Source: Heterodontus francisci
Taxonomy: Eukaryota
DNA length: 64,000 nucleotides
Direction of reading: 5' to 3'
Assembly: GCF_036365525.1 (NCBI RefSeq)
Contig: NC_090404.1
Span: forward strand, 10,416,001 to 10,480,000
Each line of letters begins with the position of its first letter. Position 1 is the first letter of the stretch. A program made the position numbers and the translations under genes. The notes below the pieces were generated by a model. It saw nothing but the letters and a program-made list of their open reading frames with translations, ran no database searches and was not told where the DNA came from. Below, piece after piece: positions 1-64,000 of this stretch.

Positions 1-21
1 GCTTCCCACGGTACAAAAACT
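1..21 (+). other. 3' end of the RSS (spacer tail + nonamer ACAAAAACT at 13-21) of a NAR-TCR V gene lying just upstream of the window
   Basis: Bases 1-75 align to the reverse complement of the RSS spacer, nonamer and flank of the NAR-TCR V on the - strand near 36180-36260 (gcttccc..acaaaaact..cact..cagattatc..cggagttaatctgccg). Confidence 0.85.
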
Positions 22-364
22 CTCACTGCAGATTATCACATGAAAAAGCGGAGTTAATCTGCCGGTGAACCCCACAGTTCCGCCTCGCACCGACTCCCCA
101 CAGTCTAGTTTATAATGAGTTGGATTATTGCCGTTAACATCTTGAGTTTTATAAATGCCGAGTGTGCGCGGATGGTGATATCTTTCCCGGGATCGGTGTC
201 AATGAATGGAGATTGGGAATGACTGATCCCAGTGACAAATCCCTAACACCAGATGGGATACTGATCTAACCGCTGGAATCGGGAACCGCATTCCCCGCCG
301 TTAAACTAATGTCCCCACATCTCACCAAGTACCAGCGGATTTGAAGCTGTCTTGAAGCACAGTG

Positions 365-378
365 TTTACTGGAATGGC
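365..378 (+). CDS. NAR-TCR D segment, cassette 1 (TTTACTGGAATGGC), flanked by 12-RSS on both sides
   Basis: 5' side: nonamer GGATTTGAA 337-345, 12-nt spacer, heptamer 358-364. 3' side: CACAGTG 379-385, 12-nt spacer, ACAAATACC 398-406. Open in all three forward frames. Confidence 0.88.
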
Positions 379-768
379 CACAGTGGGTGAAACCTGAACA
401 AATACCTCTGCACAATTAAAATAGAAGCTCCCCGGGCTCGGTTCCCGAATTGTAGGGCTGATGCTATTATCGTTGTAATACGGCTTAATTTGATAGTAAT
501 TTCCTCCTTTCTATTATCTTCGTCTGATATTTTCCTCCGTTTAAACGAAGCACCCATCCCCAGCCCGTGATCCTGGGCCATGTTACCAAGAGCTCAGAGT
601 CTCACAAACACCAGTTTGAACAGAGAGGAATGTGAAACATGGAATTTTGTTTATTAATCTAAAACCCCTGGAATAATTGGGTTGTGTCTATAGCCTGGTG
701 ATGTGTGGCCGGCAGGTTGAGGTGTTGGCAGTTCTTGCACCAGGCTGACTGAGAACGGTGTCACTGTG

Positions 769-816
769 ACACTGAATACGTGGATGGTTCCGGGACGGTA
801 GTGACTGTCACAGCGG
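769..816 (+). CDS. NAR-TCR J segment, cassette 1 (TEYVDGSGTVVTVTA)
   Basis: Nonamer-like AGTTCTTGC 730-738, 23-nt spacer, CACTGTG 762-768; IgNAR-like DGxGT motif; phase-1 donor GTAAGT at 817. Confidence 0.9.
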
Positions 817-1549
817 GTAAGTGACTGCAAACCCCGCCGTGCTACAGACTGTCCTGGTGAATGTTCACCCTCAGTTTATTATTGCGATCAATATCACCTC
901 AATCCCTTGAAAACAAAACAGAGCAGTTTCCTAATGAAGTTTTTCCATTGCAGTTTGAGATTCAGGGCAGATTATGAACCAGGAGTAGGTTCCAGGTTTG
1001 AGTCTGGAGACATGAGGTGAGATCTCCACAGAGAGGACAGTCTGCGGGGTGTTGACCGCATCGGGACCATCACTGGCTTTACGTGGACTTTGGAGGATCC
1101 CGAAAACACCCCAAACTCTTTCTCATTCTGATCCACAGTTGGTTTAAATGAGCGCAGATCGTCCAGACTCCGGCCTCCGCTCCCGCTGTTCACTGTGACA
1201 GAGGAAGCTCTGTCTGTCCCTGTAGGAACGGGAGAGGGTGACAGAGCTCTGTCAGTCTGCGGCAGGATAGTCTATTCCGGGCCGGGCAGTGTGATTGAGG
1301 TACCGGGAGAGTGAACCCAACAATAAAGCAGCCCCTTCGATACCTGCAGCCACCTGTCCGATACCGACAGTTAAATGGAGGGACACAATATATTCCCAAT
1401 GCTAATTTAGCAAGTCTGAAGGGATAAATCATAGCTGCAGCGCAGAATAGCGATTTGGGTAAAATCCAGCTGTTTGAGGCAGGAACGGCCAGGTGGTTTA
1501 ATAACGGTAATAAGGGAGCGACTAAGGCCACAACAGAGAAAAATAATAT

Positions 1550-3350
1550 AAAAATAAATTGAAGGGCGCTATATCTGAATTCACGCAGCACTCGTAAGAA
1601 GACAGATAAATTAACGGTACAGTTGGGGATTAATGTATTTGATCTTGAAGCCAATATACAACTCAATATAGGCAAAACTAGGCAAAATGAAAAAGGAAAC
1701 GGGATAGGCCGGATAATAAAGGATGAGGTAAAGAGCATTAGTGAGAAAGGATCTTAGACCAAAAAGTCAGGATCTGAAATTAGTATGGAGCTACGAAATA
1801 AGAAAGTGCAGAAAACAGTGGTGAATTAAAAACAATCATATTGTTAGCCGGAGTCTAAATCAGCAAGTTAGAGGAGCATGTAACATGACGAATGCAATAA
1901 TCATGGGGGACTGTAATCTCTATATAGTGAGCAAATCAAATTGACAAAAGTAGATTGGAGGACGAGATTCAGGAATACATTCGAGACACCTATCTAGAAC
2001 AATATGTCGAGGAAACTAACTACGGAATTGACTATCTAATACTTTGTAACGGGACTATATTTATTCATAATCTTAAATTAATGCATTCTCTGGGAAAGAG
2101 TGATCCTAATATAATAGATGTCATATTCAATTTGAGAGTAATATGCTGCAGCCCAGAACTAGGGTCTTAAATTTGAAAAAGGTCAATTAGGGATGGATGA
2201 GGAGCGTGCAGGCTGCGCTAGACTGGGGGTTTTGATTAAAATAAGCAATGGCATACATTTAAATAAATCATTCATGATTCTCAACAAACATACATTCACA
2301 TTCAATAATAAAGGGGGGAAATAGAATATGAGAGTAAATTAACAAGAAAAATGAAAACAGATTGCAAGAACTTTTACATGTATGTTAAAACGAAGGGAAC
2401 AGTTAAAGTAAATGTGGACTCTTAGAAGCAGAGACAAGAGAAATTATAATTGGGATGAAGGAAATGGCCGGCACCTTATCCAGATATTTAGTGTCTGCCT
2501 TTGCAGTAGAGAACATAAAGAACATGAAGGAAACTTTGGAGAATCAAGTGTCTAATTAGTGAGAAAAAGTTAAAGTAATTCATATTAATAAAGAAAATAT
2601 ACAGGAAAAAATAATGGTATTAAAATCTCACAAATTCCCTCAAATCGATTGCCTAGCCGAGGGTTTTAAAAAAGGTATCTGCAGAGATAGTGGAATTCTT
2701 GGTTGGAACTCAGAATTTTCTGGATTCTGGAACAATACCGGTTGATCCAGAAAGGAGAGACAGAGAAAACAGGGAACGATAGGCCAGATAGCATCGGTAA
2801 TATATACAAAATACTAACATCTATTATAGGGGACATAGTGGCAGGGAAATAAGAAATTCATCATATAATTAGGCAGAATCAAGATGGCTTTATGAAAGAG
2901 AAATCGTATATGACAAATCTATTCGCGTTTTTGAGGTTTCACTAAAGGGCAGTTTAAAAGGAACGAATGGATGCAGTAGATTTGGATTTTCAGAAGGCAC
3001 ACAGCACGTTGTTACACAATATTTTGGAGTATTATATTAGCATGGATTTAGGATTTGTTGAGAATCAGGAAACAGTGAGTAGGAACAAATAGCCCATTTT
3101 TGGGATGGCAAGGTGTAACTAATAGCGTGACACAAGTATCGGTGTTTGGGCAACAGCTATTTCCAATCTATTTCAATGATTTAGATGACAGACAGAATGT
3201 AATAGATCCAAGTTTGCTGACTATACAAAGCTAGGTGGGAAAATAAGCTGTCAGGAAGGTGCAAGCAAGCTACAAAAGGACACAGGTCGGTTAATTGAGT
3301 GGGAAAGAAAGTGGCAGATGGAAGATAATGCGGGCAAGTATGAAATTATT
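1550..3350 (+). mobile_element. Old degraded CR1 LINE (ORF2 remnant) in the J-V intron
   Basis: Degenerate endonuclease/RT codons; paralogous copy on - at about 24570-25340 plus 33520-34720. Confidence 0.7.
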
Positions 3351-3359
3351 ACATAAATA

Positions 3360-4640
3360 GGATTACATCGGAAAAGGCCATTCAGGCCAGGTAGTCCATG
3401 CTAGCCTTCATGATCCACACGAGCCTCCTCCTATCTTTCCTCATCTAAACCTATCATCGTAAGCCGATATTCCCTTCTTCCTCATATGCTTGTCTAAGCT
3501 CCCCTTAAATCCATCTATACTATTCAGTTCAATCGCTCTCCATGGTAGCGCGTTCCACATTTTCACCATTCTCTGAGTAAAGATGTATCTTCTGAATTCC
3601 CAATTGGATTTCTTGGTGACTACCTTATATTGATGGCCTCTTGTTATGATCTTCCCCACAAGTGGAAACATTCTCTCTGTATTCACGCTATCAAAACCTT
3701 TCATAATTTTAAACACCTCTACTTGATTACCCCTCAACCTTCTGTTTTCAAGAGAAAAGAGACCCAGCCTGTTCATCCTTTCCTGTTATGTATACTCACA
3801 CATTTCTGGTGTCATCCTTGCAAATCTTCCCGAGTGCCTCCAAATCCTTTTTATAATAAGAGGACCGGAGCTGTTGTGTGGTCTAACCAAGGTTCTTAAC
3901 AGGTTTATCATATTTTCCCTACGTTTCAATTCTATTTGTTCTAGAAATAAAGCCTAGTGTTTGGGTTTCTTTCTTTATGAGCGATCTACCCTATGGTGCA
4001 ACTTTTAGTAATTGATGTATGTTGTATTTGTACTCCGAGATCCCTTTGTTTCTCTACCTCACCTAGAATCGCACCATCCAAAGTAATGAGACCTCCCTAT
4101 TCTCCCTGCCAAAATGTACTATCTCACATTTACCTGCGTTGAACTTAATTTCCCGACTATTCTCCCATTCTTCAAGTTTATTCACGTCCTCCTGTTAATT
4201 GCTATTGTCCTCCTCAGTATTGACCAGCACCACCACCCACCCCACCAGCAGCCGCCCCCCACCGCCCCCCCCCACCCCCCACCCCCGGCCCTCCCCACCC
4301 GCCAATTTGGTGTCATCCAGAAATTTAGAAATTGTGTTTTTGATTCCAAAGTACAAATTGTTAATGCAAATTGTGAACAGCAGTGGTCCCAGCACTGATA
4401 CTTGGGGGATAACACTTCCCAATGTCTGACATTCTGATTAATTATCCTTTACTTCCATTCTATGCTTTCTGGCTTAAACCAGCAAGCAACCCATCCTGCC
4501 ACAGGTTCCTTTACTCCACATTCTCTAGCCTTATTCATTAATCTGTTATAGGATACCTTATGGAAGGCCTTTAGAAAAAAACAGATCAATGGCATTCACG
4601 ACATTACTATTGCCCACTCTCTCTGTTACTTCCAAACAAT
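3360..4640 (-). mobile_element. Degraded CR1 LINE 3' portion
   Basis: ORFs 3441-3776 and 4195-4422 carry CR1 RT motifs ([34 protein letters not shown]). Confidence 0.8.
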
Positions 4641-6902
4641 CAATAATCCTGTCCATTTTGACAGGAATCACAATCACAGAACGTTAACATGCTGGTACAG
4701 AAAGCAATTGGGATGGGAATTGATATTTTAGCCTTTATTGCAAGGGCCTTGGATTGCAAGAGTAAGACCATCTGCAGAGCATGTGTCAGGCCATTTTGCT
4801 GCAATTCTCGATAGCTTTGCAGAGACCAAATCTGTTGTTGTCATCGACTGAACATTCACAACACACTAAGTTACAGAAGTCCAAATATTTACAGTTCGTT
4901 GAATGAAGGAATTACTTTTGATCGCATTCCTCGCATTCCTAGGTGAATGGCTCTTTCAGAGAACTAGTCGGACACGACGGGCCGAATGGGCCTCTTCCGA
5001 GCTGTAACAATTCTATGTTTCTATAAATGAGTCATTCATTACCCTGGGCCTTTGACTCCTAGTGCTAGGTTCACCACATCGGCGATATGGCCTACTATTA
5101 CTCGTCGGTCTTATATTGTTACCTTGTGTTCTTAATAACAGCAAACATTTCAGGCGGAACATCTTCATTCAGGGAGTGGTGAGAATGTGCAACTCGCTAT
5201 CACGTCGAGCAGTTGAATCAATGCATTTAAGGGGAAGCTACCGTAACACTTGAGAAAGAAAGAATATCTTGATAGTGTGAGATGCAGTAGCGTGTAAGGC
5301 GGCTCGTGTGGAGCATAAACACCGGCATGGACTGAGTTGGTCCGAATGGCCTGCTTCTGCTGTACATCATGCGATAGTTTATGTAATACATATTTTTCAT
5401 GTATGAGAAATAGGTTTGCAGGAATTCATTTGCATCCTTGGTTACTCTAAATGAAATAAAACGTGGCTGTGAGCGAGTCAGGGCGAGGTGCGAATGTTCT
5501 TTGCAAAACAGACAGAGGAACAGCCGAAGGAGTGCAGACTGGAAGAAAGTCAATTTGTGACTGGCAAGAAATAATTCACCGAAAGGGAGAGACATACTGA
5601 ACTTCACCGGTCAGGTGGGATTCTGCAGACACCGATCTCAGGGCTGTTCAAATCCAATCCAACGCCGGGAAGTGAGTTTTACTAGAGGGACGGGCTGCGA
5701 TTGGATTCCGGTATTTTGCTCAACCTTGGATTTTTAATACACCTGAGAAAAGACATTAACAGCAATCCACATCTATCTGGAAAGATTGAACAGCTGAGGC
5801 TCTTATCTCTGGAAAAGAGAAGACAGCAAGGAGACCTGGTGGACAAAATTAAAATGCTAAACTTGTTAGCAAGGTTCCAGGTGCAGAAAATGTTTTCAAT
5901 TGTCGGCGAGTCCAGAACAAAGAGCCATAAATATAAGACATTAATGGACAGAAAAAATAAAGACTTGAGGAAGAATTTATTTACACAGAGTCGAATTGGC
6001 AGTTGGAGAATATGGCATTGATTCACTTTAGGGGAGGCTTGGAAACGTACAGGAGTGTGAAATGAATCGAGGGACAAAGAGGTCAGGATGGGAAGAGGTT
6101 ATGAAAGTGGGAGGAGACTCCTGTCGAGTATAAAACTGGAATAGACCAGATGGGCCGAATGGCCTGTTCATGCTCTGCAGCTTCTGTACATATTAAACGT
6201 AGAGAAGTTCTGTTTTGCGAACAGGGTAGATGTCAGCCAATGGGCTGAAGGAATTGAAATTGTCAGAGATCCTGAAGTGCCGGTTCCCAGTGAGTAACAG
6301 TAAAACCATTGCGGAAACTGCACAAACTGAACTCAACTGACAACTGAGAGACGTTGGGTCAAGTTCCCAGGACGGTAAAATTCAGCAATAGTAACCAAAT
6401 GAACGACCCCGATGTATAAATAAATCGAAGTACCCATATAAACCTGAGACTAAAGTGAAATGGAACAAAACAGACCCCTTCTTGGGAAAAAAACAAATAG
6501 AGCTTGAGGCAGGCACCCCTTGAAGGGTGAAACTGCAATTAAACTCTGATCTTCAACACACAGATGTTAAACGTCACTTGGCCCAATTGTGCTCATGAAT
6601 CTCACTGCTTCCTGTTGGAACTTTCCATGCTCAGTTAAACATAACACAGCTGGGTTACATCCGGGCAAACATTTTTGGAAGGTGATTGTCTCCTTGAGGA
6701 GAATAGACTAGTAAAATGTTCCTGCGATATGTCTTTCACCAAGAAAAATAGAAACATAAATTTAATACATAATATAGAATCGTGCAACACAGAATGAAAA
6801 CATTCGGTCCATCTTACTTTTGCCGGCTCCTTCACTTAGACCCACTCCTGCTCCTTCCCCACAGCCAATTCTTCCTTCTCCAGTATTTATCCAATGTCCT
6901 AG

Positions 6903-8192
6903 CGAGAGACAGCATGGTTTTGTGAAGGGGATGTCGTGTCTTACTAATTTGATCGAGTTTTTTGAGGAAGTGACGAAGATGATTGATGAGGGAAGGGCGG
7001 TGGATGTTGTCTATATGGACTTTAGTAAAGCCTTTGACAAGGTCCCGCATGGCAGACTGGTGCAAAAGGTGAAGTTACACTGGATCAGAGGTGAGCTGGC
7101 AAGATGGATACAGAACTGGCTCGGTCAAGAAGACAGAGGGTAACAGTGGATGGGTGTTTTTCTGAATGGAGGGATGTGACTAGTGGTGTTCCGCAGGGAT
7201 AAATGCTGGGACCTTTGCTGTTTGCAGTATATATAAATGATTTGGAGGAAAATGTAGCTGGTCTGATTAGTAAGTTTGCAGACGACACAAAGGTTGGTGG
7301 AGTTGCGGATAGTGATGAGGATTGTCAGAGGATACAGCAGGATATAGATCGATTGGAGACTTGGGCAGAGAAATGGCAGATGGAGTTTAATCCGGACAAA
7401 TGTGAGGTAATGCATTTTGGAAGGTCTAATGCAGGTGGGAAGTATACAGTAAATGGCAGAACCCTTAGGAGCTTTGACATTGAGAGAGATCTGTGCGTAT
7501 AGGTCCATAGGTCACTGAAAGTGGCAGCGCAGGTGGATAAGGTAGTCAAGAAGGCATACGGCATGCTTGCCTTCATCAGTCGGGGCATAGAGTAAAAAAA
7601 TTGACAAGTCATGTTGCAGCTGTACAGAACCTTAGTTAGGCCACACTTAGAATATTGCGTGCAATTCTGGTCGCCACACTACCAGAAGGACGTGGAGGCT
7701 TTGGAGAGGGTACAGAGGAGGTTTACCAGGATGTTGCCTGGCCTTGAGGGCATTAGCTATGAGGAGAGGTTGGATAAACTCGAATTGTTTTCACTGGAAC
7801 GACGGAGGTGGAGGGGCGACATGATAGAGGTTTACAAAGTTATGAGCGGCATGGACAGAGTGGATAGTCAGAAGCTTTATCCCAGTGTGGAAGAGTCAGT
7901 TACTAGGGGGCATAGGTTTAAGCTGCGAGGGGTAAGGTTTCGAGGGTATGTGCGAGGCAAGTATTTTACACAGAGGGTGGTGAGTGCCTGGAACTTGTTG
8001 CCAGGGGAGGTGGTGGAAGCAGATAAGATAGAGACGTTTAAGAGACATCTTGACAAATATATGAATAGGAAGGGAATAGAGGGATATGGGCCCCGGAAGT
8101 GCAGAAGGTGTTAGTTTCGGCAGGCATCAAGATCGGCGCAGGCTTGGAGGGCCGGATGGCCTGTTCCTGTGTTCTTTGTTCTTTGTTCTTTG
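6903..8192 (+). mobile_element. 5'-truncated CR1 LINE with (TGTTCTT)n tail
   Basis: RT motifs [49 protein letters not shown]; short tandem-repeat 3' tail. Confidence 0.92.
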
Positions 8193-8410
8193 TTATTGAA
8201 CCTGCATCCACCGCCTTCTCAGACAGTGCATTTTGGATCATAACAGCTCGCTGTGCAAATTAATTTCTCCACAGCTTCGAGCTGAATAAAGTTGGAACAG
8301 ATTTCATAAGAAGTAAAGCCATACCCCAAAAGGCAGAAACATGTCTTAATTGACAAGCTTATCCAGGTAAAAAGCGAATGAAGACATAACATGACATTTT
8401 CATTCTACAG

Positions 8411-8713
8411 ATTCCAGTTCAATGGTGTCGCGGAGTCCGCCTCGACAAACCTCTGCTGTTGGTGACACGGTTACTTTGAGCTGTGAATATTCAGGGTTCT
8501 GTCAGTACACAGTACACTGGTACCGTCAGCCCCCAGGGCAGGCTCCGAAATACCTGCTTCAGATACACACTTCAAGAGACCAAAAAGAAAACACAGCCGG
8601 GGGACGAATTTCTGTATCAATCGATCCTGCCGAGAAAATCAGCCGGTTAAACATCTCCAAACTACAACTGAGCGACTCAGCTGTGTATTACTGTGAACTG
8701 AGTCGGCGCACAG
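8411..8713 (+). CDS. Leaderless supporting TCR-delta V exon of NAR-TCR cassette 1
   Basis: Acceptor ttctacAG at 8409-8410, in phase with the J at 769-816. (D)SSSMVSRSPP..TLSCEYSGFCQYTVHWYRQ..DSAVYYCELSRRTA. Extra Cys in CDR1, no leader exon found, consensus 23-RSS at 8714-8752. Confidence 0.9.
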
Positions 8714-9000
8714 CACAGTGATACAGAGCACGGAGAGAGCTGTACAAAAACCTGAACATGGTGGAGATCACAGACACACAGTGATACAGAGCACGGGAAG
8801 AGCTGTACAAAGACCTGAACATGATGGGGATTACAGACACACAGTGATACAGAGCACGGGAAGAGCTGTACAAAAACCTGAACATGGTGGAGATTACAGA
8901 CACACGGTGATACAGAGCACCTAGAGAGCTATGCTAAAACCTAAACATGTTGGGGTTTACAGCAACACAGTGACACAGAGTACGACGAGAGCTGTACAAG
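8714..9000 (+). repeat. Tandem 23-RSS array, + strand, part 1 (5 x 63-bp units)
   Basis: Heptamers at 8714, 8777, 8840, 8903 (CACGGTG) and 8966, each with a 23-nt spacer and ACAAAAACC-like nonamer; the last nonamer is cut by a CR1. Confidence 0.95.
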
Positions 9001-11414
9001 CAGTCAGGCAGAGATAGGGGAGCAGATATGTCGGTAAATCTCAGACTGGTAAAAATAAGAGGGTAATAATAGTACGGTATTCCAAAAATCCCCAATATTA
9101 ACTGGGATACTCTTAGTGCAAAAGGCATAAAGGGGGCAAAATTCTTAAAGTGCATCCAGGAGAGCTTTTTGAGCCAGCACGTAGAAAGTCCCAGAAGAGA
9201 AGGGGCAGTGCTGGACCTAATCCGAGGCAATGAAGCCGAACAATTGGTGGAATTGTCAGTGGGGTAGCATTTCAAGGATCGTGACCATAACTCTGTAAGA
9301 TTTTAAAGTGGTTATGGAAAAGGACAAAGATGGACCGGAAATAAAGGTACTGAATTGGGGGAGGCCGATTTCAATATGATAAAAGAGAATCTGACCAAAT
9401 GTAGTGGGAGCAGCTATTTGTAGGGAAGTCTACATCAGACCAGTGGGAGTCATTCAAAAAGGAAATAGTGAGAGTTCAGGGCCAACGTGTTCCCGTAAAG
9501 GTGAAGGGTCGGACCAACAAGTTCAGGGAACCCTGGATGTCAAGGGATATAGAGGATTGGATAAGGAAATAAAGGAGGCTTATGGCAGATTCAGAGGGCT
9601 GAAAACAGCGGAGGCACTAAAGGAGTATAGAAAGTGAAGGGGGTACTTAAAAAAGTAATTAGGAGAGCGAAGAGGGTCATGAAAAAACACAGGCAGACAA
9701 GAGAAAGGAAAATCCCAAGGCGTTATATAAGTATATTAATGGCAAGAGGATAACCAGGAAAATAGTAGGACCCATTAGGGACCAACGTGGCAATGTGTGT
9801 GTGGAGCCGGAGAACGTAGGTGAGGTTTTAAATGATTGCTTTTCATCTGTGTTCACTATGGAGAAGTACGATGTAGGTATAGAGATCAGGGAGGGGGATT
9901 GTGATATACTTGAACAAATTAGCATTGAGAGGGAGGAGGTATTAGCGGTTTTAGCGGGCTTAAAAGTGGATAAATCCTCAGGCCCAGATAAGATATATCC
10001 CAAGCGGTTATGCGAGGCAAAGGAGGAGATTACAGGGGCTCTGACACAAATTTTCAAATCCTCTCTGGCCACCGGAGAGGTGCCAGAGGCCTGGCGGACA
10101 GCGAATGTGGTACCATTATTCAAGAAGGGTAGCAGGGATAAACCAGGTAATTACAGGACAGTGAGTCTAACATCAGTGGTAGGCAAACTATTAGAAAAAA
10201 TTCTGAGGGACAGGATTAATCTCCACTTGGAAAGGCAGGGAATATTCAGGGATGGTCAGCATGGCTTTGTCAGGGCGAAATCATGTCTGACAAATGTGAC
10301 CGAATTTTTCGAGGAGGTGACTAGGTGTGCTGATGAGGGTAAAGCATATGGTGTAGTCTACATGGACTTCAGTAAGGCTTTTGATAAGGTCCCGCATGGG
10401 AGATTGGTTAAGAATGTAAGAGCCCATGGGATCCAGGGCAATATGGCAAATTGGATCCAAAATTGGCTTAGTGGAAGGAGGCAGAGGGTGATGGTCGAGG
10501 GTTGTTTTTGCGAGTGGAAGTCTTTGACCAGTGGGGGATCAGTACCGGAGGGATCAGTGCTGGGACCCTTGCTGTTTGCAGTGTACATTAATGATTTAGA
10601 CGCAGATATAGTAGGTATGATCAGTAAGTTTGCAGAAGGCACAAAAATTGGTGGTGTCGTAGATAGTGAGGAAAGCCTTAGATTACAGGATGATGTAGAT
10701 GGGCTGGTAAGATGGGCAGAGCAGTGGCAAATGGAATTTAATCTTGGGAAGTGTGAGGTGATGCATTTTAGGAGGACTAACAAGGCAAGATAATATAAAA
10801 TGGATGGCAGGACCCTAGGAAGTACAGAGAGTTAGGGGGACCTTGGTGTACTTGTCTACACATCACTGAAGGCAGCAGCACAGGTAGATAAGGTCGTTAG
10901 GAAGGCTTATGGGATACTTTCCTTTATTAGCCGAGGCGTAGAATATAAGAACAGGGAGGTTATGATGGAGCTGCATAAAACGCTAGCTAGGCCACAGCTG
11001 GAGTACTGTGTACAGTTCTGGTCACCACACTATAGGAAGCATGTGTTTGCACTGGAGTGGGTGCAGAGGAGATTCAACAGGATGTTGTCTGGGCTGGAGC
11101 ATTTCAGCTATGAAGAGAGACTGGATAGGCTAGGATTTTTTTCCTTAGAGCAGAGAAGGCTGAGGGGGGACCTGATTGAGGTATACACAATTATGAGGGA
11201 CATATAAAGGGTAGATAGGAATAAACTATTTCCCTTAGCAGAGGGTTCACTAAACAGGGGGCATAGATTTGATGATAGGGGCAGGACGTTTAGAGGGGAT
11301 TTGAGGGGAAAAAGTCACCCAGAGGGTGGTTGGAATCTGGAACACACTGCCTGAAGGGGTGGTAGAGGTAGGAACCCTCACAACATTTAAGAAGTATTTA
11401 GATAAGCACTTGAA
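9001..11414 (+). mobile_element. CR1 LINE (ORF2 endonuclease-RT, decayed) inserted in the RSS array
   Basis: ORF 9795-10793 and neighbours have CR1 RT motifs; no 3' UTR or tail; ends directly against a heptamer. Confidence 0.92.
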
Positions 11415-11603
11415 CACAGTGATACAGAACAGGGAGAGAGCTGTGCAAAAACCTGAACATAGCGGAGATTACAGGCACACAGTGTTATCGAGCACGGGGA
11501 GAGCTGTGCAAAAACCTGAACATGGCGGAGATTACAGACACACAGTGACACAGAGCATGGAGAGAGCTGTACAAAAACCTGAACATGGCGGAGATTGCAG
11601 ACA
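11415..11603 (+). repeat. Tandem 23-RSS array, + strand, part 2 (3 x 63-bp units)
   Basis: CACAGTG at 11415, 11478, 11541; 23-nt spacers; nonamers GCAAAAACC, GCAAAAACC, ACAAAAACC. Confidence 0.93.
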
Positions 11604-12664
11604 CTTTCAGGGGATGAATCATTAACAACATGTATATTCTACAAGGAGAGCCCCCTCGCACAATTTTCTGGAAGAAGCCAAAAATGATTTATGATTTTTC
11701 CATCTATCACACAACCTATATACAACTCTGCTCATCGGTTGCACAAGTTTCTAAATCTACCTACGAATACCGTATGAACAACCAATAAAAAAACTGAATT
11801 TATATATATTGTTTTCCTTTCATGGGATGTGGGTGTTGCTGGCTCGGACAGCATTTATTGCCCGTCCCTAATTGCCCATGAGAAGGTGGTGGTGAGCTGC
11901 CTTCTTCAATCACTGCAGTCTATGTGTGCTAGGTACACCCACAGTACTAATAGGAAGGGAGTTCCAGGACATAGACACAGCGATAATGAACGAACCGCGA
12001 CCAAGTTCCAATTTAGGCTTGGAGGGGAACTTTCAGCTGGAGGTGTTCCCACGCTTCTTCTGCCCTTGTCCTTCTCGGTGGTAGTGGTTGTGGGTTTGGA
12101 AGGTGCTCCCTGAGTAGCCTTGGTGCATTGCTGCAGTGTATCTTGTTAACAACCGGTTGGGGAATGCGCATGTGCGGCCCGTTCTCCCAGAGTCAGCGGG
12201 GACCGTGCCACTTAGGCGCCTTTCCTAACCGCTGTGAATTTTGGGAGGAGCAGGCCCCATCATTAACTCAGTCCATTGAAACACAACTTCCTTCCAGCGG
12301 GGAGTTGCCCGCGTTGCTCGGACTGACAGACTGCCAGTGTCCTTTTGTGTGGCGAGAATCTCCGAGCAGATTGAAGATTTAATCCGGGAAATGCCGGGAG
12401 GTAGTGGCCACCCATCAACCCAATTGATGGGAGAAACCTTTTTTTTACACTAAATGAGGTGAAAAAGAGGCATGACTGCAAGAATTATTACAACTTGTGA
12501 TTTGGATAGGAGACTCGAAAGAGAGGAATATTAAAGGGCGTGAGGAGCACTAAATAAAGTGAAGACTAAATGAGCTGTTCCATTTTGCTCCATGAGGTAC
12601 AATTCTAAAATAATTGAGAATATATAAATGAAGAATATGTGTACCCCCCCCCCACTTCCTGCTT

Positions 12665-12931
12665 CGTATCGCTGTGTGCCTGCAATTCCCACTAAATGCA
12701 GGATTTTGTACAGCTCTCTCCGTGCTCTGCATCACTGCCTGTAATTCCCAGACTGTTCACGTTTTCGTACAGCTCTCTCCGTGCTTTGGATCACTGTGTG
12801 TCTGAAATTTCCCCCATGTTCAGGTTTTTGTACAGCTCTCTCCGTGCTCTGTATCACTGTCCATCTGAAATCTCTACCATGTTCAGGTTTCTATACAGCT
12901 TTCTCTGCTCTGTATCACTGTGAATCTCTAC
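12665..12931 (-). repeat. Distal, decayed part of the - strand RSS array (about 5 units)
   Basis: Same unit consensus; heptamer positions about 12670, 12733, 12792, 12855, 12916; several with mutated heptamer, nonamer or spacer length. Confidence 0.85.
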
Positions 12932-12959
12932 GGATCACCGTTTGCAGTAAGGGTGGCAC

Positions 12960-15900
12960 AGCGTGCAGACTTCGCCCGAGTGAGACGTAGTCAGAGTGCA
13001 ACGTTTGGTATTTGGTTCACGTGGGAATTTGGTGCACAGGAAAAAGAAGAATTGACGTGTGACGTTCCAGCGAAGAAGGTAAGCGATTGGTTGGTGAGAA
13101 TTTTCACTTTCTCTTTTATCTAAATAAAAGAATGTTAATTGCAGTTAGTGTAATATTAATTGGAATAATAAGAAGAAGAATATTCTGAGATACAGAAAAT
13201 TTACAGGTCAGGTTTTATTAGTGGCAGTAAGGTTTACCAGCAGGAATAAGGTTTCGTCGTAGTGAGGTTTATTATTTATAAATTAATTACGGAAAATAAA
13301 TTTACACGTCATGTAGGTTGCAGGGCAGGTGATGTGATCCGGCTGCAGTCTGTAGGGGCTAATGAACGCCACTAAAATCCACGGCAAACACGTCTCCGGC
13401 TCAAGGAGCATCGATTCAGAGTCAATGAGCTGAGGACCGAGCTGCAGACACTGCACGGCATCAGGGAGGGGGAAGCTTCCTGGACTCTTTGTTCCAGAAG
13501 GCAGTCACATCACTTAGGATAGGGTCTTCTGATTTGGTCAGAGGTCAGGCACAGGAGGGTGCGACTGCGATTGAGGATGGTAAGGGAATCAAGAAGGCAG
13601 AAGTGGAGGAGCGTCAACCCTTGCAATTGTCCATTAGGTTTGAGATTCTTTCAGCTGGTATGGATGAGAGCGAGGGCTGCAGGGTGGATGTGCAAAACTG
13701 ACCATGGTATCGTGACACAGGAAGCCATTCAAGTGGGGGGAGTAAATAAAAATGTATTAGTAGTAGGGGACAGTATAGTCGGGGGTAGACACAGTTCTCT
13801 GCGGCCAAGAGCAAGGGTCCAGAAGGTTGTGTTGCCTGCTCAGGGCTGGAGAAAAACTTGCAGTGGGAAGCGGAGGATCCAGTTGTCGTGGTCCACGTGG
13901 GTTCCCACCACATAGATGTGACTAGGGAAGAGGTTCTGCAAAAGATGTATGAGCAGCTAGGGGTTAACTTAAAAAGTAGAACCTCAAAGGTAATAATCTC
14001 TGGGTTATTACTTGAGCCACGAGCAAATTGGTGCAGAGTAAATAGATCAGAAATTTAAATGCGTGGCTCAAACATTGGTGCAGGAGAAATGGGGTTCGAT
14101 CCATTGGCACCGGCACCAGTACTGGGGAAAGTGGGAGCTGTACTGTTTGGGACTCTCTTCACCTGAACCGTGCTGGGACGAGTATTCTGGCGAGTCGTAT
14201 AAATAGGGAAGTAGAGAGGGCTTTAAACTAAATAGTGAGGACGACGGATCAAGTGTGCGAATGAGTGATAATTTCGAGAGAGAAAGGAGAAGGTGAGATC
14301 GCAAAACGGGTAATGATAATCAGAGTATGGCAGGAACGGACAGAGCGTACAAACTTAAGAGTGCGCCAGCAGATAAGGCTAGAGGTTGGAAACTAACAGT
14401 GGTGGGGAGGGTTCGGTGAGGACAGACTTAGAAATCGAAAGAGAAAGGTTGAGAAATCGGAACTGTATAGCTTTGTGGGTAAAGACAAGCAGAATGGGAC
14501 AGGAAGGGACAGAAAGTTTACCAAAAATTGTACATCAGCGAATAAGGTCATTGCAGGGAATAGAAGTGAAAGTGAAATTGTAAGTTCTTTATCTGAATGC
14601 GTGAAGCATCTGAAATAGATGGATGATCGAGTGGTACAGATAGAGGCCAATTATTTAGATCTAATCGCTTCTCAGAGGCATGGTTACGTGGTAATCAAGG
14701 TTGGGAATTAAATATTCCAGGAAATATTTTGGAAAGACAGACAGATGGCAAAGGAGGAGAGGTAAAGGATGACAGAAGGACATGAATGAGAAAGGATCTG
14801 GCCTCCGAAGATCATGAAGTAGAATCAGCATGGGCCGAAATTAGGAACAGCAAGATTCAGAAAACACTGGTGGGCGTAGTTTATAGTCTCCCTCTCAGTA
14901 GTTATACCTGTCTACAGAGAATTAAACATGAAATTATTGGAGCTTATAGCAAAGGCAATATAATAATTGTGGGGGATTTTAATCTTCATACAGGCTGGGA
15001 CAATGAAATTGACAAGAGTGGTCCGGAAGATGAGCTTGTAGAATTTTTTTCAGGGCAGTTTCTTGGAGCAATACATCGTGGAACTGACTAGGTATACAGC
15101 TATCTGCACTAGTATTGTGTAGTGAAGCAGGGTTCATTAGTAATGTCATAGTAAAAGATGTACTGGGAAATAGTGATCATAATACCATGTTAAGCTTAAA
15201 AGTGTCATACTCCAATCACAAACAAGAATCTTAAACGTAAACAACGCCAATTACGTAGATATTAAGGGAGAACCGGCGAAAGTAAATTGGTAAGTAGGCA
15301 AAAAGTTATGGCGGTAAATTATCAGTGGGAAACCTTTAAAGAAACTATTCAAAATGTTCAACAAAAATACATTCCATTGAAAAGCAAAAGCTCAGCAAGA
15401 ACGATCCACCCGTGGCTATCAGATTAAAAGAAGAGACTTACAATGCTGCAAAAAAGAGTAGCAAGTCTCAGGTTTGGGAGTGTTTTAGAAACCAGAAACG
15501 GGCCACCAAAAAGTTGATAAAAAAGGAAAAAAAAAAGAATATGAGAGTAAGTTAGCCAGTAGTACAAAAGACTGTAAGATCTTTCATAGGAATATAAAGA
15601 GGAAGAGAGCAGCTAAAGTAAACGTTGGTCCCTTTGAAGAAGAAAGAGGAGAAATTATCATGGGGAATGAAGAAATGGCAGAGGCATTGAACAAATAATT
15701 TGTGTCCGTCTTCAAAGTAGAAGACATAAGTTCCATACCAGAAATAGATGGCAACCTAGGGTCTAAAAACAGTGAGGAAATTGAGGAACTTAATATCAGC
15801 AGTGAAAAATTATTGGCGAAACATAAGGGCCTAAAATCTGCCAAATACCCGGGAACTGATGGCCTATACTCTTGGGTTCTAAAAACGATTGCTGCAGAGA

Positions 15901-18650
15901 CATTGGATGCGCTAGCTATGAGCTTCCAAAATTCCTCAGATTCGGGGACTGTCCCATCAGATTGGAAGTTAGCAAATGTTACAATGCTTTTCAAGAAAGG
16001 CGGGAAAGAGAAAACAATGAACCACAGGCCATATAGCCTTACATCAGTCGTTGCAAAAACGATATAATTATTATTAAGGAAGTTAAAAAAAACCACACTA
16101 TGATTAGAACAAGTCAACATGGTTTTAAAAGGAAATCCTGCTTGACAAATTTATTAGAGTTTTTTGAGGATGTCACTAGCATGGTAGATAAAGGGGAACC
16201 AGTAGATGTAGTAAAACAGGATTTTCAGAAGGCATTCGATAAGGTGCCACACAAACGGTTAATAGCCAAGGGCTCATGGACTTGGGAGTAATATATTAAC
16301 ATGTGTTGGTTAACGGATAGGAAGCAAAAAGTGGGCATGAAAGGGGCATTTTGAAGTTCGCAGGCAATGAATAGTGGAGTGCCACAAGGATCAGTGCAGG
16401 GGCCTCAGCTATTCACAATATATATTCATCACTTAGAAGAAGAGGCAGAGAGTAATGTATCTAAGTTTGCTGATGATACAAAGGTCGGTGAAACGGTTAG
16501 CTGTGAGGAGGATGTAGGGAGGCTGCAAAGAGATATAGACAGGTTAAGTGAGTGGGCAACAAGATGACAGATGGGAGAGAATGTAGGGAAGTGTGAAGTT
16601 GTTCATTTTAGTCGTAAGAATAGAAAAGCAGAATATTTTCAAAAGGTGTGAAGCTTGAAAGTATTGATGCTCAAAGAGATTTGGGTGCACTTGTAGAAGG
16701 AACAAAAAAAGTTAGCATGCAGGTGCAGCAAGAGATTAGGAAGGTAAATGGCATGTTGGACTTTATTTCTTTTTTTTATTCATTCATGGGATATGGGTGT
16801 CGCTGGCCAGGCCAGCATTTATTGCCCATCCCTAATTTCCCTTGAGAAGGTGGTGATGAGCTGCCTTCTTGAACCGCTGCAGTCCATTTGGGGTAGGTAT
16901 ACCCACAGTGCTGTTAGGAAGGGAGTTCCAGGATTTTGACCGAGCGACAGTGAAGGAACGGCGATATAGTTCCAAGTCAGGATGGTGTGTGACTTGGAGG
17001 GGAACTTGCAGGTGGCGGTGTTCCCATGCATTTGCCGTCCTTGTCCTTCTAGTTGGTAGAGGTCGCCGGTTTGGAAGGTGCTGTCTAAGGAGGCTTGCTG
17101 CATTGCTGCAGTGCACCTTGCAGATGGTACACACTGCTGCCACTGTGCGTCGGTGGTGGAGGGAGTATAAGTTTGCAGATGGGATGCCAATCAAGCGGGC
17201 TGCTTTGTCCTGGATGGTGTCGAGCTTCTTGAGTGTTGTTGGAGCTGCACCCATCCAAGCAAGTGGAAAGTATTCCATCACACTCCTGACTTGTACTTTG
17301 TAGATGGTGGACAGGCTTTTGGGAGTCCGGAGGTGAGTTACTCGCCTCAGGATTCCTAGCCTCTGACGTGCTCTTGTAGCCACGGTATTTATATGGCTAC
17401 TCCAGTTCAGTTTCTGGTCAGTGGTAGCCCCTAAGTTGTTGATAGTGGGGGATTCAGAGATGGTAATGCCATTGAATGTCAAGGGGAGATGGTTATTTTC
17501 TCTCTTGTTGGAGATGGTCATTGCCTGGCACTTGTGTGGCGCGAATGTTACTTGCCACTTATCAGCCCAAGCCTGGATATTGTCCAGGCCTTGCTGCATT
17601 TCTACACGGACTGCTTCAGTATCTGAGGAGTCAGGAATGGTGCTGAATATTGAGCAATCATCAGCGAACATCCCCACTTCTGACCTTATGATTGAAGGAA
17701 GTTCATTGATGAAGCAGCTGAAGATGGTTGGGCCTCGGACACTACCCTGAGGAACTCGTGCAGTGATGTCCTGGCGCTCAGATGATTAACCTCCAACAAC
17801 CACAACCATCTTCCTTTGCGCTAGGTATGACTCCAGCCATTGGAGGGTTTCCCCCCTGATTCCCATTGACCTCAGTTTTGCTAGGGCTCCTTGATGTCAT
17901 ACTCGGTCAACTGCTGCCTTGATGTCAAGGGCAGTCACTCTCACCTCACCTCTTGAGTTCAGCTCTTTTTTCCATGTTTGAACCAGGGCTGTAATGAGGT
18001 CAGGTTCTCAAGGAGATGACAAGGAGATTGGAGTACAGGAATAGAGACGTTTTGCTGCAATTGTACAGAGTTTTGGTGAAACCACATCTGGAGTACTGTG
18101 TACAGTTTAATTCTCCACATTTAAGGAACGATATACTTGCATTGGAGGCGGTACAGCAAAGGTTCACTAGATTGGTCCCTGGGATGAGGGTTTGTCCTAT
18201 GATGAGAGGCTGAGTAAATTGGGCCTATATTTTCTGTAGTTTAGAAGAACGGGAGGCGTTCTCATTGAAACATACAAGATTCTGAAGGAGCTGGATAGGG
18301 TAGATACTGAGCGATTGTTTCCGCTGGCTGAGGAATCCAAAATACTGGGGAACAGTCTCAGGATAAGGGGACGATTATTTCGGTCTGAGGTGAGGGAAAT
18401 TACTTCTCTCAAAGGGTCGTGAATCTTTGGAATTCTCTACCCCAGAAAGTTATGGATGCTCCATCGTTGAATACATTTGCGGCTCGGACTGAAATTTTTT
18501 TTGTCTCTCAGGGAATCAGGGCATATGGCGAATGGGCCGGAAAGTGGAATTGAAGCCCAAGATCAGCCATATCGTATTGAATGGCGAAGCAGTCTCGCGA
18601 GGATGCATGGTCTGCTCCTGCCTCTATGCCCTGTGTCCTTGTGGTCTTGT
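12960..18650 (+). mobile_element. Near-full-length decayed CR1 LINE (ORF1 esterase-like + ORF2) inserted in the - strand RSS array
   Basis: ORF1 motifs (VLVVGDSIV, PVVVVHVG), endonuclease motif (IIVGDFNL), RT motifs, 3' tail at about 18630-18650; array units on both sides. Confidence 0.88.
16768..18008 (-). mobile_element. Nested non-LTR retrotransposon 3' fragment (CR1/L2-group RT, different family)
   Basis: ORF 16832-17677 (MFADDC..WADKWQVTF..YKVQVRSVMEY); interrupts the host CR1 ORF2. Confidence 0.85.
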
Positions 18651-18657
18651 ATGATCA

Positions 18658-19509
18658 GGATTTTGTACAGCTCTCTCCGTGTTCTGTATCACTGTGTGTC
18701 TGTAATCCCCACCATGTTCAGGTTTTTATACAGCTCTCTCCGTGATCTGTATCACTGTGTGTTTGTAATCCCCACCGTGTTCAGGTTTTTGTACAGCTCT
18801 CTCCGTGTTCTGTATCACTGTGTGTCTGTAATCCCCACCTTGTTCAGGTTTTTGTACAGCTCTCTGCGTGTTCTGTATCACTGTGTGTCTGTAATCCCAC
18901 CATGTTCAGGTTTTTGTACAGCTCTCTCCGTGTTCTGTATCACTGTGTGTCTGTAATCCCACCAGGTTCAGTTTTTTGTACAACTCTCTCCGTGTTCTGT
19001 ATCACTGTGTGTCTGTAATCCCCACCTTGTTCAGGTTTTTGTACAGCTCTCTCCGTGTTCTGTATCACTGTGTGTCTGTAATCCCACCATGTTCAGGTTT
19101 TTGTACAGCTCTCTCCGTGCTCTGTATCACTGTGTGTCTGTAATCCCCACCTTGTTCAGGTTTTTGTACAGCTCTCTCCGTGTTCTGTATCACTGTGTGT
19201 CTGTAATCCCACCATGTTCAGGTTTTTGTACAGCTCTCTCCGTGTTCTGTATCACTATGTGTCTGTAATCCCACCATGTTCAGTTTTTTGTACAGCTCTC
19301 TCCGTGTTCTGTATCACTGTGTGTCTGTAATCCCCACCTTGTTCAGGTTTTTGTACAGCTCTCTCCGTGTTCTGTATCACTGTATGTCTGTAATCCCCAC
19401 CTTGTTCAGGTTTTTGTACAGCTCTCTCCGTGTTCTGTATCACTGTGTGTCTGTAATCCCACCATGTTCAGGTTTTTGTACAGCTCTCTCCGTGCACTGT
19501 ATCACTGTG
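18658..19509 (-). repeat. Tandem 23-RSS array, - strand, V-proximal part (14 units of 62-63 bp including the V-proximal RSS)
   Basis: Heptamers start (+ coordinates) at 18690, 18753, 18816, 18879, 18941, 19003, 19066, 19128, 19191, 19253, 19315, 19378, 19441, 19503. All have 23-nt spacers, most have ACAAAAACC, and 12 of 14 heptamers are CACAGTG. Confidence 0.97.
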
Positions 19510-19815
19510 CTCCACGTCGACTCAGTGCACAGTAATACACAGCTGAGTCACTCAGTTGTAGTTTGGAGATGTTTAACTGGCTGCTTTTCTCGGCAGGATT
19601 TATTGATGCAGAAATTCGTCCCCCGGCTGCGTTTTCCTTATTCTGGTCTCCTGAAGTGTGTATCTGAAGCAGGTATCTCGGAGCCTGCCCTGGGGACTGA
19701 CGGTACCAGTGTACTGTGTACTGACAGAACCCTGAATATTCGCAGCTTAAAGTAACAGTGTCACCGGCAGCAGAGGTTTGTAGAGGCGGACTCCGGGACA
19801 CCAGGGAACTGGAAT
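19510..19815 (-). CDS. Leaderless supporting TCR-delta V exon of NAR-TCR cassette 2
   Basis: Acceptor tcctgcAG at 19817-19816; (D)SSSLVSRSPPLQ..TLSCEYSGFCQYTVHWYRQ..DSAVYYCALSRRGA; close paralog of 8411-8713; consensus 23-RSS at 19509-19471. Confidence 0.9.
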
Positions 19816-20254
19816 CTGCAGGATAAAAATGTGATATTGTGATATCTTTAGTTGCTGTTTACAAGGATAAACCTGTCAATCAAGTCATTGGTTCTTCATT
19901 GGAAGCTCGTTCAAACTTCATCCACTTTAATTGGGAAATGAACAAACTAGGAGCTGCGGAGAAATTTATTTAGTCAGCGAGTTGTTCTGAGCCGGAATGC
20001 ACTGCGTGAAAAGGCGGTGGAAGCAGATTCAATAATAGCTTTCAACAGGGAATTGAATAGATAACGGAGAAGGAAGAATTGTCTATGAGGAAAGAAAAAG
20101 GCAAGTGGGACTAATTGAAAAGTTCTATCATAGATCTGGCACAGACAAGATGGACGGAATGATTTCATTTCGTGTTGCATGTTTCTATAACTTCAATTAA
20201 ATTTATGTTTCTATTTTTCTTGGTGAAAGACCAACTGTGAAAATATTTTAATAT

Positions 20255-20870
20255 AAAAGCAAAACCTGCGGATGCTGAAAATCTGAAATAAAAACAGAAA
20301 GTGCTGGAAACACTCAGCAGGTCTGGCAACATCTGTGGAGAGAGGAACAGAGTTAATGTTTCATCAGAACTAGCAAAGGTTAGAAATAGGCTTTGCACAA
20401 GTGAAAAGAGGGAGGGGGAAGAAGAACAAAAGTGAAGCTGTGTGATCGGGCAGATGGTATGAGGGAGTGAATGACAGGGATGTCACCAAACAAAGACAAA
20501 GGGAGTGGTAATACTTGCAGTAAAAGTCAAAGCATTAGTCCAGAGAGCGAGTTAACGACAGAATAATGAACAGCTCTGTCCAAATGCAAAGCCATGAAAA
20601 ACAAGTTTAGGACAGGCACATGGTTAAAAAATAAAATAAAATAAACAGTCTTGCTCTGAAATTGTTGAACTCAATGTTAAATCCAGAAGGCTGCGGAGTG
20701 CCTTATCGGAAAATGAGGGGCTATTCCTCGAGGTTGCGTTGATGCTCACTGAAGCACTGCAGCAGGCGAAGGACACAAATGTTGTCATAAGGGCAGGGTG
20801 GTGAAATAAAATGGCCAGCAACCGGAAGCTCGGGGTCATGCTTGCAGACTGAGCGGAGTGTTCTGCAAAG
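20255..20870. mobile_element. Penelope-like element fragment
   Basis: Begins with the same terminal sequence as 24310 and 21750-21879 (aaaagcaaaa..tgcggatgctg..ctcagcaggtctggca); family assignment is from recalled resemblance only. Confidence 0.45.
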
Positions 20871-23029
20871 TGTAAACATTTTAATAGTCTGCTCTCCTCA
20901 CGGAGTCAACAACCGTCTTCCAAAATATTTCGACCGAGCGTAGTCCAGTTGTGTTATATTCAACTGAGCACAGCAAGATGCAACAAAAACAGTGAGATTA
21001 TTAGCACGATTGAGTCAAGTGACGTTTACCATCTGTATTTTGAAGATCAGAGTTTAACAGAAGTTTCACCCTTCAAGGGAGCTCCTGCCTGCCTCAAACT
21101 CTGTTTGTTTATTTTTCCAAATAAGGGGCCAGTTTTGTTCTGTTGCACTTCAATATCGGATTTATATGGGGACTTCACTTTGTGCTATTTGTAGTCTTTA
21201 CTATCATGAGAACCTGTGCTGAAGTCTCTCAGTTGTCGGTTGGATTCAGTCTGTGCAGTTTCCGCAGTGGTTTTACTGTTACTGGGAACTGGCTCTTCCG
21301 GCTCTCTGACAACTTCAATTCCTTCAGCCCATTAACAAGGCTGAATTTCTCTAAGTATAATATTATACAGACTCTGCAGAACAGGAACAGGCCTTTCGAC
21401 CCAACTGGTCAATTCCAATTTTATACTCCACAGGAGTCACCTCCCACTTTCATAACCTCTTTCCATCCTGGACTCTTTCTCGCTTTATTCCTTTCCCCCT
21501 CCTGTATTTTACAAGCCTCCCCTAAAGTTCATCAATGCCACATTCCCAAACTACTCCCTGTGGCAGCTAGTTCCACGTTCTGACTACTCCCTGTGAAAAT
21601 ACATTCTTCCTAATGTCTTTGTTTGTTCTGTCTGTGAATATTTTATATTTAAAGTTCTTTCTTCTGGACTCACCGACAATTGAAAACATTTTCTCCACTT
21701 AACTTTAGAATTTTAATTATGTCCACCAGGCCTCCTCGTTGTTCCAGTTCTGATGAAATGTCACTGACCAGAAATGTTAACTGTGCATCTCTCTCCACTG
21801 ATGCTGCCAGACCTGCTGAGCATTTCCAGCACTGTCTGTTTTGATTTTAGTTTTACAGCATCTGCAGTATTTTGCTTTTATCTCCTCTTGTCTTCTCAGT
21901 TACAGAGATAAGAGCCTCAGGCTGTTCAGTCTTTCCAGATAGATGTGGGTTGCTGTTAATGTCTTTTCTCAGGGGTCTTAGAAATACAAGGTTGAGAAAA
22001 TGTCCGACCTACAATCACAGTCCGTCCGCCAGTAAAGCTCATTCCCGGCGTTTGATTCTACTTTGAGCAGCCCTGAGATCAGTGCCTTCAGACTCCTGCC
22101 TGGCCTGTGAAGTCTGGTATGTCTCTCCCTTTCGGTGAATTATTTCTTGCTGGTACTAAATGGACTTTCTTGCAGTTTGCACTCGTTCCCTCAGCTGTTC
22201 CTGTGCCTCTTTATTTTATCAAAAATTAGTTCCTCGCCCTGACTCGCTCACTGCGCAGTGTTATTTCAATTAACAGTAACCAAGGAGGTAGATGCATTCC
22301 TATCACTCATACATCAAAAAGTATTGCAGAGAATTTCACAGAATGCACAGCGGAATCAGGCCATTCGGCCGAACCAGTCAATGCCGTTGTACATACTCCA
22401 CACGAGCCACCTTACACGCGACTTCATCTCACGCTATCAAGATATCATTCCATTCTTTTGTCTCTCAAGTGTTCCTGTAGTTTTCTCTTGATTGCATTGA
22501 TCCTGTTCACCTCAACTACTTCAGGTGACAGCGAGTTACACATTCTCACCACTCTCTGAGGCTAGTCATTCCTCCTGAATTGTTTTGTGGTTCGATTGAG
22601 AACACAATATAAGAGCATGAGAGAGATGAGGAACTGCAGACCATATGAGCAATGTGGAGAGCCTAGAACTCGGGGTCAAAATCTCATTTATAGAATCATA
22701 GAACAGTTGCATCCCGAAGGAGGCCATGTGTTCCGTGGTGTCCGCGCTTGCGCGCTGAAGGAGCAATTCACCTAGTGCCTAGGAATGTGATTAAAAGAAA
22801 TTTCTTCCTTCAAGTAGTTGTGACTGTTTGAACTTCTGTAACCTAGAAGGCTGTGGATGTTCAGCCGATAACAACAACAGGTTTGGTCTCAGCAAAGCTC
22901 TCGAGAATTGCAGCAAGACATCCTTACTCCTGGCTCCAACGCCCTTGCAACAAATTCTAACATATCGACTCCCTTTCCAATTGCTTTCTGTATCTGCATG
23001 TTAACGTTCTGAGATTGCAATTCCTATCA

Positions 23030-24296
23030 GAATGGACAGGAGTATGTTTTTAGATGTGAACAGAGACAGTAGACAATAGTAATGCAGTGGATACAACTTA
23101 TCTTTTTTTGTCAGAAGGCCTTGACTTAGGTATTCCGTAACAGATTAATGAATAACGCCAGAGTCAGGGGACATGTGGAAGAATGGATTGCTAGCTGGCT
23201 TCAAGGCAAGAAGCATGGAGTGGGAGTAAAGGATAGTTATTGAGAATGTAAGAAGGTGGGAAGTATTATTCCCCAAGGATGAGTGCTGGGGCGACTACTG
23301 TAGACAATTTACATCAACAATTTTCACTAACAATTTGGACTTTGGAATCAAAAACAGATTTCCTAAATTTGTGAATGGCATAAAATCGGTGGGTGAGGGC
23401 TGGGGGGTTGGGAGAGGAAGGGGGTGGGGGGTGGGGGGTTTGTTGTCGTTGTCAGTACTGAGGAGGACTGCAAAAAATTGCAGGAGTACATTAATAAACT
23501 TGCAGAATAATTGGCCAATACATTTCAACACAGATTAATGTGAGATTGTACATTTTGGTAGGAAGAATAGAGAGGTCATTATTACTTGAAAGGTATGAGT
23601 ACAGGTGGGTTGGAGGAACAAAGGGATCTCGTAGCACAAATACACCAATCAATTAAAGTTGCACCACAGGTTAGTAAGACCGTAAAAAAAAAAGCAAACC
23701 AAGCTCAATGCTTTATTTCAAGAGGGATGGAATGGAAAAGTCGGGATGTTATGGTAAACCTGTATTGAACCTTGGTTAAACCACACTTAGAGTACTGAAT
23801 GTAGTTCTGGTCGTCTTATAATAAAAAGGAGATGGGGGCACTCGAGTGAGTGCAGAGAAGATTTACAGGGATAACACCAGAAATGCATGGGTATACATAT
23901 AAGAAAAATGATGAATAGGCCGTGTCTCTTTTTTCTTGAGAATAGAAGGGTGAGGGGTGAATTAGTAGAGGTCTTTAAAATTATGAAAGGTTTTGACAGA
24001 GTGAATGCAGACCAAATGTTTCCACTTATGGGGAAGAATATAACTAGAGACCGTCAATATAAGATAGTCACCAAGAAATCCAATAAGGAATTCAGAAGAA
24101 ACTTCTTTAATCAGAGAGTGATGAGAAGGTCGAAATTACTCCATGGGGAGTGGTTGAACCGAATAGTATAGATGTATTTAAGGAGAACTTAGACAGGCAT
24201 ATGAGGGAGACGGGAATAAAGGGTTACAATGATAGATTTAGATGTTGAAAGGCTTGAGTGGAGTATGATCGCCAGCATAGACTACTTGGGCTGATT
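23030..24296 (+). mobile_element. Degraded CR1 3' portion (inverted paralog of 3360-4640)
   Basis: ORF 23887-24171 matches ORF 3441-3776; shared G-rich insert. Confidence 0.8.
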
Positions 24297-24309
24297 GGTT
24301 TGTTTCTAT

Positions 24310-24536
24310 AAAAGCAAAATACTGCGGATGCTGGAAATCTGAAACAAAAACAAGAAATGCTGGAATCACTCAGCAGGTCTGGCAGCATCTGTGGAAAGAG
24401 AAGCAGAGTTAACGTTTCGGGTCAGTGACCCTTCTTCGGAACTCCGAAGAAGGGTCACTGACCCGAAACGTTAACTCTGCTTCTCTTTCCACAGATGCTG
24501 CCAAACCTGCTGAGTGATTCCAGCATTTCTTGTTTT
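24310..24536. mobile_element. Palindromic short insertion (Penelope-like end) with 13-bp target-site duplication
   Basis: 94-bp arms 24347-24440 and 24443-24536 with one mismatch; GGTTTGTTTCTAT duplicated at 24297-24309 and 24537-24549. Confidence 0.8.
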
Positions 24537-25344
24537 GGTTTGTTTCTATGTCGCATATACTATGTAACCCTATGTGTGTAATAATTTCACACTTTCCCGC
24601 ATTATTCTCAGCCTGCCACATTCTTGCCCAGTCACTTAACCTATCTATGTCCCTTTGCAGCGTCCTTTCACTCTCTTCACAACTTATTTTCCCATCTAGC
24701 TTTGTATGCTCAGCAAACCAGGATGTACTACACTCAGTCCCTCATCTAAGTCATTGATTTAGATTGGAAAAAGCTGAGGTCCAAACACCGATCCTTGTGT
24801 CACGCCGCTAGTTACACTCTGTCATTCCAAAAATGGTCTGTTTATTCCAACTCTGTTTTTTGTAATTTAACAAACCCTAAATGCATGGTAATGCCAATCC
24901 CAATCCCATGAGACCTAATCCTCTGCAACGACATACTATGAGGCATCTTATCGAATGTCTTTTGAAAATCGAAATATAATGCATCCACCGGCTTCTTTTT
25001 AATTACCCTTCGAGAGAAACCCCAAAAAACCAGAACATATTTGTCAAACAGGATTTCTCCTTCACAAAACCAGGTTGATTCTGCCTAATTATATTCTGAT
25101 GTTCCGATTGCCCTATTACCATGTCCCCAATGATAGATTCTAATATTGTATATATTACTGATGTCAGTTGGCCTATAGTTCCCTGTTTTCTCTCTCTCTC
25201 TCCTTTCTGGAACAACGGGTTACATTTTCTACTTTCCAATCAATGGTACCGTTCTAGAATCTAAATCATTCTCAGATCAAACCAATAAGTTCACTCTCTC
25301 TGCAGATAGCTCTTTTAAAACCTTAGGCCGAGGCAATCGGTTAC

Positions 25345-28300
25345 ACAGAACATAGAACATAGAACAGTACAGCACAGTACAGGCCTTTCGGCCCACGATG
25401 TTGTGCCGAAACTTTAACCTACTCTAAGATCAAACTAACTATCTACCCTTCATTCTACTATCATCCATGTACCTATCCAAGAGTCGCTTAAATGCCCCTA
25501 ATGTATCTGCTTCTACTACCACCGCTGGCAGTGCATTCCATGTACCCACCACTCTCTGTGTAAAGAACCTACCTCTGACATCTCCCCTAAACCTTCCTCC
25601 AATCACCTTAAAATTATGCCCCCTGGTGATAGACATTTCCACCCTGGGAAAAACTCTCTGGCTATCCACTGTCTCTATGCCTCTCATCATCTTGTACACC
25701 TCTATCAAGTCACCTCTCATCCTTCTTCGCTCCAATGAAACCCTCCCCAACAGAACTATCAAATCTCCCTGCAAGGATATTAGTTCCTGTCGTGATAAAG
25801 CGCAGCCCGTCCATCTGGTACAGGTCCCACCTGCCCCAGAAACAATCCAATGCCTCTGAATCCAGATGTCCTCCCTCCTCTACCAATTCTCCAGCCACGT
25901 GTTCAATCGATCAATTCTCCTATTCCTATGCTCGTGGCACTGGGAGTATTCCGGAAATTACTGCTTTGGAGATCCTGCTTTTTAATTTCCTTGTACCCCT
26001 CTATCAAGTCACCTCTTATCCTTCTTCGCTCCAATGAGAAAAGCCCTAGCTCCCTCAATCTTTCTTCGTAAGACATGCCCTCCAGTCCAGGCAGCATCCT
26101 GGTAAATCTCCTTTGCACCCTCTCGAAAGCTTCCACATCCTTCCTAAAATGAGGCGACCAGAAATGAACACAATATTCCAAGTGTGGTCGATCCAGGGCC
26201 TGATAGAGCTGCAACATAACCTCGCGGCTCTTAAACTCAATCCCCCTGTTAATGAAAGCCAACACACCATACGCCTTCTTAACAACCCTATCAACTTGGG
26301 TGGCAACTTTGAGCGATCTATGGACATGGACCCCAAGATTCCTCTGTTCCTCCACACTACCAAGAATCCTGTCTTTAAGCCTATATTCAGCATTCAAATT
26401 CGACCTTCCAAAATGAATCACCACACTTTTCCAGGTAGAACTCGATCTGCCACTTCTCAGCCCAGCTCTGCATCCTGTCAATGTCCCGTTGTAACCTACA
26501 ACAGCCTTCCACACTATCCACAACTCCAGCAACCTTCGTGTCATCGGCAAACTTGCTACCCAGCATTCCACTTCCTCATCCAAGTCATTTATAAAAATCA
26601 CAAAGAGCAGAGGTCCCAGAACAGATCCCTGCGGAACACCACTGGTCACCGAGCTCCATGCTGAATACTTTCCATCTACTACCACCCTCTGTCTTCTATG
26701 GGCCAGCCAATTTTGTATCCAGACAGCCAACGTCCCCTATATCCCATGCCTCCTCACTTTCTGAATGAGCCTACCATGGGGAACCTTATCAAACGCCTTG
26801 CTAAAATCCATATACACCACATCCACTGCTCTTCCTTCATCAATGTGTTTTGTCACATCTTCAAAGAATTCAATAAGCCTTGTGAGGCATGCCCTACCCC
26901 TCACAAAGCCACGCTGATGGTCTCTAATCAAACCATGTTTTCCAAAAAATCATAAATTCTGTCTCTCAGAATCCTCTCCAACAATTTGACCACTACAGAC
27001 GTAAGACTGATTGGTCTATATTTCCCAGGGTTATCCCTATTCCCTTTCTTGAACAAGGGAACAACATTTGCCACCCTCCAATCATCCGGTACTACTCCAG
27101 TGGACAGTGTGGACGCAAAGATCATCGCCAAAGGCGCAGCAATCTCTTCCCTCGCTTCCCGTAATATCCTTGGGTATATCTCGTCTGGCCCCGCGGACTT
27201 ATCTGTCCTCATATCATTCAAACGTTCCAGCACATCCTCCCTCTTAACCTCAACCTGTTCGAGCATATCAGCCTGTTCCACGCTGTTCTCACAAACGACC
27301 AGGTCCCTCTCACTAGTGAATACTGAAGCAAAGTATTCATTTAGGACCTCCCCTACCTCCTCCGACTCCAGGCACAAGTTCCCTCCACTATCCCTGATCG
27401 GCCCTACCCTCACTCTGGCCATCCTCTTGTTCCTCACATGAGTGTAGAACGCCTTGGGAATTTCCTTAATCCTATCCACCAAGACTTTTTCATGTCCCCT
27501 TCTAGCTCTCCTAAGTCAGTTCTTCAGTTCCTTCCTAGCTACCTTGTAACCTTCTAGAGCCCTGTCTGATCCTTGCTTCCTCAACCTTAAGTAAGCTTCC
27601 TTCTTCCTCTTGACTAGCTGTTCCACATCTCTTGTCATCCAAGGTTCCTTCCCCCTACCATCCCCTCCTTGCCTCATCGGGACAAACCTATCCAGCAGTC
27701 GCAGCAAGTGCTCCCTAAACAACCTCCACATTTCTGTCGTGCATTTCCCTGAGAACATCTGATCCCTGTTTATGCTCCCCAGTTCCTGCCTAATAGCATT
27801 GTAATTCCCCCTCCCTCAATTAAATATTTTCCCATCCCGTCTGCTCCTGTCCCTCTCCATGACTATAGTAAAGGTCAGGGAGTTGTGATCACTATCACCG
27901 AAATGCTCGCCCACCGAGAGATCTGCCACCTGGCCTGGTTCGTTGCCAAGTACCAAGTCCAACATAGCCTCCCCTCTAGTCGGCCTATCTACATATTGAG
28001 TCAGGAAACCTTCCTGGACACACCTGACAAGAACTGCTCCATCCAAACTATTTGCACTAAGGAGGTTCCACTCAATATTAGGGAAGTTGAAGTCACCCAT
28101 GACAACAACCCTGTTACTTCTGCACCTTTCCAAAATCTGCTTCCCAATCTGTTCCTCCGTGTCTCTGTTGCTATTGGGGGGGTGGGGTCTATAGAAAACT
28201 CCCAATAAAGTGATTGCTCCTTTCCTGTTTCTGACTTCCACCCATAATGACTCAGTAGACAAACCCTCCTCGACGACCTCCCTTTCTGCAGCTGTGATAC

Positions 28301-28590
28301 TATCCCTGATTAGCAATGCCACTCCCCCACCTCTTTTACCTCCCTCGCTATTCCTTTTGAAACATCTAAACCCCGGAAAATCCAACATCCATTCCTGCCC
28401 CTGTGATATCCACGTCTCCATGATGGCCACAACATCGTAGCTCCAAGTACTGATCCATGCTCTAAGTTCATCACCCTTATTTCTGACACTTCTTGCGTTA
28501 AAATAGACACACTACAACCCATCATACTGTCTGCAACTTTGTCGTGTCAATTGTCTAACCTTCCTCACAGACTCTCTGCACTCGGTATCT
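25345..28590 (-). mobile_element. Relatively young CR1 LINE (ORF2) with (TTCTATG)n tail
   Basis: ORFs 27816-28430 (endonuclease), 26928-27482, 26737-26931 and 25903-26730 (RT). Confidence 0.92.
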
Positions 28591-28723
28591 GCCTGTTCAA
28601 CATCTATTTGTGGATTTGTGAGCTTTTAATCCCATTAATTTTTCAGTATCTTTTCTTTATTAATATTAATTGCTTTAACTTCTTGTCTCCAATTAGCCAC
28701 CTGATACTTCACAGTTCCAATTA

Positions 28724-31700
28724 AGAACATAGGAGGAGGAGGAGGCCATTCAGCCCATTGAGCCTGCCCTGCCATTCAATAGGATCATGGCTGATCATCC
28801 ACTTCAATGCCTTTTCCCTACACTATCCCCATATCCCCTTAAGTCATTTGTATTTAGAAATCTATAAATCTCTGCTTTAAACATACTCAATGACTGAGCC
28901 GTCTGGGGTGGAGAATTCCAAAGATTAACAACCATCTGAGTTAAGACATTTATCCTCATCTTTGTCCTAAGTGACTTCCCCCTTATTTTGAAATTGTGCC
29001 CCCTGGTTCTAGCCTCCCCAAAAAGGGGAAACATGTTAGCTGCATCTACCCTGTCTATCCCTTTAACTATTTTGTAGGTTTCAATGAGTTCACCTCTCAT
29101 ACTTCAAAACTCTGGAGAATACAGGCCCAGTTTCCCCAATTTCTCTTCATAGGACAGTGCTACCATCCCGGGAACAAGTCTGATGAATTTTCGTTGCTCG
29201 CCCTCTATGGCAATAATATCATTCCTAAAGAAAGGGGACCAAAACTGCACACAGTACTCCAAGTACGGTCTAACCAAGGTTCTAAACAATTGAAGCAAGA
29301 CTTCACTATTCCTGTACTCAAATCCTCTTGTGATAAAGGCTAACATACCATTAACCTTCTAAATTGCTTGCTGCACTTGCATGTTGGCTTTCAGTGATCT
29401 ATTGACAAAGTGACAAGGACACCCAAGTCCCTTTGTACATCTACACTTTATAATCTTTTATCATTTAAGAAATACTCTGCACATCGATTCCTCCTACCAA
29501 AGTGGATAATCTCATATTTTTCCACATTATATTTCATCTGCCACATTCTTGCCCACTCACTAAGTCTGTCCATTCCCCTTAAAGCTGTTTCATATCTTCC
29601 TCACAACACACATTCCAAGCCAGTTTTGTGCCATCCGCAAACTTGGAAATATTACATTTGGTCACCACATCCAAATCATTGATATATATTGTGAACAGCT
29701 GGGGCCGAAGCACTAATCCCTGCGTACCCCACTAGCCATAGCCTGCTAAGGCGAGAATGACACGTTTATCTCTACTCTCTGTTTTCTGCCTGTTAACCAA
29801 TCCTTAATCTATGCCAGTATATTACGGCCTATCCACGTGCTTCAATTTTGCTAACCAACCTCCTGTGGGGTCTTTATCAAAAGCCTTCTGAAAATCCAAG
29901 TATACCACATCCACCGATTCCCCTTTATCAATTCTATTAGTAACATCCTCAAAAACCTCCAACAGGTGCGTCAAACATGATTTCCCATTCATAAATTCAT
30001 CTTGACTATTCCCAATCAGATCATTATTATCCAAGAGTCCATTTATCACATCCTTTTGAATAGATTCTAGCATTTTCCTGATTGATGTAAGGCCAGCAGG
30101 TCTGTAATTTCCTGCTTTCTCTTTCCCTTCCTTCTTAAATATTAGGGTGACAGTTGCGACCTTCTAATCTGCAGGAACCACTCCAGAATCTATAGAATTT
30201 TGGAAGATGGTCACCAATGCATCCACTATCTCCATAGCTACCTCTTTCAACACTCTGGGATGTTCTAATATCAGGTCCCGGGGACTTATCAACCTTCAGT
30301 CTCATTAATTTCACTTAGCCAAACGTTTCCTTTTTAAATACATGTAGAAGATTTCACAGTCCATTTTTATATTATTTTCTAGCTTACCTTCATATTCTAT
30401 TCTCCCCTGTTTTACCAGTTTCTTGGTCCTCCTTTGCTGTATTCTAAAATCCTCCCAATCCTCAGGTATACTACTGTTGCTGGCAACTTTATAGGCCTTT
30501 TCTTTTAATCTTATACAATCCTTAACTTCCTTTGTTATCCACGGTTGGCTGCCTTTACTTCTGGGATTTTTCTGCCTTGAAAGAGCGTATAGTTGCTGTA
30601 AACTATGTAATATTTCTTTAAAGACTTGTCTATATACTCTCATACCTTTTAATGTAGTTTCCCAATCCACCTCAGCCAATTTCCCCCTCAGATCTTCATA
30701 ATTTCCTTTGTTCAAATTTAACACCCTGGCTTCAGATAGAATTACCTCACTTTCAAACATGATGTAAAATTCTTTCATGTTATGGTCACTCATCCCTAAA
30801 TTTTCTTTTACAACAAGATTATTGATAAGTCCTTTCTCATTACATAATACTAGACATAAAATAGCCTGTTCTGTAGTCGGTTCCTCAACATACTGCTTTA
30901 GAAAACCATCCCTAACAAACTCCAGAAACTTGTCTTCCACAACATTAGTGCTCATTAGCTTTACCCAGTCTATATGCAGATTGAAGTCACCCATGATTAC
31001 TGTATTGCCCATGCCACATGCTTCACTAATCTCCTGATTACTACCATGCCCCACACTATCAGTACTGTTTGGTGGTCTATAAACAACTCCTACCAATGTT
31101 TGCTGCCACTTGCTGTTTCTTAGCTCCACCCAAACAGATGCCACATTTTTTCCTTCTGATCTGAGATCCTCCCTTACTAATGTACTGATCCCATCCCTTA
31201 TTATCAGCGCAACACTACCTCCTTTTCCTTTTTTATCTGTCCTTCCTATATATCGAAAATCCTTGAATATTCAGTTTCCGGTCTTGGTCACCCTGCAGTC
31301 ACGTTTCCATAGTGGTAATCAGATCATGCCCATTTACCTCTATTTGTGCCTTTAAATCATCTACCTTGTTGCGAATGCTGCGTGCATTCAGTTAGAGTGC
31401 CCTTACCCTTGTCTTCTTGACAGTCTGCATTTAAGCCGAGTTGATGATCGCATTTGTTTCGCCTGCCTTCTAATGTCACTTGCTACTGTTCTACCTCCTG
31501 TTACCAGCTTTTCTTCCTTCCAATTTGAGTTACCCCTCAGGTTCACATCTCCTGACAAGTTAGTTTATAGAACATAGAACATAGAACAGTACAGCACAGT
31601 ACAAGCCCTTCAGCCCACGATGTTGTGCCGAACCTTTAACCTACTCTAAGATCAAACTACCTACATACCCTTCATTCTACTATCATCCATGTACCTATCC

Positions 31701-33000
31701 AAGAGTCGCTTAAATGGCCCTAATGTATCTGCTTCTACTACCACCGCTGGCAGTGCATTCCACGCACCCACCACTCTCTGTGTAAAGAACCTACCTCTGA
31801 CATCTCCCCTAAACCTTCCTCCAATCACCTTAAAATTATGCCCCCTGGTGATAGACATTTCCACCCTGGGAAAAACTCTCTGGCTATCCACTGTCTCTAT
31901 GCCTCTCATCATCTTGTACACCTCTATCAAGTCACCTCTCATCCTTCTTCGCTCCAATGAAACCCTCCCCAACAGAACTATCAAATCTCCCTGCAAGGAT
32001 ATTAGTTCCTGTCGTGATAAAGCGCAGCCCGTCCATCTGGTACAGGTCCCACCTGCCCCAGAAACAATCCAATGCCTCTGAATCCAGATGTCCTCCCTCC
32101 TCTACCAATTCTCCAGCCACGTGTTCAATCGATCAATTCTCCTATTCCTATGCTCGTGGCACTGGGAGTATTCCGGAAATTACTGCTTTGGAGATCCTGC
32201 TTTTTAATTTCCTTCCAAACTCCCTAAAATCTGCTTTCAGAACCTCATCCTACCTATGTCATTGGTGCCAATGTGGACCACAACCACCGGCTGTTCACCC
32301 TCCCCCAGAAGGATGTCCTGCAGCAGCTCCGTGACATCCTTGACGCTGGCACCAGGGAGGCAACACACCATCCTGGAGCCATGTTTACTGCCACAGAAAC
32401 GCCTGTATGATCCCCTGACTATCAAATCCCCTATCACTATCGCTGTTCACTATCGCTCTAATTCTCCCCTCATGTGCAGCTGAGCCACCAGTGGTGCCAC
32501 GGACTTTGCTCTGGCTGCACTCCCCCGAGGAGCCATCTCTCTGTCCAAAATGGAAAACCGATTAACAAGCAAGATCGACTCAATGGACTCCTCCACTGCC
32601 TGCCCGGTTCTTATAGACTGCCTGGTGGTCACCCATTCCCTCTTTTCCCGCATGCTCCTAACCTGTGGTGTGACCACCTCCCTAAACATGCTATCCACGT
32701 AGTCCTCTGCTTCGTGGATGCACAACAATGACTCCAGCCACTGTTCGAGTACCAAAACCTAGAGCTCAAGCTTCTGCAGCCGGTGACACTTCCTGTAGAC
32801 GTGTTCGTCTCGGATATGAGGTGTGTCCATGACTTCCCAAATACCGCTGGACGTACATTCCACTTGGCCAAGCCTACCTGCCATACCGTAACTTTGAAGA
32901 CTGTTTTTTTTACAATGAGAAGTAAAATAAATTCACAGTTACTCACCAATCAACTTCGTCCCCCGTACCGAAGAGAGAGGCAGCTACTGGAGGCTGAAAA
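28724..33000 (-). mobile_element. Older CR1 LINE with ORF1 and ORF2 remnants; nested young CR1 3' end at about 31567-31958
   Basis: ORF1 motifs IGDLIVRG, CCLPGASVKD, PVVVVHIGTND; endonuclease ORF 30311-31144; RT fragments. Confidence 0.88.
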
Positions 33001-33004
33001 AAGG

Positions 33005-33009
33005 GAGAA

Positions 33010-33060
<51 letters not shown>
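33005..33060 (+). repeat. (AAAG)n microsatellite
   Basis: Direct reading. Confidence 0.95.
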
Positions 33061-33061
<1 letters not shown>

Positions 33062-35011
33062 GAGTCCCTTCTTCACGCACCAAAATCCCACTTTACACAC
33101 TCTGCACTCAAATTTATTTTCTTCTGAATTTATGATCCCCTCCTTCCCGAACTCCCTCAATTACGAAACTCCCCTAACACTCTCTGCCCTCTCGCGGCAC
33201 TCAATGCAGACAAGCAGGACTGAGAGTCGCATGAATATTTACTCTGTAAACAATGCTGTGACAGCTCTACTGGAGCTCTGCTACAGCTCAGAAACCAGTT
33301 TAAGATATCTACCTAATTAACTAGCTATAGCTATTCTCAGAGTGTTAGTATGCCCCTGTTTAAAACTATAAGAAAATTAACCTACCTCTTAACTGAAACA
33401 GGAATTTCAATTCAATGCTAGATGTAAACAAAACAAAACTAATCTTGAGAGATTAACCCTTAAAATTCACTCACTTACCAAACTGCCTTCTTCACACTAA
33501 GTGCCGAGTTTGCGTTCTTTGAGTCCTCTACTGCAAAGGCAGACACTAAATATCTGTTTAATATGTCTGCCATTTCCTTCTTCCCAATTATAATTAATCT
33601 TGTTTCTGCTTCTAAGGGTCCACTTTTGCTTTCAGTACGCTCTTCCTTTTAACATACTTGTAAAAGTTCTTACAATCTGTTTTCATTTTTCTTGCTAGTT
33701 TACTTATACTCTATATGCCCCCTCATTATCATTTTGTGATCAAACTTTGCTGACTTTTAAAACACTAACTAGGGAATCTACGATACTACTAATTACTACT
33801 CTGACGGCATTGTATTCTTACTTGAATTTTATATTATCCTTAACTTCCCTGGTTCACCATAGCTACACCACTTTGCTGATGGAATTTTCTATTCCTCAAA
33901 GGAATGTATGTTCGTTGAGAATTAGAAATTATTTATTTGAATATTTACCATTGCTTATTGAACATTCTATATTTTCAATCTGATCTCCCAACTAGCTCAG
34001 CCTGCACGCTCCTCATCCTTCCCTAATTGGCCTTTTTTTAAAGTTAAGACCCGGGTTTCGGTTTATCCATATTACCCTCAAATTGAATATGACATCTTGC
34101 ATTTTATGATCACTCTTCCCTAGAGGATCCTTTACTTTAAGAAAACAAATTAATACAGTCTCGTTACAAAATGTATTGGAACTAAGATCGTCCATTCCCT
34201 AGTAATTTTCCTCAACATAATGTTCGAGATAGGTGTCTCGAATGCATTCCAGAATCTCGTCCTCTCATCTACTTTTGTCAATTTGCTTTTCCCACTCCAT
34301 ATAGAGATTACAGTCCCCCATGATTATTGCATTTGCCATGTTACATGCTCCTCTAACTTGCTGATTTATCCTCTGTCTACCAACATGATTGCTTTTAAAT
34401 ACATCGGTGTTTTCAGACATTTCTTATTTTGCAGCTCCATGCTGATTTTAGATCTTGACTTTTTGGTCTAGGATCCGCTCTCACTAATGCCTTTATCTCA
34501 TCCTTTATGAACAGACCTATCCCGTTTCCTTTTTCGTTTTGCCTAGTTTTCCCAATGGGCAAGTACCTTTGTATATTTAGTTCCTAACTTTAGTCACCCT
34601 GTAAGCATGTCTCAGCAATGGCTACAATAACAAATACATTAATCGCTATTTGTGCCATTAATTTAACTGTCTTCTGACAAACGCTTCGTGCATTCCGAAA
34701 TAGCGCCTTTCATTTTATTTTATTTTATACTATTTTTCCCTGTTGTGCCCTGAGTCGGCTCAGCCTCTATTACTGGTATTAAACTATCTGTCCCTTCCTG
34801 CTGGATTTTACCCAAATCTCTACTCGGCGCTACAGCCTTGAATTATATTTTCAGACTTACCAAATTAGCATTGGTAATATCTTGTGTTCCCTATTTAACT
34901 GTCCGTATCGGGCAGGCCGTTACAGGAATCGAAGCGGCCGCTGTAGCGTCAGTCTCACTCTCCTGGTATCTCAGTTACACTGTCCGGCCGGGATGGAATC
35001 TCCGGCCCAAC

Positions 35012-35042
<31 letters not shown>

Positions 35043-35425
35043 GCTTCCTGGGTCATATGATCGGAGGCTGGAGTCTCGGCAATCTGCGGTCATTTCAACC
35101 AACTGTGGATCAGAGTGAGAAGGAGTTTGGGATATTTTGGGAATCCACCGAGATCCACGTTAAACTAATGATGGTCCAGATGGGGTCAGCACCCCGCAGA
35201 CTGCCTTCTCTGTCGGGATCTCACTTCATCTCTCCAGACTCAAACCTGGACCCTCTTCCCAGTTCATAATCTCCCCTGAATCTAAAACTGTAATGGAAAA
35301 GTTCCATTAGGAAACTGCTCTGTTTTATTTTCAAGCGATTGAGGTGATATTGATCGCAATAATAAACTGTTGGGTGAATATTTACTCTTACAGTTTATAA
35401 CATGGCGGGATTTGCAGTCACTTAC

Positions 35426-35478
35426 CGGCTGTGACAGTCACTACCGTCCCTGATCCATCGACATATCTACTCTCGTAA
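35426..35478 (-). CDS. NAR-TCR J segment, cassette 2 (YESRYVDGSGTVVTVTA)
   Basis: Heptamer 35479-35485, 23-nt spacer, nonamer 35509-35517; phase-1 donor GTAAGT at 35425. Confidence 0.9.
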
Positions 35479-35869
35479 CACAGTGACACCGCTCTCAGTC
35501 ACCCCGATTCAAGAACTACCGACACCTCAAACTGCAGGTCACACATCACCAGACAGTCGGCTCCGCCCAATTATTCCAGGGATTATAGATTAATAAACAA
35601 TATTCCATGTTTCACATTCCTTGTCGGTTCAAACTGTTCTTTGTGAGACTCTGAACTCTTCATGAAATGGCCCAGGAACACGGGCCGTAGATGGACACTT
35701 CATATAAAGGGAGACAAATATCAGACGAAGGTAATGGAAAGGAGGAAATTAGAATATAATTAAACCATATTACAGTGATAATAATATCGACCCTTCAATT
35801 CAGGATCCGTTCCCGGGGAATTTCTATTTTAATAGTGCAGAGGTATTTGTTCAAGTCTCTTCCACTGTG

Positions 35870-35886
35870 ACTTTTTCCCAAATAAA
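35870..35886 (-). CDS. NAR-TCR D segment, cassette 2 (TTTATTTGGGAAAAAGT), 12/12 RSS
   Basis: Heptamer 35887-35893 + 12 nt + ACAAAATCC 35906-35914; heptamer 35869-35863 + 12 nt + ACAAATACC 35850-35842; open in all three frames. Confidence 0.9.
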
Positions 35887-36278
35887 CACAGTGTTTCAAG
35901 TCAGCACAAAATCCCCTGATTCTTGGTGAGATGTGGGAACGTTAGTTAAATGGCAGGGTCTGCGGTTACTGGTTCCAGCAGTTAGAACAGGATCACATCC
36001 GGTGTTATGCATTTGGGAACTGGGATCAGTTATTCCCAATCGCCGTTCACCGACACCAATCCCGGGAATGATATCACCATCCGCACACAATCGGCATTTA
36101 TAATACTCAAGATGTTAACGGAAACAATCTAATTTCATTATAAACTAGACAGTGGGGCAGACGTTGCCAGGCGGAACTGTGGGGTTTTACGGCAGATTAA
36201 CTCCGTTTTTTCTTTTGCTTCTTTGATAATCTGTAGTGAAAGTTTTTGTGTCGCGGGAAGCCGAGGCCCATCGTTGTG

Positions 36279-36756
36279 TGTTGTAGTAGTATTCGTACTC
36301 AGCTTTACAGTAATAGGTGGCGGTGTCTTCAACTCTCGCATCCCGAATTTTCAGAAAAAATGTTTTTTCTGCCTTATTCACCGACACATCAAATCGCCCT
36401 CCACCAGAGATCCGCTCCCACTCTGTCCCGGTCTGGGTTTGTCTGAAGAAATGTCCATTTAGGAAAGTATAATCCCAATAACCACCATTGTAAACACAGG
36501 TGATGGTGAGAGACTGACACTCCTTCCTGGTCACCGCTCCCGGGGTCTGTATCACTGACTGACTGAAAGAGCCTGGAAATTAAACAGAGAGAGTTTAATG
36601 GGCCATCAGAGCCGAACCACACAACGAGGCTAATACAGTGTCTGCAATTCGGATGGGCTCGGGCAGCTATATATAAAATCCACACAATGTCGGTTTGTTT
36701 GTTCGGTACTCACGGGGTAAACAGACACACAGGGTGAAAACAAGGAGGATTCCCAT
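36279..36756 (-). CDS. NAR-TCR V gene (VNAR-like): leader exon 36756-36714, V exon 36572-36279
   Basis: Leader MGILLVFTLCVCLP with a GT-AG intron; V = QSVIQTPGAVTRKECQSLTITC..ERISGGGRFDVSVNKAEKTFFLKIRDARVEDTATYYCKAEYEYYYN; VNAR-type short FR2/CDR2; extra FR1 Cys; RSS CACAACG + 22 nt + ACAAAAACT (36278-36241). Confidence 0.9.
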
Positions 36757-38057
36757 CGTTTTGCTGCCTGGAGCTGATGGTTTATGTGACGGGGAGCTGG
36801 AGACTGCAGCCCTGGACTGCTCTGGGAGACTGGGCCTCAGAGCTGGACTGAAATACTTCAGGGGGTCGAGTTGATTTGCAGAGGGCAGTGTCCAGGAGAT
36901 TATTGATGGGCCGCACGGTTCCCGGGTCTCTGACTGTGTGTTGTCTGAAAAAGCGACAGGTTTAAAGAGGGAACTTGCAGTTTTCTGTCGCTTCATTGAG
37001 TCTGTGTGCCCGATGTGAAATCCCCTCCCACATTAGTCTGATGTACAGGGGGTGGGGCTGGGGGGGGGCGTGGTTTCTGTCAGTAGAAGCTGCCGCCCTC
37101 CTTTCCCCCACAGTAATGAGCTGGGAGGTCGCTCCATGTGTTTTTATTGGGTGGTGTTTGTTGAGGGTGGAATGTGGGCCCAGGACACCGGGAGAATCCC
37201 CCCTCCCCGCTCTTATTCCAATAGTGCCGGGGATTCTTTAACATCTCCCTGAACGGGCTGGCGGGGCCTCGGTTAAACGTTTGATCTGAAGGACGAAGCC
37301 TCAGACCCGGCAGCTTCCCTCAGTCCAGCAACTAAGGGTCAGGTTACAATATCAGACAGTCCAGTGGCATTGTTAATATCCAGGCAGACAGACGCAATAT
37401 GGACATAGAATAAACTCTTCCTGTCATTTAAATACATGCTTCCCGCACCCGTTCCTTCTGTCGTATGTACTTGAAATGATGTTTCAATTCAGTAATGACT
37501 GATTTACAATTCTGTAATATTGAGAGTTTCCGGATGCAGTGACAGAGAATGAAGCGACACTCGGAAGGACAATGGAAATTGGGAGAACTTTGTACTTGAG
37601 ACTTGTTTTATTTTTTAATGGGCTGTGGGCGTCGCTGGCTAGGCCAACATTTGTTACCCGTCCAGTTGGAACTGGACGCAGCTTGGCCAGTGGAGAGTAT
37701 TGTAGATGGTGGACAGGGGAGTCAGGGGGTGAGTTGCTTACCGCAGAATTCCCAGTCTCTGATCTGCTGTTGTAGGCATGGTATTTATGTGGCTGCTCCA
37801 GTTATGTGTAGGTTTTTGCTGCGTACTGTGGACGGCACCTTCCATCACTTTTCTGATGATGGAGAGTAGACTGATTGGGTGGTAGTTTGCTCGATTGGAT
37901 TTTGTTGAAAGAATTCCATTCTTACTAAATCATAAATCCAATCAGATGAACTGAGGAACTATTAACCTGAAGTCCTTCTAATGTATGCAGATGCACATGA
38001 CGACCATAGTACTCTAACGTAATAATAGTTCAGTATGATCTAGTAATAGCCCCGCTG

Positions 38058-38868
38058 ATAAATTGAGAATCCAAATGTTTCACAGACAGGATTCCATTCA
38101 CGTCCTGACGCCACTGGATGGCGCCCCAGCACCTCATGTTTGGCCAAATGTTGCCGAGCCGGCAGTTTAATGGTTTCACTGGTGACCGCTGGAGATTTTC
38201 AGGAAATACTTCTGTGCGGCAGCACCGCACATGGCGGGTGTATTTACAGCGAGAGTTAATTACAGGTGGTGCGACATTGCTCACTGAGGCAGTGAACTGT
38301 TAGAATCATTGTTTTCATTAATCCAGTGTCACTGCATAGTCTGCAGAAGAAGAATGACGATTCTTCTGTTCGAAACGGTACTTCAATGTCTCACAAACAG
38401 AGAGACAGGCAGACAATTATATCAATTGTTTGTGACCGGATATTATTTTATTATTGATGACAAATTGAAATTATCTGCAGTCCACAAGAGTCAGATTGAC
38501 AAAACGTTCTGTCAGAGAATTAAATATTTTCACCTCACTCTGTGTAAATAATATTTCATGCATTTGAACAGCGATGACACTTGAAAAGTATTTGCTTGGC
38601 TTCAAGACGCTTTGGGACGTCCCGAGGCCGTGAAAGGCGCTGCAGAAATTAAAAATCTCCCCTTTCTATTATAAAAAAGCATTTTCTTTCGTGTGATATA
38701 TCACACTAGAGGTTACATTTATTGTCCTCCTGCTTCCACGGGGACCAGTAAAGCTTCTGCTTCCCATTTCTTTGGTTTAATCCGTCTTTGTTTGATGAGC
38801 AGTCACCACCTCCTGAGATGTTCTGGATTCGGTTTCTAATCTGCTCAGAAATTCTCTCACTCAACAGC
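38058..38868 (+). repeat. About 810-bp non-coding block, diverged direct copy of 56508-57330
   Basis: Colinear similarity throughout (gagaatccaaatgtttcacag.caggattccatt..gacgccactggatggcgc..ggggaccagta). Confidence 0.8.
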
Positions 38869-38869
38869 A

Positions 38870-40630
38870 AAGATCTTATAATAGACGAGACTGGATGCCA
38901 GTTCTTAAGCAAGTGGAAATCGCCCCTCTTTGGCAACAGGACGATGACTGCCCTGTGCTACGAGAGGGGCATCTTTCCGGTTGCCAGGCTTTCCCCTCGG
39001 ATCCATTCATAGTCACACCCCCACCCCCTAGCACGTCCCTGAATGCCCTGAGGAACTCCACGGTCAGCCCGTCCTGCCCCAGGGATTTTCCCCTCGAGAG
39101 CTGGTGAAGGGTGCTCGTCAGCTCCGTCAATGTGAGCAGAGCCTCCAATCCTTCGGCTTCCTCTGGGCTGGCCTTCAGCAGTTCCTCCCAAAAAAATCTG
39201 TATGCATCCTTGCTGGCCGGATCCAGGGAGAACAACGTGCCATAATAAGTATGGACCAAAAGGCCCATTCCCTCCGGAGCCGTGACAAAGGTCGTGTCAT
39301 TGGCCAGCAGCTCGATGAGCTGCTTACGGACCCACCGCCATTTTTCCAGCGAGTAGAAGAAGGGTGAGGCACAGCCCAAATCTTCCTGGATCTGGATCCA
39401 CGACCTCATATACGTGCATCAGGACCCTACCTGCTGCAGGTTGCTCATCGCGCCCTTCTTCTCTTGGTAAGCCTGCCACAGGGCCGGGTCCATGATGGCC
39501 TGATCGAGACAGGGCTCCAGGTCGAGTAACCCCCTTTCCTGGCACCCGATCTCGGCCTCCCGTCTCTTGGTCGACCCCTTCACGTACCCCTGACAGAAGA
39601 GATGAATGTGAATCTTGCCCACATCCCACATCCCTCAAGGAGGATAAAACCCCTTGCATCCTTCCCCAGTCATCCCATAATCGATGGAACGAGTCCTGGA
39701 ATCGCTTGTCCTCCAGCAGCCGGTTGGTAAAGTGGCAGTATGCGGACCCCGCCCACGTGCGGAGCGGTGTGAACTCCGCCCACACAAGGTGATGGTCCGA
39801 GCGTGGCACCAGCCGCATGGAGGCCGCCGAGATGCAGGAGACCTAAACCTGCAAAATGTAGTGGTGGTCGATTTGGGACCCTCCTCGTCCAGACCTCAAC
39901 GCGAAGGCACTGGAGTCGGGATGGACATTCCGCCAGATGTCCACCAAGTCGAGGGAGCTAATCAGTTCCCTCAACTACTCCACTGACGCTTGGCTGCGCT
40001 GGGGACCGGGGCCTCACCTCGAGGGTACAATTAAAACCACGGCCTCGAGAACCCCGTGAGCGGTGGTTGTTGTAGGTATAGGGGGAGTTGGGGTAGGTGC
40101 AGTGGCACCACCCTTGGCCACCGAGTTGGAGTTGCTGGCCCAGAGCTTGGGGCAGCTCTTCCGAGCATGCCCCATCCCTAACAGGAATGACACCACGCCC
40201 GGTGGTGTAGAAAACATGGTAGGCCTGACCCTTCAGCTCGACTCTAAATTGGCCTTCTGTGACCTCCTCCCGCGTCAGCTGCATAAATAAATGGCGGCAG
40301 AAGGAGTACACATGCCGGAGGAGGTTCTCCCAAAGACTGTTGAATAAAGACTTTCTTCAGCTTGGCGGCTCCTGCCGGCCCGAGCCACGCGGGTGGGATG
40401 GGAAGGGAGCTCCCTTTGTGCAGGATGGAAAAAACACAAGAGCAAATACAGGGGCTCCCTGTAGAATCTGGCATCCCCACCCCTGGATTTTCCGGCTTCT
40501 CCTGCCGCCCCTAACAACCCAAACAGAAACAGTTCTCTGGTGCTCCAATACCCACCTCTGCAAAATAACGTGTAGGTCGATGATTTTGAAGGGTGGTTCC
40601 AATCCCTATTTATTTGAAGGTTGTCAGTGG
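38870..40630 (-). mobile_element. Tx1/L1-clade LINE fragment
   Basis: Endonuclease end (SDHHLV), FFYSLEK, and GKSLGQDGLTVEF RT-linker motifs; frameshifted. Confidence 0.7.
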
Positions 40631-40709
40631 TGCTGGGTAAGAGACAGATGTGAGTTCCAATCTTGTTTGTTTATTTTTGATGAAAGTGGCTGGCAAATCA
40701 TTTACTTAT

Positions 40710-41280
40710 CTCCGTTTCACCTGGAATACTGTGTGCAGTTTTGGTCTCCACATTTAAGAAAGGATATACTTGCACTGGAGGCAGTGCAGTGAAGATTTAT
40801 TAAATTGGTCCCTGGGATGAGGGGTTGTCCTATGATGAGAGGCTGAGTAAATTGGGCCTATATTCTCTGGAGTTTAGAATAATGAGAGGCGATCTAATTG
40901 AGACATAAAAGATTCTGCAAGGGCTTGATAGGGTAGAAGCTGAGACATTGTTCCCACTGGTCAGGGAATCTAGAACACAGGGACACAGTCTCAGGATAAG
41001 GGGTCAATCATTCAGGACTGAGATGAGGAGAAATTACTTCACTCAAAGGGTTGTGAATACTTGGAATTCTCTATCCCAGAGGGTTGTGGATTCTCCATCA
41101 TTGAATACATTTAATTCTGGGATAGATAGAGGTTTGGTCTCGCATGGAAGCAAGGGATATGGGGAGCATGCAGGAAAGTGGAATTGAAGCCCAAGATCCG
41201 ATATGATCGTATTGAATGGCGGAGCAGGTTCAATGGGCTATATGGTCTACTTCTGCTCCTATTTCTTGTGTTCTTGTAAT
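40710..41280 (+). mobile_element. CR1 3' fragment
   Basis: HLEYCVQFWSPHLRKD, RRNYFTQRVVNTWNSL, 3' tail. Confidence 0.85.
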
Positions 41281-42079
41281 GAACCAGTATTTGGTGATGG
41301 CCTCGAGAGGGATTAATTTGCATAGTTATGAGGGAAAAATGAGTTGTAAGATTAAAGTGTAGAGCTCTTTGAGAGCTAACACAGGCATGACGGGCTGAAT
41401 GGCCGAATTCCGTGCGAGAAGATTCTATGATTATACCCGACTCAGCAGAGTTAGTTCTTCCAAATTTAGTGGGAGGAAAGGCTTCAGAAATTTGAACATC
41501 TCTGTAACATATATTTTTATCGCTTGTAATAACGAAAGAGGATTTTTAAAATAAGAGGATCTGAAAGATTTAATACAAATGTTCGGAGACTTAAAGCTTA
41601 TTGCGACTGACATTGATTGCAGGCTAATTGTATCACTTCAAAAGTTTCACAGAAGCTTACTTCAGTGGCTTTGGACCCTCTGCTGTGACCCAGTCCAATA
41701 ACTGCATCTCACCAGAGTTTATCACTGCCTGTTACCTTTTGAAAATACTTGGACGGAATACTGGTTTCAAACACGAGATATCATAATGGTTAGTTGGAGC
41801 TGGAGTCTCGACTTCTCTCTATTTAAATCGCCAAAAGAACTTCCAGCCTCCCATCTGATCAGAACAGACGCTGCTCTCTGGAGTGTTACAGTCATTTCCT
41901 GCAACTGTTTGTTCTGAAAGTGCGCTCAAAATCAGGCCAATCTCATTCAATAATTATCTGATAACATTTTAAATATTATTAATTCATTAAAATTTGGCTA
42001 AGAAAGAATATTAAAATCAGCTAATGTGCGGTGTTTCATCTGGGCAATGGAATAATTTATTTTCATATATCTGGGTCGA

Positions 42080-42525
42080 GAACTCACAACTTATGAGTTA
42101 GATGCAGATTAAGGTTCCTTGAACACTGTGGGGAAACACTCTCAGGTCAGGTACAGGAAAGTTAAGCTATAGAGTAAAGGTCCCCTTGTACGGCCCTGTC
42201 ATGGGCTGTAAGATCAGACATCGCAAGTGTTATAGTCTGTGGAAAGCCACCTCTACACTGCACTGTCACTCTGGGTCAGGTACAGCACAAGTTTAATATA
42301 AAATAAAGTTCCCTCTACGCTCGCCCATCAAATAAATCCAGGACAGGTTCACCCTGGTTCAGAGACAAAGTAATTTCTCCCTCTACACTGTCCCCATCAA
42401 ACGGTCCCAGCACAGTTACAGTATGGATTAAATATGCAGTAACGCTTCCTCTACATTGCCGAATCAAACATTCGCAAGGGAGGTACATTACTGATTACAA
42501 ACGGACCAAATCTCCTTCTACAGTC
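42080..42525 (-). repeat. Degenerate about 60-bp minisatellite (same family as 61290-61580)
   Basis: Recurring tttgatgggacagtgtagaggga..tttactct motif in both places. Confidence 0.65.
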
Positions 42526-45027
42526 TGTCTCTCCTGTCTCTGAACTGTTATTTCTGATTGTCACAGACTGGAATACTGCTCTTATTGCTGAGGCGCCTCA
42601 TCAAACTTAAAGTCAAAATTGTTGTTTTCTCACAGATGCATGTTTCTTAAATAAATGGATCAAGTTGCACTCTTTGAAATGCAGGAGAGCGAACGAAACT
42701 GTTTACAACCTGTGGGGAGGAGTCCTCGTCCCGACACAGTGAGCAGGCGCACAGAAACAGAACAGACACAAACGGTGCAACAATCGGGCTCTAAGCAGAT
42801 AGATCTGTTCAATCTGTCAATTTCAATGAAGCTGTTTGATTCTAATTGATCAATTGTTAAATTGGGACCATTCCAAGTATGTGAACTTTTTGAAATTAAA
42901 CTGATATTCATTTCAAAAACTCCTTTCGACGTCCAGCTGTTTCTCCCTGTCTGTTTGCAATCTTAAAAACATGTAAGATATAGTTTCCCTTGAAATGCAT
43001 CCATCATGCATTTACATTCAGAGGAATTTTATGCCCGGAACAGGAACTCAGTGACAGAGTAAGCATTTAGAAAACCAGGCGACGTTTACCTAGCAAACAG
43101 ATTACCTACTGGTTTGATGCAAATTCATAATTAAATATTAACCAAAAAATTAATTGAAGCAAAACACAGTTAATTCATTAAAATCTGTGGTGACACCTTA
43201 TCGAGCTGAGAACAGCTGAGTAAGAAATGTATTGTTCTCTAAATTATTTTTAGACATAATTCAAAATTTTCTCCGACACTTGAGATTTTGCACTCATTGG
43301 AATCCAGGCAAGTATACTACTCAATTGTGGGCGGTCATTTATGTTTAATGAATTGGCACTGTTATATTCTAGGTTAATATTCATGTTAGCTGATTTTATA
43401 CAATGTTTTTAAAGAATAGTTACCATTATTTCAAGACCAGTTTCTGCTGGGCACCTTATGAATTAATGGGGTTTTAATTAAATTATTATGACCCTTAATC
43501 AATATTACATAATAAACGTCATATTAATAGATGAAAACATTTAGATAAATATATTACTTTTACTTCAATCGAATCACAATTCAATAATTTAAAATGAGTA
43601 ATAATTTCGACTCCCGTCCTGCTTTCTATCCACAAACTTGTAAACATGTATCTGAATGTGTTGATATATCATAAACTCCGTCTATTCTCAGCGAGTATTT
43701 CATATGATGGATTTAAGAGTGGAATATTTTAAATAATTCCAAGCCTGGCCGGGGTCACATCTCACTAACTATCCATGAGCTGCAACAGCGCCTGTTTGTG
43801 AAAGCAGTACTTTCGTGTGTAAATATTGTCATAAAACTTAACTATATAAGAAAAAATTTAAAAACATCCGGGCAGTTTGCGATCAGTAACTGTGCTGCCA
43901 CTATTTAATCACACAGTGTTTTTATATTTTACTCCGGGATTTCACACAATCCCTGTTAATTAATTGTTAAATAGATGCTAAATAGGCTTCAAAGTTATCA
44001 CTGTAAAATTGGACGAGAATATTTCTCTCAGATCATCTGCGACATTTGAAACGTAATGAACAAATTTAGCCGAGATTTTGTTGATCAGTTTAATATTTGA
44101 TAACAATTAATCATAACTCAGGTATAATCTGTTCTTTGCCTATAATCGTACCCTGTGTGCAGCACAGCTGTGGGTGATAGGATGTTATTATTGAGTTAAA
44201 AAAATAACATTAACCTTTTGTAAATAATTGAATTTGCTTTAATTTCAAGGTGTTATTTCACTGTCTTTCGCCTTACACAGTCTGCAAGTTTCTTCAATTT
44301 AAATAAAACCATATGGACAATTTTTTGATTACCAGCGACTTCTTGTCTCAGGAAAATGGTTAATATTAGATTAGTGATAATTATCTCACTATCCAACAAC
44401 AAATGACATTGAAGGAAGAACATGGTTTGGGCTTCACACAAAGAATGTAATAACCGGACAGATATATTACACTGACAAACTGCAATTTACAACTCCTATT
44501 GAAGTTATAAATAATACAAGCTGTCATTCATCTGTTTTAATCATGAATATGACAATTAGTTCAAAGGCGCTCTTCAAACTGAACAGAGAGCTGGAATAAG
44601 TGCCCTCTTATTGAAATAATTTCAAGCATAATTAAAAATTGTCTCCAGCCCATGAAATTTTCTGGTCACGATAATTGTGCACATGGCACACCAGAATTGT
44701 GAAAGGCGATTAACGAATAATAAATCGATGTTAATATTAAAGCATATTTGGTTTAAATGAGGAGATATTGCCGCATTATAACTGTTTGAATTACATTAAC
44801 TTAACTCTACAATCTGCAAACTTGCTACTTATGCAGTTTGTAATTGCAGTAACATTCCACGCAAAGAAGGTTGCAAACCATGGCTCAGTAGTTTAATCTG
44901 CAATTATCACTTAAATTTAGAAAATGCCTTGAAATATCTTAAAAGGTTTTTTTCCCCTCATTTCTGAAACCTGCCAGTTTTCCGTCTTTCAAACAGTTTT
45001 AGACACGTAGAATGTTTCCATTCCAGA

Positions 45028-45896
45028 CACCGAGGAATCTGTCAGTTCCGATTTAGACACTTTCAGTGGGACGGTTCGGCTCGATTCATTCAACTTCGCT
45101 GAAAAACGGTCCCCAGGAAATCCATCTGTGTTCCCGCTGTATCTGTTTCTCTGCAGCAGATACTTCACGGATCCGCTGGGATACTGACGCTACCAGAATA
45201 GGTCAGGGTTGTTGCTTGTACTTGTATAATTACAGTGCAACTGAACATCATCTCCTTCCCTCACTGTGGTTGCAGCCGGTGTCTGTGAAACGGAGTCTCC
45301 TCGCCAATGTCCTGCAAGAGCCCAGATCAATATTAAATTAAACAATGTCACTTCAGTGTATCTATCCCCATAATGAGTCGGTCAGCACCAACACTGAGCT
45401 GAGAATTAAATCAGGACAGTTAAACCCAAATACATTCCTCACAGCTCGGAGGCTGAAACAGGGAGGTGCTTCTATCAATGAATCTTCAGTTTCTTCCAGC
45501 GGGATCAGACACTCACCTTCACCTCCTGTGATGTGTATGTGAAACTCCACACGGTCTTTGGGTTAATTATTAGTGTGTGTGTCAAAGTAAATCATTGGAT
45601 CCAGCCTGGTGGGGTCGGTCTGTTGCTCATCGCCTGAAATCTCACCTCAACTCTTCAGCTTTCATCCACTGGGGTAAGTTGTCCTGTTTCCCAAACACTG
45701 TCCAGTGTTGAGACAAGGTGGATCCGGATAGTTTTCTTCACTTCGGATCAATTTACTGACATTCCTGTGTTCAGTGAACTGACCGATTCAATCCAATGTA
45801 TGCTACAGATGTGAAACACAGAGTTGACTGACTTGTGAACTTACCGGTTAACAGAGCTGCAGCTGTAAGGATTAAATAGACCGTAACAGCCAACAT
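45028..45896 (-). pseudogene. TCR alpha/delta-like V pseudogene (putative leader 45896-45845, V exon from 45311)
   Basis: Leader MLAVTVYLILTAAALLT + GTAAGT; exon GDSVSQTPAATTVREGDDVQLHCNY..LFW*RQYP..RFSAKL..ELTDSSV has an in-frame TAG, no YYC and no RSS. Confidence 0.82.
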
Positions 45897-45994
45897 GTTC
45901 GCAGATAGATGATGGCGGATTTGAAAAGGACGAGTTATCCCTAAAATTGTTTTTAACCAAGAGATGGGAACACGTTGCAAAACATCCGGCCTCT

Positions 45995-46097
45995 GCCGAT
46001 TGGTTCGTTCTTGACTGAGCCACCGGCTGCCCTCCAATCAGCTCACAGTGCCCTCCAATCAGCTCACAGTTCTTTTGGTCTCCGATTCGTGACGTCA
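45995..46097. promoter_or_regulatory. V promoter-like cluster: CCAAT boxes and palindromic CRE TGACGTCA (46090-46097)
   Basis: Three CCAAT/ATTGG motifs and a perfect CRE 100-200 bp upstream of the leader ATG at 45896. Confidence 0.5.
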
Positions 46098-46467
46098 AGG
46101 CGGGCAGCAGGGAACCGAGAAATGCCGGGAATAAACCCAATATTGACCCTTTAACAGGGTCAGTCTGTGAGCTGGGAGCAGCGAAGGGAAATATTTAATC
46201 TTGTCCCAGTGTCAGTGCCGGAGGCTCCCATTAAAATTCTCCTCACGGGCCATTGGAACTACCACAGTCAATATAAAGGAGGTTATCTCACAGAATTACT
46301 TCGAGACTACAGGAGAGAAACAGGCCTTTCAGCCAAACTGATCTTTATACTTTGGTTTGTGTTCTATTATCAGATCGCAATCCAGGTCCCAGATCTGATT
46401 CAGTGAAAGGAGGTGAGAGTCCTTTGCGGATTTTTATACGGACTGACTGGGCCTCTGTAACAGTTTG

Positions 46468-46904
46468 GGGCTCAGCGCACAGTGATATACGGCAGAGTCA
46501 GAGACGGGAACCCTGGCGACTTTTAAAGGAACCGTTTTCTTGATTTTGTCCAAATCAACTGAGAACCGATTTGGGAAATCTGGAGGTTTATCACCCTGTC
46601 CTGTGCTGTATTTCCTCAGTAAATATCCCAGAGCTTCCTCGGGATACTGGATGCACCTGTAGTGGTGGGGCAAGCTTTCATATGTGGAGTAACTGCAGTT
46701 CACTGTTATGGTCAGTCCTTCCTGAAACGTTAACTCAGGCGGATCCTGGGACACTGAGTTTTGCCACTCGTTCCTATAACAAAGAACAGAATGTATCAAA
46801 AGTCTGTGAGTAAACATACCCAATAGAACAAAATCTGTCCATTTAAACATCGACTCACCGAGCATCAAAACCATTATTATCAGTAAGGAACATAAGGAGA
46901 AAAT
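46468..46904 (-). pseudogene. TCR alpha/delta-like V pseudogene (paralog of 54598-55034)
   Basis: Leader ATG changed to ATT (46904), 1-nt deletion early in the V exon (starts 46773), conserved Trp replaced (HYRCIQYP), heptamer CAAACTG 46467-46461. Confidence 0.85.
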
Positions 46905-47144
46905 GGTGGCTGGTTTAGAGTTCCACAGCAAAATAACAGAATGTTTCAAATATGTTGACGCTCCTGCCCTTACTAAAGAGCAAAGTCAGACCCTGGAATA
47001 CTTCACTTATTGGGGTGTTTCTCAGGAACGGGATTGGCTGATCGCTGAGAACTGACATTAACTGTGAAACAATCAGTGTTATTTGTGTCCAATTAATGCA
47101 TGAACTCTCAAAATTCTTTTGTAGCCATTCCGTATGAGTCTTTT

Positions 47145-47158
47145 CCTCTCTCTCTCGA

Positions 47159-47196
<38 letters not shown>

Positions 47197-47225
47197 TATA
47201 CACACACACAAACACACACATATAT
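47145..47225 (+). repeat. (CT)n / (CA)n microsatellite
   Basis: Direct reading. Confidence 0.9.
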
Positions 47226-47979
47226 CTGTTTAATTCACAATAACTATCCCTGTCGTGGTCTCTCTCGCTCTCTTTCGGTCTCCTTCTTTGACTTTTCCTC
47301 TCTCATTCTCTCTCTCTCTCTCTCTCTGCCTCATCCTCTATTGCCCGATCTCGCTTTCTCCCACTTTATCTTTCCCTCTCGTCCTCCTTCGTTCTTTCAC
47401 TGTCATTCTCTCATTTAGTTATAATGTGAAGAAATTCCTGCACTAAATATGCCTTATTAATAATTTCAGTCCTAGGAATATGAGAAACAAGACACACGCA
47501 GTGAGGAATAGCAAAAGTACACACATCGATTGATATATTTGGAGGCTATTCGCGTATATTCAGATGTGACTTTGAGATGAAAAATCTTTAACAATTGGTC
47601 AGGTATTGTCCTCCTGTGTCCAGTACAAGCAGCTCCCATAATATTGGAAGCAAAAATATGACTACAGGTACCCGCATGCAGGCACATACAGACACACACA
47701 CAGACGAATACACACAGACAAATACGTAGACATACAGACAGCAACTTTCAGACGCATGCACTCAAACATGCTCATTAAAAATAAAACACAACATCCATTT
47801 GAAATTAATGCCTTTATTTCCGAATCCTTTTCTGTAATCACTTGTACTAAATACAGTAACTAAACGATGTTCTCCGTCTTTAGTTCTCCCCACACGGATA
47901 CCAATAAAGTGAGCATATCTACCTAATGCCATCTGGTGGAGACCACATGTAACTACAAGGTACATCAGGTCACAGATTC

Positions 47980-48550
47980 ATAGAATCACTGAATTGCTGC
48001 AGCACAGAAGGAGGCCTTTCGGCCCATCTTGCCTGCTCCCCGATGGAGCAATGCACCCAGTTCCATCCCACGCCTCTCCCCGTAACCCTTCCTTTTCAGA
48101 TAACAATCCAATTCCCTCTTGAATGCCTCAATTCAACATGCCTCCACAATACTCCCAGCCAGTGCATTCCAGATCCTAACCACTCGCTGCCTGAATAAAG
48201 TTTTTCCTCATCTCTCTATTGCTTCTTCGGCCAATTACCTTAAATAGTTCTCGATCCCTCTACCAATGGAAAGGGTTTACCCTATCTACTCTGTACAGAC
48301 CCCTCATGATTTTGAATACCTCTATCAAATCTTCTCTCAGCATTCCCTTCTCCAAGGAAAACAGTTCCAACTTCTCCAATCTATCTCCGTAACTGAAGCT
48401 CCTCATCCCTGGAACCATTCTCGTGAATCTTTTTTGCACTCTCTCTAATTCCTTCACATCTTTCCTAAAGTGTGGCACCCAGAACTGGACACAATACTCC
48501 AGTTGAGGCCAAAATAGTGTTTCAGGCAAGCTTAACATAACATCCTTGTT
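47980..48550 (-). mobile_element. CR1 3' fragment
   Basis: ORF 48260-48538 (QLEYCVQFWVPHFRKD..). Confidence 0.85.
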
Positions 48551-48899
48551 CTATACATCCCGTCTTGCTCCAGGTTACATGATCATTAAGAATGAGAGAT
48601 GCCATTCCGCCTATCTTGTCTCATCCATATGGAGAGATCCTAACTGCCGCCCACCATTGTAGATTGCAACTTTTCCATAATTGATCCCAGCGTATTTCCC
48701 TCCATTACCCTATCTGGAAGTTTTGTGTTTTATTTTTCACGTGGGCGTCGCTGGGAAGGCCAGTATTTGTTGCCTATCCTTAATTGCCCTTCACAACTGA
48801 GTGACTTGCAAGGGCACTTCAGAGGGCAGTTAAGAGACAAGAAGATTGCTGTGGGTATGGAGTCACATATAGGTCAGGCCAGGTAAGGACGGTAGATTT

Positions 48900-49096
48900 C
48901 CTTCCCAAATGGATATTGCAACGATCGATTAGTTTCATGGCTACTAGGACTAGCTTTCCATTCCAGATTTTTATCAAGTAATTGAATTTAAATTCCACTA
49001 GCTGCCATGGTGGGATTTGAACCCGTGTCCCTACAGTAGTAGCATGTGCCTCTGGATTACTAGTTCAGTGACATTAGCACTGCGCCACCGTCTCCC
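48900..49096 (-). mobile_element. tRNA-derived SINE
   Basis: A-box TGGCGCAGTG and B-box GGTTCAAATCC on the - strand. Confidence 0.65.
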
Positions 49097-49567
49097 TGTA
49101 TGAAGAATTTCAGATACCAGTCGTTAAATAAGCTTTGATACTTTAAATCCGGCTCCCTAACTTCTACTTCCGCAGTTCAATTGTGATAGTGTTGTGTTTG
49201 AATGCATTAGCAATCTGATACTCCCTCTGGTGTCATTGTAGTCAGACACAGGGTTAAGCTGCTGATTTAAACAGCTCCTGTGTCCATGTCCGTCACCATT
49301 CAGCTTCAGAGGAAGGGAACATTGCGAGAGAAAGTGAGCATCAGAGCATCGTTTTCTACTTCGCCCTATCTTCAGCAACCCCACCCTCAACTTATATTGG
49401 CTGCTTTCGCTCTGATCTACGCTGCTTGCCCTGTGTTATTGGAGAAATTGCTGCTGCTTTTCCCTGTTTTGCATTAGTTGGATCAGAAGTGAAGTGAGGC
49501 GGGAATCTGCATTTCTGCTCTGACAGGGAATTTTCCAGACTGCGGTGTTACAGATTCAGGGAATATC

Positions 49568-49613
49568 ATGTGGAACCGTCTTGCCTCGCTCCTCATCATT
49601 ATATCACTTCTCA
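49568..49613 (+). pseudogene. Orphan V leader exon (MWNRLASLLIIISLL) followed only by a V-like fragment
   Basis: Paralog of leader 51740-51695; donor GTTAGT; only a DGSVTQPQ fragment near 49825 downstream. Confidence 0.65.
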
Positions 49614-49941
49614 GTTAGTATTGCTCTCCCAGTAAAAATCCATTCTCTCCCCGACTACTGTCACCCAGATGGCATTAATGGTTAAAATGACAGGATGGTG
49701 CTGATGCTGCTGGATAAACCACATTCAATTATTCCTCTCATTTCCAGCAAAGCTTGATTCTGAATGTTAAGCACCCTTGGTCCGATCATTGCTAGTTTTG
49801 TCATGATGTTCACGTTTGTGTCATGACGGTTCCGTCACCCAACCGCAGTCCTCAGGAGTTAATACACAGCGGGACGCGATGACTTGTTGAGTGTTGTATT
49901 TTGTCCTACTATAAACTGTGACTCTCAGTTTATCGGTGTGA

Positions 49942-49960
49942 GAGCACCCTCTGCTGGGCA
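49942..49960 (-). promoter_or_regulatory. CTCF-like motif TGCCCAGCAGAGGGTGCTC downstream of RSS
   Basis: Match to the CTCF core consensus CCASYAGRKGGCRS; 21 bp beyond the nonamer. Confidence 0.5.
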
Positions 49961-49981
49961 CTAACTAGAATTGTCAGTGTG

Positions 49982-50405
49982 GGTTTTTGTCCGGGATCCG
50001 CTATATCTCTGCAGCATTTAGGCCATTAGGCCACTGCTGATCGTAAGCTTGGTAATCTTGTTAATTTAATTGAACGGTGGAATGAATGAGTCAGTTCTGG
50101 TTTATTATCCCTCCACACACGACAGGGTGCTGACGGTTCCAGAGCACAGATGGACAAGGGTGGCTTGTTTTCAAGGTACAGTTTAATGTGATAATGCCAT
50201 CCTGTTAAACCGTCATCCCGATGATTCCATTCTACTACACAATAATAATGATTGTCATCATCTCATCATCTATAGCATCATCATCATTTTATCTATACTA
50301 CTATCTGGTTTACAGCAGCCACGGGGAGAATGGATTTCTACTGGGAAGGAAATGCTTACTGAGAAGTGATATAATGATGAGGAGCGGTGAGAGACGGTTC
50401 CCTGT
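49982..50405 (-). pseudogene. Heavily deleted V pseudogene (paralog of 51247-51740)
   Basis: Leader without ATG at about 50360-50405, exon remnants, nonamer ACAAAAACC 49990-49982 and a paralogous spacer; heptamer lost. Confidence 0.72.
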
Positions 50406-51166
50406 GTCTCTAACTCTACAGTTCAGGAAATCCTCCGTCGGAGCAGAATTGCAGATTCCCGGCTCGACTGCATTACTGATCCAACCAATGAAAAAAGTGA
50501 ACAGGGACAGCAATCTCTCCAATAAAACAGGGCAGGCAAGGCAGGACAGATCGACGGGAGCAAACGGAAGCTGTGGGCGGGGGTACTGCAAGCAGTATTG
50601 TCACATTTAGAATCTATTTGTAATGAAAGTAATTCACTAATAAGGCATCTTTCGAACATTATATAACTTTGTCTCTTCTACAGGTGCCGCGTTACTTTCG
50701 TATTCGTTACAAATTGGGGGCGAGCAGGCACGGGACAGGATTATCAGGATTATTATGTTATTCAATAGTGAGCGAAATGTTCATCAGTGAAGTCGGTTAA
50801 AACCAGGGCTGAAACTATGGGTGGCTGGGTTGGAGCGGGGCTGAATTAAGGGACAGAGAAGCAGCATCTTTAAACTGAGGACTGGAAGAAGGAAATATAT
50901 ATAATTATGGGTAAAGAACGGAGACAGTATCTAATAAGAAACAAGTAGGCAGGGAAAGGTCATAAAAACAAAAGTGGAATTAAAAATCACAGATCTATTT
51001 ATAAAGTTATTTTTAATTCAAATGCGAGCTGCAATCACAAACTGATGTAACTGCGCAAGCGGACCTCGCCTGTTCCTGATGAGGTCTGTGTTTCGTTGTA
51101 ATTGTAAGAATCTCCCTTCGAGACTCACTGTGGCGGCTGAAATATTGTTTCTATTCATCGGCATGA

Positions 51167-51185
51167 GAGCGCCCTCTGCCGAACA
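51167..51185 (-). promoter_or_regulatory. CTCF-like motif TGTTCGGCAGAGGGCGCTC downstream of RSS
   Basis: Consensus match; 21 bp beyond the nonamer at 51207. Confidence 0.55.
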
Positions 51186-51246
51186 CAAAGTGGAACTCTC
51201 AGTGTGGGTTTTTGTACGGAATCCGCTATATCTCTGCACCAGTGTG

Positions 51247-51740
51247 GGATCCATTGCACAGAAATACACGGCGATGTCAGATATCAGGGCTCTGCTGATC
51301 GTTAACTCGGTAACTTTGGTAGCTTTATCAAATTTAGAAGAGAATCGGTCTGTGTAGTCCGGGTTCCGTTTTACCATACCTCCATAGAGATAAAACACGT
51401 ACTGTGGAGGCTGTCTGGGGAGCTGACTGTACCAGAATACTTCAGGGTTAGCGTAGCTTGTTTTCAACGTGCAGTTTAGTGTGACATTGCTTTCCTCTTC
51501 AACCGTCATTTCTGGAACCGGCTGTTCCACTGTGTCTTGGTGGCTCCATTCTAATATAAAATAATATGTCACAATCATCATCATTACATCGAACAACATA
51601 AAGGTCATCACCGCCATCACTATGATTCTCCGATTCACCTGGATTACAGCAGTTAGCGGGGAGAATGGGTTTTTACTGGGTAGGAAATACTTACTGAGAA
51701 GTGATAGAATGATGAGAAGCTGTGCGAGACAGTTCCACAT
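51247..51740 (-). CDS. TCR alpha/delta-like V gene: leader 51740-51695, V exon 51550-51247
   Basis: MWNCLAQLLIILSLL / QDTVEQP..VTLNCTL..VFWYSQ..DIAVYFCAMDP; GT-AG intron in phase; RSS CACACTG 51246-51240 + 24 nt + ACAAAAACC 51215-51207. Confidence 0.88.
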
Positions 51741-52800
51741 GATACTTCTTGAGTTTGCAACTCTGCTGTCCGAGAATCCTCTGTCGGTGCAGAAATACAG
51801 ATCCCCGTTCCACTTGCTGCTGAGCCAACCAATGCCAAAGATAGACCAGCGGCAGCAATCTCTCCAATAACACAGCGAAGGAAATGCGAGTCAGAGGGAG
51901 GGCAGCAAACGGAAGCTGTGGGTGGGACGATCAAAGAGTCAAAATTGAGTGAATTGTGCGGCGACACAGCTGCACTCGGAACTGATGGAGCGTAAATAGA
52001 GACGGTTTGAGTCTCCACAAGTTTATGGCCATCCTACGCCTGTTCACTGTTCAAGTGACTGACAACACATAGAGGGGGAGGGGCATGAAGGGACTAGAAT
52101 AACAGAACCTTAGAGCATGGAAAGAGGCCAGCGGCCTATTGTACATGTGTCACTTTGAAAGAGCTCTCCAATTCATCTTTAACCGTCCTCCACACCCCCG
52201 GATTTTCCACAAAGCCCTGCATTTCTGTCCTTTTCAAGTTTTACACAGTTCCCTTTTGAAAGTTCCTTTTGAATTTTCTTCCGCCATCCTTTTAGGCAGT
52301 GCATACCGGATTTTTAACAATTCATAGTGTAAAACATAAATCTCACCTTTCCTTGTCTTTTTTCATCAATTCTCTGCTGGTGGCAAAGTTACGCATGATC
52401 GACTGTATCCAAACCGCGTATTATTTTGAGCACCTCAATTAAATCTGTCCTTCTCTCCTTTAACTTTTCTGGTATAAGGAGAACCATCCCAGTTTCTCTA
52501 ATCTGTTCACATAAAGGTACCTTACCCTTGGTACTATTCCACACTTTCTCCACTGCCTTGACATTCTTTCTCAATGGTGGTGCCCAGAATTACACATAGA
52601 ACTCCAACTGATGTCTAAACAGTGATTTAGAAAGGTTTAAAATAAATCTCTACCATAATCATCAACAACAATAAAGATTGAGCCTAATCAGCTCCAAGTT
52701 AGATTTCTGGAGACAATGTCTGACATTCGTGTTTTGATGTGTAACTCATTAAACCCTCATTCCATTCGAAGGCTCAATTCTAAATTGGATTGAACAGAAT

Positions 52801-52819
52801 CCACCAGCAGAGAGCGCCA
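52801..52819 (+). promoter_or_regulatory. CTCF-like motif CCACCAGCAGAGAGCGCCA upstream of V promoter
   Basis: Consensus match about 200 bp upstream of the ATG at 53018; CCAAT at 52863. Confidence 0.45.
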
Positions 52820-53017
52820 AACTCAAACATAGTAACTGCAAAATCACGAGCCAACGCCTAAGCCAATAGGGAACATAGCTTCAGTGAGGTCACAATGCGG
52901 CCGGCCCCTGTAGTGTGCGGGTGGAACAATGAGCTGATCAGGCCCCGGGTTACCTCTCTCCCCTTCTCAATCTCTGGCTCAGTCCACTCCAATTCACTGC
53001 GAGGGATTCAGTCAGAC

Positions 53018-53517
53018 ATGCTTCTGATAATACTGGCGTCTCTGTTGGAATGTAAGTACTGGATTAGATTAATCAAGGCAGGTCAGCAGATTCATGCAAA
53101 GAGTTTGTACCCGATCAGAAATATCCATATTATGGACAGCTGTGGAGTTGGGAGTTCACACACAGATAGACACAAGTTTAGGTCGATCCTGTTTAACCTG
53201 TTCTTTATTCCTCTACCCTCACAGGCGGACTATGTGCAGATCCGGTAATTCAGTCTCCGGTGGCAATAACGGTGTCAGAAGGAGGCTCAGTGCAGTTAGA
53301 TTGCGAATATACAGTCCTGGATATTTACAGCATTCAATGGTATTGTCAGAAACCGGCACAGCCTCCAAGCTGGATTATTAGCAAAATGGCAGCATTTAAG
53401 GAAATCGAAACCTCAGGACGATATCAGGCGGCTGCTGACAAGTCTAAAAAGTATGGTTACCTCAATATAAGCGGCCTGAGTGTGGAGGATGGAGCAGTCT
53501 ATTACTGTGCAGTGAGG
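53018..53517 (+). CDS. TCR alpha/delta-like V gene: leader 53018-53051, V exon 53225-53517
   Basis: MLLIILASLLE / CGLCADPVIQSP..VQLDCEY..IQWYCQKP..DGAVYYCAVR; RSS CACAGCG 53518-53524 + 23 nt + ACAAAAACC 53548-53556. Confidence 0.9.
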
Positions 53518-53649
53518 CACAGCGTCAGATAAAAACCAAGACGCTGTACAAAAACCTCAGTGAGTATTTACTTTTATCTGCGGCGTTAGTTTTATCCCAG
53601 GCCCACGGAGAACAAAGACTGTCAGGTCTCTAAATCAAACAGTTGTATG

Positions 53650-53873
53650 TTTGTCTTTGTCCTTGTCCAACTTAACAGAGAATCGGTCCGGGAAATTTTG
53701 AGACTTGTTTCTATGCCAAGAGTTATATCACTTCAATAAATAGCTCGGAGCTTACCCGGAATAATGGTGCAGTAACAGAGGTAGAGAAAGCTCTCGCATG
53801 TGGACTACCTATAGCTGAACATTACTGGCTATTCTTAAGGAACCGCTACCTCCTGAGTCTACGCCACTCGTTC
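53650..53873 (-). pseudogene. Degenerate V exon fragment (family of 54598-55034)
   Basis: Acceptor tacag/GAACGAGTGGC; remnants APSYLLK* and NKSQNFPDRFSVKLDKD; stops and indels. Confidence 0.7.
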
Positions 53874-54517
53874 CTGTACCAAACACAGGGTGCTCTCACC
53901 ACACATCCTTGTGTCCCCAGTGGTTATGGGAGACCGGTAGATGTTGAGCTGGCTGCCAGTGAATGTAAAGACACCGAACTGGGCTACATTCCCCGTCCTT
54001 ATAGGGGAAATGGTTACAGATTTGGAGAGCCGGTGGGATTGAAACCCTGGTCTGGTTATTGTAAGGCGAAATGGTAGCAGAAAACATCAAAGCATTAAAA
54101 AGGACAATGAACATTGATTGAATTCGGTGGTCGGTCCTTGTTCTAAAGGGTGCAATCACTACATTGTGAAATTTCTCTATTTTGTACAAACTGTCTGTGA
54201 TCCTGCAAAATACTCTGATCAAGCAGTCTCTGTGGACCGGCTGTGATCAAAGAGACCGAGAAACTGACGGCGGAGATGGGGAACGGGCTGCAGAATAATT
54301 CAGGCAGGCACGTAAAGAACAACAAAATACAGAATGTAAGTTGACACACCACACATATATTTGTGAAGTTCATTTTTAGTATAGATGAAATCAACATTTA
54401 TAACTTCACAAATGGTCCTCACCTGTTCTTGAGTGTTTTGTGCTTTGTTATCTTTTAAGCAGTTCCCTATGACTCTCACCGAGGAAGTTGAATTACTGCT
54501 TCTGTTTATCAGTATGA

Positions 54518-54536
54518 GAGCGCCCTCTGCTGAGCA
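54518..54536 (-). promoter_or_regulatory. CTCF-like motif TGCTCAGCAGAGGGCGCTC downstream of RSS
   Basis: Strong consensus match; 21 bp beyond the nonamer at 54558. Confidence 0.6.
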
Positions 54537-54597
54537 CTAACTGGAACTCTCAGTGTGGGTTTTTGAATGGGACTTACTATATCTCTGCAGCAGTGTG

Positions 54598-55034
54598 GGC
54601 TCCATGGCACAGAAATACACGGCGGTGTCGGAGAGGAGAACCCCGGTGATATTTAAAGGAACCACTTTGTTTTCTTTGTTTAAAACAGCAGAGAACCTTT
54701 TTGGGAAATCTGGAGACTTATCTTCAAATCCTGAGCTATATACCTTCAGTAAATATCTCGGAGCTTCTTTGGGATACTGGATGTACCAGAACAGAGTTGG
54801 GGTAGTGTAGGTTGTCGAGTAACTGCAGTTCAGTATTATGCTCTGTCCTTCCCGAACCGTTAATTCGGATGGATTCTGGGAAACTGAATCTCCGCCATTC
54901 GTTCCTGTAATTCCTGTAGAATTTTTCAAAAGTCAGTGACTGAATATCATCCTCGAAACATACAATGACCATTTAAACAGAAACTCGCCGGGCAGGAAGA
55001 CCATTATCACTAGTAAGGAACACGGGAAGTACAT
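54598..55034 (-). CDS. TCR alpha/delta-like V gene: leader 55034-54989, V exon 54904-54598
   Basis: MYFPCSLLVIMVFLP / GTNGGDSVSQNP..ILNCSYS..LFWYIQYP..DTAVYFCAMEP; donor is GC (GCGAGT); RSS CACACTG 54597-54591 + 24 nt + TCAAAAACC. Confidence 0.85.
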
Positions 55035-55539
55035 GGTGTCTGTTTTAGAGTTCCACAGAAAATAACAGAACGTTCTAAATATGTTGCCCTTTCAAGTCTG
55101 ATACTAAAGAATAAACTCAGATCAGGGACAGGCTTCACTCAACGTGAAACTGAGGGGCGTGTCCCAGGGACAGAATTGGTTGGGCTGTCAGAACTAACGA
55201 GAGTTGGGCACCAATCAATGACAGCTGCAGAAAATTACTCTCTGTCTGATTGTCTCCCTTTCTGTCTCTGACTTTCTCTGTGTCTCTGTCTCTCTGTCGT
55301 GGTGTCTGTTTGTTTGTCTCTGTCGTTCACTCTGCCACTCTTTTCGGTGTTCCGTGAAGGTGTGGAGTTTAGAAAATCTAACGTCTCAGAAATTCATTTC
55401 AACGATTTCCCCACACAAAGTAATGTCAAGAAAAGTGTTCCATTAGTTATCCATTAACGGTAACAGTTGAGGTCGATAAAAGGTACGAGTCGCAGCTCAG
55501 AGACACAATTTAAATTACCCACAACGGTGTAGGCCAGCA

Positions 55540-56310
55540 GAATGGCCAGACAAACGACAGATGGAATTTAATACTGACACATGTGAGCTGATGCATTTAG
55601 GAAGAACGGATAGGGTGAGGCAATATAGTCTTAATAGCGCATTTCTAGAGAGTGTATAGTAACAGAGGGACTTGAGGGTTCATCGGTCTTTGAAGATAGC
55701 AGGACATACTAAGAGAATGGGTAGTAAAGCATATGGATCTTGGGCTTCATAAACAGAGGCATTGAGTTCAAAAACAGGGAATTTATAAAGCTCTGGTTCG
55801 GCTCCAACTAAAGCCAGATCTGGTCACCACACATTGGGAAGGATTTTAGGGTCCTTGGGAGGGTGCAAAAGAGATTTACCAGAATCGTTCTATGAATGGG
55901 GAATTTTAGTTACAAGGTGAGGAAAAGTTGGCGTTTTTCTCCCTGGAGCAACTGAAGGTGAGGGGAATTTTGATAGAGGTTATGACAAGGTTATGACAAG
56001 GAAACACTGTTCTCACTAACCTACGGTACAAGGACTAGAGGACAAGTATTGAAGGTTTGTGGCAAGAGACGCAGAGGGAATATGAGGAAGAACTTTTTTA
56101 CGTGGCGAATGGTAATGACCTGGAACTCGCTGCCAATAAGGGTGGTGGAAGCGGAGACAATTAACGATTTCAAAAGGAAATTCGTTGAACACTTGATGGA
56201 AATAAACTTTCAGGGCTATGTGGATCGAGCGGGGTAGTGGGACTGACTGGATTGCTCCGCGGAGAACTAGCATGGATTGGAAGGACCGAATGGTGTTCCT
56301 CTAAGCAAAT
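55540..56310 (+). mobile_element. Degraded CR1 3' fragment
   Basis: QMEFNTDTCELMH and RKNFFTWRMVMTWNSLP remnants. Confidence 0.75.
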
Positions 56311-56507
56311 GCACGTGTAATGTGTTAGTAACGTGGGCACACCAGAAAAATGAGACAATAAATCTCAGAATTAATATAATATAGCAACGGTAGTAAGAGC
56401 AAAACAATAAAATGACAGCAGTTACAATAATAATAAAAAATAAAACAATGACAACCATAGTACTGTAGTAAAATAATAGTTCAACATGATCATGCAGCAG
56501 TTTCACT

Positions 56508-57330
56508 AATAAATCGAGAATCCAAATGTTTCACAGTCAGGATTCCATTTACGGTCTGACGCCACTGGATGGCGCTCCAGCACCTTATCATTGGCCAAAA
56601 CTTGCAGAGCGGCCAGTTTCGTGAGTTTCACAGGTGACAGTTGGAGATTAGAGGAAATATTTCTGTGTGGAAACACCGCACAGGGAAGTGTATTTACTGC
56701 AAGATTACATTACAGGTGTTACGGCACGGTTGACTGAGACAGTGAATTGTTGCAATCGTTGTTTTTCATTAATTCAATATCATTGCATCGTCCAAAGATG
56801 AAGGATAACAATTCTTCCGTTCAAAATGGTACTTCAATTTGTCATAAATAGACAGACGTGTAGCCAACTGCATTGATTGCTTTGAAACAGGATGTTGTTT
56901 TATCATTGACCATAAATTCAAATTATCTGGAAATTACCCGGACTTCCAAATGCCTTTACTCCTCCGCAAGAATCAGATTGGCAAAACATTCTTCCGTGGA
57001 ATTAAACCTTCTCAGCTCACTCTATGTAAATAATGTTTACTACATTGGAACATCGACTACACCTGAAAGGTGCTTAATGGGCTGTAAGGCGCTTTTGGAC
57101 ATAGTGAGGCCATGAAAGGCGCTACATTTAAAATTATCAGAAATATTTTTTTCCATGTGATATACCACTCCAGGGGTTAAACTTATTGTCTGCATGTCTC
57201 CATGGGGACCAGTAGAATTTCGTCCTTCCGTTTGTTTGCTTCAATCCATCCCTGGTTGATGAGCGGGCACTACCTTCTCTGATGTTGCGGATTCGGTCAC
57301 CAATCTTCTGAGACTTTCACCACACAACAG
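56508..57330 (+). repeat. About 820-bp non-coding block, diverged direct copy of 38058-38868
   Basis: See 38058-38868. Confidence 0.8.
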
Positions 57331-57395
57331 GACACTCTCAGTTTGTTTTAAATTCTTTCATGTGATGTGGGATTTTCAGGTCAGCGCAGAATTTG

Positions 57396-57744
57396 ATTTG
57401 ATTTAGAGATACAGCACTGAAACAGGCCCTTCGGCCCACCGAGTCTGTGCCGACCATTAACCACCCATTTATACTAATCCTACACTAATCCCATATTCCT
57501 ACCACATCCTCACCTGTCCCTATATTTCTCTACCACCTACCTATACTAGGGGCAATTTCTCATGGCCAATTTACCTATCAACCTGCAAGCCTTTTGGCTG
57601 TGGGAGGAAACCGGAGCACCTGGAGGAAACCCACGCAGACACAGGGAGAACTTGCAAACTGCACACAGGCAGTACCCAGAATTGAACCCAGGTCGCTGGA
57701 GCTGTGAGGCTGCGGTGCTAACCACTGCACCACAGTGCAGCCCT
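57396..57744 (-). mobile_element. HE1-like V-SINE
   Basis: tRNA-like head with A/B boxes, V-SINE core (gtttgcaagttctccctgtgtctgcgtgggtttcctcc..ctccggtttcctccca), CR1-like 3' end. Confidence 0.8.
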
Positions 57745-57769
57745 ACAGGACACTCTCAGTTTTTTTTTA

Positions 57770-59640
57770 ATTCTTTCATGTGATGTGGGATTTTCAGGCC
57801 AGCGCAGAATTTGCTGCCCATCCTTGATTATCCTTGAGAAGGTGGTGATCTTCCTTCCTGAGCAGGCCATCTGGTGCTGGTATACCCAGAGTGCTCTGCG
57901 GAAGAGAGTTCCAGAATTTTGACCAAGCAACAGTGGTGCTGCCGAAGGGGACTTAGCAAGTTGCTGCAGTGCATGGTGTTGATGGTACACACTTGCTGCC
58001 ACTCTGCCTTGGTGCTAGGGGGACTAAATGCTCAAGGTGTTGGATGATTGCTGATCAAGAGGACTGCTTTGTCCTGGATGGTGTCGAGCTTCTTGAGTGG
58101 TGTTGGAGCAGCATTCATTTCGGCAAGTGCAGAGTATTTCATCACACTCCTGACTTGAGCCTTGTAGATGGTGGACAGGCTTTGAGAAGTCAGGACATGA
58201 GTTAACCGTTGCAGAATTCCTAGCCTCTAACCTGCTCTTGTCGCTACTATATTTATGTGGCTGGTCCAGTTTGGTTTCTGGTCGATGTTAACTTCAAGGA
58301 TGTTGATGGTGAGGATTTCAGCGATGGTAATGCCAATGAACGTCAAAAGGAAATGGTTAGATACTCTCTTGTTGGCCATTGCCTGACACTTGTGTGGTGC
58401 GAATGTCACTTGCCGCTTATCAGCCCAAGCCTAAATGTTGTCCATGTCTTGCTGCATGTCGGCACAGACTACTTTAGTATCTGAAGAGCTGCGAATGGTA
58501 CTGAACGTTGTGCAATCATCTTTGAATATCCCGACTTCTGACCTGTTGATGGAGGATAGGTGATTGATGAAGCAGCTGAAGGTGGCTGGACCGACTACAT
58601 ACCCTGATGAACTCCTGCAGCAATGTCCTGGGACTGAGGCAATTGGCCTCTAACAAACACAACCATCATCCTTTGTGCTAGTTATGACTGCAAGCATTTG
58701 TGAGTTTCCCCCCTAATTCCCATTCACTTGAATTTTATTCCAACTTTTTTATGCTATATTCGGTCAAATGCTGCCTTGATGTCAAGCGCAGTCATTCCCA
58801 CCTCACTGTGGAAATCAGTTCGTTTATCCATGTTTGGATCCAGGCTCTCATGAAGCCTGGAGCCGAGATGCCCCTGCAGAACTCAAACTGAGCATTAGTG
58901 AGCAGGTTATTGCTGAGTCAGTGCCGCTTGATAACATTGTCAATGACATCTTCCACTGCTTTGTTGATGATTGAGAGTACACGGATGAGGCGGGAATTAA
59001 CCAGTTTGGATTTGTCCTGCCTTTTGAGTACAGGACATATCTGGCCAGTTTTCCTCATTGACGTGACATGCTAGTGTTGTAGTTATGCTGGAACAGCTTG
59101 GCTAGAGGTGCGACAGTTCTGGAGCACAGGTCTTCAGTACTACACCCGGTATGCTGTCAGGGCCCATAACCATTTCTGCATCCAGTGCCTTCACCCATTT
59201 CTTGATATCACTGGAGTGAATCAAATGAGCTGAAGAATGGCTTCTGAGATGCTGAGGACCTCAAGAGGAGGTTGAGATAAATCATCCACTAGGCATTTTT
59301 GGCTGAACTTGGCTGTAAATATTTCAGCCTTGTCTTTTGCATTGATGTGCTGGGCTTCTTCATCCACGAGGATGAGGATGTTTTTGGAGCCTCCTCCTCA
59401 GTATATAATTGTTCAGCACCATTCACTCCTGGATGTGGCAGGAGCTTTGAGCTTTGATCTGACCTGTTGTTTGTGGGATCCCTTCGATCACAGCCTCCGA
59501 CAGCCTTCCTCACATCACAGCACTGTGATTGGTTGTTTCCCCCATTGATTCAGGGTCAAGGGATAGCTCTGTCTGTGGGATGCTACTTCCGCTGTTTCTA
59601 GTCCTCTGTTATAGGTTCACCAGGTTAGCAACTCACTTTT
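57770..59640 (-). mobile_element. Decayed non-LTR element, same family as 16768-18008
   Basis: TFAPHKCQAM and NWTSHINIVATRAG shared with ORF 16832-17677. Confidence 0.8.
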
Positions 59641-60147
59641 AAGTCTGTTGGGCCAATAATCCGGGCACCTACCAGCTAGAAGAGGGTTGCGTTTGGATTG
59701 ACTCAGTTAATGACTGGGCGTGAAGGGATACGGCTCCCACAATTAACAGTGGCACGGGCCGCAAATGAGCACACCCACAACCCGGTTTAAGCACAGCTCT
59801 TTATATACTCACGCGGACCGAACTTTCATTTTTATAAATTAAGAATGAGCTGTTATTTTGATGGAAACTGAGTCAGTTTTCATTTGAATCGTGTTGTAAT
59901 TTAAATAACTGGCAAACATGAGCAGTATGTGACGTCACACAGACATGGCAGACGCCGCAATATCTTCCTCACATCACAGCACTTTGATTGGTTGTTTCCC
60001 CCCATTGATACAGGGCCAGGGGGTCACGGGCCGTCTCCAGCCTCCGCTCAACCCCTGTGATCCCTTGACCCTGAATCAATGGGGGAAACAACCAATCACA
60101 GTGCTGTGATGTGAGGAAGGCTGTCGGAGGCTGTGATCGAAGGGATC
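59477..60147. repeat. Perfect 88-bp inverted repeat (59477-59564 / 60060-60147) plus a third diverged copy (59964-60026)
   Basis: Base-by-base reverse-complement match. Confidence 0.9.
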
Positions 60148-61939
60148 AGTCTTGGCATCTTAAAGGGCCGTGCGCCCAGTATGTCTGTTCGAGCCTAGGG
60201 AAAGGACAGAGAGACCAAGAGTCACAGTGATGGCGGCGAAAGATAAATGTAGCTTCGAGGGCCGGGTAACCCTGAATGATAGTGGTGGGGGGTGGGGCGA
60301 GAGATTGGGACAGAGAAAGAGTTCAAACATCAATTCTCCCACCCCCCTCCTCCATTCCCAAATATCATTCTGAGCTCTTCAGAAGGGGCGTTAATTCTTC
60401 CCTCCCTTAACCTGACGTCTTATTCAACCACAGGAGATGTCCAGATAAATATAGAAAAAGCGGTTCCACATTGGAAGGAAAATGTCAGAAGATACTCGGG
60501 TCTGAAAAGAAACCTCTGGCGATATTCCCGTGGTCGGGAAGCGCTGAGGAATATAATGAGACGGTGAAGGAGATGGAGAGAAACTTCAGGGAGTGGAAGT
60601 GTGACGGTCACTGGCAGATCCCTGGGGTGATGTTCAGTGAGTTCAGGGAGATGGCATCAGAGGGAATGGTGCAGGGAGAGAGGATTCCCAGGGGTGATGT
60701 TCAGTGAGTTCATGGAAGTTGTATCAGAGAGAATGGAGCAGAACAGAGGTCATCAGGGAAACAGGTGACAGAGGGGCAGGGGTAACGGGTATCGCAGAAA
60801 AGGTGGAAGCAGAGAGTTGGCGTGTGCATAACTGAAAAGTGGAATGTGTGTGTGTGTGCCTGGCAGGAGAGTTGAAAAGTATGAGTTGTGTGTATAACAG
60901 AAAACGCAATTATAGTGTTTCTTCATCAGATAGGCCTCAGTCTCCTGGAATTATTCCCGCAGTTTGTGCTCTCTCTTGCATTAGATCGGCCCCAGGCTCT
61001 GTCAATCAGTCCAGGAACTGTGCCTTCTTGTTTTTCACATAGGCTTTAGGCTCCAGAAATCATTCTCGGAGGTTGCCCTCTCAGGTGCATGAGATAGGGC
61101 TCAGGCTGTAGGAACCTTTCCCAGAGTATGTGCGCGCTGGCGTGTCGGATGGACCCCAGGCTCTTGAAATAATTCCCAGAATTTGTGCTCGATTGTATAT
61201 TGTGTAAGATATGCACCAGTCTCTCGGAATCATTCCCAGGGTTTGGGTTCCCTCATGTGTTTGTGTTATAGATCTAACCTATGTTGTACCTCTCATGGGA
61301 GTTTGTAATGGGACAGTGTACAGGGAGTTTTACTCTGTATTTAAGGTGTGCTGTAACTGTCCTGCGACTGTTTGATGGGACAGTGTAAAGGGACCTTTAC
61401 CCTATACCTTACCCTGTCTGTAACGGTCCTGGGAGTGTTTGATGGCACAGTGTAGAGGAAGCTTTCCTCTGTACCTGACCCCTGTTCTACCTGTCCTGGT
61501 AGTGTTTGTTGGGACAGTGTGGAGGGAGATTTACTCTGCACCTAGCCAGTGCTGTGCCTGCCCTGGAAAAGTTTGATGGTTCAGTATTCTTTCGTATACT
61601 ATACTGTACCAGCCTGTGTGGGAACAGAGCGCTGCTTTTTAATAAAACCTGACATGTGACTGTGACAGACCTTAAGTCAGCGAGGCTTTCTGCTCGCTGT
61701 GCAGCCATTCTGCCTCTGGCGATTAGTAGAATCAAGCAGCGGATGAGGTGTATTTTCTCTGATGGGACTCTGGACGGCGCAGCAGCTCTTTCACTGGGTC
61801 AAACACAAACCAGGCAGCACTGGTGAAAAATAGTTGTTAGGAAAGTGGGAAAACGTGCAATAAGTAGAATGGAGCGGTGCGTGTGAGTCCTGGTGCAAGG
61901 AATTGAGCAAAGTTCAAATTAGTTCATTTGTTATTCAGA

Positions 61940-61945
61940 TTTATT
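61940..61945 (-). terminator. Polyadenylation signal AATAAA of the membrane-form IgH transcript
   Basis: About 420 nt downstream of the TM2 stop codon. Confidence 0.6.
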
Positions 61946-62364
61946 AACAATTTCAAAACGAACATTTTACAGAGAAGACTTTTTTGTTTAAAAAAAGGTC
62001 CAAAATGAATGTAACAACTGAGCTTCACATTGAGAACAGAACACATGGGGTCTGAGGTGCTAGCTGTCAGTAAAACTGTAACAAACCAGAGAGGGAGAAC
62101 AGGAGCTAAACATAAAGGGAAGAAAACAATTGTGAATAAAGAATAGTTAGTTATTTACACATGAAGTTCAAACAACGATGAAACTCGAAGATACATTTAC
62201 ATTATAGCCACGATTATCTCACACATTTCAAACAGAAAAACGGAAATAATGCTTATGATTTTCTCAGCTGCAGATTCAGAACCATAAACTGAAGGCATTT
62301 TACTTTTACAGTTCACAGAAATGTTAAAAATGAGGAAAATCCAGGGTGGCCGAAATTCAATCCG

Positions 62365-62646
62365 TCACTTGACCTGTAAAAGAGGGATAAAAGAATGAAG
62401 TAGAGATTTCAAGGTTCAGGAAATTCATCTCAGAGGTTTTTTCTAATCTATGAAACTTTTCGAGATTTTTTAAACAGCTTCAGACAAATTGAAGTGTGAG
62501 TGGATTGAATATTCTCACCTTCACCAGAGTGACGGCAGCACTGTAGAAAATACTCAGGAAGAACAGGATGATGAATGTGGAAGCGGTTGTCCAGATGTTG
62601 CCGCTCTCCTCCTCATTGTCTTCAATCCAGATGTGGTCTGAGGAAT
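62365..62646 (-). CDS. Immunoglobulin heavy-chain transmembrane exons TM1 (62646-62519) and TM2 (62373-62365), IgM-like
   Basis: (D)SSDHIWIEDNEEESGNIWTTASTFIILFFLSIFYSAAVTLVK / VK*; CART motif and KVK tail; canonical AG/GT sites; isotype not resolvable here. Confidence 0.9.
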
Positions 62647-63239
62647 CTACGGGGATGTATAGGAGGAATATGTTTAAATCGTTTATTAATCCTAAATATA
62701 AGATTGTCATTTTACATTCGCAGTTCTCTTCCTAAAACTATTATTTTGTTCTTCAATTTAATGTTCAATGCACATCTATTGTTGATTTAATCACGTTCAG
62801 CAATCTATCTCTGTTACTAACTACACAGCCGTTCTTCCTTTATGACCCTCGTCCAGGTGTTGGAAAATGTGCTAGTTTTTTTTCCTCAGTGTCAGGCGCT
62901 ACTTTATTTTGGATCAATTTCGTTCTATCATTAGGGATTATTATGGTGAGATATTGAGGGAGGTTTACTGATGGATAGCAATTATATTGTAGATCGGTTC
63001 AGATAGCTACTTATTTGGAGATTGTCAATGGTGCTGGGTGAGAGATCGGATGTGAGTTCCAATCTTGTTAGTTTTTTGCGATGAAAGTGGTTGGTAAATC
63101 ATTAATTTATCTCAATTTCTAAGTGCGAACATTGTTTCATTGTGATTGCAGGTCCAGCATTTATTAAGGAAATTGTTGGAGTCGGTGTCTGTTTAAATAG
63201 TGCATTTGAATTCTGCCTCCATCTTTTGTCTGGAGTTAT

Positions 63240-63494
63240 TGTTTGTGCGCTTTAGTGTTTGTGTATGTGTGTATGAGCATCGCTTGCTTTGCATTACCCT
63301 GTGTTTGTGTATCCATGTGTGCGTGTGTGTGAGTGATAATAAGTGTATTTATTTGTTTGTTTGTTTGCGTACCTAAATGTGAGTGTATTACTGCGCTTGT
63401 TTATATGTTGATGGCTGTGTGTACGTGCCGTTGTATGTTAATGTGTGTTAATGTGCCAATGTGCATTGAAATATGTATTCAGGTGACCGCCTGT

Positions 63495-63529
<35 letters not shown>

Positions 63530-63690
63530 ATGAGCGTATTGATATTTGTTTATGTGTGTTTGTGTCCCTATTAGTCTGTTAATCTGTGTTTCTATGCTAA
63601 TGGATGTGTTTATGTTTCCCTGTAAATTAATGTGTTTTCATGTGTCAATGTTCTTAAGCGATGTGTTAATGAGCTTGCTTATGTCTTCTT
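63240..63690 (+). repeat. TG-rich low-complexity tract with (TG)n
   Basis: Direct reading. Confidence 0.8.
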
Positions 63691-63691
63691 G

Positions 63692-64000
63692 TGTCCCCAG
63701 GTCCGGATGGGATCTATCCCAGGTTACTGTGGGAAGCGAGGGAGGAAATAGCTGGGGCCTTAACAGATATCTTTGCAGCATCCTTAAACACGGGTGAGGT
63801 CCCGGAGGACTGGAGAATTGCTAATGTTGTCCCCTTGTTTAAGAAGGGTAGCAGGGATAATCCAGGTAATTATAGACCGGTGAGCCTGACGTCAGTGGTA
63901 GGGAAGCTGCTGGAGAAGATACTGAGGGATGGGATCTATTCCCATTTGGAAGAAAATGGGCTTATCAGTGATAGGCAACATGGTTTTGTGCAGGGAAGGT
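63692..64000 (+). mobile_element. CR1 LINE RT fragment running off the window
   Basis: Encodes GEVPEDWRIANVVPLFKKGSRDNPGNYRPVSLTSVVGK. Confidence 0.9.

Follow-up and report, generated by a model that had tools for sequence, protein, structure and literature searches.

The window, by which we mean the whole stretch of 64,000 nucleotides analysed here, contains no N and carries two NAR-TCR cassettes in opposite orientation. Positions 1-8999 on the plus strand align with 36261-19226 on the minus strand at an identity of 74-84%. Cassette 2 has all of its parts in the window, on the minus strand. Cassette 1 enters the window with the end of its NAR-type V RSS, followed by its D and J; the NAR-type V itself lies before the window start. 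The gene segments of the two cassettes are the following.

1-21, plus strand: end of the NAR-type V RSS of cassette 1 (spacer and nonamer), aligning with the RSS of the cassette-2 NAR-type V
365-378, plus strand: NAR-type D of cassette 1, with 12-spacer RSSs on both sides, the 3' RSS starting at 379
769-816, plus strand: NAR-type J of cassette 1, with heptamer CACTGTG at 762-768 and donor GTAAGT at 817, ending in phase 1
8411-8713, plus strand: supporting TCR-delta V exon of cassette 1 (V1), leaderless, with an adjoining CAG splice acceptor
19510-19815, minus strand: supporting TCR-delta V exon of cassette 2 (V2), leaderless, with an adjoining CAG acceptor
35426-35478, minus strand: NAR-type J of cassette 2, ending in a GTAAGT donor at 35425
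35870-35886, minus strand: NAR-type D of cassette 2, with 12-spacer RSSs on both sides
36298-36572, minus strand: NAR-type V exon of cassette 2, with a leader exon at about 36712-36755 and one 22-spacer RSS

V1, V2 and the NAR-type V of cassette 2 are all V-set domains by Pfam. The V-set open reading frame of V1 is intact, with the conserved Cys, Trp and YYC present (Pfam V-set, E 9.4e-20). The codon GAT, made up of the final base G of the cassette-1 J and of AT at 8411-8412, is in the frame of the V1 open reading frame, so that phase 1 matches. V2 is located about 15.6 kb beyond the J of its own cassette. The features of a supporting V were thus found: a leaderless V-set exon entered through an acceptor, and upstream of it, on the same strand, the donor of a NAR-type J in matching phase. 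Criscitiello and colleagues reportedly described the NAR-TCR genes in 2006 as doubly rearranging TCR-delta genes of sharks. We take both cassettes to have the layout of such a gene, which rearranges twice and includes a supporting V-delta. Our comparison with NAR-TCR also draws on a further paper (PMC12227049), which cites Criscitiello et al. 2006.

Behind the two supporting V exons lie tandem arrays of recombination signals, interrupted by retrotransposon sequence.

8714-8999, plus strand: array A1, four full 63-bp RSS units and a fifth cut at unit position 34
9000-11414, plus strand: non-LTR retrotransposon fragment of about 2.4 kb, truncated at both ends
11415-11603, plus strand: array A2, three full units, the last base being the end of a unit
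12655-12922, minus strand: array B, 4-5 decayed units, an orphan with the V exon absent upstream
12951-18645, no strand: largely LINE and SINE fragments, about 5.7 kb, separating array B from array C
18651-19509, minus strand: array C, 14 units of 62 or 63 bp directly behind V2

The unit of 63 bp is composed of the heptamer CACAGTG, a 23-nt spacer, the nonamer ACAAAAACC and a 24-nt linker. An earlier note on this DNA had described an array of eight such units behind V1, divided into five and three at an exact spacing of 63 bp, and both the heptamer positions and Tandem Repeats Finder bear this out. Heptamers start at 8714, 8777, 8840, 8903 and 8966 and then at 11415, 11478 and 11541, which places the units exactly 63 bp apart inside each block of array A. 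In Tandem Repeats Finder both blocks come out with period 63, the left one (8714-8999) with 4.5 copies and the right one (11414-11604) with 3.0. With a head-to-tail unit in the range of 10-100 bp and a copy number that varies between paralogues, array A falls into the class of minisatellites or VNTRs. As the note had stated, all eight units begin with CAC and keep a spacer of 23 nt, but unit 4 is weakened and the nonamer of unit 5 is cut. Seven of the eight heptamers read CACAGTG and six of the eight nonamers have 0-1 mismatch to ACAAAAACC. In unit 4 the heptamer is CACGGTG and the nonamer GCTAAAACC (2 mismatches), and in unit 5 the nonamer ends after ACAA, with an element inserted at 9000. 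Unit 1 is flush with the coding end of V1 and is, from its sequence and position, the predicted functional RSS of V1. Units 2-8 are preceded by linker and have no coding segment of their own.

The fragment that separates A1 from A2 carries an open reading frame at 9795-10793 (332 aa) with a Pfam RVT_1 match (E 1.6e-27), which identifies the insert as part of a non-LTR retrotransposon. The split of array A by a LINE, as proposed before, is thereby confirmed, the CR1 clade named in the note being a putative placement. It also holds that the array is older than the insertion, for units of like orientation lie on both sides; strictly, this requires that at least two units pre-existed. A clean LINE insertion is ruled out. 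We found no target-site duplication around 9000-11414, the 3' tail of the sister copies in the window is missing from the fragment, and the units on either side of it do not share a phase, the left block breaking at unit position 34 and the right block restarting at position 1. Together, these three observations point to a deletion after the insertion.

The individual units of the arrays differ by 2-19% from their consensus and by 5-25% from one another. Logan contigs from runs X1 and X3, which come from one sample of the same organism and probably represent the source of the assembly, match 11415-11848 with 0 differences, and one same-species Logan contig covers 8815-9048 and crosses the left retrotransposon junction. 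An assembly artefact, in the form of a stutter or a collapsed repeat, would have to accommodate units 5-25% apart, a retrotransposon fragment inside the array and exact short-read contigs; it has next to no probability and is already refuted as to the presence of the array. The divergence of the units and the short-read contigs thus agree with the note, which had argued against a stutter. Since no single record covers the whole of array A, the count of eight rests on the assembly.

Array B runs in the same direction as array C, and about 1 kb separates it from array A, which it faces. In two of its units, bases of the heptamer are deleted. At BLASTN level no remnant of a V was found upstream of array B. 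The simplest reading is that array B would be the distal part of the cassette-2 array. A candidate target-site duplication for a split of B from C by a retrotransposon aligns weakly, with gaps and a score of 13. An inversion mediated by RAG, which would set arrays A and B face to face, is ruled out, there being no heptamer-to-heptamer signal joint beside B. The units of array C are 94% alike and belong to two interleaved types of 62 and 63 bp, which produces a higher-order period of 125 bp. In total we count 27 units in the window (8 in A, about 5 in B and 14 in C), in line with the approximate number of 27 given previously.

Outside the arrays, single signals are the rule. Within 330 nt, the NAR-type V of cassette 2 (taken as 36307-36519, minus strand) carries one RSS, as does each of the intact conventional V genes ending near 51258 (minus strand), 53508 (plus strand) and 54609 (minus strand). 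Both the single RSS of these genes and the restriction of arrays to supporting V cassettes had been noticed before, and both hold within the window. A search for heptamer, 23-nt spacer and nonamer with at most 2 mismatches returns 23 matches in the window against 0.03 expected from shuffles, and 22 of the 23 near-consensus matches fall inside the arrays.

For the comparison of substitution rates, which the note had suggested, Fitch parsimony steps were counted on a neighbour-joining tree of units.

Heptamer: 0.43 steps per site
Spacer: 1.13 steps per site
Nonamer: 1.33 steps per site
Linker: 1.38 steps per site

Array A units 2-8 together with array B were taken as the old set of units that are not adjacent to a V. 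In this set, nonamers are changed at 10 of 94 sites and spacer plus linker at 58 of 489 (p = 0.86). Counting substitutions only, and thus leaving out the two heptamer deletions in array B, heptamers are changed at 1 of 73 sites, compared with about 11% elsewhere in the unit (p = 0.004). Inside array A alone, the heptamer deficit has p = 0.07. The expectation of slower change at RSS positions than at non-RSS positions therefore holds for one half of the signal: the heptamer is lower, but the nonamer evolves at the background rate. The selective maintenance of complete signals, which the earlier note had implied, does not stand. Nonamers change at the rate of spacer and linker, and two heptamers of array B have lost bases. 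From these rates, the signal as a whole is unprotected in the distal units, and the heptamer alone may be protected.

The consensus units of A, B and C are 1-3 nt apart, which argues for descent from one ancestral unit. The three arrays also have in common the 63-bp unit, the linker and a left edge at the V/heptamer border. Divergence from the inferred ancestral unit is as follows.

Array A: 40 of 475 sites, 8.4%
Array B: 35 of 265 sites, 13%
Array C: 36 of 855 sites, 4.2%

Non-coding divergence between cassettes 1 and 2 (JC) is 0.18-0.26, and the V exons diverge by 0.084. The unit divergence of A and B is about half of the non-coding cassette divergence, so array A is probably roughly as old as the duplication, and its decay fits independent change since then. 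A single origin of the array before the duplication is largely supported by these comparisons. The common unit, linker and edge and the half-divergence speak for this earlier claim, which is weakened by the point that gene conversion between the inverted cassettes is possible. The claim of an old array divides in a similar way. It stands for array A with its 8.4% decay and fails for the sister array of 14 units, because array C, with 4% divergence and two interleaved types, is a recent re-expansion and not an old array that was retained.

Within array A, the V-proximal unit has 1 change from the ancestral unit and unit 4 has 12. This gradient agrees with selection that acts solely on the working RSS. 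From the ancestral unit, the array C consensus is 1-2 changes away, compared with 5.6-8 expected by neutral drift (P 0.003-0.08). Re-seeding from a conserved proximal unit would explain the near-ancestral consensus of array C without selection on distal units.

With a probability of about 0.8, we read the arrays as an inherited and slowly decaying minisatellite, in which each 63-bp unit comprises the whole 23-RSS of the NAR-TCR supporting V-delta together with the next 24 bp. The anatomy, which does not look coincidental, the NAR-TCR setting of both inverted cassettes, the common unit, the age of the A and B units, the turnover in C, the neutral-like decay of the nonamer, the gradient from proximal to distal units, the in-frame stop in the first heptamer, the independent contigs and the tandem units of two other organisms all argue for this reading. 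One tandem duplication would have occurred in an ancestral supporting-V cassette, and the array would have been passed on when the cassette was duplicated. Later, copies would have been gained and lost by slippage or unequal exchange, and units would have decayed by point mutation and insertions. The V-proximal unit would have been kept intact as the working RSS, able to re-seed the array.

The consequences for rearrangement follow from the reading frame. Given the match of the units to the consensus, RAG is predicted to bind and cut most of them in lymphocytes. The frame of V1 meets a TGA at 8719-8721, in the first heptamer. Due to this in-frame stop, only a cut at unit 1 can yield an open frame, and joints at units 2-8 carry the stop. 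After a cut at one of the distal units, the proximal 23-RSSs would remain on the chromosome, and a later join of unit 1 to a downstream 12-RSS could rescue the allele. Such a rescue would make extra signals cheap to carry. On the minisatellite reading, the extra signals would be tolerated passengers and at most decoys. Two observations count against passengers. One is the deficit of heptamer substitutions, which might reflect selection on distal signals; the other is that the consensus of array C is nearer to the ancestor than neutral drift predicts. That the passengers would be harmful is opposed by the persistence of consensus signals in paralogues and in other species despite the non-productive cuts that are expected.

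The heptamers, nearly unchanged in distal units (1 of 73 sites), also speak for a function of the stacked signals. A selected multi-signal device could work by stacked 23-RSSs that raise RAG binding or synapsis, so that the D-delta/J-delta centre captures a V that has no promoter, or by decoys that tune the use of the V. The retention of arrays behind both cassettes of the window, the tandem units in two other organisms and the close-to-ancestral consensus of array C would fit such a device. It is nevertheless unlikely. The nonamers decay no more slowly than the background, deletions have cost array B two heptamers, unit 4 is badly degraded, and unit 5 was destroyed by the LINE with no replacement. 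Copy number varies freely, from 8 to 14-19, and every distal cut would lead to a chain with an in-frame stop. Taken more broadly, the idea that the signals are a RAG-capture antenna or decoy setting the joining of the supporting V, or else a germ-line footprint of RAG at the V/heptamer border, which would account for the start of the repeat right at the cleavage site, is rather unlikely. If either were true, the locus would be a natural experiment on the competition between adjacent consensus RSSs.

The footprint concerns the origin of the repeat only and would be compatible with a minisatellite thereafter. In the germ line, RAG would have nicked or cut the DNA where V and heptamer meet, and the array would have been seeded when the break was repaired faultily or a signal end was re-inserted. 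After both V1 and V2, the repeat starts within one base of the position at which RAG cleaves, and array A stops at a full unit; the odds of this beforehand are about 2 in 63. That RAG is active in the germ cells of sharks is documented for Ig genes (PMC2193156) and also counts in favour. The match of edge and cleavage site is a single coincidence noticed after the fact, however, and a signal joint is absent beside array B; we regard RAG seeding as quite improbable. Between the end of the linker and the end of V1 or of V2, no likeness was seen. Very improbable, in our estimate, is that the array was not ancestral, the arrays having arisen independently after the duplication or having been copied between cassettes by gene conversion. 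The first units of A and C are identical but for 2 of 62 sites, although the flanks differ by 18-26%, and array C is young as an expansion, as this account would have it. But low divergence of unit 1 is expected of a working RSS, the period, the linker and the left edge are common to A and C, and the units of A and B have each diverged about half as far as the cassettes, in keeping with a long decay on their own. The minisatellite that was inherited through the cassette duplication remains our preferred reading.

Tandem units also occur in contigs of two other organisms. These contigs align to the V exon and to the first units; a contig of 506 nt does so over 8714-8890. Their joints step back by 48 bases with 10-12 letters between, which indicates head-to-tail units. 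At most 14 distinct contigs cover any one unit position. In metagenome contigs, an exact 22-nt unit pattern had no match and a scan with protein profiles found no relative. The protein search returned only a truncated contig protein whose end lies short of the RSS and a protein of Callorhinchus milii that came with no surrounding DNA. In the full texts covered, few of them subscription papers, no V segment followed by tandem RSSs is described, and a tandem RSS array behind a supporting V is apparently undescribed so far.

The locus resembles several known systems and departs from each of them. Like a shark NAR-TCR gene, it has a NAR-type L-V, D and J with a donor and then a leaderless supporting V-delta with an acceptor and an RSS; unlike the NAR-TCR genes in the literature that we found, it has a tandem RSS array behind the supporting V. 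The canonical 23-RSS of a TCR or Ig V has the same heptamer CACAGTG, 23-nt spacer and nonamer ACAAAAACC, and the first unit here abuts the V coding end in the same way. In contrast to the canonical signal, eight (array A) to at least 14 copies are found head to tail, and units 2-8 lack a coding segment. In common with minisatellites and VNTRs are the head-to-tail unit of 63 bp, the difference in copy number between paralogues, the 125-bp higher order in the sister array and a decay that grows with distance from the conserved end. Different from these is that the unit is a complete recombinase target and starts at the cleavage site of a working V. The secondary or cryptic RSSs of receptor editing and V replacement are single signals, usually weak heptamers inside coding or intronic DNA. 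The arrays share with them the presence of extra signals near a V and the potential for further rounds of cutting, but consist of full consensus signals stacked downstream of the V.

V(D)J recombination rests on one signal per gene segment. For a working V with up to fourteen consensus signals, most cuts are expected to be wasted. Three options are raised by the persistence of these arrays: the distal signals may be shielded, wasted cuts may be cheap because the proximal signal stays available for another attempt, or capture of the V may be helped. The arrays would lend themselves to tests of RSS competition and of RAG scanning in a basal jawed vertebrate. Should they be minisatellites only, they still matter for annotation, and automatic RSS finders would call many false gene segments here. 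Array A itself is split by a LINE, its units have decayed by 8% each, and it belongs to an inverted pair with arrays that face each other.

The RSS arrays behind the supporting V-delta exons of the two NAR-TCR cassettes are built from tandem units of about 63 bp, and two blocks on the reverse strand are considered here.

18651-19509 (-): array of 14 units behind the supporting V of cassette 2
12655-12950 (-): decayed orphan RSS array of 4-5 units, without an upstream V exon

In the 14-unit array two unit types alternate, one of 62 bp with CATGGTGG-GATT, whereas the other has 63 bp and carries CAAGGTGGGGATT. Because these types interleave, the array has a higher-order period of 125 bp, which points to recent unequal exchange. 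The orphan array may be the distal part of the 14-unit one, severed from it by retrotransposon fragments that span 5.7 kb; the candidate target-site duplication for such a severing is unconvincing. Retrotransposon junctions at 9000 and 18645, one in each of the arrays behind a supporting V, lie inside or adjoining an A-rich nonamer. This nonamer-side position in both arrays may reflect a target preference or coincidence.

Of the named relatives of the supporting V, the closest is an annotated protein from Callorhinchus milii, the elephant shark (UniRef, 51% identity). Its tail C-terminal to YYCAVSP resembles read-through into an RSS, and therefore the annotation probably extends beyond the V end. 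In the source organism, 13-16 distinct short-read contigs lie over the 3' end of the V (within 8334-8834) and carry the letters of the sister copy, such as C at 8696, which suggests that the supporting V genes form a sizeable family.

Both cassettes together form a 36-kb inverted pair (1-36261) with 74-84% identity, in which the RSS arrays face one another across a centre of LINE and SINE fragments. Within the cassette 2 intron, a 200-bp stretch (24342-24541) is a near-perfect palindrome that matches its reverse complement at 97% identity. A 646-bp element is present in two direct copies (25347-25992 and 31569-32214) with 98.5% identity, and these copies are far younger than the duplication around them. 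A further tandem repeat at 61285-61579 has a period of 67 bp (4.4 copies, 75% matches) and bears no likeness to an RSS.
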